A DNA stretch of 64,000 nucleotides, taken from Candidatus Wolfebacteria bacterium. GTDB taxonomy: Bacteria > Patescibacteriota > Minisyncoccia > UBA6257 > UBA9933. Shown here in pieces: positions 1 through 64,000 of the stretch (position 1 is the stretch's first letter; the number at the start of each line of letters is the position of its first letter). The notes beneath the pieces are model-generated. The model had not been told where the DNA came from. It made no database searches and worked only from the letters and a program-made list of their open reading frames with translations. The stretch lies in the NCBI GenBank assembly GCA_024654025.1, contig JANLIR010000002.1, positions 168,959 through 232,958 on the forward strand, written 5' to 3'. The position numbers and the translations under genes were made by a program.

Positions 1-192
1 AAGCAGATTCAACCAAAGATAGTTATCCCTACTTTTTATAAGGTTCCCGGATTGAAAAGGAAAGCGGACGACATTAAAAAATTTTTGGAAGAAATAGACA
101 CCTCGAAAGTCGAAAAAACCGACAAGCTAGTCATAAAGAAAAAAGACATCGAGGAAATTAAGCCGACAAAAGTCGTTGTGCTGGCGATTTAA
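1..192 (+). CDS. 3' end of unidentified CDS entering from upstream (partial)
   Basis: Frame 1 is open from base 1 to TAA at 190-192 (...KPTKVVVLAI*). No recognisable motif. Confidence 0.35.
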   Translation, partial: KQIQPKIVIPTFYKVPGLKRKADDIKKFLEEIDTSKVEKTDKLVIKKKDIEEIKPTKVVVLAI

Positions 193-218
193 CTAGTTAG
201 TATTATTTACGTAAGTAT

Positions 219-527
219 ATGCGTTGGTTAAGTAAAATAAGGCATTCGAATGAAGAAAAAAAGAAAAAAGTGATTATTTTCTTGAGCGCGGTTTCAATGG
301 TGGTTGTCATTTTTTTCTGGATTTGGTATATGAGTTCCTATATTAAAGAGGTGGGAACTTCTAAAACGGATGAAGCTCGCGAAACGCCGTTTTGGCCGGT
401 TTTTAAAAACGGCGCAACGGTTATCATTCAATCGATCAAATATAAATTTAGCGAATTAACTTCCGATTTGTATTCAAAAATACCAAAAATCGGCGGCGAA
501 AGAGTCATTAATATACAGAATCAATAG
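219..527 (+). CDS. hypothetical small membrane protein
   Basis: ORF track. One hydrophobic helix ([20 protein letters not shown]). No family recognised. Confidence 0.4.
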
Positions 528-535
528 CGAAGCGT

Positions 536-3064
536 ATGAAAAAAAATAAATTACCGGAAAACAATCAAAGCAGCCCTCGCGTCGGCTCAGGAATCGAAAA
601 GCGAGAAATATCCGATGAACTTCAAGAGTCTTATCTTGATTACGCGATGTCGGTTATTGTTTCGCGCGCCTTGCCGGACGTCAGAGACGGCCTAAAGCCG
701 GTTCAGCGAAGAATTCTTTGGGCAATGTGGGAAAGCGGTCTTAGAGCGAGTGCCAAACATAGGAAATCCGCCTCAGTTATCGGAGACACATTAAAAAGCT
801 ATCATCCGCACGGCGATATTTCCGTGTACGACGCGTTGGTTAGGATGGCTCAGGATTTTTCTCTTCGCTACCCCTTAATTGACGGACAGGGTAATTTCGG
901 CAGCCAGGACGGAGATTCAGCAGCCGCTTATAGGTATACCGAGTGCCGTTTATCCAAAATAGCCGAAGAGCTTCTTGTTGATATAGAAAAGGATACGGTT
1001 AATTGGCTGGATAATTATGACGGCACAACCAAAGAGCCGGCGGTGCTTCCTTCCAAGCTCCCCCACCTTCTTTTGAACGGTTCTTCGGGTATCGCGGTGG
1101 GTATGGCGACCAGTATTCCTCCGCATAATCTTTCTGAAGTTATTGACGCCACTCTTCATTTAATTGATTCGCCCAAAGCCACAATCGAGGACTTGCTGAA
1201 ATTTATTCAAGGCCCTGATTTTCCGACTGGCGGTATTATTTACGATAAAAAATCCATAGCCGAAGCGTATTCTACGGGTCGAGGTTCTATACCGGTCAGG
1301 GCGGTGGCGGAAATCGAAGAAAGAAAAAAGGATAATTTCAATATAATAATCACCGAAATCCCCTATCAAGTTAACAAGTCCGAGCTTTTGATAAAAATGG
1401 CCGGCCTTGTTACCGATAAAAAAATTCAAGGCATAAAAGATCTGCGCGACGAAAGCGATCGCGACGGGTTAAGGATTGTCGTTGAGCTTAAAAACGACGT
1501 GCCCGCGCAAAAAATATTAAACCAGCTTTACAAGCACACCGACCTTCAAAAGAATTTTAATTTAAACACAATCGCGCTGGTCGGCGGGCTTCAGCCCCAG
1601 CTTCTTTCGCTGAAAGAATTTTTAGCCCAGTATATCGAACACAGAAAAGAAGTTGTTCGCCGAAGAGCTGAATTCGAGCTTCGCAAAGCCAAAGAGCGGG
1701 CGCATATTTTAGAGGGTCTTGCGAAAGCGCTTTCGGTTATCGATAAAGTCATCGAGACGATTAAAAAATCAAAAGACAAAGAAGAGGCGCGCAAAAATTT
1801 AGTTTCCCGTTTCAAGCTTACCGAAATTCAAGCCGAAGCGATTTTAGAAATGAAGCTCTCGACTTTGGCGGCGCTTGAAAGGCAGAAAATAGAAGACGAG
1901 CTCAAAGAAAAAAGAAAATTAATAAACGAACTGGAAATTCTTTTGAACAGCTCGCAGAAAATTTTAAAAGTCATAAAAGACGAACTTTCAGAAATCAAAA
2001 AAAATTACGGCGACGAAAGGCGCACTAAAATTGTCGCCGGCGGCCTCACGGAATTTAAAGAAGAAGATTTGATTACCGAAGAAGAAGTCGTTATCACTCT
2101 TTCTCAAAACGGATACATAAAAAGAGGAAGCCCCGATGTTTTTAGAAGCCAGCAAAGAGGAGGAAAGGGACTTATCGCTTCCGAAGTCGGCGAAGAAGAC
2201 GCATTGACGCATTTTATCGCGGCCAACAGCCACGACAATATTTTGTTTTTCACCGAACGCGGCCGGGTTTTCCAGACAAAAGTTTATGAAATCCCCTCAG
2301 CTTCCAGGCAAGCTAAAGGCAAAGTTATACAAAACTTTTTAGAAATTCCACCTGACGAAAAAGTCAGCGCCGTAGTCGCTTACGCGCCGACTAAAAATCA
2401 ACAACCGCCAACCCATAATTATTTAGTAATGGCCACTAAAAACGGAGTCATCAAAAAAACTCCGCTTCTGGAATTCGCCAATATCAGACGCACTGGAATT
2501 ATCGGCATCAATTTGCAAAAAGGAGATGTGCTTAATTGGGTTATGTCGTCTTCGGGTAAAGACGAAGTTTTAATAGTAACCGCCTTGGGACAGTCAATAA
2601 GATTTAAAGAAAGCCAATTGCGGTCTATGTCCCGAATTGCCACAGGCGTTAAGGCTATCAAGCTCAAAAAAGCCGCGCCCCGTAGCGAACAGGGTTCTGC
2701 TACTGGGGATGATTTTGTCGTTGGACTTGATATAATAAGCACAGAGTCGAAAGAAAAAATTTCTAAGCTAAAAGTTTTAATTGTTACGGAAAACGGTTTT
2801 TCTAAACAAACTTCGCTTGGCCAATACAAAGTTCAGAAGCGAAGCGGTAAGGGAATTAAAACCGCTAAGATTACTTCCAAAACCGGAAGAATTGTCAGCG
2901 CGCAAGTAATTTTCGAAGCGACAGAACTTTTGGCGATTTCTTCCAAAGGGCAGATTATTAAAACGCCTTTAAAAAAAATCAGAACCGCCGGTCGCGCCAC
3001 CTCCGGAGTAAAAATTATGACACTTAAAGGAGGCGACAAATTGGTAGGAGCGGTTACGCTGTAA
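536..3064 (+). CDS. gyrA: DNA gyrase subunit A
   Basis: N-terminal [30 protein letters not shown] and HPHGD motifs, active-site AAAYRYTE, C-terminal beta-pinwheel repeats. Confidence 0.97.
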
Positions 3065-3074
3065 AAATTAACTT

Positions 3075-4358
3075 ATGTATAATAATCGCCTAAAAATAGT
3101 TTTGTTCGGAGCCGGAGTTATTGCACTTATTTTAGTTGTTCTAAGTGTTTTTTGCGTAATTCCGATAACAAAAAATTGTTCAAAAACTTCCGTGTCCGGA
3201 AAATTAATTTTTTGGGGAGTTGACGATGTTTCCGCTTATCAAACCGTTATAGATAATTACAGCAAGTTTTATAATAGAAAAGTTCAAATTCAATACCAGC
3301 AAATCCCCGAAGCGGATTTTGAAAATACTTTTGTTCGGGCAGTGGCTAAAAATCAAGGGCCCGATATTTTAATGTTTCATAACTCCTGGCTTATAAAACA
3401 GGGCGATCTTTTAGCTCCGGCCACTGACGCGCAAATTTCTTTAGCAAATATTCGCCAGCTTTTCCCGCAGGTTGTTGAAAAAGATTTTACTTACCAAAGT
3501 AAGGTTTACGCGCTTCCTTTATATCTCGACACTCTCGCGCTTTTTTACAATAAAGATATTTTTAATGCTAACGCCGTTGTTTTTCCGCCGGCAAATTGGA
3601 GTGATTTTACGAATTTAGCAACGAGGCTTACGAAAAAACAAGCTAACGGCCAGATTTTACAATCCGGCGCGGCTATCGGCAGCTCTGATAAAAATATCGT
3701 AAACGCAACTGATGTTTTAAATACGTTAATGCTTCAATACGGTTCTTTAATAGTTGATCCATCTTTTATGCGAACTGATTTTAGCGGTAAAGCAACCAGC
3801 GCTTTTGATTTTTACACCGGCTTTGCCAAGCCAGCTAGCAGTAATTATGTTTGGAACCAAAATTTAGGAAACTCGTTTGATTTATTCAGCCAGGGGCAGG
3901 CGGCGATGATTTTCGGTTATGCTAACCAGATTTCATATCTCAAACAAAAAAATCCGCTTTTGAATTTCGAGGTGGCGTCTATGCCGCAGGCCGATCCTTC
4001 AAATCCTAAAAATTACGCCGCTTATTGGGGCTTGGCAGTTTCTTCTAAAAGCGCGAATTCCGAACTTGCCTGGAGTTTTATAAAATACCTGACAACTGAC
4101 CCGCAAAACTCTCTTACTTATCTTCAAGCGACAAAACGGCCGCCGGCTTTGAAAATTTTAATCAAACAATATCAGAATGATCCGGATTTAAATGTTTTTG
4201 CAAACCAAGCGCTTGCGGCAACTTCATGGTATCAGCCCGACTCTGACCAAACCAGCCAGATTTTTTCAAGCGCGGTCGAATCGGTTTTAAGCGGCCAGCT
4301 TACTTCTGGGCGCGCGCTGGAAAAAGCCGCTTCTCAAATAAATAATTTATTTAAATAA
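3075..4358 (+). CDS. extracellular solute-binding protein (ABC family 1-like), N-terminal membrane anchor
   Basis: N-terminal TM helix, then LIFWGV...GPDILMFHNSW...ALPLYLDTLALFYNKD, typical of sugar-type SBPs. No permease gene nearby. Confidence 0.6.
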   Translation: MYNNRLKIVLFGAGVIALILVVLSVFCVIPITKNCSKTSVSGKLIFWGVDDVSAYQTVIDNYSKFYNRKVQIQYQQIPEADFENTFVRAVAKNQGPDILMFHNSWLIKQGDLLAPATDAQISLANIRQLFPQVVEKDFTYQSKVYALPLYLDTLALFYNKDIFNANAVVFPPANWSDFTNLATRLTKKQANGQILQSGAAIGSSDKNIVNATDVLNTLMLQYGSLIVDPSFMRTDFSGKATSAFDFYTGFAKPASSNYVWNQNLGNSFDLFSQGQAAMIFGYANQISYLKQKNPLLNFEVASMPQADPSNPKNYAAYWGLAVSSKSANSELAWSFIKYLTTDPQNSLTYLQATKRPPALKILIKQYQNDPDLNVFANQALAATSWYQPDSDQTSQIFSSAVESVLSGQLTSGRALEKAASQINNLFK

Positions 4359-4363
4359 AATTT

Positions 4364-4702
4364 ATGAATATCGCATACGCTGCTCTAACTCCTTTAGTCC
4401 AATGCGGTCCCGGAACAGCCAAGCTCGAGTGCACTATTTGTGATCTATTTCAATTGGCTCAAAATATTTATAATTTTGTTATTGTTTTTGCGTTTGTTTT
4501 GGCTTTAGGAGCTTTGGTTTGGGCGGGGTTTAAAATAATGACTTCTGCCGGCGATCCGGGAAAATATAAAGACGCGGTTGGAAAAATCAGGACGATTTTA
4601 ATCGGCATAGCCATTCTGCTTTTAGCCGGGTTTGTGGTTGATTTAGTTTTGAAAGTCCTTGTCGGCGGCAGCTTGGGTCCGTGGAATAAATTGCCTTGCT
4701 AA
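4364..4702 (+). CDS. TrbC/VirB2-like (T4SS-pilin-like) small membrane protein, paralog 1
   Basis: Cys-rich N-terminus (QCGPG..LECTICD). Two TM helices flank the motif WAGFKIMTSAGDPGKYK. Confidence 0.55.
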   Translation: MNIAYAALTPLVQCGPGTAKLECTICDLFQLAQNIYNFVIVFAFVLALGALVWAGFKIMTSAGDPGKYKDAVGKIRTILIGIAILLLAGFVVDLVLKVLVGGSLGPWNKLPC

Positions 4703-4732
4703 AAAACCAAAAAAAATTTATTATAAATATTA

Positions 4733-5152
4733 ATGAAATCGCTTTTGTTTAAAATTTCTATAGTATCAGCGATAATTTTCGCGGTTTTTACCACGAGTAT
4801 TTTTGTAGAAAAAGTTTTGGCAGTGTCCGGTGGAGGGGTTAATACAGCGGCGCCGGGCGGCGGAGTTGATTCTGTTGGCGGCGGTAACGGACAGCTTTTT
4901 AATTATTTCGGATCCGGTTCGACTCTTGACAGTGTCCTTTCCAAAATAATCGATTATTTTATCGGTGTTTCGGTTTCAGTGGCTGTGATAATAGTTATCT
5001 ATGGAGCGTGGAAAATGATGACCGCGACAGGCGATCCTAAAAAATTCCAAGAAGGCCAAAAAACAGTTTTGTACGCCGCTATCGGGTTGTTGGTAATTTT
5101 ACTCGCAAGAGGGATTATCGGCGCGTTGTATGGGATAATACAAACGTTATAA
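4733..5152 (+). CDS. TrbC/VirB2-like (T4SS-pilin-like) small membrane protein, paralog 2
   Basis: Signal/TM helix, Gly-rich linker, motif YGAWKMMTATGDPKKFQ between two TM helices. Confidence 0.55.
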   Translation: MKSLLFKISIVSAIIFAVFTTSIFVEKVLAVSGGGVNTAAPGGGVDSVGGGNGQLFNYFGSGSTLDSVLSKIIDYFIGVSVSVAVIIVIYGAWKMMTATGDPKKFQEGQKTVLYAAIGLLVILLARGIIGALYGIIQTL

Positions 5153-5192
5153 TAAATATAAAGAAAAAGGTCGAGAATGAGAAATCAAAAAA

Positions 5193-5558
5193 ATGAAAAA
5201 AGTTTTACAAAAAATTATTTATTCAGGAGCGATTTTATCGCTCGTATTGCCGGTATTTTCGTTTGCCGCGATATTTACTCCGCCAGGCCAGGGGCAACCT
5301 GGAAATATTCCTATAACCGGCCTCTCTAATGTGTATGACACGCTAGATACGGTAGCTAATTATTTGTTGGGATTATTAATTGCTTTGGCGGTTGTTTTCA
5401 TTGTTTGGGGAGCGTTTCAGTTTTTAACTTCCGGTGGAGATGAAGCAAAAACAAAAGCGGCAAGAAATCATATTCTCTGGGCTCTTGTAGCTGTCGCGGT
5501 TGGGTTACTTGCTAAAGGGCTAGTTGCCGCGATAAGAGGAATCGCCGGAAACTTATAA
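5193..5558 (+). CDS. TrbC/VirB2-like (T4SS-pilin-like) small membrane protein, paralog 3
   Basis: Signal/TM helix, motif WGAFQFLTSGGDEAKTK between two TM helices. Confidence 0.55.
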   Translation: MKKVLQKIIYSGAILSLVLPVFSFAAIFTPPGQGQPGNIPITGLSNVYDTLDTVANYLLGLLIALAVVFIVWGAFQFLTSGGDEAKTKAARNHILWALVAVAVGLLAKGLVAAIRGIAGNL

Positions 5559-5580
5559 ATTTATTTTCAATGATTCAAAA

Positions 5581-5608
5581 AATATCCCGAGTGTCGGGAT
5601 ATTTTTTT
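5581..5608 (+). terminator. rho-independent terminator after the pilin-like genes
   Basis: AATATCCCGA gtg TCGGGATATT followed by a T-run. Confidence 0.7.
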
Positions 5609-5728
5609 ACTATTTTCATCCGTATTAATCCGTATGTATTTATAATTCGCACAAATCTGTTAGAAACAAAAAAATCCCCGCCTGCGGCCGAAGCCACAAG
5701 CGGGGTGTAAAAAACTAGTTAGTTCACG

Positions 5729-6679
5729 TCAATAAATCTTCAGGAGACCCGGTTGTCCCATGGCCACTTTTATTGGGCCGAGCGGGTTTCCGTTAGTTTT
5801 CCATTTCCAAAAGCCAACCGGTCCCGCTTTCCGTGTTTCGCCGGAGCCCTCGCCAATTATGATCTGGTAAGAGTTTTGGGCGTCAATCGTTATGATTGTC
5901 CCAATGGGCGGGGTCCATGAAGTCACCGCAACGCTCCCGGCCGGAATAAAAACACCATTTCGTCCTTCTTCCGGCGTGACCACGATTTCTTTGAGAACCG
6001 GCGCACTGGGCGCAACCCCCGCTTCCGCGTTAGATGGTTTCATGGTGAGAGTCGTCACGATGCCATTGTCGATTCCCTTTGCTGAGTTCCTTGCGAGCTC
6101 GGCTGTGCGGGGAAGAAACAATGAAATGACGATTGTTATGAAAATCATCGATGCGACAAACGTTATTGCCCTTCCGTTGAAGATGGAAGTGCCTCCGAAA
6201 AGCCGAGTTCCGATAAAGATGATAAAGGCCAAGAGCAGCAGCAACGGGATCAGCTCGGGTCGTTTATCTATCGGAATGATGATAAGCATCAGGGCGAATG
6301 ATAACTCGGCGAATAATACGTGCAGCGTCAGTCGAACATACCGCTCTCCAAACCCCACTGCTGTTCTTCGCCAGATCGCGTCGATTATTAACGCAATCGG
6401 CGCGGCCAGTAAAGAAAGCAAGATCGTGAAGAACGCCCAAACAAGTCCCGCAACCGAAATCCACATCGAGAATCCGAAAATTCCCAGAAGCAGGATTGGT
6501 ATGGGCAGAAGCATCATTACGATTGCGAGCCGCGAAAGCCCGACCCGATATACTTCAAAATCGGTTCTGTTATCGCCCCCAACAAGGGCAATGACCTCGG
6601 CGGCGTCCGCCGCGCCGGTGATGATTGTGTCGAGAATGAGCCGCAGCGTTAAGAGTATTTCACGAAGTGTTTCACGCAT
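5729..6679 (-). CDS. hypothetical polytopic membrane protein with soluble C-terminal domain (GC-rich cassette)
   Basis: Start moved to ATG at 6679, preceded by GGAGGctcctcATG. It overlaps the upstream stop by 8 nt. Several TM helices. Confidence 0.6.
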   Translation of the reverse strand: MRETLREILLTLRLILDTIITGAADAAEVIALVGGDNRTDFEVYRVGLSRLAIVMMLLPIPILLLGIFGFSMWISVAGLVWAFFTILLSLLAAPIALIIDAIWRRTAVGFGERYVRLTLHVLFAELSFALMLIIIPIDKRPELIPLLLLLAFIIFIGTRLFGGTSIFNGRAITFVASMIFITIVISLFLPRTAELARNSAKGIDNGIVTTLTMKPSNAEAGVAPSAPVLKEIVVTPEEGRNGVFIPAGSVAVTSWTPPIGTIITIDAQNSYQIIIGEGSGETRKAGPVGFWKWKTNGNPLGPIKVAMGQPGLLKIY

Positions 6680-7373
6680 GAGGAGCCTCCTTTCGATATT
6701 TGGCAGTCTTCCGGCCGCGTGCTGTGCGGCGGTTATTGAGCCATTCAGCCCAACGGTCGTTGAGGGGTTGAAGTTCTGAACCAATTACTCCAAATACTTC
6801 GTTGAGACGGATCCCAAACATTCTTAGCCACTGCATGACGATGTCGTGGTTGAGAAACTCGATTGCGCTGTCGAATTCTTGCGGAGGAAGTTCGCCGAGC
6901 CAGACGAAGAAGTTGATGGTATCTTCATCGGTCGTTTCCTTCCCTTCCTCGGATTCTTTAAGTATTAAAACCTTTCCGAGACAATCCACAAGAAGATTCT
7001 CTTCGCCAGGCCGGTAATTTCCTTCGTCAGAATAAAGCCGGGGCCGACAAAACTGCCGATCTTCCTGCCTCTTTCTGATGGTTTTTGCCGCGACTTTCTT
7101 CTTTTCATCTTCGGAAGATTCCATCTTCTGTAAAAAAACGAGAAGCTTGGCGCGGTAATGGTCACTCATCTTCGCCTGCACTTTTTTAGCCGTTTCTACG
7201 GCTGCCTTGCTCCCGACTTCGCGAATGACCTCGGCGGCAGCGGTTCTTGACCCCATCTTCATAAGCCCCCAGGCTTTTCTGAGGAGTTCAAAAACAGCAA
7301 TACCCCCTGCCGTTATCCCGAGTTCCTTTCCGACTTCGCCAGCGCTGAAATCAGCTTTCTTTTCCTCTGCCAT
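6672..7373 (-). CDS. hypothetical protein (GC-rich cassette, first gene)
   Basis: ORF preceded by aaAGGAGGacgccgaccATG. No family recognised. Confidence 0.55.
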   Translation of the reverse strand: MAEEKKADFSAGEVGKELGITAGGIAVFELLRKAWGLMKMGSRTAAAEVIREVGSKAAVETAKKVQAKMSDHYRAKLLVFLQKMESSEDEKKKVAAKTIRKRQEDRQFCRPRLYSDEGNYRPGEENLLVDCLGKVLILKESEEGKETTDEDTINFFVWLGELPPQEFDSAIEFLNHDIVMQWLRMFGIRLNEVFGVIGSELQPLNDRWAEWLNNRRTARGRKTAKYRKEAPHA

Positions 7374-7543
7374 GGTCGGCGTCCTCCTTTCAGGATTTAG
7401 ATAGTTTCACTACGGGGTTGACGTAAACTATTTATAAGAGCAAATTTTGGAATAGTTGCCTACCCCAAAATACTTTGATATAATACAATAAAATTATTTA
7501 AAAGTCAACTAATGATTTTGTTAAAAAATAACAGCTAATAATG

Positions 7544-7549
7544 TATAAT
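7544..7549 (+). promoter_or_regulatory. candidate -10 box (TATAAT) for tRNA-Leu
   Basis: TGTATAAT lies 15 nt upstream of the tRNA 5' end. The -35 is weak. Confidence 0.3.
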
Positions 7550-7564
7550 TTATTTGTTTAATAT

Positions 7565-7649
7565 GTCCTCGTGGCGGAAATGGAATACGCGCAGCGCTTA
7601 GGACGCTGTCCCGCAAGGGTTGTGGGTTCGACTCCCACCGAGGACACCA
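7565..7649 (+). tRNA. tRNA-Leu(UAG), CCA encoded
   Basis: Acceptor GTCCTCG/CGAGGAC. Anticodon arm CAGCG CTTAGGA CGCTG. Long variable arm (CCC gcaa GGG). T arm GTGGG TTCGACT CCCAC. Ends ACCA. Confidence 0.9.
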
Positions 7650-7650
7650 A

Positions 7651-7686
7651 ACTATAAATCCCTTCGAGACCGAAGGGATTTATAGT
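7651..7686 (+). terminator. perfect hairpin directly after tRNA-Leu
   Basis: ACTATAAATCCCTTCG aga CGAAGGGATTTATAGT. Confidence 0.6.
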
Positions 7687-7809
7687 TTATATATCACAAG
7701 GGAGGAGAAGGGTATTTAAAAAAGCAAACTGCTTTGCTTTTTTAAAACCCCGGCTCTGGAGGAGTAATTTTCCATGTTTATTTATGAACGAAAAATTACG
7801 GGGGAAGAG

Positions 7810-7831
7810 GACTCCCACCGAGGACACAAAA
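7810..7831 (+). repeat. direct repeat of the tRNA-Leu 3' end (att-like)
   Basis: GACTCCCACCGAGGACAC at 7810-7827 is identical to 7630-7647 of the tRNA. It abuts the 3' end of the recombinase gene. Confidence 0.8.
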
Positions 7832-8800
7832 TTATCCCCTTCTTCTTCCGTGAAATGTTTTGTGTATTTCTTTGAGTTCTTTATTTGTTAAATGCGTGTA
7901 AATTTGGGTTGTGGAAATATTGCTATGGCCTAAAAGTTCTTGCACAGACCTTAAATCCGCTCCTCCGATTAATAAATCAGTGGCAAAGCTATGCCGGAGC
8001 AAATGCGGGTGGATTTTTTGCGGTATCCCCGCTTTTCGGCCGTAAAAATCTATCAAGCGCTGAATTGCGCGAGGAATAATTCTCCCGATAACTTTCGGAT
8101 TTGCTTGCCCTGAGCTCATCGAGTCTGAGACTCTCAGAGTCGAATGACTTGTCGAACGGGTTGCTTTAGTTAAGCTTACAAACAGCGCTTCTTCGGCATC
8201 GGTTCGTTTTCCTAAATAATTTTTTATAGCTTTCTTGGCGGATTCGGATAAAAACACCACTCTTATTTTCCCGCCCTTGCCCCGCACGGAAATTTCTCCC
8301 CTATTCAAATCAAAATACCGGCTCAAAGAACATAATTCTGAAACGCGAAGCCCGGTTGAAAACAAAACTTCCAAAATCGCTTTGTCGCGAAGTCCTTTTA
8401 AATCGTTTGTTTTGGGCGCTGCCATAAGCCGTTCCAAATCCGAGTATTCCATTATATTGATTTGCCGGTTTGGAATTCTAGGAAGCTCGATTTTTTCCGA
8501 AGCTAAAACCCTGTAGTCGTTTTTCGCCAAAAATTTCAAAAAGTTTCTAAGCGCTATTATGTAGTAGCTTTGGGTTGTGCGTTTAAAGTTTTCTCCATCT
8601 CTGGGATTATGAAGCCGCGCCAGATAGATCCGAAAATCTCTTACGTTGTCAGCGGTGATATCGCCCTCGGATTTTATTTTGGCGAAATCAAAAAACTTCG
8701 TTAAATAGTGCTCATAATTTTCCCGCGTGTCTTTAGTCCTGCCTTTTTCAATCTCAAGATAATCAAGATAGTTTTTGAGGAGTTTGTTTATGTCAGCCAT
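7832..8800 (-). CDS. tyrosine recombinase (XerC/XerD-like integrase)
   Basis: Catalytic-domain motifs LFSTGLRVSEL, HPHLLRHSFATDLL, LLGHSNISTTQIYTH. Start placed at MADINK (8800). Carries a roughly 25-aa internal insertion. Confidence 0.85.
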   Translation of the reverse strand: MADINKLLKNYLDYLEIEKGRTKDTRENYEHYLTKFFDFAKIKSEGDITADNVRDFRIYLARLHNPRDGENFKRTTQSYYIIALRNFLKFLAKNDYRVLASEKIELPRIPNRQINIMEYSDLERLMAAPKTNDLKGLRDKAILEVLFSTGLRVSELCSLSRYFDLNRGEISVRGKGGKIRVVFLSESAKKAIKNYLGKRTDAEEALFVSLTKATRSTSHSTLRVSDSMSSGQANPKVIGRIIPRAIQRLIDFYGRKAGIPQKIHPHLLRHSFATDLLIGGADLRSVQELLGHSNISTTQIYTHLTNKELKEIHKTFHGRRRG

Positions 8801-8806
8801 AGCTTC

Positions 8807-8841
8807 GCAACCTGTAACTTGTAACAATTAACTTATAACAA
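8807..8841. repeat. 5 x 7-nt degenerate heptad array
   Basis: GCAACCT GTAACTT GTAACAA TTAACTT ATAACAA. Confidence 0.65.
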
Positions 8842-8865
8842 ATCAGTTTTAAATATTTCTCCCTC

Positions 8866-8900
8866 TAGTTACCAGTCACTGGTTACCAATCACTAGTTAG
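8866..8900. repeat. 5 x 7-nt degenerate heptad array
   Basis: TAGTTAC CAGTCAC TGGTTAC CAATCAC TAGTTAG. Confidence 0.65.
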
Positions 8901-9006
8901 ATAATACCATTGTTCTGTCGTAAAATAAATGGTTTTATAACATGTCTTATTAAAGCAGAGCATTTTTATTGACAAATAAACATTAAAATGATACCCTTTA
9001 AAAATC

Positions 9007-9273
9007 ATGTTAACCAAAACTCAAAAGAAAAGTTTGATTAAAGAACATGCTATTAACGAAAAAGACAGCGGTTCTATGGAAGTCCAAGTTGCTTTTTTAA
9101 CTAAGCAAATAAGCGAGCTTACCGGCCATCTTAAAAAAAATCCCAAGGACCATTCTTCCAGAAGGGGGTTGCTTCAAATGGTTGGCAAGAGAAAAAGATT
9201 TCTTGATTATCTTTCAACCAAAAGAAAATCTTCTTACGACAAGATTGTTAAAAAACTCGGACTTAAAAAATAA
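9007..9273 (+). CDS. rpsO: 30S ribosomal protein S15
   Basis: GSMEVQVAFLTKQISELTGHLKKNPKDHSSRRGLLQMVGKRKRFLDYL. Confidence 0.95.
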   Translation: MLTKTQKKSLIKEHAINEKDSGSMEVQVAFLTKQISELTGHLKKNPKDHSSRRGLLQMVGKRKRFLDYLSTKRKSSYDKIVKKLGLKK

Positions 9274-9281
9274 AATTCGGC

Positions 9282-9797
9282 ATGAGAAATAAAAATCAAA
9301 GAGTAGGCATTTTTATAGATGTCCAAAATCTCTATCATTCCGCTAAGCATCTTTACGGCGGCAAGGTAAATTACAGGGAGCTTATAAAAACTCTTGTTGA
9401 CGGCCGTCAGCTAATCAGGGCTTTGGGCTATGTAGTTAAAAGCGAAACCTCCGATAAATCAGCGCCTACCGGCGAGGCGTCGTTTTTTGAGGCTTTGGAA
9501 AAAGCAGGCGTGGAACTAAGAATGAAAGATATCCAGGTTTTTCCGGGAGGCGTTAAAAAAGCCAACTGGGACGTGGGTATGGCTGTTGACGCTCTGAGAA
9601 TGTCCAGTTTTTTGGATGTCATAATTTTAGTTACTGGCGACGGCGATTTTGAACCGCTTGTTGAATATATCCAGTGGGGCATGGGCAGGATTGTTGAAGT
9701 TGCCGCTTTCAGTTATAATACTTCATCGAAATTAAAAGAAGCGGCCGATCTTTTTATTAATTTAGAAAAAAATCCCAGAATAATGATAAAAAAATAA
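9282..9797 (+). CDS. NYN/LabA-like (PIN-like) domain protein
   Basis: RVGIFIDVQNLYHSA...ILVTGDGDFEPLV, the hallmark of NYN domain proteins. Confidence 0.8.
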   Translation: MRNKNQRVGIFIDVQNLYHSAKHLYGGKVNYRELIKTLVDGRQLIRALGYVVKSETSDKSAPTGEASFFEALEKAGVELRMKDIQVFPGGVKKANWDVGMAVDALRMSSFLDVIILVTGDGDFEPLVEYIQWGMGRIVEVAAFSYNTSSKLKEAADLFINLEKNPRIMIKK

Positions 9798-9798
9798 A

Positions 9799-11910
9799 AT
9801 GCTTGAATCCAAAGAATTTTCAATTGATTTTCAAGGGAAACCCTTGAGCTTAAAAGTTTCCAAAATTGCCGAGCAAGCCAACTCGGCTGTTTTAGGCCAG
9901 TACGGCGATACCGTGGTTCTAGTAACCGCCACGATGGGCGAAAAAGACCGCGATACGGATTATTTTCCTTTGGTAGTTGATTACGAAGAAAAATTTTATG
10001 CCGCCGGAAAAATTATCGGCAGCCGGTTTATTCGGCGCGAAGGCCGGCCTTCGGAAGAAGCTATTCTTTCCGGAAGAATGATTGACCGGGCGCTTCGGCC
10101 CTTTTTTAATTCACGGATGAGAAGAGATGTTCAAATTGTAATCACTATCCTTTCTTACGACGAAGAAAACGATCCGGATTTTATTTCGCTTCTCTCCGCT
10201 TCAACCGCCTTGGCAATTTCCGATATTCCGTGGAATGGCCCTGTTGCCGGAGTAAGATTGGCAAAAATGAAAGGCGGAAATTTAATGATTAATCCGACCA
10301 AGACGGAAATTAGCGGCAGTGAATTTTTATTCGAATCTTTTGTCGCCGGAAATGAAAGTAAAATAAATATGATAGAACTGGCGGCAAACGAAGTTTCCGA
10401 AAAAGAAGTTATTAGTTCATTTGAAACAGCCCAGGAAGAAATAAAAAAATTGATAAAATTCCAAAAAGAAATTATTCCCAAAATCAGCAAACCAAAAGCC
10501 GAAGTGCTTCTTGTTGAGCCGGATCCGAATTTAAAGCATAAAGTTCAGGAATTTTTAAAAAATAAATTAGAAAACGCAGTTTATGTTTCCGATAAAGCCC
10601 AGCAGCGCCATATTTTGCGAAAGTTAAAAGAAGATTTGAAAGAGCATTTGGTTTCTGAGGGGCTAATTCCGGAAGGAATTGATGCTATTGTAGAGGAAGA
10701 AATCGACGCGCTTATCCATAAAAATATTTTGGAAAAAGATATGAGGCCGGACTCTCGAAAACTCGATGAGGTCAGAGCGCTTTTCGGCCAAGTCGGTTTA
10801 TTTAAACGGCTTCACGGTTCCGCCTTGTTTTTTAGGGGTAGTACTCAATCGTTGGCAGTTACAACTTTAGCCGCTCCCGGACAGGAGCAAATGATAGAAA
10901 CAATGGAAGTTTCAGGGAAACGCAGATTTATGCTCCATTACAATTTTCCGCCTTATTCGGTTGGAGAAATAGGCAGACTGGGCGGACCGGGACGCCGAGA
11001 AGTCGGCCACGGCGCTTTGGCGGAAAAAGCCATAAGGTCAATAATCCCCTCAAAAGAGGAATTCCCTTATACTATCCGTGTTGTTTCAGAGATTTTGTCT
11101 TCAAACGGGTCATCTTCTATGGCAACTGTCTGCTCGTCGGTATTATCGCTAATGGATGCAGGTGTTCCTATTAAAAAGCCGGTGGCAGGCATTGCTATGG
11201 GAATTATTATGGGACAAGCGACAAGCGACAAGCGACAAGATTACAAAGTGCTGACCGATATTCAAGGCCCGGAAGATCACTACGGCGATATGGATTGTAA
11301 AGTTGCAGGCACAACCGACGGAATTACCGCCATACAAATGGACGTGAAAATTGACGGCGTTACCACCGAAATTTTAAATGACGTGTTAGTTCAAGCCAAA
11401 AAAGCCCGCCTTGAGATTTTGGAAGTTATGAAATCCGTTATTGATAAGCCTAGGGAAAAACTTTCAGAGTTCGCGCCAATTATTTTGACAATCAACATTA
11501 GTCCGGAAAGAATCGGCGAAGTTATCGGCCCGGGCGGAAAAATGATTAATATGATAATTAAAGACACCGGCGTTACGACAATAGATATCGAACAAACCGG
11601 AAAAGTTTTTGTTTCCGCCACTACTCCCGAACAAGCCCAAGCGGCGATTGGGTTCATCCAATCCTTAACAAAAGAATTCGAGGTCGGCGAAATTATTGAA
11701 GGCAAGATTATCAAACTTTTGGAATTTGGAGCCATTGTCGATTTGGGAGGCGGCAATGACGGAATGATTCACATTTCAGAAGTAAAAAGCGGATTTGTAA
11801 AAGATATTAATGAAGTTCTTAAATTGGGCGATGTTGTGAGGGCAAAAATTATAAAAGTTGAAAACGGAAAAATCGGACTTTCGATAAAAGCCTTGGCGGA
11901 ACAAAAATAG
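9799..11910 (+). CDS. pnp: polynucleotide phosphorylase
   Basis: Two RNase PH domains (GSALFFRGSTQ, SSNGSSSMATVC, DHYGDMDCKVAGT), then KH (GPGGKMINMI) and S1 (GAIVDLGGGNDGMIHISE). Confidence 0.97.
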   Translation: MLESKEFSIDFQGKPLSLKVSKIAEQANSAVLGQYGDTVVLVTATMGEKDRDTDYFPLVVDYEEKFYAAGKIIGSRFIRREGRPSEEAILSGRMIDRALRPFFNSRMRRDVQIVITILSYDEENDPDFISLLSASTALAISDIPWNGPVAGVRLAKMKGGNLMINPTKTEISGSEFLFESFVAGNESKINMIELAANEVSEKEVISSFETAQEEIKKLIKFQKEIIPKISKPKAEVLLVEPDPNLKHKVQEFLKNKLENAVYVSDKAQQRHILRKLKEDLKEHLVSEGLIPEGIDAIVEEEIDALIHKNILEKDMRPDSRKLDEVRALFGQVGLFKRLHGSALFFRGSTQSLAVTTLAAPGQEQMIETMEVSGKRRFMLHYNFPPYSVGEIGRLGGPGRREVGHGALAEKAIRSIIPSKEEFPYTIRVVSEILSSNGSSSMATVCSSVLSLMDAGVPIKKPVAGIAMGIIMGQATSDKRQDYKVLTDIQGPEDHYGDMDCKVAGTTDGITAIQMDVKIDGVTTEILNDVLVQAKKARLEILEVMKSVIDKPREKLSEFAPIILTINISPERIGEVIGPGGKMINMIIKDTGVTTIDIEQTGKVFVSATTPEQAQAAIGFIQSLTKEFEVGEIIEGKIIKLLEFGAIVDLGGGNDGMIHISEVKSGFVKDINEVLKLGDVVRAKIIKVENGKIGLSIKALAEQK
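11213..11240 (+). repeat. heptanucleotide tandem repeat inside pnp
   Basis: GACAAGC x3 (perfect) plus GACAAGA. Encodes QATSDKRQD. Confidence 0.85.
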
Positions 11911-11916
11911 AAAACA

Positions 11917-11945
11917 AAAAACTCGCCACTAGGCGAGTTTTTTAG
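11917..11945. terminator. bidirectional terminator hairpin between pnp and rpsT
   Basis: aaaaACTCGCC acta GGCGAGTttttt. Overlaps the last rpsT codons. Confidence 0.7.
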
Positions 11946-12183
11946 TTAAGCGAGACTTAAGCCGAGCCGCCTTATTTTTTGCTATTATCTTCACTTTCGC
12001 GGCCTTGTCTAATTTTTTATAAACGGTTTTTAGCTGCTCTCTTGCTTTTTCTTTGTCTTTGGCTTCAAGGAGATTTTTGTATTCCTTGAGAACTTTTCTT
12101 AAATCAATTTTTCTTTTCGCGTTTATTTTTCTTTTCCGCTCGCTTTGTCTTAAAGCTTTTTTTGCTGATTTTGTTCTTGGCAT
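11929..12183 (-). CDS. rpsT: 30S ribosomal protein S20
   Basis: MPRTKSAKKALRQSERKRKINAKRK... basic helical protein of typical S20 length. Confidence 0.9.
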   Translation of the reverse strand: MPRTKSAKKALRQSERKRKINAKRKIDLRKVLKEYKNLLEAKDKEKAREQLKTVYKKLDKAAKVKIIAKNKAARLKSRLTKKLA

Positions 12184-12338
12184 ATGAATTAAAATTTGTT
12201 TACGTTCGTTATCTTATTATATAAGAGATTAATTGTCAACGCGTCTTTTACCAAAACTTGTGCGGGGTAAAAGAAGGATAAAAAATGGCCAGAGCAAGGC
12301 TCCGGCCAACGGGCGTATTTCTTCTCGGCGTTTTAGGT

Positions 12339-12905
12339 TTATTGTCCGAATTCATCGGATATATAAACCGACATTTCTTGAAATGCTTTATCATACAAGT
12401 TACTGTTCGGGGCGGTGTCGTTTAGGATTTGTACGCACTGATTAAATGTCAGGTGAATATCGCGGCAAATTTTATTCTCCACTTCCTTCTTGACGCATCT
12501 GACCTTTTCACGGAATTCATAACATACATTCAATAATTTAAACAGCGTGTATAGTTTATCAAAGTCATCCCCCGCCTTTTCTTTCATTTTGGAAATTATT
12601 TTATCGCGGCTTTTGCAGGCGGAAATGGTTGATTCATCTCGCGGAGTAAGGTCAAAAAGCGTTTTCCAGTGCCAAAAATCCGAAGCGCGTTTTTCCATTA
12701 AGTCCCAAATAAGCAGTTTACGACCGAAATAAATATTTGCTCGGTAAATTTTGACCAATTGATCAAACTCAAGCGCGGCGATAAAATCTTGGGAGATAAT
12801 TTTTGTGTTGTGGAGCAGTGAAACCGCCAGTCCGAAGTCAAGTCCTTTAAAAGCCAATATTTCGATCGTGTCTTTCAGTTCTTGCGCCCTTTGGTTCTGG
12901 TCCAT
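12339..12905 (-). CDS. hypothetical protein (GC-richer cassette)
   Basis: ORF preceded by tGGGGGTGAatcATG. No family recognised. Confidence 0.5.
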   Translation of the reverse strand: MDQNQRAQELKDTIEILAFKGLDFGLAVSLLHNTKIISQDFIAALEFDQLVKIYRANIYFGRKLLIWDLMEKRASDFWHWKTLFDLTPRDESTISACKSRDKIISKMKEKAGDDFDKLYTLFKLLNVCYEFREKVRCVKKEVENKICRDIHLTFNQCVQILNDTAPNSNLYDKAFQEMSVYISDEFGQ

Positions 12906-13049
12906 GATTCACCCCCATAGGATTTCGCCATTTTTGGCGTGAAGAGTGTGCCGATTTAAATAAAAACTGATTACAAACTAAGTTAAAAACGCATTGCTGT
13001 CAATTTCCTTCCCTTTATACTTTTTGCTTTCTACTTTATACTATCCATA

Positions 13050-13628
13050 ATGATTTACTCTCTCTCTGGAAAGCTCACCGTAAAAACCAAACTTTTTATC
13101 ATTATTGAAACAAGTGGAATCGGCTTTAAAGTTTTTGTTTCGCGGCGGACAATTAATAAGCTTCCGAAAATAAATTCGAAAGCGAAAATTTTTTGCCATA
13201 CTTACGTCAAACAAGACGGAATCGAGCTTTACGGATTTTACGATAAAACCGAAATGGACGTTTTTGAAATGTTAACTTCAATTAGCGGCGTTGGTCCGAA
13301 AATGGCTTTAAAAATTTTATCGGTCATAAAACCGGAAGAATTAATGTCGGCCGTAAATAAAAACCGCGCCGATCTTCTTACAAAAATTTCCGGAGTCGGC
13401 AAAAAAACAGCCGAGCGGATAATTTTGGAATTAAAAGACAAAATAGCCGTTAAAGAAAGCGAAGAAATTATTTCTATGCTGGAAATCGATATTGACATTT
13501 CCGAAGCGCTCAAAAGAATGGGTTATAGGCAAAACGAAGTGAAGGAAGCCGTAAAAGCTATTTCTTCAAAAAGCGAAAAACCGGAAGAAAGAATAAGGGA
13601 AGCATTGAAATTTTTAAATAAAAGATAG
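13050..13628 (+). CDS. ruvA: Holliday junction DNA helicase RuvA
   Basis: N-terminal OB fold, HhH motifs (LTSISGVGPKMALKIL, LTKISGVGKKTAERIILELK), C-terminal domain III. Confidence 0.9.
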   Translation: MIYSLSGKLTVKTKLFIIIETSGIGFKVFVSRRTINKLPKINSKAKIFCHTYVKQDGIELYGFYDKTEMDVFEMLTSISGVGPKMALKILSVIKPEELMSAVNKNRADLLTKISGVGKKTAERIILELKDKIAVKESEEIISMLEIDIDISEALKRMGYRQNEVKEAVKAISSKSEKPEERIREALKFLNKR

Positions 13629-13635
13629 TTAAATT

Positions 13636-13780
13636 TATTCCCAATCAAATATATTCCCGCTACCGTTCAACCGCCCAGCGAGCGATTTCACTGGCGCCGC
13701 TTCTTCGCTCGGTCGCCACAGGCGACCACCGTGCCCGCTCAGTCGCGGAGCCGCGCTGTGAATATATTTGTTTGAGAATA
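13636..13780. mobile_element. MITE-like element or structured RNA: GC-rich core between 21-nt imperfect terminal inverted repeats
   Basis: TATTCCCAATCAAATATATTC (13636-13656) pairs with GAATATATTTGTTTGAGAATA (13760-13780), 19/21. The core contains GGTCGCC aca GGCGACC. Confidence 0.5.
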
Positions 13781-13790
13781 TCAAATAAAA

Positions 13791-15152
13791 ATGAATTTAG
13801 AAAAAATTTTAAATTTAGGAAGGAAAGTTATTCCAAAGCCTGTTTTTGAATTTTTTCAGCCAGCCTACCATTGGATGCTGGCTTTTTTAGGCGCTTTTCT
13901 TTACGGCTCTCCGTCAAAAAATATGATAATTATCGGAGTTACGGGCACAAAAGGCAAAACTACCACTTGCGATCTTATTGCTCAAATTTTAAATTCGTTC
14001 GGCTATAAAACCGCGCTTGTTACCACTGCCTTGGTGCGCATAGGAGACGAGGAGTGGAAAAACGAGCATAAACAAACAATGCTTGGCCGGTTTAAGCTCC
14101 AGAAATTTTTAAGCCAAGCCGACGAGTTAAAATGCCGGTACGCTGTTGTGGAGACATCTTCAGAAGGTATTTTGCAATACAGGCACCGGTTTATAGATTA
14201 TGATGTGGCGGTTTTTACCAATCTATTCCCTGAACACATAGAACGCCACGGCGGTTTTGAAAATTATAGAAACGCTAAAGTAAAATTATTCGAAAAACTG
14301 GCAAAAAAAGACAACGGAATAGGAATTTATAATTTAGATGATTCGGATGTTAATTATTTTTTGGAGCCCGGAATAAAAACAAAAATAGGATATACAATAA
14401 ATAACCAACGACCAACAACTATTAATCAAGAACTCATGGAATCTTTGCAGAAAATTATCGAAGTTAAAAATATTGAACAGGGACTAGACGGATCGAAATT
14501 TTCAATTAATGGCGAGAGATTCAAAACTCCCCTGATAGGAGAATTTAATGTGTACAATGCGGTAGCCGCTATTACTGTTGCGATATCCCAAGGTGTTCCG
14601 CTTAATAAAATAAAACCTATTATTAGCAGAGCAAAACAAACTCCCGGCAGATTGGAAAAAGTAGAAAACGAAAAAGGATTCACGGTCATTATTGATTACG
14701 CGCATGAACCGTTTAGTTTGGAATCGGTTTACAAAGCAGCCGCAAGTTACAAAGCGAAACCTAAAAGTTCTATGTTGTGCCTTTTGGGAGCCCAAGGCGG
14801 CGGACGAGACAGATGGAAGAGGCCGAAAATGGGAAGTATCGCCGCTCAATATTGCGATAAGATAATTTTAACAAATGAAGATCCTTACGACGAAAATCCA
14901 AATCAAATTTTAGACGATATCGAGGAAGGCGTTCGAGCTGGATTTCGCAACAATCCAAAAAAATTCGCAACCGTAAATAAAATTATAGATAGAAAAGAAG
15001 CAATCCAAAAAGCTGTTTCTCTTGCGAAAAAAGGCGATGTTGTGGTTTTAACCGGTAAAGGCGGAGAAACATTTATGTGTATTGAGAATAATAAAAAAAA
15101 TCTCTGGGATGAAAAAACGGTTGTTGAAGAGGTATTGAATAGTTTCTCATAA
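13791..15152 (+). CDS. Mur ligase family protein (MurE-like)
   Basis: GVTGTKGKTTT P-loop, DYAHEPFSLESV, TNEDPYDENP. Confidence 0.75.
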   Translation: MNLEKILNLGRKVIPKPVFEFFQPAYHWMLAFLGAFLYGSPSKNMIIIGVTGTKGKTTTCDLIAQILNSFGYKTALVTTALVRIGDEEWKNEHKQTMLGRFKLQKFLSQADELKCRYAVVETSSEGILQYRHRFIDYDVAVFTNLFPEHIERHGGFENYRNAKVKLFEKLAKKDNGIGIYNLDDSDVNYFLEPGIKTKIGYTINNQRPTTINQELMESLQKIIEVKNIEQGLDGSKFSINGERFKTPLIGEFNVYNAVAAITVAISQGVPLNKIKPIISRAKQTPGRLEKVENEKGFTVIIDYAHEPFSLESVYKAAASYKAKPKSSMLCLLGAQGGGRDRWKRPKMGSIAAQYCDKIILTNEDPYDENPNQILDDIEEGVRAGFRNNPKKFATVNKIIDRKEAIQKAVSLAKKGDVVVLTGKGGETFMCIENNKKNLWDEKTVVEEVLNSFS

Positions 15153-15217
15153 TGGTGTAGCTTTTTAAAAGTTTATTTGTCAGAAAAAAATCATATTACA
15201 TAGAGGAGGGGGTAGCG

Positions 15218-15718
15218 ATGGATAAGCAGATCTACTATGGGTTGCTGTCTCTTATTCCTATTTCGGGCATTGTTCTAGTTACTGTCACTGCAATTTTATT
15301 GATTGTAAAGTTGAGGGCGGTTAAGGGGCAAACGATAATAGTGCTTTTTATAATTGGAGTTGCTCTATGCGAGCTTCGGCCGCAAGAATTAAAAAACGTC
15401 ACGATTTTTTCTGAGTTGCCAGACAATCGTTATCAAATTGCCGGTCAAGTGCCAACAGTTAATTATGCGATAATTAGCTACAAGGGAAGAAATGGAATCG
15501 ATGTGGTAATGGTTAAGGATGTTCCGGGCGATTTAAAATTAGGCACGATTTTTGTCATTAAAAATGGGCAGGTGGAAATAGAGTGGCAACCGGAAGACCA
15601 ACAAGAGGAACAACAAAAAAAAGAACAAAAAGAAGAGACAGAGGAATATAGATTCGGTCCGTATGATTTTCGTATCAGGGCGGCCTCCAAAGATAAGGAG
15701 GCTGCTTTTTTTGCGTAA
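15218..15718 (+). CDS. hypothetical membrane-anchored protein (GC-richer cassette)
   Basis: GAGGAGGGGGtagcgATG RBS, two N-terminal TM helices, acidic/Gln-rich tail. Confidence 0.5.
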   Translation: MDKQIYYGLLSLIPISGIVLVTVTAILLIVKLRAVKGQTIIVLFIIGVALCELRPQELKNVTIFSELPDNRYQIAGQVPTVNYAIISYKGRNGIDVVMVKDVPGDLKLGTIFVIKNGQVEIEWQPEDQQEEQQKKEQKEETEEYRFGPYDFRIRAASKDKEAAFFA

Positions 15719-15723
15719 AAAAA

Positions 15724-15742
15724 GGTCCCTTATGCAGGGACC
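15724..15742. terminator. hairpin between convergent cassette genes
   Basis: GGTCCC ttatgca GGGACC. Confidence 0.55.
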
Positions 15743-16017
15743 ACCTCAACTCCTTTCTTTTCCGGGGGGTTTCTCCGAAAATATTCTTTGGCCTTGTCGC
15801 AGGCCGCGGCAAAAGCGGCCGGCGCGACAACGTAGTTGTGAGTGTCACGCGTGTGCGCGCCCGGCTTAAATCTCTCATTAAGACCGCCGGCTGTTACGAT
15901 ACGACGACCGAAGCGTGTCTTGTGACGGAAAGGTATAACAACCCCCTCTGTCCAGACCTGAACGATGTTTGGGTTGCCAAGCTTCTTTCCTGTTTCGAAA
16001 ACCCAGACATTCAGCAA
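15730..16017 (-). CDS. hypothetical protein (GC-rich cassette), TTG start
   Basis: gGAAGGAGGcgcaacTTG. 95 aa. No family recognised. Confidence 0.45.
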   Translation of the reverse strand: MLNVWVFETGKKLGNPNIVQVWTEGVVIPFRHKTRFGRRIVTAGGLNERFKPGAHTRDTHNYVVAPAAFAAACDKAKEYFRRNPPEKKGVEVVPA

Positions 16018-16031
16018 GTTGCGCCTCCTTC

Positions 16032-16214
16032 CTAATAGTGAAAGGTCAGGATCGACTTCATGAAAGCGGGATACCGAGAAGTCAGGATCACCATCATGAA
16101 GGCGAACACGGTCATGATCAGCATCCCTCTGAATATCGGCTGGAAAAACCTGCGAGTGAAGTGGTCATTCCGCTTCCTTTTGCTGTTGTGCTTCTGGTTC
16201 GTATAAATAAACAT
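16032..16214 (-). CDS. hypothetical small membrane protein (GC-rich cassette)
   Basis: GGGGGGTGAaaATG at 16214, one TM helix (GMLIMTVFAFMMVILT), 60 aa. Confidence 0.4.
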   Translation of the reverse strand: MFIYTNQKHNSKRKRNDHFTRRFFQPIFRGMLIMTVFAFMMVILTSRYPAFMKSILTFHY

Positions 16215-16303
16215 TTTCACCCCCCACAAAGATTTTTTACGATCTGGCTAAATAGTAGCATATTTTTTAAAGTTTGTAAAGAGGGGTAAAATAGCCCGTC
16301 TAT

Positions 16304-16687
16304 TCAGAGATTTATATTCTTGTAATGAGAAATGATGGGGTTATTAGTGTTGTTTAGGGTTATAGCAATTAAATCAATTCGCCACCCCATTTCCTTATTT
16401 ATTAAGCCTTGATTAGCGCCTGAATATAAAGAGGCGGTTCTGGCTACTTTTTTAAGCTTAGAAGCAGTTAATTGATCCTCGGGTTTTAGGTTGAAATTGG
16501 TAGATTGTTGGAGGGTTTTGACTTCTATAAAAACAAGAGTTTTGTCGTGGTCTTTAGCTATGATATCTATCTCTCCCCACGGCTTCCTATAATTCCGCTC
16601 AATAATCCGGTATCTATTGTTGATTAAGCACTCGCAAGCCAAATCTTCGCCTAATTGCCCAGTTTTTTGTTTATCTGTTGAATCCAT
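16304..16687 (-). CDS. YraN-family (UPF0102) endonuclease-like protein
   Basis: GQLGEDLACECL...YRKPWGEIDIIAKD...LVFIEVKT. Confidence 0.8.
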   Translation of the reverse strand: MDSTDKQKTGQLGEDLACECLINNRYRIIERNYRKPWGEIDIIAKDHDKTLVFIEVKTLQQSTNFNLKPEDQLTASKLKKVARTASLYSGANQGLINKEMGWRIDLIAITLNNTNNPIISHYKNINL

Positions 16688-16767
16688 CCAGTATTTTTGT
16701 TAGTATTTTATAAATGTTGCTCGGGTAAACATTATTTAAATTGTACCACGTGTAATACGATAAACAA

Positions 16768-17199
16768 ATGCAAACAAAAAAAATTACAGCAGAATATATT
16801 AGGGGCTTTATTGAGGGCGTGGGAACTTTTACTTTCACAACCTCGTCACGGGGTTTCAATAAAAAGGTTAAAATACCAACTTTTCAATTAAGAATGAATA
16901 TTCGAGATAAACGGTTAATTGAATTGATTAAAGGACATCTCGGACTTAAAAATAGGGTTTATATGTATCATTATCCGGGAACTGATGGCGCAAAACGAGG
17001 GCCACAAGCGATGTTAATAGTCCGAGAAATAGGTAATCTGAAAAATATAATCATCCCTTTCTTTTACGATAAGCTGGTTGGGTATAAAGCAGCCCAATTT
17101 AATAAGTGGCTTGAAAGAATAGGTAAAGACTCGGAAGTGCCAGAGGGATTTAAGATTCTATACCGTCTTCATAAATCCGGTTGGTTTTCAAAGAAATAG
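16768..17199 (+). CDS. free-standing LAGLIDADG homing endonuclease (single-motif type)
   Basis: AEYIRGFIEGVGTFTF is LAGLIDADG-like. 143 aa. Confidence 0.7.
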   Translation: MQTKKITAEYIRGFIEGVGTFTFTTSSRGFNKKVKIPTFQLRMNIRDKRLIELIKGHLGLKNRVYMYHYPGTDGAKRGPQAMLIVREIGNLKNIIIPFFYDKLVGYKAAQFNKWLERIGKDSEVPEGFKILYRLHKSGWFSKK

Positions 17200-17227
17200 C
17201 ATTAAAATGGTTTAGTAGGTAAAAATA

Positions 17228-17255
17228 CTAATTCGGCAATGGTCATTGCCGAATT
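17228..17255. repeat. 12-bp-stem palindrome
   Basis: AATTCGGCAATG gt CATTGCCGAATT. A related hairpin lies at 17450-17485 (AGTTCGGCAATCC ... GGATTGCCGAACT). Confidence 0.7.
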
Positions 17256-17483
17256 AAAATAGGGGTTTTGCCGAATTAAAATGTTGGGAATGTTTTACAA
17301 CCAACACTTTGAATCAAATTTTAAGGGTCTAAAGTGTCAAAAATGTTTATCAAGTTTTGATAAACAATCTTTTACGACAGATTAGCTTAAAATTGGGCTA
17401 AAAAGTGTTTATCAAGTTTTGGCAAACATTTTCGGAAAGTTTAGTAAATAGTTCGGCAATCCGTTATTTGATGGATTGCCGAA

Positions 17484-18137
17484 CTAATAGGACGCGAAAA
17501 TACCCTTTGCCCACCCCCGGATTTTTAAAGATAGCCCAACATTACAGATGTAGATTTCAAAAGTTCCATAAGGAAGGCCCTCTTTTTTGGATTTTGTGGC
17601 TCTTTTTACTGAGAGTTTGAAAAACTGCTTTAAAGGGATGCCGGAAATTTCCGACCAGTATTTTTCTGTTCCCCGATGATCAAGGTGGGGATAGATATAA
17701 ATATGCCCCCGGAATTTCTGTTCCGGAACCTCACAAACATCCCTAAAAAAGGCCATCATTAACCTAACTATATTCGGGTCGCTGTTTGAGAACCGGACAA
17801 GGCCTTTTTGGGTTTTCCCACACCCTGCCCAATACAAAACCGAGCCAATTAGCCAAAGCTCACTTCTAGTTATTTTCTTTACCTGCTTTTGCGCTTGGTC
17901 GATAAGGTTTTCTCGTGTAGCTGTTTCCCGAGCCAGTCTGGTTGCGCGTCTTTTTTCCACTACCGAAAGCTTTACGGCGCGCTTTGATAGCGTTTTCTCC
18001 TGGTCTTTAGTTAGCGCGATGTTGCGGACCCATAAGCTCGCGCTACTTTTTGAAACGTTTAAGTTTTTCGCGATCTCGTTCAGAGAGTAACCATAAGCTC
18101 GGAGTTCTCGCGCTTTTTGTTTTTCAGCCTGCTTCAT
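17484..18137 (-). CDS. HTH-domain protein with degenerate LAGLIDADG-like C-terminal domain
   Basis: N-terminal YSLNEIAKNLNVSKSSASLWVRNI (HTH). C-terminal LWLIGSVLYWAGCGKTQKGLVRFSNSDPNIVRLMMAFF resembles homing-endonuclease cores. Confidence 0.5.
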   Translation of the reverse strand: MKQAEKQKARELRAYGYSLNEIAKNLNVSKSSASLWVRNIALTKDQEKTLSKRAVKLSVVEKRRATRLARETATRENLIDQAQKQVKKITRSELWLIGSVLYWAGCGKTQKGLVRFSNSDPNIVRLMMAFFRDVCEVPEQKFRGHIYIYPHLDHRGTEKYWSEISGIPLKQFFKLSVKRATKSKKEGLPYGTFEIYICNVGLSLKIRGWAKGIFASY

Positions 18138-18218
18138 AATCGAACTGATGAAGATATTTACTATGCTGAATATAGCATACAGGTTCGATTATTACAATAA
18201 AAAGAAGTTTGATTTCTG

Positions 18219-18330
18219 TGCGCGTTGAGGGGATTGAACCCCCGACCTGTCGCCTAAGGCGACCGTTCTAACCAACTGCTCCGACGCTTCGGTCGGAGCC
18301 CCGACTTCGTATTAGCGAACGTCGGAGAGC
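18219..18330 (-). pseudogene. tRNA-like remnant or aberrant tRNA
   Basis: The minus strand has a normal D-loop/T arm/acceptor 3' strand (..AGTTGGTTAGAAC G GTCGC cttag GCGAC AGGTC GGGGG TTCAATC CCCTC AACGCGC A). The anticodon loop is only 5 nt and there is no matching 5' acceptor strand. It is preceded by interlocking hairpins GCTCTCCGAC/GTCGGGGC and GCTCCGAC/GTCGGAGC. Confidence 0.3.
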
Positions 18331-18339
18331 TAAAAATTG

Positions 18340-18568
18340 TGGACGCGCCCCGACTCGAACGGGGGACCTTCTCGGTGTCCCGCACAAAGTGGGTGCTATA
18401 GGATTCGAACCTATGACCTTCGCAGTGTAAATGCGACGCTCTAACCAACTGAGCTAAGCACCCACTTTAAGCGGGATTGCGATTTGTTTTTAAAAATTTT
18501 ATATCAAATTAAATTTTTAGACAAATCGGGAATAAACGAGACGCTCTAACCAACTGAGCTACGCGTCC
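18340..18568 (-). tRNA. interrupted tRNA-Val (outer gene); exons 18535-18568 and 18340-18379, 155-nt insert
   Basis: 5' half GGACGCG TA GCTC AGTTGGTTA GAGC G TCTCG TT. 3' half GACAC CGAGA AGGTC CCCCG TTCGAGT CGGGG CGCGTCC A. Joined, they form a perfect 74-nt cloverleaf. Confidence 0.6.
18390..18463 (-). tRNA. tRNA-Val(UAC), nested inside the interrupted tRNA-Val
   Basis: GGGTGCT TA GCTC AGTTGGTTA GAGC G TCGCA TTTACAC TGCGA AGGTC ATAGG TTCGAAT CCTAT AGCACCC A. No encoded CCA. Confidence 0.9.
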
Positions 18569-18569
18569 A

Positions 18570-19184
18570 CTATTTGATTTTATCGTCTCCATTGCTATTC
18601 TCTTTGCTTAACGCATTAAAGACTTTTTTCAGAGCGTATTCAAAAAATATAACTCCTATTATTAAAAGCGTCAAAAACAGGGCGGCTCGTTTTAAATCGT
18701 GTTTAAGAATATCGGTTTGGTGCGCAAAAAGGTATCCAAGAGAAATTAATAAAGTTGTCCAGACAGCTGCGGCGGTTGCGCTGTATTTCAAAAGTTTTTT
18801 AAGCGAAATTTTTGAATAGCCGGCGCAGACTAAAACTACTCTGTTTAAATTCCACGCGAACTTGGAAATAAAAATCCAAAAACCGCTTCTTTTTTCCAGT
18901 TTCCGCAAAATCGGCGCGGTGTTTTCGGTTGTAAAAAATAAAAATTTTTTCCGTCCGCTTTCAACCAATCTTTTACCCAAGCTCCAATAAAAAAGATCGC
19001 ACAAGATAACCCCGATAAAAGCCGTTATTAGCGAAGGGAAAAAACCGACAGCTCCGCTTCTTACCAATACTCCGGTCAGTACCAGAATAATTTCTCCCTC
19101 TATGAACATTCCTATAAATATGGCCAAGTACGCGAGTATTCGGTGAACTTCGGAGAGATTTAAAAACAAGGATTCAATATGCAT
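18570..19184 (-). CDS. DedA/SNARE-associated family membrane protein
   Basis: FIEGEIILVLTGVLV...ILCDLFYWSLGKRL and polytopic topology. Confidence 0.8.
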   Translation of the reverse strand: MHIESLFLNLSEVHRILAYLAIFIGMFIEGEIILVLTGVLVRSGAVGFFPSLITAFIGVILCDLFYWSLGKRLVESGRKKFLFFTTENTAPILRKLEKRSGFWIFISKFAWNLNRVVLVCAGYSKISLKKLLKYSATAAAVWTTLLISLGYLFAHQTDILKHDLKRAALFLTLLIIGVIFFEYALKKVFNALSKENSNGDDKIK

Positions 19185-19206
19185 CTCCTTATTATAGCAA
19201 AAAAAG

Positions 19207-19278
19207 TGCGAGTGGCAGGGATCGAACCTGCGACGGCCGTCTTATAAGGGCGGTGCTCTACCACTGAGCTACACTCGC
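19207..19278 (-). tRNA. tRNA-Ile(UAU)
   Basis: GCGAGTG TA GCTC AGTGGTA GAGC A CCGCC CTTATAA GACGG CCGTC GCAGG TTCGATC CCTGC CACTCGC A. One C-A mismatch in the anticodon stem. Confidence 0.75.
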
Positions 19279-19394
19279 AAATTATTTCATAACCAGCTGC
19301 CTGTCCGCCGCAGTCCGCCTATTGGCGGACGAAGGAGGAAGCTACACGCGCAAAGATAGCAATAAATATAGCAAAAACTTTTGTATAGTCAAAG

Positions 19395-20333
19395 CTACTT
19401 CAAAGTCGTAATCGGCCTGCTTTGGACAATATAAAATTTATTTTTTTCAAAAGCCCATTCAATGTCCTGCGGTTTTTTATAATGATTTTCTATATTTTGG
19501 CATATTTGTGCCAACTGTAAAATATATTTGTCGGCCAGTTTTTGTTTTTCTTGCTTGGCTTTCGGCACGATAGTTTCTTTAACTCCGCTTCCGTCTCGCA
19601 CAACCATCATTTCCTGCTTTGAAATGTTTGAGTCCAAAATATTTCTGTTTGTTTTGTGAATTACGTAAGTGTCAGGAGTGATTTTGCCCCCGACAATCGC
19701 TTCGCCCAATCCATACCCGGCCTCAATTACCATCTGGTCATAATCTTCGGTTACTGGGTGTACCGTAAAACAGATTCCGGAAATTTCCGATTGAATCATT
19801 TTCTGCACCACAACTGCCACTAAAACTTTTTGCTTATGAAGTTTTTTTTCAAACCGATAAAAAATCGCGCGTGGAGTAAATAGCGATGCCCAGCATTTTT
19901 TAACATTTTCCAAAAGATTTCCCTTTGAAGTATTTAAATAACTTTCCAATTCTCCGGCCCAGGAAGCGGTAGAAGAGTCCTCGGCTGTGGCTGAACTACG
20001 TACTGCCACATATTTTGTTTTCAGCTTGGCGAATTCAGTTAAAATTTCTTTGGCGATATCTTTGGGAAATTTAGCGTTTAAAATTAAGCTCCTGATTTCT
20101 TCAGAGACCTTTTCAATGGAGTTTATATCTTTGACTTTTACTTTGTGGAGCTGGGCTTCTATCTCAACGTCAATATCGGTTTCTTCCAAAAACCTATCAA
20201 AAGCCCCAGCCAAAACCACAAATCCGGGCGGCACCGGAATTCCGGATTTTATCATTTCGCCAAGCGAAGCTCCCTTGCCTCCGGCAATAGCAGCGTCTTT
20301 TTTTGAAAGTTTGTTAATTTTTTTAATAAACAT
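19395..20333 (-). CDS. PEP synthase/PPDK N-terminal ATP-grasp (nucleotide-binding) domain protein
   Basis: AGGKGASLGEM, VAVRSSATAEDS, QDIEWAFEKNKFYIVQSRPIT. Ends where full-length enzymes continue. Confidence 0.85.
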   Translation of the reverse strand: MFIKKINKLSKKDAAIAGGKGASLGEMIKSGIPVPPGFVVLAGAFDRFLEETDIDVEIEAQLHKVKVKDINSIEKVSEEIRSLILNAKFPKDIAKEILTEFAKLKTKYVAVRSSATAEDSSTASWAGELESYLNTSKGNLLENVKKCWASLFTPRAIFYRFEKKLHKQKVLVAVVVQKMIQSEISGICFTVHPVTEDYDQMVIEAGYGLGEAIVGGKITPDTYVIHKTNRNILDSNISKQEMMVVRDGSGVKETIVPKAKQEKQKLADKYILQLAQICQNIENHYKKPQDIEWAFEKNKFYIVQSRPITTLK

Positions 20334-20366
20334 AATCTACATTTTAACAGCCCAAACCGCTTATAT

Positions 20367-21965
20367 CTACCTTCCCAAATGCAAAACTTTTCTATGATGA
20401 GGATTTGATGTTTTTTGGGCTTGAACCGGAATTATCTTAAAATTATTTTTTGATTTTTTTATCACCGTCACCTTCCCGGAATTTGCGTCAACCTCAACCA
20501 GGTCGCCGTCTTTTAATGATTTTGTAGCTGTCTTTGCTCCGATAATGCATGGTGTTTTAAGTTCTCGAGCCACAATCGCCGCATGGCACAATAAACCTCC
20601 CTCATCGGTGACAACGGCGGAAGCTTTTTTTATTAAAGGCACAAAATCCGGCGTTGTCATAGAAGTAACTAAAACGTCTCCCTCTTCAAATTTTCCTTTT
20701 TCTGACCTTGGGTCAAAAATAATTTTAGCTTTTCCTTTGACCCTTCCTTTATATGCAGTAAACCCTTTTAGTATTTGATTTTTTGAGGTTTCTATCTTCT
20801 CGTGCCAGTCTTCTTTTTTGACGCCGGTCCATACTTTAATCGCGTTTCCGACTTGTTTTATGGTGGCTCCTTTTAATATTCTTTCTCTGACTATTTTTTT
20901 TGGATTATTTTTTCCCAAAAGACCCTCAATAATTTCTTTTTTGGAAAGAAGCCAAAAATCGTCCGCTTCTTCCAATTTCAATCTGTCTATAATTTCAAGG
21001 TAAAAATCCCAGCAGTGCACGAAGTAGTTATAATAATTTTCTTCATCGCAGTTGCGGTAGCCCATCATTTTTCTGAGCCAGAAAATATGTTTTGTTATTT
21101 TGGAATGTTTTTTTAGTTCGGATAAAATTTTCCCCACTATTTTTCGGCTCTTTTCTTCTTCATTATTTATTTTTCTTATTTCGGCTTCGGCATCGGTTTT
21201 TAAGTGTTTCAAAAACCGTTTGTCAATGTCCCCAAGCTTGTAATAATTGCCGTCGTGTTTAAAACTGCATCCGCCGAATTTATACCAATGGCCGAAAATA
21301 ATTTTTTTAATCTTTTTGTCCCGCCAGTTTTTTGAAGTCCTGTATATTTTTTGTATCTTAATTAATTTTTTCAAAAAATTCAGCCGCTCGGTCTTAACCA
21401 TTGAATTTATGCCCACAGATGAAAGAGTTTGCAGAATTTTTCCAACATCTTTTATTTTCAGCTCAGAAGAAAATTTGTCCAATTCTTTTTTGACTAGGCG
21501 GGGAAGAAGATTAACCAAGTCGTAGACGACGTAATAGCCGGCCAGCGCCCGGCGGTGATAATAACCGTGCTTTTCCAATATTTTTACCAGATCGCCGTTT
21601 GTCCTGCTTTTGTAAAAACCGGCACCTTTGGTAAATATTTGATCGGTTATTTTTTTAAAATCCGCGTAAGATTTGAAAAAATATTTTTCCAGCCTGCTGA
21701 AATAATTTTTATCTTTCAGTAAATCGCCGGCGACTCCTTCCAGAAATTCGTCTTCAATTTTACTGTCCCAATAAATAAAAAATTCCCTGGGATTGCCCGA
21801 TCTGGTAGAAACGTATTTAACCCAATTGCCGTAATTTCTTTTATAAGGATCTCCTTTCCAATTTAAAATAGTTACTTTTAAAGTTTCTTCTTCAGAAAGA
21901 ATATCCAGTACTCTGACCATTTTTTCAATGTTATCCGGATTGGAAAAGGGTTTATACCTGCTCAT
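20367..21965 (-). CDS. RPH/PEP-synthase-like protein: unknown helical N-terminal region plus C-terminal phosphohistidine swivel domain
   Basis: C-terminal VLVTSMTTPDFVPLIKKASAVVTDEGGLLCHAAIVARELKTPCIIG (PEP-utilizer mobile domain). DDFWLLSKKEI resembles the DIF(Y/F)L..EEL segment of RPH-like enzymes. Confidence 0.75.
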   Translation of the reverse strand: MSRYKPFSNPDNIEKMVRVLDILSEEETLKVTILNWKGDPYKRNYGNWVKYVSTRSGNPREFFIYWDSKIEDEFLEGVAGDLLKDKNYFSRLEKYFFKSYADFKKITDQIFTKGAGFYKSRTNGDLVKILEKHGYYHRRALAGYYVVYDLVNLLPRLVKKELDKFSSELKIKDVGKILQTLSSVGINSMVKTERLNFLKKLIKIQKIYRTSKNWRDKKIKKIIFGHWYKFGGCSFKHDGNYYKLGDIDKRFLKHLKTDAEAEIRKINNEEEKSRKIVGKILSELKKHSKITKHIFWLRKMMGYRNCDEENYYNYFVHCWDFYLEIIDRLKLEEADDFWLLSKKEIIEGLLGKNNPKKIVRERILKGATIKQVGNAIKVWTGVKKEDWHEKIETSKNQILKGFTAYKGRVKGKAKIIFDPRSEKGKFEEGDVLVTSMTTPDFVPLIKKASAVVTDEGGLLCHAAIVARELKTPCIIGAKTATKSLKDGDLVEVDANSGKVTVIKKSKNNFKIIPVQAQKTSNPHHRKVLHLGR

Positions 21966-22285
21966 TTCAAAATTTTTACGATTCCTTTGTTTAAGTCCAT
22001 TTCAACCCTGTCGCCGTCTTTTAAAATTTTCGTGGCGTTTTTCGTACCCACAATACAAGGAATGCCGAATTCCCGAGCTATAATTGCAGGATGAGAGGTG
22101 ATTCCTCCTCTATCTGTGATTATGGCAGCCGCTTTTATGATAATTGCCGCGAAAGAAGGATTGGTTAATTCCGCAACTAAAATTTCCCCTTCTTTAAAAT
22201 TTTTAAAATCCTTGGGATTTTTAATGATTTTTACTCTGCCCTTGGCTTTCCCTTTGTTTGCAACGATCCCTTTTATTTCTTTCAT
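21962..22285 (-). CDS. stand-alone PEP-utilizer mobile (phosphohistidine swivel) domain protein
   Basis: ILVAELTNPSFAAIIIKAAAIITDRGGITSHPAIIAREFGIPCIVG. 107 aa. ATGA overlaps at both ends. Confidence 0.8.
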   Translation of the reverse strand: MKEIKGIVANKGKAKGRVKIIKNPKDFKNFKEGEILVAELTNPSFAAIIIKAAAIITDRGGITSHPAIIAREFGIPCIVGTKNATKILKDGDRVEMDLNKGIVKILK

Positions 22286-23346
22286 AAATTGTAAATTTTT
22301 TTCAAGTATGCCACCCCTACGTATTTCTCATACTCCTTTTTATTTTTCGGATAGGACATTTTTATAAAACCTGTTTTTAAGCGCTTATCTTTTATTTTTT
22401 TAACCATTTCTTTATCCGGACGCCAATTTAAGCCAGCCAAATTAAATAATCCCCTTAATTCATAAGCTTGCTGTTCTAAAAATTTCAATTTTGTTTTTTC
22501 AAAATTATATCCCTTTGCCTCAAGATAAATTTCTCCGGTTTTCTCCGCTATTTGCCGGATTAATTTTTCAATTTTAAGGCCAGTCGCTGGTTTTCCGTTC
22601 AACAAAACCAAATATTTAAACAATTTTTTGGCATAGTCCTTATCCGCTAAAATATGAGTAGTTACAAAACGCATTTTGAGTCTTGTGTCTTTGTATAAAA
22701 CCAAAATCATTATTTTTTTAAATTTAAAATTTTTTAATTTAGGCCACAGCTCTTTAGGAAACAAATCAAGGTAATTCTTTATAAGCAGAGAATGATTTTT
22801 ATATTTGTAAGGACCTTCGTTAAAATAACCATATTCGGTTGAATAATCGTTGTAAAGCGCGTGGTTATACATCGCTAAAATACCGCTTAATTTAGATATA
22901 TTTGCCTTTTCTTTTTCGCCGGCAACTTTCAATTTTAGGATAATTCTGCTGATTTCTTCTTTTGTTCTTAAAACACAACTTTTTTCATTAAATAGATTTT
23001 TATCTTTGCTTATCCAAAGCATGTACTTTATGAAAAAGTCAAAAATAGTTTTTGCTTTTTCTTTGTCATAATTAAAATAAGCGCCCATATTCACAAGCGT
23101 ATAAAATATATATTTTATGGAGCCATAATTAGAAAGGTTCGCTAAAATTTTCTTTTGGGATATTTTTTTGCTTTCAATTATCTTAATGGCGGAATAAATT
23201 TTATCCATCCAAAGTTTGAAATATAAAGGATAAAATTTAAAGGCATTGAATGGCAGATGAGATGCCGGGTCGTGATCGCCGAAAGTAAAATCCTTTACGG
23301 CATCAGAATAATCCCGTATCCATTTATTTGGATTCCAATTATTCAT
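22282..23346 (-). CDS. hypothetical protein (operon member)
   Basis: 354-aa Lys/Tyr-rich ORF, translationally coupled on both sides. No family recognised. Confidence 0.55.
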   Translation of the reverse strand: MNNWNPNKWIRDYSDAVKDFTFGDHDPASHLPFNAFKFYPLYFKLWMDKIYSAIKIIESKKISQKKILANLSNYGSIKYIFYTLVNMGAYFNYDKEKAKTIFDFFIKYMLWISKDKNLFNEKSCVLRTKEEISRIILKLKVAGEKEKANISKLSGILAMYNHALYNDYSTEYGYFNEGPYKYKNHSLLIKNYLDLFPKELWPKLKNFKFKKIMILVLYKDTRLKMRFVTTHILADKDYAKKLFKYLVLLNGKPATGLKIEKLIRQIAEKTGEIYLEAKGYNFEKTKLKFLEQQAYELRGLFNLAGLNWRPDKEMVKKIKDKRLKTGFIKMSYPKNKKEYEKYVGVAYLKKIYNL

Positions 23347-24196
23347 TTTGTTCTTCTATTTTTACCTCAAATTCTTTTCCGCGCCATACAATTTTTATTT
23401 GATCTCCGCCGATTGTTATGGTCGCGCCTTCCGTGGTGTCTGTAAGCTTTTCATCAGAAATTTCCTTAAAACTTTTAGGAGAAACTTCTCCCGTGATCAG
23501 TTTCAAAATAGCCGCGTCTAAATCCCAGCGGTGGGAAACAGCGCCAATGACCACAGGCCTTTCAGGGAAATATTTTTTTGCAAATTCATGAAGCCTGTCT
23601 AATCCAAATAAGTACTCTTCCGCTACGGTTTCCGGATTTGGACCCTCTGATCCTTCTATGTTTTCTCCTTTGGTATGAGACCATTCTTCAAAAGCTCCTT
23701 CTTCGTTATCGCCATATTTTTTGTCCAAATAATCGTAATATTCAAAATTGTCTTTTTTAGCGTCCCAACGGCGGTCAAATGAAAGTTCTTTAACAAAAAG
23801 AGGAAAATCAACCACTATTTTTTTGTTTTTATTTTCGTCGCTCTCAACTATTTCAATGATTTTTTTAATTGCGGATGAAATTGATCCGGTTTTTCCTGCT
23901 TGGTTTAAAATTTCCTCTTTGATTAAAACCAACACGGTTTCATCGTTTTCATACAACGTTTTCAATCCTTCGCCTGCCGCAATGGCCGTTGATTTGGTTC
24001 TTGCGAGCTCTGTGGCCCCTCCAATATAAATTAAAGCTCTATCAGGAGCGTTATCTATAATTTCTTTTATTTCCCTAGCTTTTTGTTCCTTGGCTTTTTC
24101 AACGCCTTTTTCGCTAAGCCCGGGATGAGTTTGCGATTCCGGGTTTTTCTCATCCGGCTTATCCGAATGTCTTAAAATAAAAAACTTCTTTTCCAT
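23339..24196 (-). CDS. histidine phosphatase superfamily (PGAM-like) protein
   Basis: FILRHSDK (RHG-type motif), GLSEKG, ARTKSTAIA, GAVSHRWD (second His). Confidence 0.6.
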   Translation of the reverse strand: MEKKFFILRHSDKPDEKNPESQTHPGLSEKGVEKAKEQKAREIKEIIDNAPDRALIYIGGATELARTKSTAIAAGEGLKTLYENDETVLVLIKEEILNQAGKTGSISSAIKKIIEIVESDENKNKKIVVDFPLFVKELSFDRRWDAKKDNFEYYDYLDKKYGDNEEGAFEEWSHTKGENIEGSEGPNPETVAEEYLFGLDRLHEFAKKYFPERPVVIGAVSHRWDLDAAILKLITGEVSPKSFKEISDEKLTDTTEGATITIGGDQIKIVWRGKEFEVKIEEQNE

Positions 24197-24230
24197 TGAT
24201 AAAATTATACAGAAATCCGGCGGTTAATAA

Positions 24231-24255
24231 AACAGGTCGCCTGAGGCGACCTGTT
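24231..24255 (-). terminator. ftsH terminator
   Basis: AACAGGTCGCC tga GGCGACCTGTT with a T-rich tail on the minus strand. Confidence 0.75.
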
Positions 24256-24266
24256 TGGCTGGCAGA

Positions 24267-26102
24267 TTAAATCGTCAAAGGTTTTAATCTAAATCCTTTT
24301 ATTAGCTTATCAAATTCTTCTCTTTCTATGGTTTCTTCAGACATTAGTTTTTTGGCAATAGCTTCCAAAACGTTTTTTCGCGAAGTGATTATTTTTTTGG
24401 CAGCCGTATAAGCGTGTTCAATAAATTTTTTTACTTCTTCGTCTATTTGCGTGGCCACTTTTTCCGAATAATTTTTTTCAGTGGCAATTTCTCTGCCCAA
24501 GAAAATCAACTCCTGCGTTTTGCCAAAAGTAATAGGCCCCAATTTTTCGCTCATTCCGAATTTTGTGACCAAACGTCTGGCTAATTCTGAAGCCATCTGC
24601 AAATCATTAGAAGCTCCGGTGGAAACATCTTTAAACATTATTTCTTCAGCTGAAAATCCGCCCATCATCACTGCTAAGTCGCTGATAAATTGCGTTTTTG
24701 TTTTTAAATGGACGTCTTCAGTAGGAAGTTTTAAAGTATATCCGCCTGCGTGTCCCCGCGCGACAACGGAAACTTTGTGCACTGGATCAGTGTTTTTTAA
24801 ACTCGCGGCGATTAAAGCGTGGCCTGCTTCGTGATAAGCGGTTATCTCTTTTTCTTTTTGGCTTAATACCCGGCTCCGTCTTTCGGGACCGAGCAGAACT
24901 TTTTCAATTGATTCGTAAAGGGCGTTTTGGGTGATTTCCTTTTCGCCTTTTCGGGCTGTTAAAATTGCGGCTTCGTTCAACATATTTTCTAAATCAGCGC
25001 CGGAAAATCCGGGCGTTCTGACGGCTATTTGTCTTAACACAACGGTTGGCGAAAGCGGTTTGCTCCGGCTGTGAATTTTCAAAATCGCTTCTCTGTCGTT
25101 AATGTCGGGCAGATCAAGAATAACTCTTCTATCAAATCTGCCTGGCCTAAGAAGCGCGGAATCCAAAACATCGGGTCTATTTGTGGCTGCCAAAACAATA
25201 ACATTCGTTTCGTTGTCAAAGCCGTCCATTTCAACCAAAATTTGGTTTAGAGTCTGTTCTCTTTCATCGTGGCCGCCGCCTAGTCCAGCGCCTCTTTCGC
25301 GGCCCACCGCGTCTATCTCATCTATAAATAATATTGCCGGAGATGCTCTTTTGGCTGTGGCAAAGGCGTCCCGAGTTCTTGAGGCTCCCACGCCTACAAA
25401 CATTTCCACAAATTCCGAAGCGGAAATATGGAAAAATGGCACTTCGGCCTCGCCCGCAACCGCCCGCGCCAGCAAGGTTTTGCCTGTTCCGGGCGAGCCT
25501 AGAAGCAAAACGCCTTTTGGAATTTTTGCCCCTATTTCAAGGTATTTTTTTGGATTTTTAAGAAAATCAACAACTTCCATCAATTCTTGTTTGGCTTCTT
25601 TTAGGCCAGCTACGTCGGAAAAGGTAATTTTATTTTTAAAAGACGAAAAAAGTTTGATATTCGCGCGGCCGAAAGTAAAGGCTTGATTCATTCCAGTTTT
25701 GGCCTGCCGGAATGTCATCCAAAAAAATGCTCCTATTAATATAATAGGAAGAAGAATAGGAATTAAAATACCAAGCCAGTATTTCCAGCCTGATTGTTCT
25801 TGGATTTCTAAAGAAACTTTTTGAAGCGCTACTGGGTCAACTCCGTAATTTTTTAGGGTTTCGCTTAATCCGGATTCGGCTTCTTTTTTGGAAACCGCTT
25901 TTTGGTTGTTTTTGAGGTCAATATTCAGGTCATTCCCCAGCACGGCGATTTTGGAAACCTCGCCGCTGTTAATTTTGGTTGCCAATTGGTCCAGAGAAAG
26001 CGTCTGGGTTTTTTCCTGGCCGGTATAAAAAGCTGAAAATAAGAACGCCAGTGCCAAAAGCGAAAAAATTATTCCTAAGATGTTTTTTGTGAGAAGTTTC
26101 AT
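24267..26102 (-). CDS. ftsH: ATP-dependent zinc metalloprotease FtsH
   Basis: Walker A GSPGTGKT, DEIDA, second region of homology, HEAGHAL zinc site. Start placed at MKLLTKN. Confidence 0.95.
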   Translation of the reverse strand: MKLLTKNILGIIFSLLALAFLFSAFYTGQEKTQTLSLDQLATKINSGEVSKIAVLGNDLNIDLKNNQKAVSKKEAESGLSETLKNYGVDPVALQKVSLEIQEQSGWKYWLGILIPILLPIILIGAFFWMTFRQAKTGMNQAFTFGRANIKLFSSFKNKITFSDVAGLKEAKQELMEVVDFLKNPKKYLEIGAKIPKGVLLLGSPGTGKTLLARAVAGEAEVPFFHISASEFVEMFVGVGASRTRDAFATAKRASPAILFIDEIDAVGRERGAGLGGGHDEREQTLNQILVEMDGFDNETNVIVLAATNRPDVLDSALLRPGRFDRRVILDLPDINDREAILKIHSRSKPLSPTVVLRQIAVRTPGFSGADLENMLNEAAILTARKGEKEITQNALYESIEKVLLGPERRSRVLSQKEKEITAYHEAGHALIAASLKNTDPVHKVSVVARGHAGGYTLKLPTEDVHLKTKTQFISDLAVMMGGFSAEEIMFKDVSTGASNDLQMASELARRLVTKFGMSEKLGPITFGKTQELIFLGREIATEKNYSEKVATQIDEEVKKFIEHAYTAAKKIITSRKNVLEAIAKKLMSEETIEREEFDKLIKGFRLKPLTI

Positions 26103-26251
26103 AAGTGTAAAATTAAAACAAAAGTAAAGTATATTAAGAATATTATCATACACTCCCCAAGATTAAAATCAAATTAAAGATATTTTTTATAAAAACAGGG
26201 GAGTCGCTTACGCGGCTCCCCGTCTCCGTTCGGCCGAAAGGAGATTCAGGT

Positions 26252-26506
26252 TCAGGTTACAGAAGGCTTTTTAAGGGGAGGCCTTACTTCGTCCACGACC
26301 TGGGCAAAGGCGGACGAGATCTGATGTTCCTCGGCGCCCACGCGAAAAATGAAGAAATCCCCCAAAGCATTTCTTTTTATCGCGTGAGCACCCACCTCTT
26401 TACCAGCGAACGCTCCCATGTAAATATTTTTCTTGACCCTGGGATTGTTGCTGATACGAATTCTGATTGTGCTCCCTCCCGTGAGTAATGCAATCGCTCT
26501 CTCCAT
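26252..26506 (-). CDS. hypothetical small protein (GC-rich cassette)
   Basis: Start moved to MERAIA (26506), preceded by cAGGGAGGaatctgggcATG. Followed by two GC hairpins (26197-26250). Confidence 0.45.
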   Translation of the reverse strand: MERAIALLTGGSTIRIRISNNPRVKKNIYMGAFAGKEVGAHAIKRNALGDFFIFRVGAEEHQISSAFAQVVDEVRPPLKKPSVT

Positions 26507-26660
26507 GCCCAGATTCCTCCCTGATTTCCTGATTTGGGTTCGTTGCGAATTTCGCCGAAAATCTCTAGCTATTTTACCGCTGTCACCTCCTTTCGATAAG
26601 ATAAGTGCAGATTTCATTATGCCAGAAATTAAATAAAAAGCAACCCCCTAAGGAAAATGA

Positions 26661-27524
26661 TTACGGGATTTTAAAAATTTTTATATTTTCTCCGTTTGCC
26701 TCAATTTTTATCAACCCGTCTTTATCGGTTCTGAAAATTTTAGATTCAACAGAGGCAAGCCGGTTTAAAATTTCTTTTGTCGGATGGCCGTAAGAATTTT
26801 TCCCCACCTCTATTATTGAGATTTTTGGATCAACAGCTTTTAAAAATTCTTCACTGGTTGAAAATTTCGATCCGTGATGGCCGACTTTTAAAATATCAAC
26901 GCTAAGATCGTATTTTCCAAGTAAGTGATTTTCGGTTTTAAAACCGATATCGCCGGTAAAAAGAATTTTAACCATCCGGCTTTCTAAAATTGAAACCAGC
27001 GCCGTTTCGTTTAATGTTTTAGTTGTTTTGGGCAAATTATTTTTTTCCGGCCAGATGAAATTCATGCGGTTGTTCAAATATTTTATTTTGTCTCCGGCCG
27101 ACAAGACAATTATCGGAACATTATTATTTTTTAAAATTTTCAAAAGTTCTGGCCAAGTATTTCCTCTGCCGTTCAGGCCGTTGAAAATAAACGCGCCTAT
27201 CCGGTATCTTTTAGCGACGTCAATTAAGCCGGTGAAATGATCGGCTTCGGCATGGGACAAAATAATCAGATCAATATAGTGATCGGTTGATGGTAAAGAT
27301 TTTGAAAGTTCCGTTAATATTTTTGAGTTCGGTCCGCCGTCCATCAAAATTTTTACATTGCCCGGAAGCACAACCAATTCGCTGTCGCCCTGGCCGACAT
27401 TTAAAAAATACGCTTGAAGATTTTTATGTCCGCCGTCAAATATTATCGAGTTCCAGATAAAAAAGTCAAAAATTATTAAAGCAGAGATGAAAATTTTTAT
27501 CTTGAAGTTCATATTGAAGTTCAT
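26661..27524 (-). CDS. ComEC C-terminal metallo-beta-lactamase domain protein
   Basis: VGQGDSELVV, ILSHAEADHFTGL, VGHHGS. Confidence 0.8.
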   Translation of the reverse strand: MNFNMNFKIKIFISALIIFDFFIWNSIIFDGGHKNLQAYFLNVGQGDSELVVLPGNVKILMDGGPNSKILTELSKSLPSTDHYIDLIILSHAEADHFTGLIDVAKRYRIGAFIFNGLNGRGNTWPELLKILKNNNVPIIVLSAGDKIKYLNNRMNFIWPEKNNLPKTTKTLNETALVSILESRMVKILFTGDIGFKTENHLLGKYDLSVDILKVGHHGSKFSTSEEFLKAVDPKISIIEVGKNSYGHPTKEILNRLASVESKIFRTDKDGLIKIEANGENIKIFKIP

Positions 27525-28987
27525 ATTGCGAAATTATGCCGAGGTTGATTAAGCCGGCGCTGAACTTTTCTTTTAATATAGACGACGAATAAAATTAAAA
27601 GAGTGTAATAAATGATTATTCCTAGCGCGCCAAAAGAGATTTTTAAAGGCACTGCGATTTTCCCAAAAAAATTTATTATTGCCAGTTCGTAATACAAAAA
27701 TAAATGAAGGAACCAGCCTAAAATTTGCGACAGAGAATAAGAAAAAAACCCGATAAATCCGGTAAAAAATCCGACGCCCATCGTAAAAGGAATAAGCCAT
27801 AATATTAAAACATTCGCCAATATCGAAAGAAGAGAAAATTTTCCAAAAGAAGAAATAAGAATTGGCAAAACCGCCAGCTGGGCCGAAGCGGTTGATATTA
27901 AAATTTCTTTCCACTGGGCAATTTCTTTTCCCAGTTTCAAAAAATCTTTAATCGCCGGAGAAAGATAAGCAATTCCCATTAAAGCCAAAAAAGAAAGTTG
28001 GAACCCAATATCAAAAGCCAAAATTTTCGGGTTTTGTAAAATCATCAAAAAAGCGGAAACGCTCATCGCGTTTCGAAACGAATAAATCCGGCCGATTTGT
28101 TTTCCTAAAAGCGCAACCGAACCCATAATCGCGGCTCTCGCGACCGAAGCTTCGGCGCCGGTCATCAGCACAAACCCCAAAATAATTATCAGCGTCATTG
28201 CAAAAGCGATGTTTTTTCTAAAATAGAACGCGAATAAAAAAGCGGCCGTGGAAACTATAACGGTTATGTTGTATCCCGAAAGCGCCACAATGTGCGTTGT
28301 CCCGGAATTACTCATCGCATCTTTTAAATTTTTGGAAAATTCCGACCGTTCTCCTAATGTTAGTCCCGAAGCCAAAGCCGCTTCTTCTTGAGGTAAAATT
28401 TTTTGGAGCGCTAAAACAAATTTTTCTTTAAATGAAAACAAGACGGATTTTATTTTCGATCCTTGGTTCGTCTTTATTAAACTCGTTTTCGGATAAACGG
28501 AAACAGCCGATATTTCGTTTTTAGCCAAATAGTTCGCGTAAGAGCCCTCCGGTTTTTTAATTATTCCTTCGAAATTTAATTTATCGCCATAATTGAACTC
28601 AGGATAGGGTTTTAAAGTTATTAAAATTTTTCCTTTATAGGGCGCTTGCAGGGCAACCGCAATTTTTTGGCTCGCCCCTCTTTGCGGATAGTCGCTGACA
28701 ATGCCTAAAAAACTTATTTTCTTGTCAAAGGGAGCGAAAAAACCTTTTTGCATTTGGAAATTTACCCAAAAATAATACAAAGCTCCGGCAACGATAATCA
28801 AAGAAAGAAACGAAAGTTTTTTGAAATCAATTTTCGGTTTTAGATGAAAATAATGAAGCGTCAAAATTAAAGCCGCCAACAAAGCGGTTATAAGAATAAT
28901 TATTAAAAATTTTAAATTCAAACTGGCAAGTAAAACTCCAACGAGAAAAAAGAATATGGAATAAAAAGCGATGTCGTGGATTCTCAT
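27521..28987 (-). CDS. comEC: ComEC/Rec2 competence channel (membrane part)
   Basis: Polytopic. GTTHIVALSGYNITV and GAEASVARAAIMG motifs. 4-nt overlap with the MBL ORF. Confidence 0.8.
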   Translation of the reverse strand: MRIHDIAFYSIFFFLVGVLLASLNLKFLIIILITALLAALILTLHYFHLKPKIDFKKLSFLSLIIVAGALYYFWVNFQMQKGFFAPFDKKISFLGIVSDYPQRGASQKIAVALQAPYKGKILITLKPYPEFNYGDKLNFEGIIKKPEGSYANYLAKNEISAVSVYPKTSLIKTNQGSKIKSVLFSFKEKFVLALQKILPQEEAALASGLTLGERSEFSKNLKDAMSNSGTTHIVALSGYNITVIVSTAAFLFAFYFRKNIAFAMTLIIILGFVLMTGAEASVARAAIMGSVALLGKQIGRIYSFRNAMSVSAFLMILQNPKILAFDIGFQLSFLALMGIAYLSPAIKDFLKLGKEIAQWKEILISTASAQLAVLPILISSFGKFSLLSILANVLILWLIPFTMGVGFFTGFIGFFSYSLSQILGWFLHLFLYYELAIINFFGKIAVPLKISFGALGIIIYYTLLILFVVYIKRKVQRRLNQPRHNFAI

Positions 28988-29505
28988 TAAAATTCAATAC
29001 CGGCACGAGCTGATTTTTTGTTTTTTTGGAAAGGATGTTTTATTTCTTTCATTTCCGTTACAAGGTCCGCGATCCTGATTAAGGATTTAGGCGCGTTTCT
29101 GCCAGTCAGTATAAGATCTGTTTTTTCCGGAAGGAATTTAATAATTTTTAAAACAGCAGAAGCTTTAAGGAGTTTTAAATCAACCGCGTTATTTATCTCG
29201 TCCAAAATTATTAAATCGTATTTTTTTGAAGCGATTGATTTTTTCGCCAGTTGCAAGCCCTCCTGGGCCGATGCTCGGTGTTTTTTAAAAGGGAGCTTGT
29301 CGCCGAGGATTTTAACGAATCCTTTGCCGGTTTTAATTATCCGGAGATTTTTTATTTTTTTGGCGAATTTATCTTCGCCGGAAATCCAAGGCCCTTTTAT
29401 AAATTGTATTACTAAAACTTTTTTCCCCTGTCCCAATGCCCGAATTGCTTGGCCCAAAGCGGCGGTAGTTTTTCCTTTTCCGTTTCCCGTAAAGACAATA
29501 ATCAT
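28987..29505 (-). CDS. ATP:cob(I)alamin adenosyltransferase (CobO/BtuR family)
   Basis: MIIVFTGNGKGKTTAALGQAIRALGQGKKVLVIQFIKG...ILDEIN. Confidence 0.8.
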   Translation of the reverse strand: MIIVFTGNGKGKTTAALGQAIRALGQGKKVLVIQFIKGPWISGEDKFAKKIKNLRIIKTGKGFVKILGDKLPFKKHRASAQEGLQLAKKSIASKKYDLIILDEINNAVDLKLLKASAVLKIIKFLPEKTDLILTGRNAPKSLIRIADLVTEMKEIKHPFQKNKKSARAGIEF

Positions 29506-29552
29506 ATATATTGTATTTAATCATAAAATTAAGGCTCTATCTACGCCTATTG

Positions 29553-29690
29553 CCCCGCACTAAAACAGAAATATTAACTCTTGTTTTGAGAAAAGCTAAG
29601 TATTAAGGATGAAATTTTATATAGAAAATTGGGTCTATTTTTTAAAACGTAGTACGAGTTATTTCATTTAATTTCTGTTTAGTGACGGGA
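29553..29690. repeat. inverted-repeat element with CCCCGCAC-type arms
   Basis: CCCCGCACTAAAACAGAAAT (29553-29572) against ATTTCTGTTTAGTGACGGGA (29671-29690). Imperfect, with about 98 nt between arms. Confidence 0.5.
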
Positions 29691-29803
29691 CTGCGCCCAC
29701 CCCACTTTTAAAGCACCCAAAAAGTAGGGATGGGCTTGCATTCTTTTGTTTTTTCATTTAGACTATTTTTCGTGCCTAAGTGCACTTTTTTATTAATAAT
29801 AAA

Positions 29804-30562
29804 ATGGATACTGAAGTAAAAAATTCAAAAACAGAAGAAATTGCCGAAGAAATAGCCGAAACTTCGCCGGAGGGCGTTGATTTTGAGGTGCTTAAAGAAA
29901 TGGCTGAAGCCGGAATTATGTACGGCCATAAAAAAACCCGAACCGTGCCGAAGTTCAAGCAGTATATATTTATGACTCGAAACGGCATTGAAATTATTGA
30001 TTTGGCCAAGACAGCTAAAGCCATAGAAAAAGCCGCCGAGTTTCTAAACGAGCAAATTAAAAACAAAAAAACCGTTCTTTTGGTAGCTACTCAACCAGCC
30101 GCGTGGGAAGCTGTCCAGTCGATGGCTAAAAAATTCAGTTTGCCGATGATAAAAAATAAGTGGATTGGCGGGCTAATCACCAATTTCAAAGTTATTTACT
30201 CGCGATTGGAATATTATAGGAAAATCGGCCAGGGCATGGAAAAAGGCGAATACGAAAAATATACCAAAAAAGAAAGAACGGTAATAAATAAGAACGCTGA
30301 AAGAATGGGTAGAATGTTTGAAGGTTTAGAACGATTGGAAAATACGCCAGATGCTTTGTTTATTATAGACACTTCTCTTAAAAACCATATGACGGCCGTA
30401 AAAGAGGCAAGAATAAAAGAACTTCCGATTGTTGCCATTATCGACAGCGACGATAACCCCGAGCTTATTGATTATCCCATCCCGGCCAACGATCATTCAA
30501 AAAACAGTATTGAATGGATTATAAATCGGATTATAATGAAAGTCAGCGAAGAAAATTCGTAA
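29804..30562 (+). CDS. rpsB: 30S ribosomal protein S2
   Basis: GIMYGHKKTRTVPKFKQYIF..RNGIEIIDL, LLVATQ, IIDSDDNPELIDYPIPANDHS. Start placed at MDTEVK. Confidence 0.93.
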   Translation: MDTEVKNSKTEEIAEEIAETSPEGVDFEVLKEMAEAGIMYGHKKTRTVPKFKQYIFMTRNGIEIIDLAKTAKAIEKAAEFLNEQIKNKKTVLLVATQPAAWEAVQSMAKKFSLPMIKNKWIGGLITNFKVIYSRLEYYRKIGQGMEKGEYEKYTKKERTVINKNAERMGRMFEGLERLENTPDALFIIDTSLKNHMTAVKEARIKELPIVAIIDSDDNPELIDYPIPANDHSKNSIEWIINRIIMKVSEENS

Positions 30563-30563
30563 A

Positions 30564-31004
30564 ATGGTTAATTCAATCCAACAATTAAGAGACATCACCG
30601 GCGCGGGAGTGATGGAGTGCAAACGCGCTTTAGAAGAGGCCGACAACGATTTGGAAAAAGCCAAGGCCATAATTTTTGAAAAAGGATTGGTCAAGGCGGA
30701 CAAAAAAAGCGAGCGTTCAACCGGTTCCGGAATTTTGGAAACTTACGTTCACAACGGAAGAGTCGCGGTTCTTTTGAAGCTTTTGTGCGAAACCGACTTT
30801 GTTGCCAGAAATGATTTGTTTAAAGAATTAGCGCACCAAATTGCCATGCATATAGCCGCGATGAACCCTGAAAACATAGACGAGTTGCTTAAACAGAATT
30901 TTATAATGAACGAAGAAATTACCGTGGAAGATCTTATCAAACAAAGCATCGCCAAACTTGGCGAAAATATGAAACTTGAAAAATTCTGCCGCTACGAATT
31001 ATAG
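30564..31004 (+). CDS. tsf: elongation factor Ts (short form)
   Basis: IQQLRDITGAGVMECKRALEEADNDLEKA, ETDFVARND. Confidence 0.9.
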   Translation: MVNSIQQLRDITGAGVMECKRALEEADNDLEKAKAIIFEKGLVKADKKSERSTGSGILETYVHNGRVAVLLKLLCETDFVARNDLFKELAHQIAMHIAAMNPENIDELLKQNFIMNEEITVEDLIKQSIAKLGENMKLEKFCRYEL

Positions 31005-31034
31005 TTCTCATATTGTATAATTAAAATTGTGAAT

Positions 31035-31478
31035 ATGACTATTAGTTTTGTTTTCGAAATCATATTGATGGCGAGCTTGGGGGCCATGATTTATCTTGTG
31101 GCTCGGGCTGTGCCGCGCGTAAACGACACGGTTTTGGACGAAGGTTCGATAAATAAAGGACTTGGAGAAAGATTCGGTAAATTTATCGATTCTCTTCCTA
31201 TAGAAAAAGCGGACCTGACAATCAGCCGCATTTTGGAGAGGGCGTTAAGAAATTTGAAATTATTGGTAATGAGAGTTGATAACAAGTTAAGCCAGCATTT
31301 GACGAAATTTAAGGCCAAGATTATGAATGGCGAACAAAACGGCAAAAAGCCCACGCTGTTTTCAGTTTCAAACGAGGATAAAGAAAATGGAAATAATTCT
31401 GATATTTCTCCAGCCGAAGAATTATTGAAAGAAACTTCTGATCTTGAAAAAAATAAAAAAGAAGCGGAGGATATATAA
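31035..31478 (+). CDS. hypothetical membrane-anchored protein
   Basis: One N-terminal TM helix. No family recognised. Confidence 0.4.
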   Translation: MTISFVFEIILMASLGAMIYLVARAVPRVNDTVLDEGSINKGLGERFGKFIDSLPIEKADLTISRILERALRNLKLLVMRVDNKLSQHLTKFKAKIMNGEQNGKKPTLFSVSNEDKENGNNSDISPAEELLKETSDLEKNKKEAEDI

Positions 31479-31483
31479 AACTT

Positions 31484-31567
31484 GCGCAGGTGGCGGAGTG
31501 GTCAATCGCAACAGACTGTAAATCTGTCGCCCTTGTGGCTACGGGGGTTCGAATCCCTCCCTGCGCA
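31484..31567 (+). tRNA. tRNA-Tyr(GUA)
   Basis: GCGCAGG TG GCGG AGTGGTCAA TCGC A ACAGA CTGTAAA TCTGT, long V arm, GGGGG TTCGAAT CCCTC CCTGCGC A. Confidence 0.9.
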
Positions 31568-31579
31568 CACTTTTTTGTC

Positions 31580-31760
31580 GCCGAAGTAGCTCAGTGGCAG
31601 AGCAACTGTTTTGCGTCAGCCCCGTTAGATATGCCGGGATAGCTCAGTGGTAGAGCAACTGTTTTGTAAACAGTAGGTCGTCGGTTCGAATCCGACTCTC
31701 GGCTCTCTCGGTGTATCTAACGGGGTAAATAGGTCGCGAGTTCGAATCTCGCCTTCGGCT
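31580..31760 (+). tRNA. Thr-like tRNA shell interrupted by a complete tRNA-Thr (outer gene; possibly a pseudogene)
   Basis: 5' part GCCGAAG TA GCTC AGTGGCA GAGC A ACTGT TTTG... 3' part ...TAAAT AGGTC GCGAG TTCGAAT CTCGC CTTCGGC T. The acceptor pairs perfectly. The 3' anticodon-stem strand is missing. Confidence 0.45.
31633..31704 (+). tRNA. tRNA-Thr(UGU), nested
   Basis: GCCGGGA TA GCTC AGTGGTA GAGC A ACTGT TTTGTAA ACAGT AGGTC GTCGG TTCGAAT CCGAC TCTCGGC T. Confidence 0.9.
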
Positions 31761-31770
31761 CTAGACAAAA

Positions 31771-31842
31771 GCCAGAGTAGTTCAGTGGTAGAACGCTTTC
31801 TTGGTAAGAAAGAGGTCGGGAGTCCGATTCTCCCCTCTGGCT
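31771..31842 (+). tRNA. tRNA-Thr(GGU)
   Basis: GCCAGAG TA GTTC AGTGGTA GAAC G CTTTC TTGGTAA GAAAG AGGTC GGGAG TCCGATT CTCCC CTCTGGC T. The T loop reads TCCGATT rather than TTCGAxx. Confidence 0.85.
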
Positions 31843-31919
31843 CAAAATTAACTTTTAACAAGCAATTCGTAACCAGTAACGGATATTTTTATAAAAACTT
31901 GAAAAGTTACGGATTCTGC

Positions 31920-31954
31920 GTTATAAGTTAATAGTTACAAGTTACTAGTTAATA
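31920..31954. repeat. 5 x 7-nt heptad array just upstream of rpmG
   Basis: GTTATAA GTTAATA GTTACAA GTTACTA GTTAATA. Confidence 0.75.
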
Positions 31955-31960
31955 ATTATT

Positions 31961-32131
31961 ATGGCTAAAACAAAAGCAAAAACCCAGTTAATTCGGCTAC
32001 GCTGTCAAATCTGCAAGAGGATTAATTATTACAGCAAGAAAAACAAAGGGTCAGCTGAAAAAAAAATTGAGTTAAAAAAATATTGCAAGTGGTGCCAAAA
32101 ATCCATAGTTCATAAAGAAGCCAAAAAATAA
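31961..32131 (+). CDS. rpmG: 50S ribosomal protein L33
   Basis: Hand translation: MAKTKAKTQLIRLRCQICKRINYYSKKNKGSAEKKIELKKYCKWCQKSIVHKEAKK*. CxxC...CxxC zinc ribbon. Below the ORF-track size cutoff. Confidence 0.9.
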   Translation: MAKTKAKTQLIRLRCQICKRINYYSKKNKGSAEKKIELKKYCKWCQKSIVHKEAKK

Positions 32132-32141
32132 TTTTGGCTTT

Positions 32142-32212
32142 GGGAGCTTAGTTAAGTGGCATAATAGTTGTCTCCAAAACAACGGTCGGGGGTTCGATTC
32201 CCTCAGCTCCCG
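32142..32212 (+). tRNA. tRNA-Trp(CCA)
   Basis: GGGAGCT TA GTTA AGTGGCA TAAT A GTTGT CTCCAAA ACAAC GGTC GGGGG TTCGATT CCCTC AGCTCCC G. Confidence 0.9.
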
Positions 32213-32281
32213 CGAAATATTCGATAAAAATCTCGTATTTTGTCAATTGATAGCCCACCCTTTTTTTGCTATACTTCCGAC

Positions 32282-32406
32282 GGAGCTCTGGTAGTGATTC
32301 TCGGATCAAATTATTTGCGAGGGGAGGATAAAAGTGCTTTAACTTCATTGTTAGGGTTGAATCCGCCCACCTGGCACTAGCCGGGATAATCCAACACCAG
32401 GGCTCC
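32282..32406 (+). ncRNA. candidate structured RNA, possibly SRP (4.5S-like) RNA
   Basis: An 11-bp closing helix GGAGCTCTGGT / ACCAGGGCTCC, plus GATT/AATC and CTCGG/CCGGG helices. The 5' (GCUCUGGU..UUCUC) and 3' (GCCGGGAU...CAGGGCUCC) strands resemble E. coli 4.5S. I could not recognise the apical GGAA/AGCA motif. Confidence 0.3.
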
Positions 32407-32570
32407 TTTTGCGCTTACGCTAACACGATACTAATATACTAATTTTACTAATGATACGAATTGGATACGAATTCGTATTTATTAGTATCATTCGAATGCA
32501 TTCGTCCTTCGACTTACTCAGGACGACCCTGAGTCGGTCGAATGGGTCGTATATTGGTATCACAATCACA

Positions 32571-33815
32571 ATGAGGCGTTTCTATTTTGATTACGCTGCT
32601 ACTACTCCGATTGACCCAGAGGTTTTAAAAGAAATAAATTCTAATTTAAGGAATAATTTTGGCAATCCCGGATCGCTCAATTTTTTCGGGCAAGCCGCAA
32701 TGGCAATGGTTGATAAATCGCGCGAAAAAATCGCCAACGCAATCAACGCTGATTTTCGGGAAATAATTTTTACCGGATCCGCGACGGAGGCAAACAATCT
32801 CGCACTCAGAGGAATACTAAAAAACGCCCGCCTGCGCCAAGGCTTCGGCGGGCAGGTAAAAACTAAAAGCAAAAAACCGAGAATAATTGTTTCAGCTATT
32901 GAACACGAATCTATTTTAGAAACTGCTAGAGATTTATCCGCCAGAGGCGGATCCGCCTTTGGCGGAGAAAAAGAAGGCGTGGAAATTATTTATTTGCCGG
33001 TTGATAAAAACGGCGTTGTGGATTTAAAGAAGTTAGAGAACGCATTGAACGAAAGAACGATTTTGGTTTCAATAATGTACGCGAACAACGAAACCGGAGT
33101 CATACAACCAATAGCAGAAATCGCCGAAATTATAAAAAAATTCAAAGAAAAAAAATACCCTAAACCCTACACCCTAAACCCTACACCCTATTTTCACACC
33201 GACGCTGTCCAGGCGTTCCAATTTCTGGATTGCAATATTAAAAACTTAGGGGTAGATTTAATGACTTTATCGGCTCATAAAATTTACGGACCAAAAGGAA
33301 TTGGCGCGTTATACGTACGCAACTCACAACTCACAACCTACAACTTACAACCAATAATTACTGGAGGAAAACAAGAATTTGGATTAAGATCCGGCACTGA
33401 AAACGTTGCCATGATAGCTGGTTTCGCCAAAGCAATTGAATTGGCAAATGAGAAACGGGAAAAAGAGAAAAAAAGAATTTTTTTGCTGGCGCAATATTTT
33501 TTTAAAGAAATAAAAAAGATTGTTCCGAGCGCCCAACTAAACGCAGGGAAGGCCAAGCGGCTGCCTAATATTTTAAATATCGCTTTCTCGGGTTATGACG
33601 CGGAGAGTTTGCTGATAAAATTTGACCTTAACGGCACTGCTGTTTCCCGAGGCTCGGCGTGTATGGCGCGTTCGTCTCAGTCGTCTTATGTATTAAAAGA
33701 AATGGGACTAAGTGAAAGCGAGCAGCGCTCCAGTTTGCGGTTTAGCTTCGGCAGATTTACAACAAAAGAAGAAATGTCTAAAGCCTTGAAAATTATAAAA
33801 AAAACATTAAAATAG
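32571..33815 (+). CDS. cysteine desulfurase (IscS/NifS family)
   Basis: YFDYAATTP, FTGSATEANN, SAHKIYGPKGIGALYVR (PLP Lys), RSGTENV, SRGSACM (active Cys). Start placed at MRRFYF. Confidence 0.9.
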   Translation: MRRFYFDYAATTPIDPEVLKEINSNLRNNFGNPGSLNFFGQAAMAMVDKSREKIANAINADFREIIFTGSATEANNLALRGILKNARLRQGFGGQVKTKSKKPRIIVSAIEHESILETARDLSARGGSAFGGEKEGVEIIYLPVDKNGVVDLKKLENALNERTILVSIMYANNETGVIQPIAEIAEIIKKFKEKKYPKPYTLNPTPYFHTDAVQAFQFLDCNIKNLGVDLMTLSAHKIYGPKGIGALYVRNSQLTTYNLQPIITGGKQEFGLRSGTENVAMIAGFAKAIELANEKREKEKKRIFLLAQYFFKEIKKIVPSAQLNAGKAKRLPNILNIAFSGYDAESLLIKFDLNGTAVSRGSACMARSSQSSYVLKEMGLSESEQRSSLRFSFGRFTTKEEMSKALKIIKKTLK

Positions 33816-33978
33816 ACCAAAATAATTCACTATAAGTTTGAAGGTTTTACCAAATGGAAAAGAACTCTCTTTTGAGATAACATTAGAAGAGAGGCCAAAC
33901 AATTAATAAGTAAATTAAAAAACTGGAGAATTGAAAGCTTCAAGTATTTCAGTCTTTTAGTATTTTAGTTTTTATAAT

Positions 33979-36651
33979 ATGGATCAATTTCATAGATTTA
34001 CAATTAAAGCTCAGGAAGCGCTTCAGAGAGCGCAGGACTTGGCTGTCCGGGAAAACCACGGCGAACTTAAAGCAATCCACCTGCTCGCTTCGTTAATCGA
34101 AGACGAGCAATCTTTGGTAAAACCCGTAATTTTGAAATCAGGAATAAATCTCGAAGCTTTGACTAACGAAGTTAGCGAAGAAATAAAAAAACAGCCTAAA
34201 ATTTTATCGCGCGGCGGAGTGGGCCAGCTTTATTTATCCCAAGAATTAATGATTATTTTGGACAAGGCCGCTAAAATCGCCCAGCAGCAAAGAGACGAAT
34301 TTGTTTCTTGCGAGCACATGCTTTTGGGAATTTTAGATTTTGAAGGATCAAGCGCGGGAAAAATTTTATCCAAATTTGGCCTCCAGCGCGACACTGCTTT
34401 AAGAATTTTAGCGCAGCTTAGGGGGTCAATGAGAATAACCGACGAAACCCCAGAAACAAAATTCCAGGTTTTAGAAAAATATGCCATTAATCTTACCGAA
34501 TCTGCGCGCCAGGGAAAACTTGATCCGGTTATCGGCCGCGAGGAAGAACTAAAGAGGCTCATCCAGGTTCTTAGCCGGAGAACAAAAAATAATCCTGTTT
34601 TAATAGGAGAATCGGGCGTCGGAAAAACTGCCATTGTCGAAGGATTGGCGCAAAGAATCATTGCCGGAGACGTTCCCGAGCCTCTAAAAGGCAAGGAAAT
34701 TATAATGCTTGATCTCGGATCTCTTATAGCCGGCACGAAATTCAGAGGCGAGTTTGAAGACCGATTAAAAGCCTTTATTAAAGAAGTTCAAAACTCAGCA
34801 GGAAAAATTATTCTTTTTATTGATGAAATTCACATGATTGTGGGAGCCGGTTCAGCGGAAGGCGCGGTTGATGCTTCTAATTTATTAAAACCGGCTCTGT
34901 CTCGGGGAGAGCTTCACGCAATCGGCGCGACAACCACTACCGAATACCGACGCTATATTGAAAAAGACGCGGCGCTCGAAAGAAGATTCCAGCCCATCAT
35001 TGTTGAAGAGCCTTCAATTGACGACAGCATTTCCATATTAAGAGGGCTCAAAGAAAAATACGAAGTTCATCACGGCATTAGAATCAGCGACGAAGCAATT
35101 ATTGCCGCCGTTAATTTGTCGGCGCGTTATATTACCGACAGATTTTTACCCGATAAAGCGGTTGATTTAATAGACGAGGCTGGTTCGGCAAGGAGGCTCG
35201 AAACCGAAAGCTTGCCGGGAGAAATCGATAAAATCAGGCACGAAATTTTACGCTTGGAAATAGAAAAATCCGCCCTTCAAACAGAGAGCGCGAGCAAATC
35301 AAAAGACCGTTTGAAAGAAATAGAAAAAGAACTCAGCGCCTTAAAAGAAAAAAACGACGAATTGTCGGCAAAGTGGCACGCTGAAAAAATAACTTTCGAA
35401 GAATTCCATAATCTTAGAAAGCGCATAGAAACTTTAAAGCGCGAAGCGGAAATGGCCGAGCGGGAAGGCAATTTGGAAAAAGTCGCTAAAATTCTTTACG
35501 GCGAATTGCCTCAAGCGGAAAAAGAAGAGAAAATTTTTGAAAAGAAATTTATGGTCGCTGAAAGAAAAACAGACATTAAAAACAAAAAGGGCAAGGATAA
35601 ATTTATAAAAGAAGCGGTTGACGAAGAAGATATTGCCCGCGTTGTTTCCAACTGGACAGGAATTCCTGTTTCAAAAATGCTTGAAAGCGAAGCGCAAAAA
35701 TTAAGCCGCATTGAAGAAGTTTTATCCAAAAGAGTTGTCGGTCAGGAGCAGGCTATAAAAGCTGTGGCCAATGCTTTGAGGCGCGCCAGAACCGGATTAA
35801 CCGAAGAACAGCGGCCTTTGGGGAGCTTTATGTTTTTGGGTCCGACAGGAGTCGGAAAAACAGAATTAGTAAGGGCGCTTTCGGAATTTATGTTTAACGA
35901 CGAAAAATCGCTTGTAAGAGTGGACATGTCCGAATATATGGAAAGGCATTCTGTTTCTCGGTTGATTGGTTCTCCTCCGGGCTATGTCGGTTATGAAGAG
36001 GGTGGCCGTTTAACCGATTCTATCCGGCACAAGCCGTACAGCTTGATTTTATTTGATGAAATCGAGAAGGCTCATCCCGATGTTTTTAATATCCTTTTGC
36101 AAATTTTTGATGACGGCCGATTGACCGACGGCAAGGGGAAAACCGTTAATTTCAAAAATAGCATAATAATTTTGACTTCAAATGTCGGCAGCGAATATTT
36201 CCAGGAAATTTCCCGCCTCGGTTTTGAGGTTCCGGGCAAAAAAGTGCAATCGGAGGCTAGTGAAAAAGCCGAACTTTTCAAGGAAAAGGTATTGGAAAAA
36301 CTTAAAGAAAATTTCCGACCGGAATTTTTGAACCGCTTAGACGAAATCGTCGTTTTTAATTCTCTGGGCTCGCAAGAGATTGAAAAAATAGTGGAAATTC
36401 AGCTTGAACAGGTCAGAAAAAGGCTGGCGAAAAGAAATCTTAATATCGTAATAGATGAGTCGGTTAAAAAATACATAACCCAAGAAGGATTTGATCCGGA
36501 TTTCGGCGCAAGGCCGATAAAAAGAATGATTCAAAAAGCAATTTTGGATCAATTGGCGGACCAGCTTATAAAAGGAAAATTCGAGAATGTTAAAAAAATT
36601 AAAATCAGCTTCAAAAACTCTCATCTTTCCATTGTTCCCGCCCGCGGTTAA
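33979..36651 (+). CDS. clpB: chaperone ClpB (AAA+ disaggregase)
   Basis: Clp-N repeats, two Walker A sites ([16 protein letters not shown]), long coiled-coil M domain, C-terminal GARPIKR. Confidence 0.95.
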
Positions 36652-37342
36652 AGCCGCGGTATTCGGAGCGCTGCTTTTTTGGATAAGCGCTCAAAGGAGT
36701 TTTTTAATCCTCCTTCTTTTTTTAGCAGCTGCTTTTTATTTTTATTTCCGCAAACTTTTGGAGTGGCGGAAGTTTTTTTATGCGTTTCTGGTTTTGATTT
36801 TCTATTCTTTAATCGTAATTAATTTTTTTAACAATCAGTTTTTTTCTGTCGTTTCTTCGATTTTTTTCGCCGCGCTTTTTTTTATGATTTTGGGAATAAA
36901 AAATTTCGTTTTTATAGACAGAGAAACAATTTTTAATTTTTTGTACTGGATTCTTTATTTTGTCGCTTCAATTGTTTTTTTTGCCAGCGACAAAACGGGC
37001 ACTCTCAATCTTTTGGGTTATTCTATTTTAACTTTTTTTGTTTTTTATATTTTATCCAAGGAGTCTCTTGATTTTCTTTATTCCGAAATATCTGTCAAAA
37101 AAAGGCGGCTGTTGGCCTTTGGCGTTTCTTTTATAACCATTCAAGCGGCCCACATAATCCGCTGGTTGCCTCTCGGATTTTTAAATTCCGCCGTAATGGC
37201 GGCTCTTCTTATTATTGTATTGGAGGATTTAATATCTTATCATTTAAAAGGAGCCCTCAACCGCCAGATAATCATAAAAAATGCTGTTGTTTTACTGGTT
37301 ATGGTGTTTTTAATTTTTTTGGCGGTTAGATTTCAAATCTAA
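36587..37342 (+). CDS. hypothetical polytopic membrane protein
   Basis: Phe/Leu-rich multi-TM ORF. The start is uncertain and overlaps the clpB end. Confidence 0.45.
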
Positions 37343-37350
37343 CTTATTGC

Positions 37351-38127
37351 ATGGCTAAAGTTTTTGCCGTTTGTAATCAAAAAGGCGGGGTAGCTAAGAC
37401 AACTACTAGCGTCAATTTATCAGCTTATTTGTCGCTCATGGGGAAAAAGGTTTTGCTTATTGATTTTGATCCTCAAGCGAACGCCACCGCCAGCTTAGGC
37501 CACTTGGCCAAAGAAGACCAAGCCGGAATTTATCACGGCATTTTAGGTTACTCTTCGCCGGAAGAAATAATTCTTCCGACCGCGCTTTTTAACCATCATC
37601 TAATCCCTGCTAGCCAAGGATTAGCAGGCGCCCTTATTGAGCTGGTTGACCAGCCGGAAAGGGAATCATTTTTAAGAAAATTTATAAACAGAATCCGCCA
37701 TTTGTATGATTATATATTTGTCGATCTTCCACCGTCCTTGAGTTTGCTTACCTTAAACGGCCTGGTTGCTTCTGATGAGGTTTTAATCCCCATTCAGTGC
37801 GAGTACTTGAGTTTGGAAGGGCTTGGCCAGCTTTTGGAAACAGTCAATATGATAAACAGGAATTTAGGCAAAAATATAAAAATTGCCGGCGCTGTTTTAA
37901 CAATGTACGACAAAAATAGGGAATTGAATCGTGAGGTTGCGCAAAATATCAGAACTTATTTTCCCCACACTGTTTTCAAAAGCGAGATACCTCGCTGTGA
38001 TGCTTTGGCTGAGGCGCCGAGTTTCGGCAGGCCTGTTGTTTTATATGACCCTAAAGCCGCCGGCGCTCAAGCTTACGAAAAATTAGCAAGGGAAATTATT
38101 GAATTGGAGAAAGGAATAATCGAATAA
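37351..38127 (+). CDS. parA: chromosome partitioning ATPase ParA/Soj
   Basis: Deviant Walker A NQKGGVAKTTT, IDFDPQANAT, FVDLPPS. Confidence 0.92.
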   Translation: MAKVFAVCNQKGGVAKTTTSVNLSAYLSLMGKKVLLIDFDPQANATASLGHLAKEDQAGIYHGILGYSSPEEIILPTALFNHHLIPASQGLAGALIELVDQPERESFLRKFINRIRHLYDYIFVDLPPSLSLLTLNGLVASDEVLIPIQCEYLSLEGLGQLLETVNMINRNLGKNIKIAGAVLTMYDKNRELNREVAQNIRTYFPHTVFKSEIPRCDALAEAPSFGRPVVLYDPKAAGAQAYEKLAREIIELEKGIIE

Positions 38128-38131
38128 ATAT

Positions 38132-39208
38132 ATGTTAGGCAAAGGTTTAGAATCTTTAATACCAAAAAAATCTCAAAACGACGATTCGTCGAGTGGTTCT
38201 TTTGATGATCAGAAAACAGATTCTCCGGTTGGCGGAGGTGTTGGGTTTAAAATAGAAAACAAAATAAAAGATATTTCCTTTAGCGAAAAAGAAGAAGAAA
38301 GAAAAGAACTTTTTCAAAAATCGCAAGAAAAAGATCAAGAACAAATTGTAAAACCAGGCAAACACCACCAGGAAGCGATTTTTCATATAGAAACCGAAAA
38401 AATAAAATCTAATCCGCACCAACCGCGAAAACATTTTGACGAGGAATCGTTAAAAGAATTAGCGGATTCAATCCGTGAATTCGGAATTATCCAGCCGCTT
38501 ATAGTTTCTAAAATTGAAAAAGAAACCGATTTTGGCACAGAGGTTGAGTATCAGCTCATTGCCGGAGAACGTCGTTTGATGGCTGCTAAACTTGTGGGCC
38601 TTGAAAGAGTGCCAGTTGTTATAAGAAGATTTTCTCAAAAAGCCGAAGGGCTTGAAGTGGCAATTGTGGAAAATCTTCAGCGAGCTGACCTTAATTCTAT
38701 TGAGGTGGCGCGCGCTTACGCTAAACTTCAAGACGAATTCGGTTTGACTCAAAGAGAAGTCGCCGCTCGAATGGGAAAGAGCCGTGAAACAATCGCCAAC
38801 ACATTACGACTTTTAAATTTGCCAAGCGAAATTCAAGACGCTTTGGCGGATAATAAAATAAACGAAAGCCAGGCGAGGATGCTTTTGGTGGTTGATGATC
38901 ATATAGCGCAGAAAAAACTTTTTGAGGAACTTTTGAACAAGGGTTTAACAGTTCGAGAACTTCGCTCTCGCATTAGGCGTGCCAAGCCGAATTCAGAAAG
39001 CCAAAAAGAAGAAGCCGGCGGTTTTCAAGACGAAGAAACTCACCAGCTTGAAGAAAGATTGGAACAAACGCTCGGCACGCGGGTGAAAATAGACAAGAAA
39101 AATACGTCAGCTGGCGGAGGCGGAAAAATTGTTATATCTTTTTATTCTCCGGAAGAGCTTTATGGTATCGTAAAAAAACTTAATCCGACAGATGAAAATT
39201 TCCAATGA
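38132..39208 (+). CDS. parB: chromosome partitioning protein ParB/Spo0J with long low-complexity N-terminus
   Basis: IKSNPHQPRK, GIIQPLIV, LIAGERRLMAAK, HTH TQREVAARMGKSRETIANTLRLL. Confidence 0.9.
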   Translation: MLGKGLESLIPKKSQNDDSSSGSFDDQKTDSPVGGGVGFKIENKIKDISFSEKEEERKELFQKSQEKDQEQIVKPGKHHQEAIFHIETEKIKSNPHQPRKHFDEESLKELADSIREFGIIQPLIVSKIEKETDFGTEVEYQLIAGERRLMAAKLVGLERVPVVIRRFSQKAEGLEVAIVENLQRADLNSIEVARAYAKLQDEFGLTQREVAARMGKSRETIANTLRLLNLPSEIQDALADNKINESQARMLLVVDDHIAQKKLFEELLNKGLTVRELRSRIRRAKPNSESQKEEAGGFQDEETHQLEERLEQTLGTRVKIDKKNTSAGGGGKIVISFYSPEELYGIVKKLNPTDENFQ

Positions 39209-40925
39209 ACATATTTCTAAAATTCTTCGAGAGATAGCGGTGTATTTGGAAATGCAAAATGTTCCATTTAAGCCGCGCGCGTACGAAAAAACCGCCATCG
39301 CGGTTGCCGACCTTTCCGAAGATTTGCACGCCCTTTATGAGAAGGGCGGCATTAAAGCTATCGAAGAAATCGAGGGTGTAGGCGTTTCCATTGCCGAGAA
39401 AATTGAAGAAATAATAAAAACCGGATATTTAAAATATTACGACCAGCTGAAGAAAAAAACTCCGGTTGACGTGAGTTCTTTAATGTCAGTTGAGGGTCTT
39501 GGGCCCAAAAAAATCAAAAAACTTTACCAAGAGTTGAAAATTACAAATGTTGAGGAATTGGAAAGATCGGCAAGAGCCGGAAAAATCAGAAGTTTGGAGG
39601 GATTTGGCGAAAAAACCGAGGAAAATATTTTAAAAAGTTTGGAATTTTTACGGCAAGCAGGCGGCAGATTTATTCTGGGCTATATAATGCCCGATATCAG
39701 GAAAATCGAAAGCGATTTAAAAAAATTAAAAGAAGTTAAAAAAATCATTGTTGCCGGTTCAGTCCGCCGCAGAAAAGAAACAATAGGTGATGTTGATATT
39801 TTGATTGTTTCTAGCAAGCCCGCTCCGGTTATGGATTTCTTTGTGAATATGCCAAATGTCGCCAGAGTCGTGACTCACGGAAGCACTAAGTCGGCCGTAA
39901 AACTGAAAAACGGGCTTGATGTTGATGTCTGTGTTGTAGCGGAGAAATCCTACGGCGCGGCTTTAAATTATTTTACCGGCTCTAAATACCACAACATCGC
40001 TTTACGGGAAATCGCGATCAAGTATGGGTTTAATCTAAATGAATACGGGTTGTTTAAAGGTAAGAAAACAATTACTGGGAAAACCGAAGAAGAGATTTAT
40101 AAAAAATTAGGGCTTGATTATATTGAGCCGGAAATGCGTGAAAACGAAGGGGAAATTGAGCTCTCTAGCGAACATAAACTTCCTAAATTGATTGGCTATA
40201 ATGATTTGCAAGGGGATTTGCAGATTCAAACTAATTGGACTGACGGTTCAAACACAATAGAAGAATACGCAGAAGTTGCGATTAAAAAAGGATTGAAATA
40301 TATCGTTATAACTGATCATACAAAAAGGTTGGCAATGACTGGCGGACTTGACGAGAAAAAACTTTTAAAGCAAATCGCTGAAATAGGAAAAATTAATGAA
40401 AAGTTATCAGCTAAGGGCTACAAGTTTAAAATTCTTGCCGGCAGCGAGGTGGATATTTTGAAAGACGGAACTTTAGATTTAAAAGATGAGGCTTTAAAAA
40501 AACTTGATGTTTGCGGGACCGCAATCCATTCTTATTTTAATTTACCAAAAGAAGAACAGACAAAAAGAATAATTCGCGCCATGGAAAATCCGCACGTTGA
40601 TATAATTTTTCATCCCACCGGAAGAATTATTAATCGTCGACCAGCTTATGAGGTCGATATTGACGAGATAATTAAAGCCGCCAAAAGAACCAACACGGTT
40701 TTAGAAATTGACGCATTTCCGGACAGATTGGATTTGAAAGACGACTATATTAGAAAATGTGTGTTTGCCGGAGTGAAATTAGCCATTGATAGCGACGCGC
40801 ACTTGGTCAGCCATATGGATTTTCTGGAATTCGGCATAGCCCAAGCTCGCCGCGGCTGGGCCACTAAAGACGATATTATAAACACAAGGCCGGTAGAAGC
40901 AATGCTTAAATTATTAAAGAAATAA
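39192..40925 (+). CDS. polX: family X DNA polymerase with C-terminal PHP domain
   Basis: HhH motifs (IEGVGVSIAEKI, VEGLGPKKIKKL), GSVRRRKETIGDVDIL nucleotidyltransferase motif, PHP domain (ITDHT..., DSDAH). Confidence 0.9.
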   Translation: MKISNEHISKILREIAVYLEMQNVPFKPRAYEKTAIAVADLSEDLHALYEKGGIKAIEEIEGVGVSIAEKIEEIIKTGYLKYYDQLKKKTPVDVSSLMSVEGLGPKKIKKLYQELKITNVEELERSARAGKIRSLEGFGEKTEENILKSLEFLRQAGGRFILGYIMPDIRKIESDLKKLKEVKKIIVAGSVRRRKETIGDVDILIVSSKPAPVMDFFVNMPNVARVVTHGSTKSAVKLKNGLDVDVCVVAEKSYGAALNYFTGSKYHNIALREIAIKYGFNLNEYGLFKGKKTITGKTEEEIYKKLGLDYIEPEMRENEGEIELSSEHKLPKLIGYNDLQGDLQIQTNWTDGSNTIEEYAEVAIKKGLKYIVITDHTKRLAMTGGLDEKKLLKQIAEIGKINEKLSAKGYKFKILAGSEVDILKDGTLDLKDEALKKLDVCGTAIHSYFNLPKEEQTKRIIRAMENPHVDIIFHPTGRIINRRPAYEVDIDEIIKAAKRTNTVLEIDAFPDRLDLKDDYIRKCVFAGVKLAIDSDAHLVSHMDFLEFGIAQARRGWATKDDIINTRPVEAMLKLLKK

Positions 40926-40935
40926 ACGCGTGCTT

Positions 40936-40968
40936 GCCCCGCACCAAAACAAGTGTTGGTGCGGGGGC
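40936..40968 (+). terminator. polX terminator hairpin (CCCCGCAC family)
   Basis: CCCCGCACCAA aacaagtg TTGGTGCGGGG. Confidence 0.6.
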
Positions 40969-41005
40969 CATTGGAGAAAATGCTAAAAATGTTAAAATAA
41001 AAAAC

Positions 41006-41509
41006 ATGAGAGAAATTTCAGCCGGGATTATTATTTATAGAATAACGGCCCAAGGGCCGAAATTTTTGCTTCTTTACCACGGCAATAATTATTGGAATTT
41101 TCCCAAGGGGAAATTAGAAGTGGCGGAAAGAAGTTTCCAAGCGGCTTTAAGAGAAATAAAAGAAGAAACCGGATTAGTAAGGGGCGATCTCAATTTTAGT
41201 GATTATTTTAAAACCAAAGAGAACTTTTATTTTTACAGAAAAATTGGAGAAAAGAAAATGAAGGTTTTTAAAAATATCACTTTTTATCTTGCCGAGACCC
41301 AAAAAAAACAAATAAAAATTTCCGAAAAAAAAGAGGGCGAACCGCACGAAGGATTTGCGTGGGTTACCTTTCCGGAAGCGATGAAAGTTTTAACAAAAAA
41401 CAAAGACAGCCGGAGAATTTTAACGCAAGCGTATAATTTTTTAAGAAAAAGTAAATCTTCACACGCGCCATCTGATAGAATTGACACCGGTAAGCCCAAA
41501 ATGGTATAA
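41006..41509 (+). CDS. NUDIX hydrolase
   Basis: Nudix box GKLEVAERSFQAALREIKEETGL. Start placed at MREISAG. Confidence 0.8.
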   Translation: MREISAGIIIYRITAQGPKFLLLYHGNNYWNFPKGKLEVAERSFQAALREIKEETGLVRGDLNFSDYFKTKENFYFYRKIGEKKMKVFKNITFYLAETQKKQIKISEKKEGEPHEGFAWVTFPEAMKVLTKNKDSRRILTQAYNFLRKSKSSHAPSDRIDTGKPKMV

Positions 41510-41601
41510 AAGTTTTAGAACTTAAACTTTTTTATATATACGAATAAGATAAAGGCAGTATGCCGCGAACCTTTAATTAACCGATCTTAAGGAGGTGACC
41601 G

Positions 41602-41784
41602 ATGAAAGCAGAACAGATTTCTCGTGTAAACGGAATGCTTCGCCGGCATCGAAAAGTCGTGTGCGTGCTTTGCGGGCAAACTCCGAGAGGCGAAGTCGTA
41701 AAGCGTAAGAAGAAGGACGAGGGAACGTGTTTCCCGGCGCAATGCGGGAAGGTTTTATACTCTCCGGTGCTTCCGCTCCAGTAA
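41602..41784 (+). CDS. hypothetical small zinc-ribbon-like protein (GC-rich cassette)
   Basis: tAAGGAGGTGAccgATG. CVLCG...CFPAQCG (4 Cys). 60 aa. Confidence 0.45.
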   Translation: MKAEQISRVNGMLRRHRKVVCVLCGQTPRGEVVKRKKKDEGTCFPAQCGKVLYSPVLPLQ

Positions 41785-41818
41785 CTTTAGAACGGACAAG
41801 CGAAACGCTATTTAAAAA

Positions 41819-41842
41819 GGCCACCCCCGAAAGAGGGTGGCC
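41819..41842. terminator. bidirectional terminator hairpin
   Basis: GGCCACCC ccgaaaga GGGTGGCC between the small ORF and rplT. Confidence 0.7.
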
Positions 41843-41847
41843 ACAGT

Positions 41848-42192
41848 TTATTTTATTTTTTTCACAATCTTTTCAAAAACTTTTGGTTCGTTTTGCGCTA
41901 AGTCAGCCAAGATTTTTCTGTCTATCAATATATTAGCTTTTTTGAGTCCGGCAATAAGCTTGCTGTAAGTTAAGCCGTGGGTTCTTGAGGCGGCGTTTAT
42001 CTGGGTTAGCCACAGGGACCGGTAGTCTCTTTTCTTTTCTTTTCTTCCTCGAAAAGCGTGCGTCCAAGCATGAAGCAAGGCTTCTTTGGCTGCCCGCTCT
42101 TTTGATTTTCTGCCCCATTTAAAACCCTTGGTGTATTTGAGCAGTTTTTCTCTTTTCTTATGCGCTGTTTTCCCTCGTTTTACTCGGGTCAT
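41848..42192 (-). CDS. rplT: 50S ribosomal protein L20
   Basis: MTRVKRGKTAHKKREKLLKYTKGFKWGRK... Confidence 0.95.
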   Translation of the reverse strand: MTRVKRGKTAHKKREKLLKYTKGFKWGRKSKERAAKEALLHAWTHAFRGRKEKKRDYRSLWLTQINAASRTHGLTYSKLIAGLKKANILIDRKILADLAQNEPKVFEKIVKKIK

Positions 42193-42206
42193 ATTTTATT
42201 TGGTTT

Positions 42207-42371
42207 TTATCTGGCTTGCATTATTTTTTCACCGTAAACCGACCGCATGCCCTTTCTTCTTTTTCTCTGGGTAGTGCTCTTCTTAGCTCGAAAATGCCCT
42301 TGGCCCATGGCTCTGCGCAGTATTTTTCCCGTTCCGGTTATTTTTATTCTGCTTGTAAAACTTTTTTTCAT
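42207..42371 (-). CDS. rpmI: 50S ribosomal protein L35
   Basis: Hand translation: MKKSFTSRIKITGTGKILRRAMGQGHFRAKKSTTQRKRRKGMRSVYGEKIMQAR*. ATGA overlap with the infC stop. Below the ORF-track cutoff. Confidence 0.9.
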   Translation of the reverse strand: MKKSFTSRIKITGTGKILRRAMGQGHFRAKKSTTQRKRRKGMRSVYGEKIMQAR

Positions 42372-42874
42372 TTTTTTGTGATTTGTACGGATAATCCTCG
42401 TCCTCCGATTTTCGGGTCAGAAGTTTTTTTGTGTTCAATCGTTATTAATTTCAAAAAAACATCTAATTTTTTATACGCCAAATCTTTAAACATTTTTTCC
42501 CTGCCCCTCATAACAACCGTCACGTCAACCTTATTGTCTTTTTCTAAAAAGTCGTTTGCTCGTCTCGCCTTGACGTTCATATCGTTTATCGCTTCTTTCA
42601 TGCTGATTTTAACTTGTTTTAATTCTCCGATTTTCTGGGCAGCGTATTGTTTTTTCAACTCTTTTTCTTTCTGGTAGCGGAATTTGTCATAGCTCATTAT
42701 TCTGGCAACCGGCGGCTTGGCGGTTGGCGCGATTTCTATCAAATCAAAACCTCTTTCTAGAGACAATTTTAATGCCACGCTTGTCGGCATTAGTCCCAAG
42801 TTTTCGCCTTTTTCATCAATGACTCTTAATTCAGGCGCTGTTATTTGATTGTTTATTCTTGTCTGTATATTAAT
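42368..42874 (-). CDS. infC: translation initiation factor IF-3 (probable ATT start)
   Basis: INNQITAPELRVIDEKGENLGLM, DLIEIAPTAKPPVARIMSYDKFRYQ. The ORF-track N-terminus runs into the tmRNA, so an in-frame ATT at 42874 is proposed (inference). Confidence 0.85.
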   Translation of the reverse strand: MNIQTRINNQITAPELRVIDEKGENLGLMPTSVALKLSLERGFDLIEIAPTAKPPVARIMSYDKFRYQKEKELKKQYAAQKIGELKQVKISMKEAINDMNVKARRANDFLEKDNKVDVTVVMRGREKMFKDLAYKKLDVFLKLITIEHKKTSDPKIGGRGLSVQITKK

Positions 42875-42890
42875 TTTTTGTTTTTTATAG

Positions 42891-43206
42891 TGGAAGCGGA
42901 GGGATTGAACCCTCGTCCGCAAATTTTTTTAAAAAAAATCTACAAGCTTAGTTCGTGAGAACAATTTTGCTCCTTATTCTCGTTTCGGATATCGGAGCGT
43001 TTCTCCGAAACAATCCCAATTTATTACACCAGCTAATCCCTTATTGGGAGTCAGAGGCTGATGGCTTAAGCTTTAACCGATTGGTTTAGGCGAAAGCGAA
43101 TGCCGGTTTATTGGCAATTATTTGTTGGTTCGTTGATTAGCGAGGTGACGCGCCATCCTCGGCCTGCATTTTTTTAAGAACAATCTGCGTCGAAACTTAC
43201 ACTCCC
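42891..43206 (-). ncRNA. ssrA: tmRNA (ssrA), predicted tag ANKPAFAFA
   Basis: 5' GGGAGTGTAAGTTTCGACGCAG pairs with 3' ...GGACGAGGGTTCAATCCCTCCGCTTCCA, giving acceptor GGGAGTG/CGCTTCC with G3-U70. PK1-like GCAGGCCGAGG..CCTCGC. Tag ORF GCC AAT AAA CCG GCA TTC GCT TTC GCC TAA. Confidence 0.8.
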
Positions 43207-43649
43207 TTGAATTTAGCCGTTCTCATTTCTTTTTCTACGTCTCTTTTCTTGATCACTTCTCTTTTGTCAGATTTCTTCCGGATTCGCCCAAGACCGAATT
43301 CTATTTTAATCCGGCCCGAAGCGTTTTTAGTATAAACTTTTAAAGGCACCAAAGTCAAGCCTTTTTCATGAGTTTTGCCTATCAGAGTATTGATTTCCGC
43401 GCGTTTCAAAAGCAGCCGTCGAGTTCGTTTAGAATCATAATTTTCCGGCATGTTTTTGGGCTGGTAAGGAGGAACATCGGCGTTAATCAGCCAAGCTTGG
43501 TTTTCTTTTGTTACGACGTATGACCCGGACAAATTAATTCTGCCGCTTTTTATTGATTTTACTTCAAATCCGAGCAGTTCAATGCCGGCCTCGTATTTAT
43601 CGAGGATATCATAATCGAAATATGCGCGTTTATTTTCGGCTAAAGCCAT
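43197..43649 (-). CDS. smpB: SsrA-binding protein SmpB
   Basis: NKRAYFDYDILDKYEAGIELLGFEVKS..., KGLTLVPLKVY. Confidence 0.93.
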   Translation of the reverse strand: MALAENKRAYFDYDILDKYEAGIELLGFEVKSIKSGRINLSGSYVVTKENQAWLINADVPPYQPKNMPENYDSKRTRRLLLKRAEINTLIGKTHEKGLTLVPLKVYTKNASGRIKIEFGLGRIRKKSDKREVIKKRDVEKEMRTAKFKGV

Positions 43650-43689
43650 GAGTTTAGTATAAAGTATTAGGCGGTAAGTATAAAGAAAA

Positions 43690-43717
43690 TAAAAAAACAG
43701 GGAGCATTTCTGCTCCC
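43690..43717 (-). terminator. terminator of the 79-aa cassette gene
   Basis: GGGAGCA gaaa TGCTCCC followed by a T7 run on the minus strand. Confidence 0.7.
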
Positions 43718-43738
43718 CTTTGGAGAAACCGGCTTACT

Positions 43739-43978
43739 TTAATAAGGTGGTTTGGCTGAAGCTTTCCTTCCGTTTGTAACCACGTCTTCCCATTTGGCAT
43801 CAGTTTCCATGATCGCTTCGACCAGTTTGTTGCGACTCATCTCGGTCGGGAACGGCCACGGTTTGCGGTAGTGTTTGCGCCACCTTTTTTTGGCCTTGTC
43901 CTTTTCCGGCCCTTCCGACATAAGAAGTTCAATCGTCATTGCCTCGTCATATTGCTTGGGAGTCAGTTTCGGTCGCAT
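43739..43978 (-). CDS. hypothetical small protein (GC-richer cassette)
   Basis: gAAAGGAGGcgctcaaATG. 79 aa, basic and Trp-rich. No family recognised. Confidence 0.5.
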   Translation of the reverse strand: MRPKLTPKQYDEAMTIELLMSEGPEKDKAKKRWRKHYRKPWPFPTEMSRNKLVEAIMETDAKWEDVVTNGRKASAKPPY

Positions 43979-44099
43979 TTGAGCGCCTCCTTTCGGAAAC
44001 TTTTGGAAATTGTAATATGTAGCTGTTATAACTATTTAAGACAATGCGGGTTGTGTCAAGGCTTTAAATTCGTCTCATTTTGCTTTAAACTGATTTTTA

Positions 44100-45722
44100 A
44101 TGATAAAAGAAAGAATCAAGAAAATTATCAAAGACGCTGTTGGAGAGGAAGCCGAGATTTTTGTACCGGAAAATGAAAAATTCGGACATTACTCGACTAA
44201 TGTTGCTTTGAGATTGGCAAAAGAAAAAAGCAAAAAACCGATGGCGATTGCGGAGGACATAAAAGATAAAATATTATCCTTCGATAAACTCAGGACCTTC
44301 GGTAAAATCGAAATTGCTTCGCCAGGATTTATCAATTTTTGGATTTCAGAAAAAACTTTACAAAACGAATTAAAAGAAATTTTAAAAAAGAAAAATTCTT
44401 ATGGTAAAGCGTCAAGTGTCAAGCGTAAAATGGGAAGCATTCAAGTAGAGTTTATTTCCGCCAATCCGACCGGACCTTTAACAATCGGAAACGGAAGAGG
44501 CGGGTTTTTTGGAGATGTTTTGGCGAATATTTTGAAATTTTCCGGAAATAAAATTATCAAAGAGTATTATGTTAACGACGCTAAAAACAGCACGCAAATA
44601 AGGGAATTGGGTAAAACCGGGCTTGGTCTGGGGGAAACTTATTTAACTCCCGGATTAAAAAAAATAATCAAAAAATTAAAGTCGAAGATTAGTAATGTAA
44701 TCCTTCGTTGCGCTCAGGATGCTCCGCAAAGCGTCGCAGGCGAAGTCGGCTATTTGTTGGCAGGCGAAATAAATAAACAAAACAAGAAATTTGTTGAGAA
44801 AGTTTTAAAAATCAAATTCGACAAATGGTTTTCCGAAGAATCTTTGTATAAAAGCGGAGCGGTAAAAAAACTTTTAAGCGATTTGAAGAAGAAAAATTTA
44901 GTTTATGAAAAAGAAGGCGCCTCGTGGTTTAAAGCAAAACAATTTGGCGACACCGAGGACCGCGTGCTTATAAGAAGTTCGGGCGAGCCGACTTATATTG
45001 TGCCTGACCTTGCTTATCACGCGGATAAATTTAAAAAAAGAAAATTTTCTAAAGCCATTGATGTTTGGGGAGCGGATCATCATGGCTATATTCCTCGGCT
45101 CAAAGCCGGATTAAAATCGCTTGGAATTTCCGAAGACCGGTTGAAGATTGTTATTGCTCAGATGGTTCGGCTTGTTAAAAATGGCCAGGAATACAAAATG
45201 TCCAAAAGAAAAGGAGATTACGTGACAATGGAGGATTTAATAAAAGAAGTTGGGCTCGACGCGGCAAGATTTTTCTTTTTAATGAGCGCGCCGGACACTC
45301 ATATGAATTTTGACCTTGATCTGGCAAAAGAGCGTTCAATGAAAAATCCAGTTTATTACGCGCAGTACGCGGCAGTTAGGGCGAACAGTATTCTGCAAAA
45401 AAATAAAAAACTTAAAAACTTAAAAACTAAAAGCAACCCAAATTTAAATTTATTAAGTACGAAAGAGGATGTAAATTTAATGAAAATACTGGCGAGATTT
45501 CCGGAAATTGTCGAAGAAGCGGCCCAAAATTACAACCCGCAAATTTTAGTCAGATATTCAATTGACCTGGCAAGGCAATTTCACAATTTTTACGAGAAAG
45601 AACATGTCATAGGCGAGCGGGCGGATTTGATGTCGGCGCGATTAGAACTTATAAAAGCCACCAAAATAATTTTTGAAATTTTGTTCAAGCTTTTGGGGAT
45701 TAGCTATTCAAGAAAGATGTAA
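44100..45722 (+). CDS. argS: arginine--tRNA ligase
   Basis: Class I signatures ISANPTGPLTIGNGRGG (HIGH-like) and KMSKRKG. C-terminal anticodon-binding domain. Confidence 0.93.
   Translation: MIKERIKKIIKDAVGEEAEIFVPENEKFGHYSTNVALRLAKEKSKKPMAIAEDIKDKILSFDKLRTFGKIEIASPGFINFWISEKTLQNELKEILKKKNSYGKASSVKRKMGSIQVEFISANPTGPLTIGNGRGGFFGDVLANILKFSGNKIIKEYYVNDAKNSTQIRELGKTGLGLGETYLTPGLKKIIKKLKSKISNVILRCAQDAPQSVAGEVGYLLAGEINKQNKKFVEKVLKIKFDKWFSEESLYKSGAVKKLLSDLKKKNLVYEKEGASWFKAKQFGDTEDRVLIRSSGEPTYIVPDLAYHADKFKKRKFSKAIDVWGADHHGYIPRLKAGLKSLGISEDRLKIVIAQMVRLVKNGQEYKMSKRKGDYVTMEDLIKEVGLDAARFFFLMSAPDTHMNFDLDLAKERSMKNPVYYAQYAAVRANSILQKNKKLKNLKTKSNPNLNLLSTKEDVNLMKILARFPEIVEEAAQNYNPQILVRYSIDLARQFHNFYEKEHVIGERADLMSARLELIKATKIIFEILFKLLGISYSRKM
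44404..44438 (+). repeat. 5 x 7-nt heptad array inside argS
   Basis: GTAAAGC GTCAAGT GTCAAGC GTAAAAT GGGAAGC. Encodes GKASSVKRKMGS. Confidence 0.65.
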
Positions 45723-45814
45723 TATTAACATTTTAAGTTTCTCCCTAGTCTTCGGACACTATGTCTTGTTTTTATTGTTTGAGATTTTTTAAGTTTTAGT
45801 TTATATAATTATGT

Positions 45815-46654
45815 ATGCAAGCTATCAACGGGAAAGAAATTGCCCAAAAAATAATAGAAAATTTAAAAAATAAGCCAAAACCGGAAAAAATTTTGGCGGT
45901 AATTAAAGTTGGCGAAAACCCGGCATCAGAAAGTTTTATAAAGCAAAAAGAAAAAGTCGCCAAAGAATTGAAGGTGGATTTTCGGCTTTACGATCTTAAT
46001 GAGAATATCTCGCAAGATGATTTGAGAAAAGAAGTTGTTAAACTCGCTAATTTAAAAAAAGTAGGCGGAATAATTATTCAACTTCCTTTGCCAAAGCACA
46101 TAAATAATCAATACGTTTTAAACGTGATTCCGCGCGAAAAAGACATTGATGTTTTGGGCGAGCGATCTTTGGGCGCATTTTACGCCGGCCGTAATCCGGT
46201 TTTGCCGCCTTCAGTTGCCACAGTTGAAGAATTGTTGCGAGCTACAAGCTACAAGTTGCAAGTTGTAAAAGTTGCCGTTGTCGGTCTTGGCCAATTAGTG
46301 GGCAAACCAATTGCGGTGTGGCTGATAAAAAAATGTAAAGAACTTTATTTATTGGACCAAGGAAGCGACTTGGGAATATTAAAACAGGCGGATTTAGTGA
46401 TTTTAGGGGTTGGTAAAGCGGAAATTATAAGGCCGGATATGTTAAAGGAAAGCGCTTCAGTTATAGATTTCGGTTATGAAAGAAGCGAAGGACAAACAGG
46501 CGCTATTTCGGGAGATTTTGACGCCTCAGCGTTATTGGCTAGTGGCTATTCATTAATGACTGGGTTTTATACCCGTACTCCCGGCGGTACCGGTCCTGTG
46601 CTGGTGGCGAAAATTTTCGAAAACTTTTATACTTTGAACAATGAAAATGAATAG
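45815..46654 (+). CDS. folD: bifunctional methylenetetrahydrofolate dehydrogenase/cyclohydrolase
   Basis: VGENPASESFIKQKEK, GIIIQLPLP, DIDVLG, VVGLGQLVGKP, TPGGTGPV. Confidence 0.9.
   Translation: MQAINGKEIAQKIIENLKNKPKPEKILAVIKVGENPASESFIKQKEKVAKELKVDFRLYDLNENISQDDLRKEVVKLANLKKVGGIIIQLPLPKHINNQYVLNVIPREKDIDVLGERSLGAFYAGRNPVLPPSVATVEELLRATSYKLQVVKVAVVGLGQLVGKPIAVWLIKKCKELYLLDQGSDLGILKQADLVILGVGKAEIIRPDMLKESASVIDFGYERSEGQTGAISGDFDASALLASGYSLMTGFYTRTPGGTGPVLVAKIFENFYTLNNENE
46234..46268 (+). repeat. 5 x 7-nt heptad array inside folD
   Basis: GTTGCGA GCTACAA GCTACAA GTTGCAA GTTGTAA. Confidence 0.65.
46532..46561 (+). repeat. 30-nt repeat, copy 1 (in frame in folD)
   Basis: TTATTGGCTAGTGGCTATTCAttAATGACT. 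28/30 identical to 51390-51419. Confidence 0.85.
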
Positions 46655-47558
46655 GAAGGTGGTGGTTATTTTTATATTGCTAGTGGTAGTAATAGTCGCG
46701 GTTTTTTCGTTGAGGTTCCAGCGAACATTTTTTGTTTTCTCCAGCGGCAACGGAAATAAGGACGCTAGCGAGGGCATTAATTTTTTAGTTCTCGGAAAAA
46801 CCGGCAAAGTAATCGGCTGGAACTTCGCGCCCGATTTGGCTGATTCGATTTTTTTGGTCAATTATGTCCCAAAAATCGGGGTGGTCAATTTGATATCATT
46901 GCCGCGAGATCTTTACGTCAATATTGGCAATGAGCAATTCAAATTGAATGAAATTATCAAGAGAAACAAGATAAATGAATTCTTAAAAGGCAATTTAGTT
47001 GAAATGACAGGAATAAAAACTGACCGCTATGTCGTAATCGACGTTGATTTTGTAAAACAGGTTGTCGATGATTTGGGCGGTATTGAAGTGAATTTGCCGT
47101 CGCCCGCGATTGATTGGGCGAGCGGATATACAATGCCGACCGGCAACCGCCATTTGACCGGAGAAGACGTTGTTTGGCTGGTCAGAAACCGGTATTCTTC
47201 CGAGGGTGATTTTTTCAGGGAGAAAAACCAGCACGCTGTCATAAAATCAATTTTCGAAAAATATAAAAATTTAGGATATTTTGAAAAAGCCAAATTCGTT
47301 TTTAAAGCATTGCCCTTGCTCGCTCAGCTTGAGGGCAATATAAACGTGCAGGAATTTTTAACACCGGCATTTAATGTGAGCAATTTAAGATTCAACGATA
47401 TTGTTTTTGATTTTTCCACGGAGATTCTTCAAAGTTCCGGAGTGGTCGTGCCTGTCGGGACATCAAGCACTTCAACCGCGTATATATTGGTTCCTCGAGC
47501 CGGGCAAAACAATTACAGCGAATTAAAAGATTTCATCCAAAGCAAAATAGAGCGCTAA
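46641..47558 (+). CDS. LytR-CpsA-Psr (LCP) family protein
   Basis: N-terminal TM anchor. NFLVLG...DSIFLVNY...ISLPRDLYV...VVIDVDFVKQVVDDLGGIEV. Confidence 0.85.
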   Translation: MKMNRKVVVIFILLVVVIVAVFSLRFQRTFFVFSSGNGNKDASEGINFLVLGKTGKVIGWNFAPDLADSIFLVNYVPKIGVVNLISLPRDLYVNIGNEQFKLNEIIKRNKINEFLKGNLVEMTGIKTDRYVVIDVDFVKQVVDDLGGIEVNLPSPAIDWASGYTMPTGNRHLTGEDVVWLVRNRYSSEGDFFREKNQHAVIKSIFEKYKNLGYFEKAKFVFKALPLLAQLEGNINVQEFLTPAFNVSNLRFNDIVFDFSTEILQSSGVVVPVGTSSTSTAYILVPRAGQNNYSELKDFIQSKIER

Positions 47559-47560
47559 AA

Positions 47561-47595
47561 CAGGGTTTAGGGTATAGCCACTAGGGTTTAGTGGA
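47561..47595. repeat. 5 x 7-nt heptad array between the LCP gene and pth
   Basis: CAGGGTT TAGGGTA TAGCCAC TAGGGTT TAGTGGA. Overlaps the last pth codons. Confidence 0.6.
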
Positions 47596-48130
47596 AAATT
47601 TCTCGGGAAGCTTTTTCAAAAACAGAACTTATTTTTTTCAGGTCTTCGTTGGAAATTTTTCTAAGTACGAGGTCTCCGGCTTTTTTCCTGCCTCTTAATT
47701 TAACAAGTAATCCTGTTTTTGTACCGTTTATTCCTATTCTTAACCGCCAGAATTTTTGAGTCTTTAACGCATGAATAATAGATTCTACTCCTTTGTGTCC
47801 CGCGCTTGACCGATTAAATTGTAATTTGTATTTTCCCAGTTCAATATCTGCGTCATCGTGGATTATTAAAATTTGTTCCGGTCTAATAGCGCTTTTTTGG
47901 GAAAAATATTTAATCGCCTCCGAAACCGCTTTGCCGGACTCGTTCATAAAAACCGATGATTTAATAATAACAACTTCGCCTTCTTTGAAGTATTCGAAAT
48001 TTTTACTTCTTTTCCATTGGACTCCCGTTTTATTGTTTAGAAAATCGGCAAATAAAAAACCAACATTGTGAAAAGTTTTTTCGTATTCTTTGTCGGGATT
48101 TCCCAATCCGATTGTTAATTTGACATTCAT
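47588..48130 (-). CDS. pth: peptidyl-tRNA hydrolase
   Basis: LTIGLGNPDKEYEKTFHNVGF, IIHDDADIELGK, SSAGHKG. Confidence 0.92.
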   Translation of the reverse strand: MNVKLTIGLGNPDKEYEKTFHNVGFLFADFLNNKTGVQWKRSKNFEYFKEGEVVIIKSSVFMNESGKAVSEAIKYFSQKSAIRPEQILIIHDDADIELGKYKLQFNRSSAGHKGVESIIHALKTQKFWRLRIGINGTKTGLLVKLRGRKKAGDLVLRKISNEDLKKISSVFEKASREIFH

Positions 48131-48189
48131 ATCTCCTAATATTAGAATGTAAGCGACATTTTTTCAATTTACCCCTATTTTTAAAAAAC

Positions 48190-48738
48190 ATGAAATCATT
48201 CCTCCTCGCCTTAAAAGAAATATTGGAAATTGTTTTAATCGCTGTTTTGGCGGTCGGTGGAGTTCGGTATTTCCTTATCCAGCCATTTTTAGTCAATGGC
48301 TCCAGCATGGAACCTAATTTTGAAAGCGGAGATTATATTCTCATAAATGAAATATCATACCGTTTTCGCGAGCCTCAAAGAGGCGAAGTTATTGTTTTTC
48401 ATTATCCTAATAACGAAAAGACATATTTCATAAAAAGAGTAATAGGTCTTCCCCAGGAGCGCGTAGTTATTAAAAACGGTGAAGTAAAGATATTTAACAG
48501 CTCTAACGCCAAAGGGTTTGTTATTAAAGAAAGTTACCTGCCATCGATAGAAAAAACTAGCGGTGATATAGACAAGACTCTAGGAAGTGATGAGTATTTT
48601 GTTATGGGAGATAACAGAGGCTTTAGTTTTGATTCCCGACAATGGGGCACTCTTAAAAAAGGCGAAATAGTCGGTATTGCGTGGTTAAGATTATGGCCGC
48701 TTGATAAGGCCAAAGCTTTTGAAAGTCCGGCTTATTAA
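48190..48738 (+). CDS. lepB: signal peptidase I
   Basis: NGSSMEPNF (catalytic Ser), FIKRVIGLPQE (Lys box), YFVMGDNRGFSFDSR. Confidence 0.9.
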   Translation: MKSFLLALKEILEIVLIAVLAVGGVRYFLIQPFLVNGSSMEPNFESGDYILINEISYRFREPQRGEVIVFHYPNNEKTYFIKRVIGLPQERVVIKNGEVKIFNSSNAKGFVIKESYLPSIEKTSGDIDKTLGSDEYFVMGDNRGFSFDSRQWGTLKKGEIVGIAWLRLWPLDKAKAFESPAY

Positions 48739-48742
48739 ATAA

Positions 48743-50074
48743 ATGTCAAAAACTTCCAAAAAAGAAAACAAAAAAGAAAAAAGGGTGAAAAAGGTCAGAC
48801 AACTTCCCCAATCTCCAAAAGGAATGCACGATATATTGCCTGAGGACCAGCCTCTTTGGGAAAGAATCAGAAACAAAGCAAGAAGCATTGCCGGTCTTTA
48901 TAGTTTTTCTCGAATCGACACCCACATCGTGGAGAAAGCCGAAATTTTTGAGCGCGGCGTTGGCCAAGAATCGGAGATTGTCCAAAAGCAAATGTTTTAT
49001 ATAAAAACCCCTGCCCGCTCGGCAGGCGGGAAAGACGACGATAAGCTGGCTTTGCAGCCCGAAGGCACCGCTTCGGTAATGAGATCATATTTTGAAAACG
49101 GTTTAAGTCGCATGGGTCAGCCTGTCAAGCTTTATTACGAAGCGCCAATGTTCCGTTACGAACAGCCGCAGCAAGCGAGGTTTAGGCAGTTTTACCAATT
49201 TGGGATAGAAATTTTAGGCGGCGAGAGCGAACCGGCTTATGACGCTCAAGCCATGCTTATTCCTTATAAAATATTGGAAAGTTTAAAAGTAAAAAATATC
49301 ACCATTAAAATAAATAGCATCGGTTGCCATAATTGCCGCGGCAATTTTTTGAAAAAACTCCAGCAGTATTATAAAAGACATCAAAAAGATACTTGCAAAG
49401 ATTGCGAAAAAAGAATCAGCTCTAATCCGATGCGCCTCTTGGATTGTAAAAACGAAAAATGCCAGCCCATTAAAGCCGGAGCGCCGGTAATTTTGGATTT
49501 TTTATGCAGCCAGTGCAAAGCGCATTTTAAAAAAGTTATGGAATTCGCCGATGAATTAAAATTGCCTTATGTAATCGACCATCTTTTGGTTCGAGGCCTT
49601 GATTATTACAACCGCACGGTGTTCGAAATTTTCAGTGAAAAAGCTCCGTTCGCTTTGGTAGCCGGAGGAAGATACGATTATTTGTCGGAAATGCTCGGGC
49701 AAGGGAGAATCGCCGCTGTGGGAAGCAGTATTGGTTTAAACAGGGTTGCGGGAGTTTTAAAAGAGGAGGTGAAAGGGGTTTTAAGGAGCCAGCCGAAAGT
49801 TTTTTTGATTCATCTTGGCGATGCGGCAAAAAAGAAAGGCCTTAGTTTAATCCAAAAACTAGTAGAAGAAGGGATAAGTATCGGAGAGTCTTTCGGCAGG
49901 GAATCATTAAAGTCCCAGCTTCGGATGGCTGACAAGGAAAAAGCGCTTTTAGCGTTAATTATCGGGCAAAAAGAAGTTTTTGAAGAAAGCGTGATTGTCC
50001 GCGATATGACTAGCGGCGTTCAGGAAACGATTCCTTTAACCAAAATTATCGAGGACATTAAAAAGAGAACATAA
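48743..50074 (+). CDS. hisS: histidine--tRNA ligase
   Basis: PKGMHDILPED, LQPEGTAS, FRYEQPQQARFRQFYQFG (motif 2), GGRYD (motif 3), C-terminal anticodon-binding domain. Confidence 0.93.
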   Translation: MSKTSKKENKKEKRVKKVRQLPQSPKGMHDILPEDQPLWERIRNKARSIAGLYSFSRIDTHIVEKAEIFERGVGQESEIVQKQMFYIKTPARSAGGKDDDKLALQPEGTASVMRSYFENGLSRMGQPVKLYYEAPMFRYEQPQQARFRQFYQFGIEILGGESEPAYDAQAMLIPYKILESLKVKNITIKINSIGCHNCRGNFLKKLQQYYKRHQKDTCKDCEKRISSNPMRLLDCKNEKCQPIKAGAPVILDFLCSQCKAHFKKVMEFADELKLPYVIDHLLVRGLDYYNRTVFEIFSEKAPFALVAGGRYDYLSEMLGQGRIAAVGSSIGLNRVAGVLKEEVKGVLRSQPKVFLIHLGDAAKKKGLSLIQKLVEEGISIGESFGRESLKSQLRMADKEKALLALIIGQKEVFEESVIVRDMTSGVQETIPLTKIIEDIKKRT

Positions 50075-50078
50075 GTTT

Positions 50079-50489
50079 ATGGAGTGCGTTTTTTGCAAAA
50101 TAATCAATAAGGAGATAGGGTCGGAGATTGTTTATGAGGATGAAAATGCAGTTGGTGTTTTGGATATTCATCCTCGTTCGCCCGGCCACGTTATGGCGCT
50201 TCCAAAATTTCACTCCGAAAATATTTTGGATTTGCCCGATGGGGAAATAGCGGGAGTTTTTTTGGCTGTTAAAAAAATAACGGGTATTTTGAAAAAAACT
50301 TTTAACCCTGACGGATTTACCATAGGCATTAATCACGGCAAAGCCAGCGGACAGGCAGTTGATCATCTTCATATTCATATAATGCCTAGATGGCATGGCG
50401 ACGGAGGTGGTTCTATTCATAACGTAGTTAATAATCCTACGGAAAATTCTTTAGGAGAAATCGCCAGTAAAATACGAAAAAATAGTTGA
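50079..50489 (+). CDS. HIT family (histidine triad) protein
   Basis: CVFCKII...GQAVDHLHIHIMPR. Confidence 0.88.
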   Translation: MECVFCKIINKEIGSEIVYEDENAVGVLDIHPRSPGHVMALPKFHSENILDLPDGEIAGVFLAVKKITGILKKTFNPDGFTIGINHGKASGQAVDHLHIHIMPRWHGDGGGSIHNVVNNPTENSLGEIASKIRKNS

Positions 50490-50550
50490 TTGATTTTTTG
50501 TTTGACATAATTTTTTTTATCTGCTAATTTTATCATCATTAACTAATTAA

Positions 50551-50585
50551 TTATAAGCTATCGGCTATCCACTATGGCTATTTCA
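50551..50585. repeat. heptad array overlapping the rpsU start codon
   Basis: TTATAAG CTATCGG CTATCCA CTATGGC TATTTCA. The ATG is at 50574. Confidence 0.55.
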
Positions 50586-50789
50586 GTAAAAAGAAGAGAA
50601 GGGGAATCGGCAAGCTCGTTTTTGTACCGGTTCACCAAAAAAATGCAGCAAAGCGGAGTTTTGCGCGAAGCCAAAAAAAGAAGGTTTACGCATAGAAATA
50701 TAAATAAAAACAAAAGGAAGGCCTCGGCTTTGTATAAGTCCCAAAAAATGAAGGAAGTTTTGGCCGCGAAAAAACTGGGGAAGTTTTAG
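50574..50789 (+). CDS. rpsU: 30S ribosomal protein S21
   Basis: VKRREGESASSFLYRFTKKMQQSGVLREAKKRRF. Confidence 0.85.
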   Translation: MAISVKRREGESASSFLYRFTKKMQQSGVLREAKKRRFTHRNINKNKRKASALYKSQKMKEVLAAKKLGKF

Positions 50790-50919
50790 TAGTATCGCGA
50801 AGCCCTTGGGCGAAGCTTATATCGCGCCGAAGGCGCATTTATCAATAAATATCGACAAGGATACTTATAGATATATGTGGATATTTGCTCGCTAACACTC
50901 GCGATATTAATTTTGAATT

Positions 50920-51378
50920 ATGCTTCTCAACAAATTAAACGAGGATTTAAAAATAGCGCTCAAAGGAAGGGATAGTTTCAAAACCGGTGTAATTCGGATG
51001 GTTTTGGCTTCGGTTAAAAACAAGGAAATAGAAAAAAGAGGTAAGGGTCAGGAGCCAGTCTTGGCCGAAGAAGAACTGGTCGATTTGTTGATGAAAGAAG
51101 CGAAAAAAAGAAAAGAATCCGCCGATATTTATAAACAAGGAAATAGAAATGATCTGGCGCAAAAAGAAGAAGAAGAATTTGAATTTATTAAAAATTATTT
51201 GCCCGAGCAGCTAGGCGAGGAAGAAATAGAAAAAATTGTTAAAGTTGCTATAGAAAAAACCAACGCCAAAGAAATTAAAGACATAGGGCGCGTTATGGCC
51301 GAAGCCATGAAAGAATTAAAAGGCAAAGCCCAGCCGGGCGCAGTTAGCGAAATAATTAAAAAACTGCTAACCAATTAA
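50920..51378 (+). CDS. GatB/YqeY domain protein
   Basis: LNEDLKIALKGRD...VLASVKNKEIE...IKNYLPEQL... Confidence 0.8.
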   Translation: MLLNKLNEDLKIALKGRDSFKTGVIRMVLASVKNKEIEKRGKGQEPVLAEEELVDLLMKEAKKRKESADIYKQGNRNDLAQKEEEEFEFIKNYLPEQLGEEEIEKIVKVAIEKTNAKEIKDIGRVMAEAMKELKGKAQPGAVSEIIKKLLTN

Positions 51379-51389
51379 TTTTTAAAACC

Positions 51390-51419
51390 TTATTGGCTAG
51401 TGGCTATTCACAAATGACT
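51390..51419 (+). repeat. 30-nt repeat, copy 2 (at the rpiB 5' end)
   Basis: TTATTGGCTAGTGGCTATTCAcaAATGACT. Confidence 0.85.
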
Positions 51420-51851
51420 ATTTTTATAGGCGCGGATCATCGGGGGTTTAAAATAAAGGAGGCGTTGAAGCCGTATTTGAAAGAATTGGGGCTTGAAGTT
51501 GTTGATTTAGGAAACGACCATTTTGATGAAAATGATGATTATCCGGATTTTGCTAACGCGGTGGCGGGAAAAGTTTCTAAAAATCCCGAAACCGACAAAG
51601 GAATTTTAATTTGCGGTTCGGGAATCGGAATGAGCATCGCGGCAAATAAATTCGAAAACGTTCGCGCCGCCCAAGCAGATAAAATTGAAGAAGCGATATT
51701 GTCAAGAAAAGATAATGACGCTAATGTTTTGTCTCTTTCGGGGAACTCTCTTTCGGAGCAAGAGATAAAAGAAATAGTGAGGGCTTGGCTTGAAACCCCG
51801 TTTTCTAAAGAAGAAAGGCATGAAAGAAGAATAAAAAAAATAATCCCTTAA
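51414..51851 (+). CDS. rpiB: ribose-5-phosphate isomerase B
   Basis: MTIFIGADHRGF, ILICGSGIGMSIAANK. The ORF track offers an alternative TTG start at 51393. Confidence 0.88.
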   Translation: MTIFIGADHRGFKIKEALKPYLKELGLEVVDLGNDHFDENDDYPDFANAVAGKVSKNPETDKGILICGSGIGMSIAANKFENVRAAQADKIEEAILSRKDNDANVLSLSGNSLSEQEIKEIVRAWLETPFSKEERHERRIKKIIP

Positions 51852-51858
51852 ACTGGGA

Positions 51859-52869
51859 TTATTTTTTTAGTCCGGTTGCTTTTTTTACCTCCTCTAGTTT
51901 TTTGTTCGCAATCGCCTCCGCTTTTTTATTTCCAACTGCCATTAATTTTTCTATTTTCCTGATATTTTTGGAAAGCAGATTTTTCTTTTTCTGAAATACC
52001 ATAAAATAATCGATTATCACGTTTGATAAATCTTTTTTAAATTGGCCGTAAGATTTATTTTCGTATTTTTTTTCAATTTTCTTCATCGGCAAACCGCTCA
52101 AGTTTTTGTAAATTCTGAGCAGATTGGAAATCGCCGGTTTTGATTCGGGCAGGTATTTTATTTCTTTTCCGGAATCGGTCACAGCCCGTTTTATTTTCTC
52201 CGTCATAATCTGCGGCGAGTCGTCTAAAAATAAACATCCTTCGGGCATTGATTTGGACATTTTTTTATTTGGGTTGTCCAAGCTCATTATTTTCGGTGTC
52301 TCGGTTAAAAGCGGTTTTGGTTCAATAAAGACCTTGCCGCCTGCCCGCCCGTCTGGCGGGAATTTTTTATTGAATTTTCGCGCCAATGTTCTCGTTAATT
52401 CCAAGTGCTGGAGTTGGTCTTCGCCAACAGGAACAAATTCGGCGTCGTAAAGCAAAATATCAGAGGCCATTAAAACCGGATAATCAAATAACCCGACATT
52501 TATATTTTCTCGCTGGTGTTCGGATTTATCTTTGAACTGCGTCATTCTTTTTAATTCTCCAAACGGCGTAACGGTGTTTAAAATCCAGGCGGTTTCGCTG
52601 TGAGCCGGTATTTTCGACTGGATAAAGATTGTCGATTTTTCGGCGTTTAGTCCCGCTGAAAGATAATCAAGAACCAAATTCAAAACTTGCCCCGGTTTTT
52701 CTTTCGGGTCGTAACTTTCGGTTATAGAATGAAGGTCGGCAACAAAAAAGTAGCATTTGTATCGGCCTGAATTTTGCAGGTCAACAAAATTTTTTAAAGC
52801 CCCTAAATAATTTCCTATGTGAAGTTTCCCTGTCGGCTGGATTCCTGAAATTAAAATCGGTTTGGACAT
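51859..52869 (-). CDS. trpS: tryptophan--tRNA ligase
   Basis: SGIQPTGKLHIGNYLG (HIGH), KMSKS. Confidence 0.93.
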   Translation of the reverse strand: MSKPILISGIQPTGKLHIGNYLGALKNFVDLQNSGRYKCYFFVADLHSITESYDPKEKPGQVLNLVLDYLSAGLNAEKSTIFIQSKIPAHSETAWILNTVTPFGELKRMTQFKDKSEHQRENINVGLFDYPVLMASDILLYDAEFVPVGEDQLQHLELTRTLARKFNKKFPPDGRAGGKVFIEPKPLLTETPKIMSLDNPNKKMSKSMPEGCLFLDDSPQIMTEKIKRAVTDSGKEIKYLPESKPAISNLLRIYKNLSGLPMKKIEKKYENKSYGQFKKDLSNVIIDYFMVFQKKKNLLSKNIRKIEKLMAVGNKKAEAIANKKLEEVKKATGLKK

Positions 52870-52873
52870 AAGT

Positions 52874-54706
52874 TTAAACCTCTATTACTACAGGCAGCAC
52901 CATCGGCCGCCTTTTTGTTTTATTATACAAAAATTGGCCGATTTGATCACGTATCAATGATTTTAAATAATCCGACTCAATTGCTTGGCGTTTTGGCATT
53001 CTGGTAACGATGCCTTTTATTTTATTTCTAAGTTCTTCTATCAGTTCTTTATTTTCATTGAGATAAATAAATCCTCGCGATATAATGTCCGGATTTTTCA
53101 AAAACCTCCCGCTTTTTCGGTCCAATGTGGCGATAATCACAACCATGCCTTCTTGGGCCAGAAGCCGCCGGTCGCGCATAACTATTTCTCCGACATCGCC
53201 GACACCTAATCCGTCAACCATTATGTAAAATGCCGGCACGGCTTCCTCTGTTGCTTTTGCGTGGTTTTTTGTAAATTTCACGATTTGGCCGTTGTCCACG
53301 AGCAGAGTGTTTTCTTTTGGCAAGCCGACTTCCTGCGCCAACTCAGCATTGATGGATCGCATAAAATAATTGCCATGGATCGGCAAATAATAATTCGGTT
53401 TTACCAGTTTGATGATTTGTTTTAATTCATCGCCGGTTGCGTGTCCCGAAGCATGGAGGTCTACAATTTTCGAATGGTAAACTTTGGCGCCTTGCCTGGT
53501 TAAATTATCTTTAAGCGATTGGACTTGTCGCTCGTTTCCCGGAATAACCGAAGAAGAAAAAATAACCGTGTCTCCAGGCTTAATTTGCAATTGACGGTGC
53601 TCTCCCGTAACAACTTTCATTAAGCTGGCGCTTGGTTCTCCTTGGGCGCCGGTGGATAATACCAAAATTTTATCGTCTTTATATTTATGCAATTCATCCA
53701 AGGAGAGAAGAGTCCCTTTTTTAATTTTTATATATCCAAGATTTTGGGATATCTGAATATTTGTTTTCATTGATAGGCCGGAAATAAAAACTTTACGGTC
53801 GTATTTCTCGGCTATTTTTATTATTTCAGCTAAGCGGGTGAGCATTGACGCGAATGTCCCGATAATTAACCGTCCTTTTGTTTTTTTAAAAATATCTTCT
53901 ATATTTTTTTCCACCAATTTTTCAGACGCTGATAATCCCGGCACTTCGGCGTTGGTGCTTTCTAAAAATAAAGTGTGGATTCCTTTTTGGGAAACCCATT
54001 TAAACTCATCAAGTCCAAGGGTATTTCCTTTTTCGTCGTAATCAAATTTAACGTCCGTGCAGTAAACAAAATTTCCAACAGGGGTTTTTATTAAGGCGCT
54101 TACGATGTCGGGAATGCTATGGATAATCCCGAAAAATTCTATTTCAATATTGTCGGATATTTTAATTATGTCGTGGTTTTTAATTACTTCAAAATAAAGC
54201 TTCGGCGAATTAGAAAAATCTTCCTGGCGTTTTAAAATTATCGCTTTTGTCAGAGCGGTCGTGTAAATAACGGGGTTGCCTAATTTTTCCATTATGTAAG
54301 GGATAGCGCCGATATGGTCATAGTGGGCATGAGTGATTATGAGAGCTTTAATTTTACGTTTATTGATTTCCAGATATTCCACGTTTGGGATTATATAATC
54401 AATGCCAGGCGTGTCTTCTTCCGGAAACTGCAGTCCCGCGTCAATAATAACAATCTCATTTTTATATTCAAAAAAGCTCATATTGCGGCCGATTTCTTCA
54501 AGACCGCCGAGCGCGGCAAATCGCACCGTATTTTCCTTTTCCGCCTCATCCTCTTTTTTATTGGGCATCTCGATAAAGTCTTCCGGGTCGTCAACAATTT
54601 TACGTTTCATGGGTTGAAACCTTTGTTTTATTGTTCCGCGGCTGTTTTCCTGCCTGTTTAGCGGAGTTCTTATATCGGATGGTTTGTTTGTTCTTTTTCT
54701 GATCAT
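52874..54706 (-). CDS. rnj: ribonuclease J
   Basis: MBL motif ITHAHYDHIG, beta-CASP, LHASGHA. The N-terminal basic extension makes the exact start uncertain. Confidence 0.92.
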   Translation of the reverse strand: MIRKRTNKPSDIRTPLNRQENSRGTIKQRFQPMKRKIVDDPEDFIEMPNKKEDEAEKENTVRFAALGGLEEIGRNMSFFEYKNEIVIIDAGLQFPEEDTPGIDYIIPNVEYLEINKRKIKALIITHAHYDHIGAIPYIMEKLGNPVIYTTALTKAIILKRQEDFSNSPKLYFEVIKNHDIIKISDNIEIEFFGIIHSIPDIVSALIKTPVGNFVYCTDVKFDYDEKGNTLGLDEFKWVSQKGIHTLFLESTNAEVPGLSASEKLVEKNIEDIFKKTKGRLIIGTFASMLTRLAEIIKIAEKYDRKVFISGLSMKTNIQISQNLGYIKIKKGTLLSLDELHKYKDDKILVLSTGAQGEPSASLMKVVTGEHRQLQIKPGDTVIFSSSVIPGNERQVQSLKDNLTRQGAKVYHSKIVDLHASGHATGDELKQIIKLVKPNYYLPIHGNYFMRSINAELAQEVGLPKENTLLVDNGQIVKFTKNHAKATEEAVPAFYIMVDGLGVGDVGEIVMRDRRLLAQEGMVVIIATLDRKSGRFLKNPDIISRGFIYLNENKELIEELRNKIKGIVTRMPKRQAIESDYLKSLIRDQIGQFLYNKTKRRPMVLPVVIEV

Positions 54707-54787
54707 TTTGTTATTACAACTTCGATTATTTTTTGGGTTAATTCTCGAAATTGATGATTAATTAATATTTTTTTACTTTCATTTATG

Positions 54788-54871
54788 TGGGCGAGAGAGG
54801 ATTTGAACCTCCACAACCTTACGGTTACATGGCCCTGAACCATGCGCGTCTGCCGATTCCGCCACTCGCCC
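54788..54871 (-). tRNA. tRNA-Leu(CAG)
   Basis: GGGCGAG TG GCGG..., anticodon arm CATGG TTCAGGG CCATG, long V arm, GGAGG TTCAAAT CCTCT CTCGCCC A. Confidence 0.9.
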
Positions 54872-54949
54872 AAATTTACAAAAGGTGCGGGGTGAACCGT
54901 ATGCGGTTGCCAGTTTCACTACCTGCCTTTTTGTTGTTTGCTGGTGGCG

Positions 54950-55876
54950 CTATCTAAATAAGTTTTTTGGGTTAAAAAACTGAATATGTTTCTCCGGATA
55001 TCTTAAAAATTCAAATTTTTTTGGGTTTTTTATAAAAGCTTGATACAACGGCGTTTTGAAAATCTTTTTTGGCTTAACGATTTTAAAGTTAATCTGGTTT
55101 TTATAATTAGGATTTTTTTCTAATAGGAACGATGCTGATTTATGCGGATTTAACTGATTTATACGGATATTTTTCTTAATTTTTTTGTTATTGGTTATAA
55201 GTTGTCGGTTATTAGTTATATAGTAGGCGGCTCCGCGGTGTTTTTTAAAAAAACTATAATCCGATTTAAAATTTGTCGCCTGGATATTGGATAATACCAG
55301 CGGCTCGCTCCCAATATTTATGCTGACATGGCCGAATCCCGGAGGCACAATAACCTTTTCTCCTGTCCCGGCTTTTATTAAATAAATTCTAGCGTTTTTT
55401 CCAAAATGACCTACAGAATGATTTATTTGAGGACTTATTTCTTGAAAAAGAAAAAGCGCTTTTCCTTTTATAACTTCGTATATTTCCGGGTAGGTTGTTT
55501 TTGTTTGCGGTTTATTCGGGTGAGCGTGGCCGATTGTTTTTACGAATTCTTCGCCTAAAAATCCAGGATTGATAACGGTTATGTCGTAGGTCGCGTTGTT
55601 CTTTTTAAAAACCAAACCATCCTTTTTTAATTTGACGCTTCGATACATCAAATAAAGGTTTTTTATTTTGGTTTTGCTAGCGGGATCTTTTAAAAACCTT
55701 TTTGCTTCGCCCAAAGTCCTTTTTTGGACGGGCAATGAGGAGGCGTCTTTTGACAATAACAACTTACCATCTTTTATTGATATTGGCAAGCCCCGTAACT
55801 TAAAAACACCGGTCTTTTTATGACGCGCATTTGAGAGCTTAATATTATTTTTGAAATTGAGTTTACTTTTTGCCAT
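54950..55876 (-). CDS. cupin-type glucose-6-phosphate isomerase-like protein
   Basis: TIGHAHPNKPQTKTTYPEIYEV (TxGHxH...ExY) and VPPGFGHVSIN (PPxxxHxxxN), as in archaeal cupin PGIs. Confidence 0.65.
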   Translation of the reverse strand: MAKSKLNFKNNIKLSNARHKKTGVFKLRGLPISIKDGKLLLSKDASSLPVQKRTLGEAKRFLKDPASKTKIKNLYLMYRSVKLKKDGLVFKKNNATYDITVINPGFLGEEFVKTIGHAHPNKPQTKTTYPEIYEVIKGKALFLFQEISPQINHSVGHFGKNARIYLIKAGTGEKVIVPPGFGHVSINIGSEPLVLSNIQATNFKSDYSFFKKHRGAAYYITNNRQLITNNKKIKKNIRINQLNPHKSASFLLEKNPNYKNQINFKIVKPKKIFKTPLYQAFIKNPKKFEFLRYPEKHIQFFNPKNLFR

Positions 55877-56002
55877 ATATAGTAATATTTAAAAAGCAGC
55901 TATGCGCGTTTTGTGTTTTTAAGTTACGGGGCAAGCCGCTCGCCGCGGATAAATTTTCAATTTTTAATTTTACAACTTTCATTGAATTTTTAATTGGGAA
56001 AT

Positions 56003-57661
56003 TTATTTAAACACTCTTTCTGTTTTGACATACCAGTCTTTGATATTTTCTAATCGGCTGCTTGGTAAGGGGAGTATTTTTTCTTCAAATCCGTTTAAGG
56101 ATTTGCTTTGGATATAAATGTAAGGAGGTGAGAAAAGGAAAATAACCGGCTGGTCATTTTTTATCAGCGACTGCGCTTGCAGCATTTTTTCTCTCCGAGC
56201 GTCGGCGTTAAAGTCGGCTCTTATGGAATTAATCAGAAAATCGACGTCTTTATTTTCATAAAGCGACAAATTAAGGCCGGGATGGAATTTTTGGCTTGAA
56301 TGCCAAAAAGAAAATAAATCAGGATTTTTGCCGTAGATGTTTCCGAATAAAATCATTTCGTAGTCTCTTGGCTTTATAATATCGGGGAAAATTTCGTCAC
56401 TCGGCTTTATATCAAGATTTATTTTCACCCCAATTTTTTGCCAATCCTCCTGAATTATTTTCGCGGAGTCGGTTAAAAAGGGGATTTCTGGGGTAGTCAG
56501 CGAAAATTCAAGACGGGCGTTTTTCTCGCTGTTTTGCCTTATGCCGTCGGATGAAACTTGCCATCCACTTGCCTCCAATAAGTTTTTTGCTCTATCGGGC
56601 GAAAACTCGTTTTGTTGTTTGAAAAAATTTTCGCTGTAACCGCTAATTCCCGGCACGAGCGGTCCGATTAAAGGAATAGCCATTCCTTTAAAAACATCTT
56701 TTATGATTCTCTCCCGGTCAGTCGCTAAATCGAGGGCTTTGCGCACGTTTATGTCGCTCAAAATAGGATTAACGCTTTGGTTGAAAAAAATTCCGTAATA
56801 ACGGGGCATGTTTATAGCCTCAATTTTATGGGGAATAGTTATCTTGTCCAAATTGTTGTAGGAAACGGCTCCGAGGCCGCTGATTAAACCGCCGTTAAAA
56901 GCGTTAAGCGCGTCTTTTTCGCTGGTATAAAATTTAAAAGTGAATTTATTTAAATACGGTTTTTGGTTGAAATAAGTTTCATTTCTCACGAGTTCATAAT
57001 CAGTGATAAATCCATCCCGCCGTTTTTTTAAATCGGAAAATTTAAAAGGGCCGCTGCCCACAGGAGCGATTAAATTGTAATCGGAGAGGCGGATATTGGA
57101 AAACGGGATGTCGCCAAAAATGTGTTTGGGTATTGGCCGGAGATTTATTAATGTGTTTTCAAAAAAGACATAAGGCGCGCTTAAAATTAATTTTATTTCT
57201 CTGGAACTGACCCTTTCTGTTTTTACTCCCTGCCAGTCGGGAAATAATGAGGAATTGGCGTCCTGGTCCTGAATGGCTTTGATTGTAAAAATAATGTCGT
57301 CGGAGGTTATGGGACTGCCATCTTGCCAATTAATATCGCCTTTTATTCTTAATTTCCAAACCTTGCCGTTGTTCTCAATGCCTATATCGCCATCTTTTAA
57401 ATCGTTGATACTCGCGAAGGTTAGCTCAATAATATCCGAATCAACCTCGTTTGCGGCAATAACCGGATTTATAAAAACCGGCTGGCCGACCTTGCCTTCG
57501 GTGTATCCGCCGCCCGCCACCGGTCGAAGAACCGTGGCGGCTCTTACGAAATTAGCGCTTAAATAAATTCCCGCGATTACAAAAAGCGCCAATGAGCTAA
57601 AAAAGGCCATGCGTTCTTTTTTTGAAAAAGCGTTTAAGATTTGGCGGATTTTAAAATTCAA
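56003..57661 (-). CDS. ABC transporter substrate-binding protein, family 5 (peptide/nickel type)
   Basis: N-terminal anchor. Overall SBP_bac_5 pattern (WQDGSPITSDDIIFT, GSGPFKF..., PVIFLFSP). Confidence 0.8.
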   Translation of the reverse strand: MNFKIRQILNAFSKKERMAFFSSLALFVIAGIYLSANFVRAATVLRPVAGGGYTEGKVGQPVFINPVIAANEVDSDIIELTFASINDLKDGDIGIENNGKVWKLRIKGDINWQDGSPITSDDIIFTIKAIQDQDANSSLFPDWQGVKTERVSSREIKLILSAPYVFFENTLINLRPIPKHIFGDIPFSNIRLSDYNLIAPVGSGPFKFSDLKKRRDGFITDYELVRNETYFNQKPYLNKFTFKFYTSEKDALNAFNGGLISGLGAVSYNNLDKITIPHKIEAINMPRYYGIFFNQSVNPILSDINVRKALDLATDRERIIKDVFKGMAIPLIGPLVPGISGYSENFFKQQNEFSPDRAKNLLEASGWQVSSDGIRQNSEKNARLEFSLTTPEIPFLTDSAKIIQEDWQKIGVKINLDIKPSDEIFPDIIKPRDYEMILFGNIYGKNPDLFSFWHSSQKFHPGLNLSLYENKDVDFLINSIRADFNADARREKMLQAQSLIKNDQPVIFLFSPPYIYIQSKSLNGFEEKILPLPSSRLENIKDWYVKTERVFK

Positions 57662-57664
57662 GGT

Positions 57665-57874
57665 TTAAAATAAGTTGATTAAAGACAAGGCGGCGAAAAT
57701 AACCGTTAAAACTACGGTGGCTATAAAAATTATTTTTTCGAATCCCCGTCGGGTTTGGTAATAAGAGCTTTCGCTTCCCCCAAAAACTCCCGAAAGGCCA
57801 GAAGATCTTTCCTGAAGTAAAATCAAAATAATCAATATTATCGAAATTATTATTTGAGCAATGGAAAACAACAT
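57665..57874 (-). CDS. secG: preprotein translocase subunit SecG
   Basis: IILIILILLQERSSGLSGVFGG. Two TM helices, 69 aa. Confidence 0.85.
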   Translation of the reverse strand: MLFSIAQIIISIILIILILLQERSSGLSGVFGGSESSYYQTRRGFEKIIFIATVVLTVIFAALSLINLF

Positions 57875-57883
57875 GATTTAATT

Positions 57884-58014
57884 ACAAATCCTAAATTCTA
57901 AGCACTAAACTCTAAACAAATTCAAATCACCAAAATCCAAAATTCAAAACGTTTAGAATTTAAAACATTTGAATTTTGATATTGTTTAGGATTTAGATAT
58001 TAGGATTTAGAGTT
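57884..58014. repeat. AT-rich imperfect long palindrome built from heptads
   Basis: Left arm AATCCTA AATTCTA AGCACTA AACTCTA... Centre AAAACGTTT near 57950. Right arm ...TTTAGGATTTAGATATTAGGATTTAGAG. Confidence 0.5.
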
Positions 58015-58380
58015 TTATTCCTTGTAAAGCCGTTTTGCGGAAAAATGAACTAAAAGATTGATAACGCTTATTAGTATCGTAGCATAAAGAAGCGGCGTTA
58101 GTCCAGATATTGTAATGTCAGTTGAAAAATAGTCAAGGATGTAGAGAGTAAGCGTGTTAACAATAATAATCCCCAATCCAAGAGTTATAAAGATTATCGG
58201 CGTAAAAATCAATTTTAAAATCGGTCTGATAAACATATTTATCAAAGTGAATATCAGTGTCGCGCTGGCAAGTCCATAAAGGCTGGCGCTGATACTGAAT
58301 CCGGAAATAAAATATTTAGCCGCCAAAAGCGCCAACACATTGGAAAAAAAGGAAAATATAAATTTTGAGATAATCCGCAT
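58015..58380 (-). CDS. 4-TM membrane protein (phage holin 4 / DUF360-like)
   Basis: FIRPILKLIFTPIIFITLGL. Four TM helices, 121 aa. Confidence 0.55.
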   Translation of the reverse strand: MRIISKFIFSFFSNVLALLAAKYFISGFSISASLYGLASATLIFTLINMFIRPILKLIFTPIIFITLGLGIIIVNTLTLYILDYFSTDITISGLTPLLYATILISVINLLVHFSAKRLYKE

Positions 58381-58508
58381 TTTATTATTTTATCACATTA
58401 TCCCGGGTGTGGAAAAACCATATTTTGAATGGCGGGGGTTTATGCTATAATTATTTAAAGTGAAAAAGGTCGAAATTCTTAGTTAAAATGAATAACGATT
58501 AAATTTTT

Positions 58509-59192
58509 ATGTGGATTCAGAGTTTGACCGAAGCGACTGTGAGCTCGCTCAGAACTTCTTGGGGTCAGGTTTATAATTTTGTGCCGGCTTTAATAGGCGC
58601 GCTTGTGATATTGGTAATTGGCTTAATCGTCGCGGCTGTTTTGGGTTCTCTAGTCGAAAGGCTTTTCAGGTCCATTAAACTCGACGAATTGCTTAGAAAG
58701 CTTGGCCTAGCAACTTATGTAGAAAGAGCCGGCCTTCGAATGGATTCCGGAAAGTTCTTCGGCGAGATTGTTTATTGGTTCTTTGTAATTGTTGTTGTTT
58801 TGGCGATTTCCAATATTTTGGGGCTCCAAGTATTTTCAGCTTTCTTAACTCAGGTCCTTTTGTATTTGCCTAACATCGTTGTCGCTGCTTTGATTATGTT
58901 GGCCACTTTAGCTGTAGCCAAGTTTTTAAAGGCAGCTGTAAAGGCGTCGGCTCTTAGCGCCAGATTTCATGCGGCGAAATTCTTGGGAACCTTTGTTTGG
59001 TGGGTTGTCGCGATTTTCGGTTTTGTCACCGCTTTGTCCCAATTGGGAATAAACATCTTTATTTTCCAGGTTTTGATTTATGGTTTTGTCGCCATGTTTG
59101 CAATTGCCGGCGGCGTTGCTTTTGGCTTGGGAGGCAAAGATTACGCTTCGCACCTTGTCGATAGATTTAAGCAAGAAACAGAAGGAAGATAA
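58509..59192 (+). CDS. membrane protein with repeated TM-helix motif (mechanosensitive-channel-like N-terminal repeats)
   Basis: Repeated pattern LIGALVILVIGLIVA...LG... This is a weak family call. Confidence 0.4.
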   Translation: MWIQSLTEATVSSLRTSWGQVYNFVPALIGALVILVIGLIVAAVLGSLVERLFRSIKLDELLRKLGLATYVERAGLRMDSGKFFGEIVYWFFVIVVVLAISNILGLQVFSAFLTQVLLYLPNIVVAALIMLATLAVAKFLKAAVKASALSARFHAAKFLGTFVWWVVAIFGFVTALSQLGINIFIFQVLIYGFVAMFAIAGGVAFGLGGKDYASHLVDRFKQETEGR

Positions 59193-59193
59193 A

Positions 59194-59228
59194 TATTGGC
59201 GATTAGTGATTAGCCACTAGTAGGGATA
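59194..59228. repeat. 5 x 7-nt heptad array
   Basis: TATTGGC GATTAGT GATTAGC CACTAGT AGGGATA. Confidence 0.6.
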
Positions 59229-59235
59229 AAATAAC

Positions 59236-59261
59236 AAAAGGCGCCTGTTCGGCGCCTTTTT
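59236..59261 (+). terminator. rho-independent terminator
   Basis: aaaaGGCGCC tgttc GGCGCCttttt. Confidence 0.8.
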
Positions 59262-59312
59262 AGTTTGAGGTGAATAATTGAATTTAGTTTCAGTAGTGTT
59301 AAAATAACGAGG

Positions 59313-61427
59313 ATGGCTAATAAAAAAAATAAGAAGAATAAAAAAAACGCAAAATCTTTATCAAACGAGGAGTCGGAAAACGGAGAAAAACAATTTAGGC
59401 TTCACCCGGATACTAAAAAAAGCGTGTTTGCCATAGGTTTTTTGGCATTAGCGCTTATTTTAATTTTAGCGAGATTCGGAAACGCCGGCCCGGTCGGCGA
59501 TTACGCGTATAATTTTTTTAACTGGCTTTTTGGCGTGGGTTATTTTCTTCTGCCGCTCATTTTTATAATAATGGCAGTTGTTTTTTTGACTTCAGAAAGG
59601 AGAAGAATTTTCGGAGTTACTTTTGTTGGCGCTATTGTTTTTGTTTTGTCGAGTTTGGGGCTGATAGATATTTTTTATTCCGATAAAGCCGGAATTTTTG
59701 GCTGGGTAGTCGGCTCTATTGAGTCGTTGTTTGGCCGGGTTGCTTCGATAATTGTTGTTATCGCGATGATAGTCGCGTCATTTTTAATAACTTTGAATTT
59801 GCCTATAAAGATAAGAAGAAAGCCCAAAGAGTCTATTTTAGAATCAGAAGTTAGCTGGCAAGAGGAAAACGGGGAAACTAAACGGCCAGATGAAAAAAGA
59901 GAAGAAGATATTCAAGGGGAAGAAACAGAAGAAATAGAACCGAAAGTGGAAGTAAAAGAAAGGTTTACTTTGCCTTTTTCTAGGCCTGCCAAAATCCAAA
60001 CCAGCCGGGCGCCCGCTAATTACGTTTTCCCGCCCCTGGATTTATTAAAGTCTTCTGTTGAAAAACCAACCCCCGGCGATCTTCGCGCTAACGCAAATAT
60101 TATTAAAAGAACTTTGGACAGCTTTGGCATTCCGGTGGAAATGGGGGAAATAAATGTCGGCCCCAAGGTAACGCGTTACACGTTAAAGCCTGCCGAAGGC
60201 GTGAAGCTTGCCCGGATAACCGCTTTGTCTTCCGATTTGTCTATGGCTTTAGCCGCGCATCCTATAAGAATAGAAGCGCCGATCCCTGGAAAATCATTGG
60301 TTGGCATTGAGGTTCCCAATAAAGCCGCTTCAATTGTCCGATTGGGGAGTTTGATGGCGTATCCGGAGTTTTCCGCAGCCGGGTCTCTGGGTTTCGCGCT
60401 CGGCCGAGACGTCACTGGCGAGCCGATTTTTGCCAGCCTAGAAAAAATGCCTCATATGCTTGTTGCCGGTTCAACCGGAAGCGGCAAAAGCGTTTCCATT
60501 CACTCGCTTTTAATATCCCTTTTATACAAAAATTCTCCTGATAATCTAAAAATGATTTTAATCGACCCCAAACGTGTTGAACTCACGGCTTATTCGGGAA
60601 TTCCGCATTTGATAGCTCCCGTGGTGACCGAATCTAAAAAATCTTTAGGTGTTTTCAAATGGGCGCTCAGAGAAATGGATGGCCGCTATGAAATACTGGA
60701 AAGCGCCGGTTCGCGCGATATTAAAAGTTATAATAAAAAAAATCCAGATAGCCCTCTGCCTTTCATTATTATAGTAATTGACGAGTTAGCCGATTTAATG
60801 AGCACATACGGACGGGAAGTTGAAGGCTCTGTTGTCCGGTTGGCGCAAATGGCGAGAGCCACGGGTATTCATTTAATTCTAGCTACCCAGAGGCCGTCAG
60901 TAGAAGTTATTACCGGACTCATAAAAGCTAATATTACGACTCGAGTCGCTTTGCAAGTTGCCAGCCAAATAGATTCCAGGACGATTTTGGACAGTTCCGG
61001 CGCTGAAAAGCTTTTAGGCGGCGGCGACATGCTTTATATTACCAGCGATCTTTCCAAGCCAAGAAGAATTCAAGGCGCCTATGTTTCCGAGGAAGAAATA
61101 AATAAAGTTACTCAGTTTATAAGAGAAAACAACGGCGATTATGTTTATGAAAACGCGCCTACTTTTGAGAATGGTTTGCCGTCAGGCGCGATGACGGCTG
61201 ATAGTTTATTTGATGGATTTGAAAACGACAACGACGATGAATTGCTTGAGGAAGCGATAGCCGTTGTAACGGAGGCTCAAAAAGCGTCAGCGTCCTTACT
61301 TCAAAGACGTTTGAAAGTAGGTTATGCTAGAGCTGCCCGGCTTTTGGATATAATGGAAGCTAAAGGCATTATCGGCCCGGGCGATGGAGCAAAACCTCGG
61401 GAAGTTTATGTAAAAAGAGAAATTTAA
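59313..61427 (+). CDS. ftsK: DNA translocase FtsK
   Basis: N-terminal TM helices, Walker A GSTGSGKS, IVIDELADLM, C-terminal gamma domain (LLQRRLKVGYARAARLLD). Confidence 0.93.
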   Translation: MANKKNKKNKKNAKSLSNEESENGEKQFRLHPDTKKSVFAIGFLALALILILARFGNAGPVGDYAYNFFNWLFGVGYFLLPLIFIIMAVVFLTSERRRIFGVTFVGAIVFVLSSLGLIDIFYSDKAGIFGWVVGSIESLFGRVASIIVVIAMIVASFLITLNLPIKIRRKPKESILESEVSWQEENGETKRPDEKREEDIQGEETEEIEPKVEVKERFTLPFSRPAKIQTSRAPANYVFPPLDLLKSSVEKPTPGDLRANANIIKRTLDSFGIPVEMGEINVGPKVTRYTLKPAEGVKLARITALSSDLSMALAAHPIRIEAPIPGKSLVGIEVPNKAASIVRLGSLMAYPEFSAAGSLGFALGRDVTGEPIFASLEKMPHMLVAGSTGSGKSVSIHSLLISLLYKNSPDNLKMILIDPKRVELTAYSGIPHLIAPVVTESKKSLGVFKWALREMDGRYEILESAGSRDIKSYNKKNPDSPLPFIIIVIDELADLMSTYGREVEGSVVRLAQMARATGIHLILATQRPSVEVITGLIKANITTRVALQVASQIDSRTILDSSGAEKLLGGGDMLYITSDLSKPRRIQGAYVSEEEINKVTQFIRENNGDYVYENAPTFENGLPSGAMTADSLFDGFENDNDDELLEEAIAVVTEAQKASASLLQRRLKVGYARAARLLDIMEAKGIIGPGDGAKPREVYVKREI

Positions 61428-61438
61428 TTACGTTTGAA

Positions 61439-62092
61439 ATGGAACAAAGCGTTTTTCCTAAAAGTTTTAAAGAGGAAGTTGAGGAAGCCATGGCGTTGAA
61501 AGGTATGAATGTGCTGAAATTGTCAGAAGCCACAAATATTCCAGAACACTATCTTACGGCGCTTGTCAGCCACCAGTCAAAGAATCTTCCGCCGCCGCCT
61601 TATACAAGAGGATATATTTTAAAGATGGCGGAGGTTTTGAATTTGGACGGCGGTTCTTTGTGGCAGTCATATAGCAAAACTTTAATTTCTAAAACCTCCG
61701 GCAGCGAAGATATTTTACCGTTTAATAGATTTGCCTTAAAGCCGGTAAGCAAAGCGAAAATAGCAGTTGGAATAGTGGTGCTATTTGCTATAATTTATTT
61801 TGGGTGGCGAGCGGGCGGATTTTTTGGAACGCCGGCGATAGAAATAACTAATCCGGCAACTGATAATTTTATTATAAAAGATCCGATTATAAATTTAACC
61901 GGGAAAATAAATCCGCAGGACAAGCTGACAATAAACGGCGAAGAAGTAACTACTGACGGAAAGGGATATTTTGAAAAATATTGGGATTTTCATTTTGGTC
62001 CGGATAACATAACCGCGAAATTGGAATTTAAAGTTAAAAGATTATTAGGCAAAGAAGTCGTAGTTGATAGGCAAATAATTTTTCGGCCGTAA
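61439..62092 (+). CDS. HTH-domain, single-TM protein (RodZ-like)
   Basis: N-terminal HTH-like LKLSEATNIPEHYLTALV, central TM helix, C-terminal beta-rich domain. Confidence 0.5.
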   Translation: MEQSVFPKSFKEEVEEAMALKGMNVLKLSEATNIPEHYLTALVSHQSKNLPPPPYTRGYILKMAEVLNLDGGSLWQSYSKTLISKTSGSEDILPFNRFALKPVSKAKIAVGIVVLFAIIYFGWRAGGFFGTPAIEITNPATDNFIIKDPIINLTGKINPQDKLTINGEEVTTDGKGYFEKYWDFHFGPDNITAKLEFKVKRLLGKEVVVDRQIIFRP

Positions 62093-62227
62093 ACCCCGCA
62101 CCTTTTATGGATATATTTTTTTCGAAGCGGCAAAATGGGGTAAAATTTAATCACTTAAAAATAAATATTTGGAAATTTGAATGCTATAATGCTAAGTAAG
62201 CTTCGCAATCCATAAAAGGTGCGGGGT
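62093..62227. repeat. 20-bp perfect inverted repeat pair bracketing the recA upstream region
   Basis: ACCCCGCACCTTTTATGGAT (62093-62112) against ATCCATAAAAGGTGCGGGGT (62208-62227). Confidence 0.85.
62182..62190 (+). promoter_or_regulatory. candidate extended -10 (TGCTATAAT) for recA
   Basis: TGcTATAAT lies 45 nt upstream of the recA ATG, inside the inverted-repeat element. Confidence 0.35.
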
Positions 62228-62234
62228 AAATAAT

Positions 62235-63257
62235 ATGACAAAAAAAGAAGACAAAAAAACTGCCGTCAGTTCGAAAGACATAGACGAACTTTTGGAATCT
62301 CTTCAGGGTAAATTTGGCGAAGGGGCGATAATGAAACTCGGAGACGCCAAAAAAGTAAATGTTTCGGTTGTGCCGACAGGCTCGTTTTCGCTGGACTTGG
62401 CTTTGGGCGTAGGCGGTTTTCCCAGAGGAAGAATCGTGGAGATTTTCGGGCCGGAATCATCGGGCAAAACCACGTTGGCTTTGCATGCCGTAGCTGAAGC
62501 GCAGAAAAAAGGAGGCAGAGCGGCTTTTATTGACGCCGAACACGCAATGGATCCTGACTACGCCAAACGTTTGGGAGTAAAAATAAACGACCTTTTAATA
62601 TCACAGCCAGACAGCGGAGAAGAAGCGCTTAATATTTTGGAAAATTTGGTGCGTTCGGGGATTATAGATATTGTCGTTATTGATTCGGTTGCGGCGCTTA
62701 CGCCTAAAGCGGAGATAGAAGGGGAAATGGAACAGCAGTCAATCGGCCTTCAAGCGCGGCTGATGTCCAAAGCGCTTCGAAAAGTCACGGCTTTGGCGCA
62801 CAATACCAACACTTTGATAATTTTTATAAACCAGCTTCGGGAAAAAATCGGAATTATGTTTGGCAATCCCGAAACAACCCCCGGCGGACGGGCTCTAAAA
62901 TTTTACGCTTCGGTTAGAATTGATATCAGGCGTATCGCCCAGATAAAAAAAGGCGATGAAGCTGTGGGAAACCGCGTTACCGCTAAAGTGGTAAAAAATA
63001 AAGTTGCCGCGCCGTTTAAAAAGGCGGAATTTGATATTTTATTCGGCCAAGGGATTTCTTACGAGGGCGATGTTTTGACCGCCGCAATCAAATACAGTGC
63101 GATTACAAAATCCGGAAATACTTATATATTTGACGGAGAAAAATTAGGTGTTGGGTTTGACGCCTCCCGTGAAAAACTCAAAGAAGACAAAAAACTTGTG
63201 GAAGAAATTAAAAAGAAAATTTTAGCATTAATTTCTTCTCAAAACGCCGCCAAATAA
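62235..63257 (+). CDS. recA: recombinase RecA
   Basis: [44 protein letters not shown]. Confidence 0.97.
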
Positions 63258-63291
63258 TTTTTAACAACTGTAATTGCGGTTTTGAAATTTA

Positions 63292-64000
63292 TGCGTTTCA
63301 TCGCGGATTTTCATATTCACTCCAAATACTCCCGAGCGACCAGTAAGGATATGATTTTGGAAGAGCTTGACCGCTGGGCTGATGACAAAGGGATTTTGGT
63401 TATGGGAACCGGAGATTTTACGCACCCGGTGTGGATTAATGAAATTAAAACCAAGCTTGAATCTGCGGAGCACGGGCTTTATAAACTTAAAAAAGAACTA
63501 AAACTTCCCACTATAAAAGGAACCTTCAGCGACACGCGTTTTATTTTAACCGCGGAAATTTCCGGAATTTACAGCCGCGGAGGGAAAACAAGAAGGATTC
63601 ATAACATACTTTTTTCTCCAAGCATTGAAGTCGTAGAGAACATCAACAGCGCTCTCTCGGCAATCGGAAATTTAAAATCCGATGGCAGGCCAATTTTGGG
63701 CTTAGACAGTGAAAAGCTGGCGGAAATTGTTTTTGGCATAGATGAAAACGTTGTTATTATTCCGGCGCATGCCTGGACCCCGTGGTTTTCAATATTTGGG
63801 TCAATGTCCGGGTTTGATTCTATAGAAGAATGTTTTGGCAAATACGCGGATAAAATTTTCGCAATTGAAACCGGGCTCTCAAGCGACCCGGCAATGAATT
63901 GGCGGTTGTCCAAGCTCGATAAAATTGCTTTGATTTCCAATTCAGACTCGCATTCTTTGCAAAAAATTGGCAGGGAAGCGAATGTATTAGATACGGAATT
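63292..64000 (+). CDS. PHP-domain protein, EndoQ/TIGR00375-like (partial, runs off the window)
   Basis: Hand translation: MRFIADFHIHSKYSRATSKDM...IIPAHAWTPWFSIFG...NSDSHS. Open to the end of the window, so it is absent from the ORF track. Confidence 0.65.

What the first reader, a model, noticed from the sequence alone, without database searches (positions are those of the whole stretch)
46532..46561. 30-nt element shared in frame by folD and the 5' end of rpiB
TTATTGGCTAGTGGCTATTCA..AATGACT occurs at 46532-46561 and 51390-51419, with 28/30 identical. In folD it encodes LLASGYSLMT, in a region about 5 aa longer than E. coli FolD just before the conserved TP.PGG.GP motif.

At rpiB it supplies the likely ATG (MTIFIGADHRGF). 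In the same frame it also supplies an upstream TTG-initiated LASGYSQ extension. A related core (CTAGTGGCTA) also occurs at 47575-47584 and 59213-59222 in reverse complement.

This suggests a short mobile segment that can land in coding DNA in one preferred frame, or can donate a start codon.
Basis: seen in the sequence. Interest (0 to 1): 0.55.

Follow-up and report, generated by a model that had tools for sequence, protein, structure and literature searches.

The report
Heptamer-repeat tract shared by folD and rpiB leader
The 30-base repeat is real, but it is two copies of a family of seven-base-periodic repeat tracts that pervade this Wolfebacteria-like (Patescibacteria) genome and its relatives, sitting just upstream of start codons and also encoding extra loop residues in essential enzymes such as FolD.

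Summary
In detail: 46532-46561 and 51390-51419 match at 28/30 positions, with 21 exact (0 expected). FolD is 5 aa longer there than solved FolDs.

It is not a discrete 30-nt transposon. It is a degenerate heptamer array (TTATTGG CTAGTGG CTATTCA YnAATGA CT).

Period-7 tracts are strongly enriched:
- 15 versus 1.6 expected in the window.
- 189 versus 14 in 898 kb of related loci.

They occur at about 0.7/kb in intergenic DNA. They often abut start codons that lack a Shine-Dalgarno motif (0 of 40). They are often in inverted pairs (33 of 74).

They also occupy fixed loops of housekeeping genes: two sites in folD, plus PNPase, IscS, ArgRS and SHMT.

At this FolD loop, 41 of 67 distinct orthologous sequences are 7- or 8-periodic, with lineage-specific units. 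All 80 loci stay in frame. Tracts turn over in concert much faster than their flanks.

The same composite element sits in the folD loop of other genomes (L097, L009, L034). It also sits in the rpiB leader of L012 and L098.

The rpiB ATG is conserved in relatives that lack the element. The shared reading frame is forced, because the other two frames contain stop codons.

The closest known analogues are the TAACTGA and cyanobacterial heptamer repeats. Function is inferred, not shown.

The parts
46532..46561 (+). Copy A: a heptamer-periodic tract inside folD (codons 240-249, LLASGYSLMT). It encodes the enlarged loop just before FYTRTPGGTGP.
   Evidence: Searches give the sequence and frame. The loop is +5 aa relative to PDB FolDs. 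It lies in the lowest-confidence block of the AlphaFold model (residues 241-250, pLDDT 65). Homologous arrays sit at the same loop in L097, L009 and L034.
51390..51419 (+). Copy B: the tract fills most of the 35-nt yqeY-rpiB spacer. It runs through the rpiB start codon (ATG 51414-51416) and codon 2. No GGAG/GAGG motif is present.
   Evidence: Searches give the sequence. It is conserved in L012/L013 and L098 at 27/30. It is absent or replaced in L094, L095 and L096. The ATG start is supported.
46237..46271 (+). Second tract in folD (GCGAGCT ACAAGCT ACAAGTT GCAAGTT GTAAAAG; residues RATSYKLQVVK). It lies between the two FolD domains. The unit is related to the rpmG leader tract.
   Evidence: The same site is periodic in most orthologues at about nt 410-455 of folD. 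A concerted unit change is seen at this site in L027 versus L031.
47562..47594 (+). Tract in the convergent spacer between the LCP-family gene and pth (AGGGTTT AGGGTAT AGCCACT AGGGTTT AGTGG). It contains the reverse-complement core CTAGTGGCTA at 47575-47584.
59194..59225 (+). Tract 3' of a + strand gene and just upstream of a terminator-like hairpin (TATTGGC GATTAGT GATTAGC CACTAGT AGGG). It contains the reverse-complement core at 59211-59220.
50552..50586 (+). CTA-anchored tract in the rpsU leader (TATAAGC TATCGGC TATCCAC TATGGCT). It runs into the rpsU ATG (50574). It lies downstream of a conserved TTGACA-N17-TAATTT motif at 50502-50530. It heads the likely rpsU-yqeY-rpiB transcription unit.
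   Evidence: The promoter-like motif is conserved in L012, L095 and L096. In those relatives the tract is replaced by TAACTAAT-type repeats.
31914..31963 (+). rpmG (L33) leader tract (GTTATAA GTTAATA GTTACAA GTTACTA GTTAATA), ending at the ATG. It is an example of the same tract class with a different unit.
11205..11246 (+). In-gene tract in PNPase ((GACAAGC)n, GQATSDKRQD). It is an example of the same class inside another housekeeping gene.
   Evidence: It corresponds to a +6 aa insertion relative to PDB 5yjj.
33148..33196 (+). In-gene tract in the IscS-like cysteine desulfurase (ACCCTAA/ACCCTAC units).
   Evidence: It corresponds to a +13 aa insertion relative to PDB 5kz5.

Best explanation
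The two 30-mers are paralogous copies of one composite heptanucleotide array: [C/T]TA[G/T]TGG CTAGTGG CTATTCA YnAAnnA CT. This array belongs to a lineage-wide class of degenerate 7-nt-periodic tracts in Patescibacteria. By the NCBI name of its RpiB, the source is a Candidatus Wolfebacteria MAG.

Shown:
- The tracts are mostly intergenic. They frequently end at or within a few nucleotides of a start codon that lacks a Shine-Dalgarno motif, and they are often in inverted pairs.
- They also persist inside genes, always in frame, at a few fixed and structurally permissive loops. There they are translated as filler residues. In FolD this adds 5 aa.
- They evolve much faster than their flanks and in concert, with every unit changing together.
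- Tracts in one genome resemble each other more than tracts in other genomes.

Inferred:
- The 28/30 identity reflects common descent of the array family plus non-reciprocal copying (gene conversion or template switching) between the folD loop and the rpiB leader. The direction of copying is unresolved.
- Inside folD the tract is a tolerated passenger. Its frame is dictated by stop codons in the other two frames.
- At rpiB the tract is the intercistronic leader of an rpsU-yqeY-rpiB operon. It probably acts at the RNA level in SD-independent initiation or its regulation, as proposed for TAACTGA repeats. This functional step is the least certain.
For: Periodicity:
- Window: 15 period-7 tracts versus 1.6 in shuffles. 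Periods 5, 6, 8, 9 and 10 are not enriched.
- 65 non-redundant loci, 898 kb: 189 tracts versus 14 in shuffles.

FolD loop:
- 41 of 67 distinct loop sequences are periodic at lag 7 or 8.
- Mean lag-7 autocorrelation is 0.49, versus 0.22-0.28 at control lags.
- Periodic loops average 15.6 aa versus 12.5 aa for non-periodic loops.
- 80 of 80 folD loci keep the reading frame.

The same array elsewhere:
- L097, L009 and L034 carry it in the folD loop.
- L012 and L098 carry it in the rpiB leader.
- All pairs among the six full 30-mer copies are 25-28/30 identical; L034 carries a shorter version.

Density of tracts:
- Intergenic: about 0.70/kb.
- Coding sequence outside folD: about 0.07/kb.
- folD: about 1.1/kb.

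Leaders: 40 tract-led genes, 0 with GGAG/GAGG, versus 9.5% of all called genes (p=0.026).

Genome-specific units: unit sharing within a locus is 16.4% versus 6.0% between loci (permutation p about 0.0005).

Concerted fast turnover: in L027 versus L031, folD is 93.9% identical outside the tracts. Tract 1 changes ACTTACG to ACTTACA in every unit. Tract 2 is 54% identical with a 6-nt length change.

Insertions in other enzymes: PNPase +6 aa and IscS +13 aa. SHMT, ArgRS and PMM have conserved tract sites.

Structure: the tract-encoded FolD loop lies in the least confident block of an otherwise confident model.

Frame: stop codons occur in frames +1 and +2 of both copies.

Literature analogue: heptamer repeats a few nucleotides upstream of start codons, with SD rare and some copies in ORFs (PMC4679880). 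Heptamer repeats near start codons in Nostoc (10.1101/2022.06.06.494920).
Against: - No direct evidence of function. Tract RNA is not less structured than shuffled sequence.
- Preference for 5' ends over 3' ends is only about 2-fold and rests on small numbers: convergent spacers 0.34/kb, divergent spacers 0.71/kb.
- Gene starts were called crudely as the longest ORF, so the SD statistics are rough.
- No copy-number polymorphism was seen among locus pairs more than 99% identical, so ongoing slippage is not shown.
- The window copies themselves are only weakly periodic (score 0.63-0.65, at the detection threshold).
- The direction of copying is unresolved. Gene trees conflict: by concatenated proteins the window is closest to L095, but by FolD and the rpiB leader it is closest to L012.
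- The strong conservation of the array across very divergent FolDs (28/30 in L097 versus L009, at 48% aa identity) is not what a neutral passenger predicts. L009 was found by a motif search, so this comparison is biased.
Confidence: 0.7

Rival explanations
1. The in-gene tract is itself a selected cis-element on RNA or DNA. For example, it could be a binding site for a conserved sequence-specific factor. It could be an mRNA processing or pausing signal. It could be an internal signal for the downstream LCP-family gene, which overlaps the folD stop about 80 nt away. On this reading the FolD loop merely accommodates it.
For: - The site has stayed occupied by periodic sequence in 41 of 67 lineages despite complete turnover of the unit.
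- folD carries about 15 times more tracts per kb than other coding sequence.
- The CTAGTGG-CTAGTGG-CTATTCA array is 83-93% identical between FolD genes that are only 45-74% identical in protein.
- In L023 and L066 two inverted tracts flank the GDFD segment inside folD, which could form a long hairpin.
- The same array recurs upstream of start codons in distant Patescibacteria (L001, L004, L006).
Against: - 26 of 67 loop sequences are not periodic, with no other visible change in the protein.
- Other in-gene tracts lie mid-gene, far from any downstream start (PNPase, IscS, SHMT, folD tract 1).
- The unit sequence differs widely between lineages.
- No structure signal was found.
- The L009 comparison is biased by how L009 was found.
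Confidence: 0.15
2. One reading: a discrete short mobile segment of about 30 nt. It inserts into coding DNA in a preferred frame and can donate a start codon.
For: - The element occurs at two unrelated loci in one genome at 28/30 identity.
- It occurs at the same two kinds of locus in other genomes.
- At rpiB the ATG and codons 2-4 lie in the heptamer register. rpiB genes with the element read MTIF, while their closest relatives without it read M[VI]IY.
Against: - There are no target-site duplications, no terminal inverted repeats and no defined ends.
- There are only two copies in 64 kb.
- The array length varies from 2 to 10 units elsewhere.
- Dozens of other units behave the same way.
- The frame is explained by stop codons.
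- The rpiB ATG is present in all relatives that lack the element.
Confidence: 0.1
3. Chance, or protein-level convergence on an LLASGYS-like peptide. Alternatively, the tract is not translated and is removed by ribosomal bypassing or an intron-like mechanism.
For: All three nucleotide differences between the window's folD copy and the L012 rpiB leader are synonymous in the shared frame. This could hint at selection on a peptide.
Against: - No matches to the 21-mer were found in 100 shuffles.
- The rpiB copy lies upstream of the conserved start.
- A period of 7 is not a codon multiple.
- The peptides differ completely between lineages.
- 80 of 80 folD loci keep the frame and have no stop codons through the tracts, which a skipped segment would not need.
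Confidence: 0.02

Closest known systems
TAACTGA heptamer direct repeats of marine Beggiatoaceae, some Cyanobacteria and Bacteroidetes (MacGregor 2015, PMC4679880)
   Same: - Tandem 7-nt units, 2 to several copies, at many loci per genome.
- Mostly intergenic and within a few nucleotides upstream of start codons.
- Canonical SD is rare at those genes, and ribosomal-protein genes are among them.
- A minority overlap or lie inside ORFs, at protein peripheries.
- Function is unknown; a role in translation is suggested.
- A TAACTG-type tract lies next to a CTAGTGG tract on Bacteroidetes contig L011.
   Different: - Here there is not one dominant unit but many lineage-specific, degenerate units (CTAGTGG, ACAAGTT, ATTGAAA, CCAATTA and others).
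- Tracts occupy fixed internal loops of conserved housekeeping enzymes across a whole clade.
- About 45% of intergenic tracts are in inverted pairs.
- The host phylum is Patescibacteria. No paper in the searched library reports such repeats there.
Cyanobacterial short tandemly repeated repetitive (STRR) sequences / contiguous heptamer repeats of Nostoc PCC 7120 (10.1101/2022.06.06.494920; the STRR name is from my own knowledge, Mazel et al. 1990)
   Same: - Heptamer tandem repeats dispersed through the genome, near promoters or start codons.
- In some cases they overlap the start codon.
- Deleting them changes reporter expression.
- A binding partner is postulated but unknown.
   Different: - These are cyanobacterial, with a few fixed units.
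- They are not described as conserved in-frame fillers of enzyme loops.
- The only experimental data are for recF and recO.
Long simple sequence repeats in prokaryotes (Mrazek et al. 2007, as summarised in PMC4679880)
   Same: Heptanucleotide units are the commonest class of long simple repeats in many bacterial genomes, attributed to polymerase slippage.
   Different: - That survey found that units which are multiples of three predominate inside genes.
- Here 7-nt units sit inside essential genes, kept in frame.
- No copy-number polymorphism was seen here.
Borg tandem repeats that create new protein segments (PMC9879509, abstract seen)
   Same: Rapidly evolving tandem repeats inside ORFs add new, probably disordered, protein segments.
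   Different: - Those are on archaeal extrachromosomal elements and are recently formed.
- They are reported as virtually absent from host genomes.
- Here the tracts are chromosomal, short and degenerate.
- The sites are old and shared across a bacterial clade.
REP/BIME-type intergenic palindromic elements and MITEs (own knowledge)
   Same: - Short intergenic repeats, often as inverted pairs 80-140 nt across.
- In the Saccharibacteria locus L006 they form a recognisable family.
   Different: - The arms are built of tandem heptamers.
- The two copies of this finding are unpaired.
- There are no target-site duplications.

Membership tests
Heptanucleotide tandem-repeat tracts (STRR / TAACTGA-like class) | Head-to-tail repeats of a 7-nt unit | tested here: met
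   The element reads TTATTGG CTAGTGG CTATTCA YnAATGA, with a period-7 score of 0.63-0.65. Orthologous and paralogous arrays carry 2-5 perfect CTAGTGG units (L004, L009, L034, L097). Period 7 alone is enriched: 15 versus 1.6, and 189 versus 14.
Heptanucleotide tandem-repeat tracts (STRR / TAACTGA-like class) | Many loci per genome, predominantly intergenic | tested here: met
   There are 15 tracts in 64 kb. Intergenic density is about 0.70/kb, versus about 0.07/kb in coding sequence outside folD. Only a 64-kb window and 20-kb loci were available, not whole genomes.
Heptanucleotide tandem-repeat tracts (STRR / TAACTGA-like class) | Tract ends at or a few nucleotides before a start codon that lacks a Shine-Dalgarno motif | tested here: met
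   In the window this holds for rpiB, rpsU, rpmG, secG, smpB and ruvA. Across all loci there are 40 tract-led genes, 0 with GGAG/GAGG. Gene starts were called crudely. The contrast between 5' and 3' spacers is weak.
Heptanucleotide tandem-repeat tracts (STRR / TAACTGA-like class) | Copy-number change by slippage | tested here: inconclusive
   No tract indels were seen among locus pairs more than 99% identical. Concerted unit replacement and a 6-nt length change were seen between folD genes 94% identical.
TAACTGA repeat family in the strict sense | The unit is TAACTGA | tested here: not met
   The units here are CTAGTGG, CTATTCA and many others. A TAACTG-type tract was seen only on Bacteroidetes contig L011.
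MITE / small transposable element | Fixed ends, terminal inverted repeats and target-site duplication | tested here: not met
   The flanks of the two copies share nothing...cctcagcg|...|gggtttta versus ...taaaacc|...|atttttat. The 30-mer has no inverted termini.
MITE / small transposable element | Many near-identical copies in a genome | tested here: inconclusive
   There are two copies in 64 kb. The whole genome was not available, because the source is not among the scanned representative genomes.
DNA uptake signal sequences | One short motif at very high copy number on both strands, throughout genes | tested here: not met
   There are four copies of the 10-nt core in 64 kb. Many unrelated units behave alike.
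Untranslated in-gene inserts (bypass elements, introns, inteins) | No constraint on frame or stop codons within the insert, or presence of splicing motifs | tested here: not met
   80 of 80 folD loci are open and in frame through both tract sites. Length differences are multiples of 3.
FolD (bifunctional methylene-THF dehydrogenase/cyclohydrolase) host gene | Both Pfam domains and the TPxPGGxGP motif are intact | tested here: met
   PF00763 and PF02882 match over the full length. PDB homologues align at E=3e-38. The AlphaFold model has mean pLDDT 91.
RpiB host gene | Start at the conserved M-x-I-[YF]-[IL]-G-x-D-H | tested here: met
   Pfam LacAB_rpiB position 1 aligns just after the ATG at 51414. 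More than 50 homologues and the NCBI model (145 aa) start there.

The most novel reading that the evidence does not exclude
The heptamer arrays of Patescibacteria form a sequence-specific, self-homogenising genetic system with two proposed properties.
1. A conserved factor recognises arrays such as (CTAGTGG)n-CTATTCA in mRNA leaders. The arrays then replace the Shine-Dalgarno interaction as an initiation or regulatory signal in these SD-poor, reduced genomes.
2. The same copying process repeatedly overwrites surface loops of essential enzymes (FolD, SHMT, PNPase, IscS, ArgRS). This would make it a previously undescribed, ongoing source of in-frame indels and loop replacement in core proteins.
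Probability: 0.2. Interest if true: 0.8.

Novelty: new variant of a known kind. Interest (0 to 1): 0.6.

Why it matters
Patescibacteria are a huge, barely cultivated group, and their gene-expression signals are largely unknown.

If tract-led starts are real initiation or regulatory signals, they would explain how many genes without a Shine-Dalgarno motif are expressed. They would also improve start-codon calling in thousands of MAGs.

The in-gene tracts show that a repeat unit that is not a multiple of three can persist for long periods inside essential genes. They can turn over in concert and supply lineage-specific loop insertions. This is relevant to three things:
- protein-indel evolution;
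- alignment and phylogeny of marker genes;
- spurious 'hypervariable' regions in MAG proteins.

The recurrence of the same heptamers (CTAGTGG, TAACTGA-like) in unrelated phyla and in viral contigs revives the unresolved question of what heptamer repeats do in bacteria.

Tried and rejected
1. Unstructured-leader hypothesis. Minimum free energy of 187 tracts did not differ from shuffled sequence (Wilcoxon p=0.16).

2. Slippage polymorphism. About 70 kb of locus pairs more than 99% identical showed no tract indels.

3. Sigma-70 promoter scan of 46300-51950. No promoter-like site was found between yqeY and rpiB, and there was no excess of sites overall. The rpsU promoter-like motif was seen only by eye and by its conservation.

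4. Rfam scan of the window. Only tRNAs and tmRNA were found, and nothing at either copy.

5. Locating the source contig by exact protein look-up failed. The genome scan showed that the source genome is not among the representative genomes, so no genome-wide copy count was possible.

6. Direction of copying between folD and rpiB. The concatenated-protein distances conflict with FolD and leader similarity, so the direction is left open.

7. The contrast between convergent and divergent spacers was too small to be significant (4 versus 9 tracts).

8. Viral scan for CTAGTGG arrays. It returned 20 contigs of very varied GC content. This shows that the unit is widespread, but it is not informative about function.

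9. Literature searches for heptamer repeats in Patescibacteria found nothing. The library covers open-access papers only.
Full report
**1. Observation**

They are 28/30 identical, with a 21-nt exact core. The 21-mer with up to 3 mismatches occurs only at these two places, and none was found in 100 shuffles.

Both copies are in the same codon register. In folD the copy is codons 240-249, LLASGYSLMT. At rpiB the copy ends with ATG-ACT, the start codon and codon 2.

The 10-nt core CTAGTGGCTA also occurs in reverse complement at 47575-47584 and at 59211-59220.

- folD, 45815-46654
- an LCP-family gene, 46641-47558
- pth, 47588-48130 (-)
- yqeY, 50920-51378
- rpiB

NCBI names the identical RpiB protein as coming from a Candidatus Wolfebacteria MAG.

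**2. What the element is**

Read in sevens, the element is TTATTGG CTAGTGG CTATTCA (T/C)(T/A)AATGA CT. This is a degenerate heptamer array.

The window is full of such arrays. A period-7 detector finds 15 tracts, versus 1.6 in shuffled sequence. Periods 5, 6, 8, 9 and 10 are not enriched.

Tracts next to genes:
- Immediately before the start codons of rpmG, rpsU, rpiB, secG, smpB and ruvA.
- After genes, at 47562-47594 and 59194-59225.

Tracts inside genes:
- PNPase
- an IscS-like desulfurase (two tracts)
- ArgRS
- a cupin-type GPI
- folD (two tracts: 46237-46271 as well as the reported one)

Alignment to solved structures shows that these in-gene tracts coincide with insertions:
- FolD, +5 aa
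- PNPase, +6 aa
- IscS, +13 aa and +2 aa

**3. Relatives**

I collected 80 FolD loci from metagenomes. I also collected four syntenic relatives and two short contigs.

In 898 kb of non-redundant sequence there are 189 period-7 tracts, versus 14 in shuffled sequence.

At the FolD loop in question:
- 41 of 67 distinct sequences are periodic at lag 7 or 8.
- Mean lag-7 autocorrelation is 0.49, versus 0.22-0.28 at control lags.
- The encoded peptides are what tandem heptamers read in three frames would give: IGNWKLEIGNL from (ATTGGAA)n, IENCKLKIENL, LPITNYQLLN, ERLAISDVRLA.
- Periodic loops average 15.6 aa and non-periodic ones 12.5 aa.
- All 80 loci stay in frame.

Most loci also have a tract at the second folD site, at about nt 410-455. 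Other housekeeping genes have their own conserved tract sites. One example is the SHMT loop in four loci.

Tract density:
- About 0.70/kb in intergenic DNA.
- About 0.07/kb in coding sequence outside folD.
- About 1.1/kb in folD. Note that folD was the bait gene for the search.

**4. Behaviour of the tracts**

*They lead genes without an SD.* There are 40 genes with a tract ending at the start codon, and none has GGAG/GAGG at -20 to -4. Among all crudely called genes the figure is 9.5% (p=0.026).

*The rpiB leader is an operon spacer.* At rpiB the spacer to yqeY is only 35 nt, and no promoter-like site is present. A TTGACA-N17-TAATTT motif upstream of rpsU is conserved in the relatives. rpiB is therefore probably the third gene of an rpsU-yqeY-rpiB operon, and the tract is its intercistronic leader.

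*They are often paired.* 33 of 74 intergenic tracts have an inverted partner within 160 nt, versus 6 of 74 with a direct partner. In the Saccharibacteria locus L006 these pairs form a recognisable palindromic family.

*Units are partly genome-specific.* Tract pairs in one locus share a unit (at most 1 mismatch) in 16.4% of cases, versus 6.0% between loci (permutation p about 0.0005). Examples:
- The window's folD tract matches its own rpiB leader.
- L012's folD tract (TTAACTAAT, AACCAATTAAC) matches its own rpsU leader.
- L034, L035, L040 and L083 behave likewise.

*They turn over fast and in concert.* The folD genes of L027 and L031 are 93.9% identical outside the tracts. In tract 1 every unit differs at the same position (ACTTACG versus ACTTACA). 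Tract 2 is 54% identical, with a 6-nt length difference.

**5. History of this particular array**

| Locus | Location | Sequence |
|---|---|---|
| L097 | folD loop | CTAGTGGCTAGTGGCTATTCACTAACAACT |
| L009 | folD loop | CTAGTGGCTAGTGGCTATTCACTAAGTACT |
| L034 | folD loop | a shorter version |
| L012 | rpiB leader | CTATTGGCTAGTGGCTATTCTCTAATGACT |
| L098 | rpiB leader | CTATTGGCTAGTGACTATTCACTAATGACT |

All pairs among the six full 30-mer copies (the window's two, L097, L009, L012 and L098) are 25-28/30 identical. This holds even though FolD of L009 is only 45-48% identical in protein to the others. L009 was found by a motif search, so its similarity is biased, but its location in the same loop was not selected for.

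The window's folD copy is closer to the rpiB leaders (27-28/30) than to the orthologous folD copies (25/30). It shares their derived TTATTGG/CTATTGG first unit and their AATGA fourth unit.

This points to common descent of a composite array at two loci, plus homogenisation between them. The direction of copying cannot be settled, because the gene trees conflict.

The rpiB-leader copy is absent in L095 and L096. In L094 it is replaced by a TAACTTAT array. All three keep the same ATG. More than 50 RpiB homologues begin M-x-I-[YF]-[IL]-G-A-D-H.

The element therefore did not create the rpiB start. Nothing supports the TTG extension either.

The 'shared frame' is explained by stop codons in the other two frames of the element.

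**6. Mechanism**

Shown:
- membership of a heptamer-tract class;
- translation-compatible, in-frame persistence in permissive loops (the FolD loop lies in the least confident block of a model with mean pLDDT 91);
- rapid concerted turnover;
- within-genome similarity of tracts;
- association with SD-less starts.

Inferred:
- copying or gene conversion between tracts;
- passenger status inside folD;
- an RNA-level role of the leader tracts in initiation or its control.

Two tests of mechanism gave nothing:
- Tract RNA is not less structured than shuffled sequence.
- No unit-number polymorphism was seen in near-identical locus pairs.

A serious rival is that the in-gene tract is itself selected as a cis-element. 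Evidence for this is the persistence of the site, the conservation of the CTAGTGG-CTATTCA array, and inverted pairs inside folD in L023 and L066. I give this rival 0.15.

**7. Comparison with what is known**

The closest described systems are:
- the TAACTGA heptamer repeats of Beggiatoaceae, Cyanobacteria and Bacteroidetes (PMC4679880);
- the contiguous heptamer repeats of Nostoc (10.1101/2022.06.06.494920).

Both lie near or at start codons. SD is rare at the TAACTGA sites. The function of both is unknown.

The present case differs in four ways:
- it has many lineage-specific, degenerate units;
- it occupies fixed loops of core enzymes across a clade;
- inverted pairing is frequent;
- the phylum is different.

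I found no report of heptamer repeats in Patescibacteria.

(CTAGTGG)n arrays also occur in 20 viral contigs with GC content from 0.40 to 0.71. A Bacteroidetes contig carries a TAACTG-type tract beside a CTAGTGG tract. The units themselves are therefore not phylum-specific.

**8. Verdict**

It is wrong about the kind of element, the frame preference and the donated start codon.

- Kind: a new variant of a known kind (heptanucleotide repeat tracts).
- Interest: 0.6. The local finding is explained. The general phenomenon it exposes is poorly known and directly testable: non-triplet repeats that head SD-less genes and rewrite loops of essential enzymes in Patescibacteria.

Noticed in passing
window 11205-11246: PNPase carries about four copies of GACAAGC, encoding GQATSDKRQD. 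This is a 6-aa insertion relative to solved PNPase 5yjj.
   Followed up: partly
window 33148-33196 and 33315-33361: The IscS-like cysteine desulfurase has two tracts. The first is built of ACCCTAA/ACCCTAC units, which is the plant-telomere unit on the other strand, and it adds 13 aa relative to 5kz5. The second (AACTCAC/AACTTAC units) replaces a loop and adds 2 aa.
   Followed up: partly
window 44399-44438; L012 8114-8158: ArgRS has a tract at the same position in the window and in relative L012, but with different units (GTCAAGC versus GTCACAA). L012 has a further ArgRS tract at 7956-8003.
   Followed up: partly
window 13013-13049 and 43650-43694: The ruvA and smpB leaders share CTTTATACT repeats. 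A TATACT hexamer lies 6-7 nt before each ATG. This spacing would suit promoters of leaderless mRNAs.
   Followed up: no
window 57880-57919 / 57980-58016 and 8805-8845 / 8863-8900: Inverted pairs of heptamer tracts about 100-140 nt across. The first pair lies between a holin-like gene and secG, and the second in a divergent spacer. 45% of intergenic tracts in the dataset have such a partner.
   Followed up: partly
L027 5747-6565 vs L031 390-1202 (folD): Two folD genes are 93.9% identical outside their tracts. In tract 1 every unit differs (ACTTACG versus ACTTACA). Tract 2 is almost completely different, with a 6-nt length change. This is direct evidence of concerted, rapid tract turnover.
   Followed up: yes
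L029 vs L051 (folD): The similarity is mosaic. The last about 250 nt of folD and the downstream DNA are nearly identical, while the first about 600 nt are only about 75% identical. This suggests recombination within folD between lineages.
   Followed up: no
L034 8781-10028, L053 8700-9965, L078 3613-4854, L021 8745-10028: SHMT (glyA), the gene upstream of folD in many relatives, carries a GCCAATC/GCAAATC-type tract at one conserved loop (ANRQSPIAK and similar peptides). This is another fixed in-gene tract site in a one-carbon-metabolism enzyme.
   Followed up: partly
L099-L118 (IMG/VR viral contigs): (CTAGTGG)n arrays of 3-10 copies occur in 20 viral contigs with GC content from 0.40 to 0.71. 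This heptamer is therefore tandemly amplified far outside Patescibacteria.
   Followed up: no
L011 187-204 and 310-348: A Bacteroidetes-labelled contig carries a CTAGTGG tract and, about 100 nt away, a TAACTG-type tract resembling the published TAACTGA repeats.
   Followed up: no
L093 18999-20368 and 308-1540: The syntenic relative carries a bAvd plus reverse-transcriptase pair, which looks like a diversity-generating retroelement. It also carries a second RVT_1 gene between smpB and argS. The window has only small ORFs at the corresponding place, 43650-44099.
   Followed up: no
window 42888-43206 and 43197-43649: A tmRNA gene lies directly next to smpB, both on the - strand. There is a tRNA cluster at 31484-32212 around rpmG.
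   Followed up: no
all loci: Only about 9.5% of crudely called genes have GGAG/GAGG at -20 to -4. This suggests low Shine-Dalgarno use in this clade, but the start calls are rough.
   Followed up: no

What the first reader, a model, noticed from the sequence alone, without database searches (positions are those of the whole stretch)
49010..49030. In-frame GC hairpin in hisS
CCTGCC cgctc GGCAGG (alternatively CCCGC tcggcag GCGGG) encodes PARSAGG. It sits within YIKTPARSAGGKDDDKLALQPEGT, which is about 7 aa longer than the E. coli HisRS segment YTFEDRNGDSLTLRPEGT (from memory).

The motif CTGCCCGC...GGCGGG is shared with the trpS insertion (52336-52360) and, in reverse complement, with the 32826 element.
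Basis: partly seen in the sequence, partly recalled or inferred. Interest (0 to 1): 0.5.

Follow-up and report, generated by a model that had tools for sequence, protein, structure and literature searches.

The report
Tiny mobile palindrome inside hisS
The 21 GC-rich bases in the histidyl-tRNA synthetase gene are a copy of a very small, widely scattered palindromic DNA element that drops into protein-coding genes without breaking the reading frame, here adding a harmless seven-residue surface loop.

Summary
Confirmed. Window 49010-49030 (CCTGCCCGCTCGGCAGGCGGG) is a clean 21-nt, in-frame insertion (PARSAGG) in hisS. It is absent from 116 of 120 homologues and from solved HisRS structures. It sits in a low-confidence loop at the tip of a beta-hairpin.

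Among seven close lineages it is present in four and absent as an exact 21-nt gap in three. That needs at least two, most parsimoniously three, gain or loss events at one site.

It is not a private loop expansion. It shares its ends with 21-nt and 30-nt insertions in trpS and a cysteine desulfurase gene (3 pattern hits, 0 in shuffles). Each of the three is read differently: two frames on one strand and one on the other.

The exact 21-mer and its variants (CCCGCCTGCCGNNCGGGCAGG) occur as 44 further distinct copies in related loci and phage-like contigs of 39-69% GC. Nearly all lie inside ORFs, they are read in all six frames, and some are nested in one another's loops.

Best reading: a very small, frame-neutral mobile palindrome, akin to REP/RPE elements and cyanobacterial small dispersed repeats. 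Homologous recombination probably shuffles it further. The mobilising mechanism is unknown; no transposase was found.

The parts
49010..49030 (+). E1: 21-nt GC-rich palindromic insertion CCTGCCCGCTCGGCAGGCGGG, translated as PARSAGG (HisRS residues 90-96)
   Evidence: Exact 21-nt gap in L001/L003, L004-L006 and L010/L011. Present in L007, L008 and L009. Best hit of covariance model R1 (33 bits). The exact 21-mer also occurs in three unrelated IMG/VR contigs.
48743..50074 (+). hisS host gene (histidine--tRNA ligase; identical to NCBI MCR4275347.1)
   Evidence: AlphaFold model: the insert lies in the loop between strands 85-87 and 102-104, with pLDDT below 50 at residues 92-96.
52340..52360 (-). 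E2: 21-nt insertion CCCGCCAGACGGGCGGGCAGG (coding strand) in trpS. It turns KKF|GK into KKF-PPDGRAG-GK.
   Evidence: Exact 21-nt gap in L001, L003, L004, L005, L006, L008 and L011. 18 of 21 bases match the family consensus. Second-best hit of model R1 (30.5 bits).
51859..52869 (-). trpS host gene. The KF|GK site is an insertion hot spot across Patescibacteria.
   Evidence: 18 of 120 homologues carry short inserts at this site, several of them PARAGGG, PARAGEG or PGRAGG. P0253 carries a nested, expanded version.
32827..32856 (+). E3: 30-nt insertion CCCGCCTGCGCCAAGGCTTCGGCGGGCAGG, placed inside a GTA codon of the cysteine desulfurase gene (KN-ARLRQGFGGQ-VKT)
   Evidence: Empty-site homologue P0132 reads KNVKTK. 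The insertion is also present in L104. Near-identical copies occur in polX of L012 and L008, in a Xer recombinase of L032, next to a CCA-adding enzyme gene in L030, and in at least 8 IMG/VR contigs. L119 is 30/30 identical.
32937..32966 (+). pal30: 30-nt palindrome TCCGCCAGAGGCGGATCCGCCTTTGGCGGA (SARGGSAFGG) in the same gene. It belongs to a different sequence family but the same class.
   Evidence: RNA fold -26.2 kcal/mol, z -6.65. Absent from L104, which is 99.7% identical over 7 kb except for a diverged tract of about 300 nt around this site. Present at the same site in distant homologues L102 and L103 and in viral contigs L161 and L162.
32571..33815 (+). Cysteine desulfurase host gene (identical to P0121, Candidatus Wolfebacteria MAG)
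19300..19329 (-). Weak candidate fourth, non-coding family member: GTCCGCCAATAGGCGGACTGCGGCGGACAGG, upstream of tRNA-Ile(TAT)
   Evidence: Model R1 gives 17.6 bits, E about 0.08. Sequence context. Membership is not established.

Best explanation
The hisS segment is one copy of a very small mobile DNA element. It is a 21-nt GC-rich palindrome with consensus CCCGCCTGCCG-RR-CGGGCAGG on one strand.

The element has three properties that make it harmless in coding DNA: its length is a multiple of three, it has no stop codon in any of the six frames, and it encodes Pro/Ala/Arg/Gly-rich peptides. It can therefore land in a protein-coding gene and survive wherever the protein tolerates a short flexible loop.

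In hisS it entered the turn of a surface beta-hairpin and is translated as PARSAGG.

Shown here:
- It is an insertion.
- It is in frame and sits in a loop.
- It belongs to a dispersed multi-copy family conserved at the DNA level, not the peptide level.
- The family also sits in trpS and a cysteine desulfurase gene of this genome, in other housekeeping genes of other Patescibacteria, and densely in some phage-like contigs.
- Copies nest inside each other.
- The hisS site has changed state at least twice among close relatives.

Inferred:
- The peptide is selectively near-neutral.
- New copies arise by a hairpin-dependent, duplication-free insertion. This could be a single-strand HUH/Y1-transposase-like 'peel and paste', or a copy-choice or template-switch process.
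- Once a copy is in a gene, presence and absence are reshuffled between co-occurring lineages by homologous recombination after DNA uptake. ComEC, RecA and RuvA are encoded in the window.

The enzyme that mobilises the element is not identified.
For: Insertion status:
- for hisS.
- for trpS.
- for the cysteine desulfurase gene.

Loop location.

Family:
- 3 pattern hits against 0 in shuffles.
- Model R1 ranks the three inserts top in the window.
- The three window copies are read in three different frames or orientations: PARSAGG, PPDGRAG and ARLRQGFGGQ.

Dispersal:
- The exact E1 21-mer occurs in 3 unrelated IMG/VR contigs.
- There are 46 distinct copies of CCCGCCTGCCGNNCGGGCAGG, 44 of them inside ORFs of at least 100 aa, read in all six frames.
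- Carrier GC content ranges from 0.39 to 0.69.
- One genome holds at least 28 copies in about 80 kb.
- Copies nest in the loops of other copies.

The same class is a clean in-frame insertion in KsgA (L045), FtsK (L015) and a Xer recombinase (L032) of other Patescibacteria.

Homoplasy at the hisS site. The L008 copy matches the dominant family variant (2 differences) better than the window variant (4 differences).

No target-site duplication or microhomology at the junctions.

Recombination tract around a presence/absence polymorphism (pal30) in an otherwise 99.7%-identical genome.

Control: 19 of 20 ordinary lineage-specific inserts in PNPase orthologues are neither GC-rich nor hairpins.
Against: - No transposase, HUH/Y1 enzyme or reverse transcriptase was found in the window or in two copy-rich phage contigs. 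Mobility is inferred from distribution only.
- Only 64 kb of the source genome could be read, so its copy number rests on three copies.
- Flanks show only a weak preference: a purine at -1 and TAAA after the element.
- For hisS alone, the substitution pattern is compatible with a single old insertion inherited vertically. Third-position conservation is not significant (P about 0.1).
- Exact identity of a 21-30-nt sequence across hosts of 39-69% GC is hard to explain by any known bacterial mobile element.
- Cultured phage records hold no full copy.
Confidence: 0.7

Rival explanations
1. The hairpin is a selected functional structure rather than a selfish insertion. The leading candidate is an intrinsic terminator for antisense transcription. 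In all three window copies the GC hairpin sits directly after an A-run of the sense strand, so the antisense strand reads hairpin followed by a T-run. A protein- or RNase-binding hairpin in the mRNA is another possibility.
For: - In the 44-56 kb scan, the two terminator-like sites with the most G-C stem pairs are exactly the hisS and trpS inserts, each on the strand antisense to its host gene.
- E3 has the same layout (GGCGGGCGTTTTTTAG on the antisense strand).
- pal30 keeps all 10 third-codon positions identical between genomes whose proteins are 59% identical.
Against: - Lineages 90-95% identical lack the inserts and keep the genes intact.
- Stems decay without compensation in L103 and change only to G-U in L008 and L009.
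- Copies in KsgA, FtsK, polX and most phage ORFs have no adjacent T-run.
- The A-runs exist in the empty sites too, so they are target context and not part of the element.
Confidence: 0.1
2. The 21 nt are in the DNA but not in the protein. They would be removed from the transcript as a mini-intron, or skipped by the ribosome, as with the 'byp' elements of Magnusiomyces mitochondria. In that case the hairpin is the signal for removal.
For: - Related 20-nt palindromes interrupt tRNA genes in viral contigs: the D-arm in L154, and between the anticodon arm and T-arm in L147 and L125. There, removal at the RNA level would rescue function.
- The analogy with bypassing elements derived from GC clusters rests on my own knowledge.
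Against: - Every copy verified against homologues as an insertion in a coding region is a multiple of three (21, 21, 30, 30, 21, about 24 nt) and stop-free.
- The KsgA copy carries an extra base that restores 21 nt.
- 44 of 46 copies keep long ORFs open in whichever frame they sit.
- Copies accumulate mostly synonymous changes (L008). This is expected only if they are translated.
Confidence: 0.07
3. This is an ordinary lineage-specific loop expansion, produced by slippage or duplication. Its palindromic look would be a by-product of Pro/Ala/Arg/Gly codons.
For: Pro (CCN) and Gly (GGN) codons are reverse complements, and Ala and Arg codons partly so. A peptide of the form PAR-x-AGG is therefore easily palindromic. 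This follows from the sequence and the genetic code.
Against: - Conservation is at the DNA level across different reading frames and both orientations.
- Exact 21-30-mers recur in unrelated genes and genomes.
- The insert is a GC outlier (86% against 42% for the gene).
- 19 of 20 ordinary inserts in PNPase orthologues are not hairpins.
Confidence: 0.02
4. This is an assembly or library artefact, such as a hairpin oligonucleotide incorporated into contigs.
For: Identical short GC-rich palindromes occur in contigs from many unrelated samples with very different GC content. That pattern is what contamination by a common oligonucleotide would give.
Against: - The hisS insert is at the identical position in at least five independent assemblies: two NCBI MAGs, JGI 3300028028, JGI 3300010938 and ENA ERZ27249422.
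- It carries substitutions in L008 and L009.
- The flanking gene sequence is uninterrupted and in frame.
- E3 is likewise reproduced in L104, P0123 and P0124.
Confidence: 0.01

Closest known systems
Small dispersed repeats (SDRs) of cyanobacteria: 'very small mobile repeated elements', 21-27 nt (Elhai et al. 2008, Genome Res 18:1484, cited in PMC3116915; details from my own memory, paper not held)
   Same: - Size class of about 21-27 nt.
- Dispersed multi-copy families.
- Hairpin potential.
- Insertion into one another (nesting).
- No associated coding capacity and no identified enzyme.
   Different: - Found here in Patescibacteria and phage-like contigs, not cyanobacteria.
- Nearly all copies are inside protein-coding genes and are frame-neutral.
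- Sequence relatedness to SDR families could not be tested.
REP elements and intragenic REPs mobilised by RAYT tyrosine transposases (Di Nocera et al. 2013, PMC3733652; Bertels & Rainey 2011, PMC3116915)
   Same: - Palindromes of 20-40 nt with conserved stems and variable loops.
- Clustered or nested copies.
- Occasionally found inside genes, including tRNA synthetase genes, where they encode extra residues.
   Different: - No GTAG or CGTC tag.
- Copies here are predominantly intragenic rather than extragenic.
- No RAYT was found in the sequence available.
- The same exact sequence occurs across very different hosts, whereas REP families are usually species-specific.
Rickettsia palindromic elements (RPE) (Ogata et al. 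2000; summarised in PMC3733652)
   Same: Palindromic selfish DNA inserted in frame in functional genes of a small, AT-rich genome. It adds surface peptide segments.
   Different: RPE-1 is about 100-150 bp and confined to Rickettsia. The present element is 21-30 nt and occurs in unrelated hosts.
Mobile GC clusters of yeast mitochondria (e.g. GC42; Wu & Hao 2015, PMC4478555), and the related fungal GC palindromes and translational-bypass 'byp' elements
   Same: - GC-rich hairpins scattered through an AT-rich genome.
- Sporadic presence and absence among close strains.
- Stems more conserved than loops.
- Merging and nesting of copies.
- Occasional location in ORFs.
   Different: - GC42 is 42 nt, mostly intergenic, and flanked by an AG target duplication.
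- No duplication is seen here.
- The system is bacterial and phage, not organellar.

Membership tests
REP / REPIN (RAYT-mobilised) | Short (20-40 nt) imperfect palindrome forming a stem-loop | tested here: met
   6-bp stem with a 5-nt loop. RNA fold -14 kcal/mol. The most stable segment of the gene.
REP / REPIN (RAYT-mobilised) | Conserved GTAG or CGTC tetranucleotide at one end | tested here: not met
   The ends are CCCG/CCTG ... CAGG/CGGG in all 46 copies. Tag definition from PMC3733652.
REP / REPIN (RAYT-mobilised) | Predominantly extragenic location | tested here: not met
   All three window copies are inside genes. 44 of 46 family copies are inside ORFs of at least 100 aa.
REP / REPIN (RAYT-mobilised) | A RAYT (Y1/HUH transposase) gene in the same genome, flanked by the repeats | tested here: inconclusive
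   No Y1_Tnp or other transposase among the window ORFs or in L158 and L160. Only 64 kb of the genome and fragments of the other contigs could be read.
Rickettsia palindromic elements | In-frame insertion in functional protein-coding genes, adding residues | tested here: met
   hisS, trpS and the cysteine desulfurase gene. KsgA, FtsK and Xer in other genomes.
Rickettsia palindromic elements | Element length of about 100-150 bp and sequence homology to RPE families | tested here: not met
   The length is 21-30 nt, which rules the elements out on size. Sequence homology to RPE families was not tested.
Cyanobacterial small dispersed repeats (very small mobile elements) | Dispersed repeat of about 21-27 nt in many copies per genome | tested here: met
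   A 21-nt unit. At least 28 copies in about 80 kb of one genome. 3 copies in this 64-kb window.
Cyanobacterial small dispersed repeats (very small mobile elements) | Insertion of copies into one another | tested here: met
   Nested copies in L164, L168, L172, L175 and L178. The expanded trpS insert in P0253 is likely nested too, judged from the peptide only.
Cyanobacterial small dispersed repeats (very small mobile elements) | Sequence identity to a described SDR family | not testable with these tools
   The paper is not held. A full-text search for these sequences and peptides found nothing.
Yeast mitochondrial GC clusters (GC42 type) | Short target-site duplication (AG) flanking the element | tested here: not met
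   Filled and empty sites differ by exactly the 21 nt, with no duplicated base. GC42 feature from PMC4478555.
IS200/IS605-like single-strand (HUH) transposition | No target duplication, seamless empty sites, hairpin ends | tested here: met
   Clean junctions and hairpin structure.
IS200/IS605-like single-strand (HUH) transposition | Insertion next to a fixed tetra- or pentanucleotide target, and a TnpA gene | tested here: inconclusive
   Only a weak flank bias: purine at -1 in 40 of 46 copies, and a tendency to TAAA after the element. No TnpA found.
Intrinsic (Rho-independent) terminator | GC-rich stem-loop followed by a T-run on the transcribed strand | tested here: met
   Met only on the strand antisense to hisS and trpS. 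Termination activity is not testable here.

The most novel reading that the evidence does not exclude
A cosmopolitan, frame-neutral 21-nt mobile palindrome, with 30-nt relatives, spreads among phages and bacteria of very different phyla and base compositions, including Patescibacteria. It colonises essential genes because it is stop-free in all six frames. Its insertion mechanism matches no characterised transposition system: no coding capacity, no target duplication, no identified enzyme, and self-nesting. Its exact sequence conservation across hosts would imply either very recent horizontal spread or a conserved trans-acting machinery still to be discovered.
Probability: 0.4. Interest if true: 0.85.

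Novelty: new variant of a known kind. Interest (0 to 1): 0.68.

Why it matters
- If the element is truly mobile, it would be among the smallest known mobile DNAs.
- It would show how selfish DNA can persist in genomes with almost no intergenic space. Being 21 nt long, stop-free and loop-encoding, it can hide inside essential genes such as aminoacyl-tRNA synthetase genes.
- It provides presence/absence markers for strain-level population genetics and recombination in uncultivated aquifer Patescibacteria.
- It explains a class of odd Pro/Ala/Arg/Gly-rich peptides (PARPAGG, ARLPDGQ, PPAGRAG, RLRQGFGGQ, PAFAKASAG) that inflate and confuse protein alignments and annotations in metagenomes.
- The exact conservation of a 21-30-nt sequence across hosts of 39-69% GC points to an unidentified mobilising activity, possibly phage-borne. 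That activity can now be sought by phyletic profiling.

Tried and rejected
- **Exact look-up of the source genome's genes to read beyond the window.** HisRS, GyrA and RecA are in the protein collection but not in the gene-position index. The rest of the 248,723-bp contig could not be scanned.
- **Metagenome scan with PNPase to fetch close relatives of window 1-22 kb.** It returned only relatives of 65% identity or less. They served as a control and as extra Patescibacteria DNA, not for indel calling.
- **A transposase in the window or in copy-rich phage contigs.** None found.
- **Known RNA families at the site (Rfam).** None; only tRNAs and tmRNA elsewhere in the window.
- **The idea that the element targets loops of host hairpins.** Flanks with the element removed fold no better than random sites. 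Rejected as a general rule.
- **The idea that lineage-specific inserts in these proteins are generally hairpins.** 19 of 20 PNPase inserts are not. Rejected.
- **Programmed frameshifting at 'A-run plus hairpin'.** Considered and rejected from the sequence. No X XXY YYZ heptamer is in frame at hisS or trpS, and the zero frame stays open.
- **Literature searches** for the element in Patescibacteria or by its sequence and peptides. Nothing found.
- **Cultured phage records.** Only partial, chance-level matches.
- **Extra nucleotide-level conservation of the hisS copy.** Not significant: 6 of 7 third positions identical against 55% for the gene, P about 0.1.
Full report
**Setting.** The window is 39.8% GC. 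It comes from an uncultivated Patescibacteria genome. Its HisRS, GyrA and RecA are identical to proteins of an NCBI 'Candidatus Wolfebacteria bacterium' MAG, on a 248,723-bp contig. hisS is the ORF 48743..50074 on the + strand.

**The observation.**
- Bases 49010-49030 read CCTGCCCGCTCGGCAGGCGGG and encode PARSAGG in the hisS frame.
- Two overlapping stems are possible: CCTGCC/GGCAGG and CCCGC/GCGGG.
- The RNA fold of the 41-nt context is -14.0 kcal/mol, a modest z of -2.2 against shuffles of the same GC-rich letters.
- Against other segments of the same gene, it is the most stable and the most GC-rich of 959 sampled (z -5.4).

**It is an insertion.**
- In an alignment of 120 HisRS homologues, the seven residues are present only in the query and three others: P0001, P0003 and P0005. 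The remaining 116 show a clean seven-column gap.
- S. aureus HisRS (PDB 1qe0) shows the same gap: FKD-------KGD.
- An AlphaFold model (mean pLDDT 83.8) puts residues 90-96 in the loop joining strands 85-87 and 102-104. pLDDT is below 50 at residues 92-96. The extra peptide is therefore a flexible tip of a surface beta-hairpin.

**Presence and absence among close relatives.**
- I fetched the hisS loci of six related lineages and aligned the DNA.
- The 21 nt are present at the identical position in three of them:
  - L007: identical sequence.
  - L008: CCTGCTCGTCCGGCAGGCGGT.
  - L009: CCTGCTCGCTCGGCAGGCGGG.
- They are absent as an exact 21-nt gap in L001/L003, L004-L006 and L010/L011.
- The junctions show no duplicated base and no microhomology: AAAACC|insert|AAAGAC against the empty site AAAACCAAAGAC.
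- Within one 90%-identity protein cluster, two members carry the insert and seven do not.
- A neighbour-joining tree of hisS without the insert groups L009 (plus) with L010 (minus) at 100% bootstrap. It places window and L007 (plus) with L004 (minus) at 64%.
- The site has therefore changed state at least twice, and most parsimoniously three times.

**A family within the window.**
- trpS (51859..52869, - strand) carries a 21-nt insertion at 52340-52360. On the coding strand it reads CCCGCCAGACGGGCGGGCAGG, and seven related loci lack it exactly.
- The cysteine desulfurase gene (32571..33815) carries a 30-nt insertion at 32827-32856, CCCGCCTGCGCCAAGGCTTCGGCGGGCAGG. It lies inside a GTA codon. 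The homologue P0132 shows the empty site KNVKTK.
- Written on one strand, all three are CCCGCC ... GCGGGCAGG. That pattern has 3 hits in the window and none in 100 shuffles.
- A covariance model built from the copies ranks them first to third in the window.
- They are read in three different ways: PARSAGG, PPDGRAG and ARLRQGFGGQ. What is conserved is the DNA, not the peptide.
- The same desulfurase gene also holds a 30-nt palindrome of another sequence family at 32937-32966 (SARGGSAFGG; -26.2 kcal/mol, z -6.65).

**The family beyond this genome.**
- A 27/28-identical copy of the 30-nt element lies in the polX gene of relative L012, and a diverged copy in L008. Window and L007 lack it.
- Further copies lie in a Xer recombinase of L032 and beside a CCA-adding enzyme gene in L030.
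- A related 20-21-nt palindrome (CCTGCCTGCCGGCAGGCAGG) is a clean seven-residue insertion in KsgA of L045 and an eight-residue insertion in FtsK of L015. Orthologues lack both.
- Exact-match scans of IMG/VR found:
  - the hisS 21-mer itself in three unrelated contigs;
  - the 18-nt core of the 30-mer in 19 contigs, at least eight with the whole 30-mer and one identical to the window copy;
  - the 20-mer in 37 stretches.
- The degenerate pattern CCCGCCTGCCGNNCGGGCAGG gave 46 distinct copies, counting the window and L007. Their properties:
  - The loop dinucleotide is GA in 39 and AG (the window type) in 5.
  - 44 of 46 lie inside ORFs of at least 100 residues.
  - All six reading frames are used: PACRTGR, ARLPDGQ, PPAGRAG, PARPAGG, TCPSGRR and LPVRQAG.
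  - Five copies sit in the loop of another copy.
  - One genome (IMG 2820306284) has at least 28 copies in about 80 kb.
  - Carrier contigs range from 39 to 69% GC.
- The carriers examined are ordinary tailed-phage regions: portal, terminase, sheath, DnaB, ParB and antirepressors. One has a Firmicutes-like terminase.
- In the high-GC contigs, chance matches to the 19 fixed bases are conceivable. The invariant GA loop excludes chance.

**What this says about the hisS site.**
- The dominant family variant reads PARPAGG on its reverse strand. That is exactly the peptide of the L008 hisS insert. The L008 DNA differs from that variant at 2 positions and from the window variant at 4.
- Two explanations fit: two variants entered the same hisS position independently, or one copy was converted by another.
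- For hisS alone, the substitution pattern does not exclude a single old insertion with later precise losses. Third positions are 6/7 identical to L009 against 55% for the whole gene, P about 0.1. L008 shows 4/7 against 73%.
- Recurrent use of one site is also seen in two other genes:
  - In TrpRS, 18 of 120 Patescibacteria homologues carry short inserts at the same KF|GK junction. Several are PARAGGG, PARAGEG or PGRAGG, and P0253 has a nested expansion.
  - In the cysteine desulfurase, relative P0128/L012 has a different hairpin at the E3 site. The 30-nt palindrome is found at the same site in proteins only 58-59% identical, with 28/30 and 26/30 identical bases.

**How presence and absence spread.**
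- L104, a contig from another aquifer study, is 99.7% identical to the window over 7 kb and shares E3. It lacks the 30-nt palindrome.
- About 300 nt around that site are roughly 10% diverged. This is the signature of a recombination import.
- The window encodes ComEC, RecA and RuvA.
- Homologous recombination after DNA uptake is thus a shown route for shuffling these insertions between co-occurring lineages. It can account for part of the homoplasy at hisS.

**Mechanism of primary insertion (inferred).**
- Anatomy: no coding capacity, no target duplication, both orientations, self-nesting, a purine at -1 in 40 of 46 copies, and a tendency to TAAA after the element.
- This fits a hairpin-guided, single-strand process (HUH/Y1-like 'peel and paste') or a copy-choice or template-switch event.
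- No candidate enzyme was found in the window or in two copy-rich contigs.
- Flanks with the element removed do not form hairpins more than random sites do.

**Possible function.**
- In the window, all three copies follow an A-run of the sense strand. On the antisense strand they therefore look like intrinsic terminators. In the 44-56 kb scan, the two terminator-like sites with the most G-C stem pairs are exactly the hisS and trpS inserts.
- This could reflect target preference or a side effect. It does not hold for copies in other genomes.
- Near-identical relatives live without the inserts, so I rate a selected function as unlikely.

**Controls and exclusions.**
- Ordinary lineage-specific inserts are not hairpins: 19 of 20 in PNPase orthologues have z above -1.1.
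- GC-rich stems of at least 6 bp are about three times more frequent in the window than in Markov shuffles (16 against 4.9). That count includes tRNAs and terminators.
- Other GC islands, such as those in argS and yqeY, are not indels relative to relatives.
- Rfam finds no known RNA at the site.
- An artefact is excluded for hisS and E3 by reproduction in independent assemblies, with substitutions.

**Comparison with known systems.**
- The nearest precedents are four:
  - the 21-27-nt 'small dispersed repeats' of cyanobacteria (Elhai et al. 2008, cited in PMC3116915; details from memory);
  - intragenic REPs (PMC3733652);
  - Rickettsia palindromic elements;
  - mitochondrial GC clusters (PMC4478555).
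- The present element works like these. It fails defining features of REPs (no GTAG/CGTC tag, not extragenic), of RPEs (length) and of GC42 (no target duplication).
- Identity with SDR families could not be tested.
- Searches found no description of such elements in Patescibacteria, nor of these sequences.

**Verdict.** The feature is a copy of a very small, frame-neutral mobile palindrome family with a surprisingly wide host range. That it is an insertion and a family member is near certain. That it is selfish or neutral and mobile is likely. How it moves is open.

Noticed in passing
window 62093-62110 and 62210-62227; also 40936-40967 and 54884-54892: A perfect 18-nt inverted repeat (ACCCCGCACCTTTTATGG / CCATAAAAGGTGCGGGGT) brackets the roughly 140-nt spacer upstream of recA. 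The core GGTGCGGGG occurs five times in the window, always between genes. One copy belongs to a 27-nt segment absent from L001. This may be a second, intergenic repeat family or a regulatory or terminator motif.
   Followed up: partly
window 19206-19278 (-) and 19300-19370: ARAGORN calls a tRNA-Ile with anticodon TAT, which from my own knowledge is uncommon in bacteria. Just upstream lies a sequence resembling the 5' part of a tRNA (GCGCGTGTAGCT...) followed by a GC hairpin that weakly matches the element model.
   Followed up: no
window 16768-17199 (+): A free-standing ORF with a LAGLIDADG homing-endonuclease domain. No rRNA gene is detected in the window, so its host context is unclear.
   Followed up: no
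window 55130-55168, inside the glucose-6-phosphate isomerase-like gene 54950..55876 (-): A 39-nt in-frame insertion relative to L001 and L003. It is made of two direct repeats (CTGATTTATGCGGAT / CTGATTTATACGGAT) and is AT-rich. It is a different kind of insert from the GC palindromes.
   Followed up: no
L012 6795-6830 (equivalent to window ~38178); L004 1411-1431 (window ~42886, 3' end of tmRNA); L010 5559 and 8904; L007 7594; L004 6505-6518 (in folD): Relatives carry their own private hairpin insertions of other sequences. Examples: a 36-nt insert with a perfect 12-bp stem (GCCCAGCACCAC...GTGGTGCTGGGC), a 21-nt insert with a 7-bp stem next to the tmRNA gene, and TCCGCCAGCTGGCGGA in folD. The last also occurs in L102 and nearly so in L032.
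   Followed up: partly
L154 515-534; L147 2284-2303; L125 8616-8635: The 20-nt palindrome CCTGCCTGCCGGCAGGCAGG interrupts tRNA genes in viral contigs. In L154 it lies inside the D-arm (GGTAGCTCAGTTGGTA|pal|GAGCG). In L147 and L125 it lies between the anticodon arm (CTCATAA) and the T-arm of a tRNA-Met-like gene.
   Followed up: no
L115, L150 and L151 (IMGVR_UViG_3300037242_000417, 60% GC): This contig is packed with nested hairpin repeats. One family, CCCACCCTTG...CAAGGATGGG, carries variable inner hairpins. The contig also holds at least six copies of the 20-mer palindrome and copies of the 30-mer, so the two element types co-occur.
   Followed up: partly
L001 2907-4139 and L010 2145-3371 (between smpB and argS); L004 1819-2070 and 9671-9928: Some relatives have a reverse-transcriptase gene (RVT_1, about 410 aa) between smpB and argS, which the window lacks. 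Another relative has small GIY-YIG ORFs, one of them immediately upstream of hisS.
   Followed up: no
L045, PNPase gene, residues 472-485: A 42-nt strongly hairpin-forming insert (TPGKKSDFPGKSDF; -25 kcal/mol, z -4.0). It is the only hairpin among 20 lineage-specific PNPase inserts.
   Followed up: no
window 33800-34000: The spacer between the cysteine desulfurase gene and clpB is the second highly diverged stretch between the window and the otherwise 99.7%-identical contig L104, with 66 mismatch or gap columns in 200 nt.
   Followed up: no

Follow-up and report, generated by a model that had tools for sequence, protein, structure and literature searches.

Perfect inverted repeats before recA in a Candidatus Wolfebacteria genome are probably the termini of a MITE-like element from a family widespread in CPR bacteria

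The perfect inverted repeats that lie immediately upstream of recA in Candidatus Wolfebacteria bacterium are, we conclude with good confidence, the termini of a 133-bp non-autonomous (MITE-like) transposable element that inserted at a TAAA before the gene, probably with a near neutral outcome. The insertion took place at, and duplicated, a TAAA that shares sequence with the stop codon of the upstream rodZ-like gene and lies 4 nt ahead of the recA start. The family to which the element belongs is a widespread mobile element of CPR bacteria and a new variant of the MITE theme; in our literature search we found no description of its arm motif, nor of MITEs in CPR bacteria. The analysis concerns a 64,000-nt stretch of contig JANLIR010000002.1, hereafter the window.

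Perfect 20-bp inverted repeats at 62093-62227 had been reported in a first-pass annotation of this DNA and are borne out, with positions 62093-62112 being 100% complementary to 62208-62227 over 20 nt and 95 nt lying between the arms. The upstream gene ends in a TAA (62090-62092) that directly precedes the left arm, and the recA ATG (62235) follows 7 nt past the end of the right arm. Allowing up to three mismatches, the 20-mer has three matches in the window versus none in 100 shuffles, and the 8-nt arm core CCCCGCAC occurs nine times against an expectation of 0.96. The twentieth pair, A62093/T62227, is part of the duplicated TAAA target; the true arms are therefore 19 bp and the element occupies 133 bp (62094-62226), with the 4-bp TAAA duplication on both sides. 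The locus is laid out as follows.

61439-62092, forward strand: HTH_25 (rodZ-like) gene, 217 aa (Pfam, gene maps)
62090-62093, forward strand: left TAAA target-site duplication, which includes the TAA stop of the HTH_25 gene; a single TAAA in relatives
62094-62112, forward strand: left 19-bp terminal inverted repeat, CCCCGCACCTTTTATGGAT (arm pairing, family comparison)
62113-62207, forward strand: AT-rich non-coding interior, 95 nt
62123-62131, forward strand: inner stem CGAAGCGGC, paired with GCTTCG at 62200-62205 (folds)
62182-62190, forward strand: extended -10-like box TGCTATAAT facing recA, no -35; putative function
62200-62209, forward strand: subfamily motif GCTTCGCAAT (subfamily alignment A1)
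62208-62226, forward strand: right 19-bp terminal inverted repeat, ATCCATAAAAGGTGCGGGG (arm pairing, family comparison)
62227-62230, forward strand: right TAAA target-site duplication (comparison with relatives)
62235-63257, forward strand: recA

RecA, for which no identical protein is on record, places the genome in Patescibacteria. The evidence for insertion comes from the recA loci of relatives whose RecA proteins are 88-96% identical. The gene order ftsK, HTH_25, recA is common to the window and these relatives, and the distance from the HTH_25 stop to the recA ATG is 5-6 nt in L001/L003 and L009 versus 142 nt in the window. These empty sites read stop-TAAATAAT-ATG or stop-TAAAATAAT-ATG; placed side by side, the relatives have CCG-TAAA-TAAT-ATG and the window has CCG-TAAA-[CCCCGC...GCGGGG]-TAAA-TAAT-ATG. 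It had been stated that the repeats enclose the entire recA upstream region, which is misleading, as the element-free upstream region is just those 5-6 nt. A Hainich groundwater contig from the same population (L122), 98.9-99.5% identical to the window, carries an identical element, and the sister lineage L115 has a copy at the same TAAA with 9 differences in 133 positions (93% identical). Absence from all relatives, which the first-pass annotation had named, together with no effect on the recA transcript structure, as pointing to neutral selfish DNA only, is not what is seen, since the element is present in this one sister lineage and missing from four others. L008 provides the exact empty site of the filled L115 locus, the two sharing 92.5% nucleotide identity in recA and 95.5% in the HTH_25 gene, and a filled and an empty sister at the same TAAA imply either independent insertion at a hot spot or precise excision, a requirement that counts against the simple reading.

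Other features were seen at the same junction. A motif, CCGTAAATAA, is repeated in tandem about three times before recA in L008 (697-723) and in L115 (reverse strand, in the interval between element and recA), and may reflect replication slippage or a footprint at an insertion hot spot. In L004 an unrelated 68-nt AT-rich sequence with TATATAATAT fills the gap between HTH_25 and recA (9933-10000), and the junction has thus been remodelled in at least three ways among close relatives. Upstream of ftsK, L001/L002 carry an RVT_1 reverse transcriptase with a bAvd accessory gene (5748-7117), a pair that looks like a diversity-generating retroelement and that neither the window nor L004 has at the syntenic place.

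The same architecture recurs far beyond recA. Scanning one genome per species with the pattern CCCCGCACCTTT-N95-125-AAAGGTGCGGGG returned 99 matching stretches, where about 0.1 would be expected by our own arithmetic under uniform base composition. Most are labelled Patescibacteria (Parcu-, Sacchari-, Uhr-, Falkow-, Buchanan-, Nealson-, Jorgensen-, Portnoy- and Moraniibacteria) and a minority Bdellovibrionales, Planctomycetales, Gammaproteobacteria, Elusimicrobia and Omnitrophota, the latter assigned by label alone, as the base composition of these hosts was uninformative. Among 102 non-redundant copies, the arms are complementary over exactly 19 nt counted from CCCC (0.81-1.0), with a value of about 0.2 at position 20; in the family alignment pairing reaches 95.8% over the 19-bp helix, compared to 34% in the four columns beyond it. 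Arm positions 13-19 differ between copies and pair within them, giving seven covarying pairs that include all four Watson-Crick types. Other arm sequences (CCCCGTTAG, CCCCGTAAC, CCCCGCCTT and CCCCGCACT) show the same architecture, and the units range from 63 to about 300 nt, with interiors that are largely unrelated. Of 101 copies, 58 have identical 4-bp flanks and 10 more have flanks with one mismatch; the duplications are mainly TTGA, TCAA, TTTA and TAAA, following the pattern T-N-N-A, with a preferred target of approximately TTKAC. When the boundary was shifted by one base as a control, identical flanks were found in 0 of 121 cases compared to 79 of 133 unshifted.

Where an ORF was called on both sides, 80 of 84 copies lie between ORFs and four inside one, with all gene contexts represented. 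The targets TTGA and TAAA each include a stop codon, which is why many copies begin 0-2 nt past one, and the arrangement seen at recA, GGGG-TAAA-NNNN-ATG, is common to several independent copies. The closest species representative, JAJYNK01, has at least seven copies, five of them in the recA-type subfamily, JAUSKP01 has at least 13, and the window holds at least six members or remnants; no paired family arms were found in viral contigs. The recA element thus shows the 19-bp terminal repeats, fixed 4-bp duplication, 133-bp length without a transposase and multiple copies of a MITE, and the earlier impression that it looks like one is upheld by the exact empty sites, the 4-bp duplication and about 100 copies of the same architecture elsewhere.

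Insertion polymorphism, as filled and empty pairs among relatives, was found at three sites: recA, ftsK and the GPI gene. The latter two, together with a decayed copy, are located in the window as follows.

29553-29689, no strand assigned: decayed complete family copy, arms CCCCGCACTAAAACAGAAAT and ATTTCTGTTTAGTGACGGG
55791-55931, no strand assigned: intact element of the wider family, arms CCCCGTAACTTAAAAACAC, with a CAAG duplication at 55787-55790 and 55932-55935
59296-59309, forward strand: empty site GTGT-TAAA-ATAACG upstream of ftsK, where L004/L042 carry a 134-bp family copy

The GPI-gene copy is 141 bp long, has arms of the CCCCGTAAC... type and interrupts the GPI gene within its first codons; the site is empty in L004 and L001, where it reads TTGGCAAGCCGC. 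The called GPI ORF (54950-55876, minus strand) starts inside the element, so that its first 29 residues are element-encoded, and the original first ten or so GPI codons are stranded upstream of the element. Recurrences of the arm core had been listed at four places in the window, and these proved to differ in kind. That at 54880-54893 is a true family arm (54874-54892) adjoining tRNA-Leu, and that at 29553-29572 is a real arm whose partner had been missed, the complete decayed copy being 29553-29689. The site at 40937-40966 is a possible member, with the core and no target duplication, and at 12260 there is a lone core. Two further sites, at 6105 and 8280, are probably due to chance and fall inside coding sequence. 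The hairpin at 40937-40966 is 30 nt long (CCCCGCACCAA-AACAAGTG-TTGGTGCGGGG), follows closely on the polX stop and extends over the TTG at which a NUDIX ORF is called to start. Between ruvA and a Mur ligase gene there is also a 145-nt unit (13636-13780) with 21-nt inverted repeats TATTCCCAATCAAATATATTC, 90% complementary, and a strikingly GC-rich interior, which may be a different mobile element.

It could be argued that the insertion has since been put to use, with TGCTATAAT now serving as the main recA promoter and uncoupling recA from the ftsK/rodZ-like operon, although we regard this as rather unlikely. The box matches the extended -10 perfectly and lies 45 nt before the recA ATG, and a consensus box is specific to the recA copies, as sister copies have the weaker TATAGAAT at the aligned position. 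The L115 copy keeps TGnTATAAT, as TGTTATAAT, despite nine substitutions, with N alone changed, which may hint at selection on the box; however, by our own arithmetic nine random substitutions would miss the eight fixed positions 57% of the time, and retention of the box falls short of significance. The box lacks a -35, and no two-hexamer promoter was called within the element by the scan. Moreover, relatives presumably express recA without the element, and an outward promoter as a family-wide trait was rejected, the box being directed toward the gene start in four copies of the subfamily (L103, L106, window, L115) and not in three (L108, L062, L102), hence without orientation bias. The earlier description of a MITE carrying a promoter is thus no more than plausible as to the promoter. 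From its sequence, TGCTATAAT remains a plausible extra, recA-proximal promoter.

The same 9-mer occurs in a promoter-like site further upstream:

61767-61794, forward strand: promoter-like TTGGAA-16-TGCTATAAT inside the HTH_25 coding sequence, a 10/12 match with TG, about 440 nt upstream

Around its -10 box a 20-nt stretch, TTATTTGCTATAATTTATTT, is identical in six lineages, synonymous positions included, while neighbouring codons vary. This site is likely to be the native recA promoter and is, on conservation, a better candidate than the box in the element. If the native promoter does lie inside the upstream gene, recA transcripts would carry a leader hairpin of -50 kcal/mol, which by analogy is a possible target of RNase III.

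A second possibility, which we consider improbable, concerns how the family moves, namely by way of a single-stranded hairpin (REPIN/RAYT-like or attC-like) and not as a double-stranded transposon recognised at its terminal inverted repeats. A point against our transposon-end reading is that inner arm positions are hypervariable yet self-complementary, which is unusual for protein-bound transposon ends and could indicate a hairpin intermediate. The covariation at positions 13-19 and the fixed 19-bp helix would agree with this, as would several targets that lie in hairpin loops (tRNA anticodon loops and GGGGG-TCAACT-CCCCC). Against it stand the regular 4-bp target duplications present across the family, since 4-bp duplications are the signature of staggered double-strand cuts and we know of no HUH/RAYT or integron-type reaction that makes them. 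In addition, tRNA-cargo copies persist without inner-arm complementarity, and no Y1 transposase was seen in the window.

We keep to the reading of a MITE-like transposon, in which a trans-acting transposase would cut the target with a 4-bp stagger and new members with new interiors would arise when two arms of the same subfamily come to flank other DNA, which would account for arms that are alike within a copy and unlike between copies. This mechanism is only inferred, because our searches brought to light neither a transposase nor an autonomous element that has these ends. Specifically, Pfam searches of about 60 genes and NCBIfam searches of ten unannotated ORFs gave no DDE or Y1 transposase in the window; apart from housekeeping genes they turned up just a weak HTH_38 match, a LAGLIDADG ORF and the Xer-like recombinase. 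No autonomous element with matching ends was present in the window or in 0.97 Mb of the relatives' and family loci, and generic CCCCG scans to 4.5-6 kb gave just cross-pairs between separate small units. An arm pair 2.7 kb apart in L055 was considered as an autonomous parent and rejected as spurious, its right 'arm' lying inside coding sequence. A transposase was not the top cluster among the recurrent neighbouring proteins of the copies, that place being taken by PilB/PilT.

It is very improbable that the pairing evolved for the control of recA, whether through attenuation, through an RNase III switch or by occluding the ribosome binding site. The whole element does fold into a single long and very stable hairpin (-50.3 kcal/mol as RNA, z = -5.8) that ends 7-8 nt 5' of the ATG. 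However, it is missing from most close relatives and the same arms occur about 100 times beside unrelated genes. No U-tract terminator was called in the element, TAAATAAT following the stem, and in a covariance-model scan of the window with Rfam 15 nothing matched it at the gathering score, a permissive E-value scan adding just sub-threshold plant miRNA hairpin models. Its reading frames offer only a nine-codon in-frame stretch through the arm, with no ATG. Occlusion of the ribosome binding site by the hairpin was rejected on predicted accessibility, which in the -13 to -5 region is 0.33 for transcripts from the upstream site, expected to include both arms, and 0.34 for element-initiated ones without the 5' arm, the A-rich start being likewise equal. 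The proposal that the repeats sequester the promoter or 5' UTR consequently finds no support in these predictions. The effect of the insertion on recA is, according to these predictions, probably close to neutral because the A-rich start region would stay open.

Least probable of all, and hardly to be entertained, is a phase-variable recA in which a site-specific recombinase flips the 95-nt segment as an invertible promoter: inverted repeats do flank a promoter-like box immediately before the gene and a tyrosine recombinase gene is present in the window (7835-8827), but target duplication and a multi-copy family are not features of invertons, a single orientation is found in three independent assemblies (window, L122, L115), the recombinase is Xer-like, 54 kb away and the only one in the window, and a 95-nt spacer is very short for inversion.

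Several known systems resemble the family in part. Correia elements (CREE/nemis) of Neisseria are 100-155-bp MITEs with terminal inverted repeats and gene-adjacent insertion, which form hairpins in the transcripts of their neighbours, may give rise to promoters at their ends and can be either cut or protected by RNase III (PMC2649163, PMC9330008). They offer the best analogy for possible effects of the recA copy, where an added promoter and RNase III processing are possible on that ground (PMC2649163). The family does not belong to them, as the Correia repeat is 26 bp and the ends here are 19 bp (CCCCGCACC...), the Correia target is TA compared to a 4-bp T-N-N-A, and the hosts are Neisseria versus Patescibacteria. 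Unlike in Correia elements, interiors are highly diverse and in places gene-carrying, and promoter or RNase III effects may be extended to the family as a whole only by analogy. Rickettsia palindromic elements (RPE) are also small, occur in reduced genomes and insert in-frame without destroying the gene (PMC10969869), much as copies of the present family donate an N-terminus to GPI in the window and leader peptides to pilins. RPE, however, add internal peptide segments, whereas here the 5' end of the gene (start codon and leader) is replaced at a defined junction, and other members, again unlike RPE, replace whole tRNA genes.

With regard to the ends, piggyBac makes a 4-bp duplication of TTAA (variants TAAA, TCAA) and has ends starting with CCC (PMC10813416), and its prokaryotic counterpart IS1380 (PMC5718144) can mobilise variable adjacent DNA (PMC9330008). 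A 4-bp T...A duplication and CC(C) termini are shared with our family, but the likeness is limited to these, and in place of TTAA the family prefers TTGA(C) and TTTA(C) as targets; we regard a relation to IS1380/piggyBac as a lead. The short extragenic palindromes, multiple copies and selection for hairpin pairing recall REP/REPIN sequences. REPIN movement leaves no target duplication and relies on a Y1 (RAYT) transposase, while here the 4-bp duplications are regular and the approximately 60 window genes include no Y1 transposase. In mobile insertion cassettes (MICs), such as MIC231 of Bacillus cereus, transposon ends flank passenger DNA without a transposase. Capture of this MIC or composite type fits the tRNA and leader-peptide cargos of the family, although its passengers are tiny (63-300-nt units) and its tRNA passengers always lie inside the cognate tRNA gene, an arrangement of which we found no report.

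A complete tRNA lies inside 9 of the 102 family copies, with three further cases in the window, where three of the eight tRNA genes are element cargos:

18340-18568, reverse strand: tRNA-Val(TAC) at 18390-18463 between degenerate arms, the whole set into the anticodon loop of another tRNA-Val(TAC) whose halves are 18533-18568 and 18340-18377
31580-31760, forward strand: tRNA-Thr(TGT) at 31633-31705 with arms CCCCGTTAGATAT (31620-31632) and ATCTAACGGGG (31715-31725)
54787-54892, reverse strand: tRNA-Leu(CAG) cargo with right arm (54874-54892), the left arm and the 3' half of the host tRNA being deleted

Arms similar to those at recA had already been claimed around the nested tRNA-Val, and we agree that they are degenerate family arms. 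The tRNA-Thr(TGT) is enclosed by Thr-type remnant halves (31580-31613 and 31726-31760), of which the 3' half matches Thr best and the 5' half is tied between Val and Thr. The 5'-half remnant of the host tRNA-Leu is at 54894-54927; this nest is truncated in the window, intact in L004 (2197-2425), and in L001 the same tRNA is uninterrupted. When the outer halves were joined, ARAGORN called Val-TAC and Leu-CAG. Reconstruction of stem-loops proved too permissive a test with free trimming and isotype matching of the outer halves was used, by which the best match of the outer 5' half was the isotype of the cargo in 11 of 13 cases (68-tRNA panel). Same-isotype nests of Leu, Glu, Ser, Ile and Thr occur elsewhere, at loci that include L012 3012-3290 and L101 1077-1203; in L012 the nesting is serial, since one right arm comes after another and behind each of the two stand TGAA and a tRNA-Leu 5' half. 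None of the tRNA cassettes in the copies examined was free-standing. Known tRNA interruptions in Patescibacteria are group I introns (PMC13011429), a reading we reject here, as the inserts are 100-190 nt and each contains a complete tRNA, and no intron model matched a group I ribozyme core in the window. Our literature search gave no report of a tRNA-in-tRNA arrangement.

Left of position 1077 in L101 there is an outer tRNA-Thr(CGT) whose anticodon arm is restored after excision and which has an extra hairpin in the T-arm region, CCCAGTC-ATCC-GACTGGG, suggesting a further small insertion. Not more than 1.5 kb from the nested tRNA-Val of the window are a LAGLIDADG endonuclease ORF (16768-17196) and a 217-aa ORF (17487-18137) with weak HTH_38/IS3-type N-terminal similarity.

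A second kind of cargo concerns type IV pilin genes, where seven element ends fall at the G|F(T/S)xxE junction, the site of prepilin cleavage (loci L039 873-1000, L039 1436-1561, L087, L097, L102 and L011). At six of the seven the element encodes an ATG...KGAG leader, with AAA GGT GCG GGG|TTT ACN giving K-G-A-G|F-T, and the supplied leaders, which terminate in KGAG or SAG, are read in frame with FT(L/I)xE. The prominence of PilB/PilT beside the copies is consistent with insertions at pilin junctions. The window itself has three tandem T4SS-pilin-like small genes (4364-5558) and a ComEC competence gene (27524-28987), DNA-uptake machinery that bears on the horizontal spread of cassettes.

We tentatively propose, as an idea that may well prove wrong, that the CCCCG-ended elements are Patescibacteria-wide gene-replacing cassettes, moved by an unrecognised transposase, which both home to and replace cognate tRNAs and supply pilin starts and leaders. 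Members carrying a tRNA would home to the resident tRNA of the type they carry, enter it at the anticodon loop and take its place, so becoming indispensable, and those in pilin genes would land at the G|FT junction and provide the gene with a fresh start codon and a leader that finishes in KGAG. Targeting of the cognate tRNA could operate through homology, with tRNA halves as recombination arms after DNA uptake, or through a choice of target guided by the cargo.

The striking repeat before recA is selfish DNA and not an SOS control element. This is a deflating result for recA, and the element family matters more. CPR genomes are tiny and have been thought to be poor in transposons, yet they host a widespread mobile element. 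Such streamlined genomes tolerate its insertions where tetranucleotides that contain a stop codon or adjoin a promoter are targeted, where the 5' ends of genes are rebuilt, and where the element carries a working copy of the tRNA that it disrupts. The broken outer tRNAs will escape annotation pipelines, which will also assign wrong starts to genes such as the GPI gene of the window. Cognate tRNA homing, if true, would be a new selfish strategy comparable to that of homing introns.
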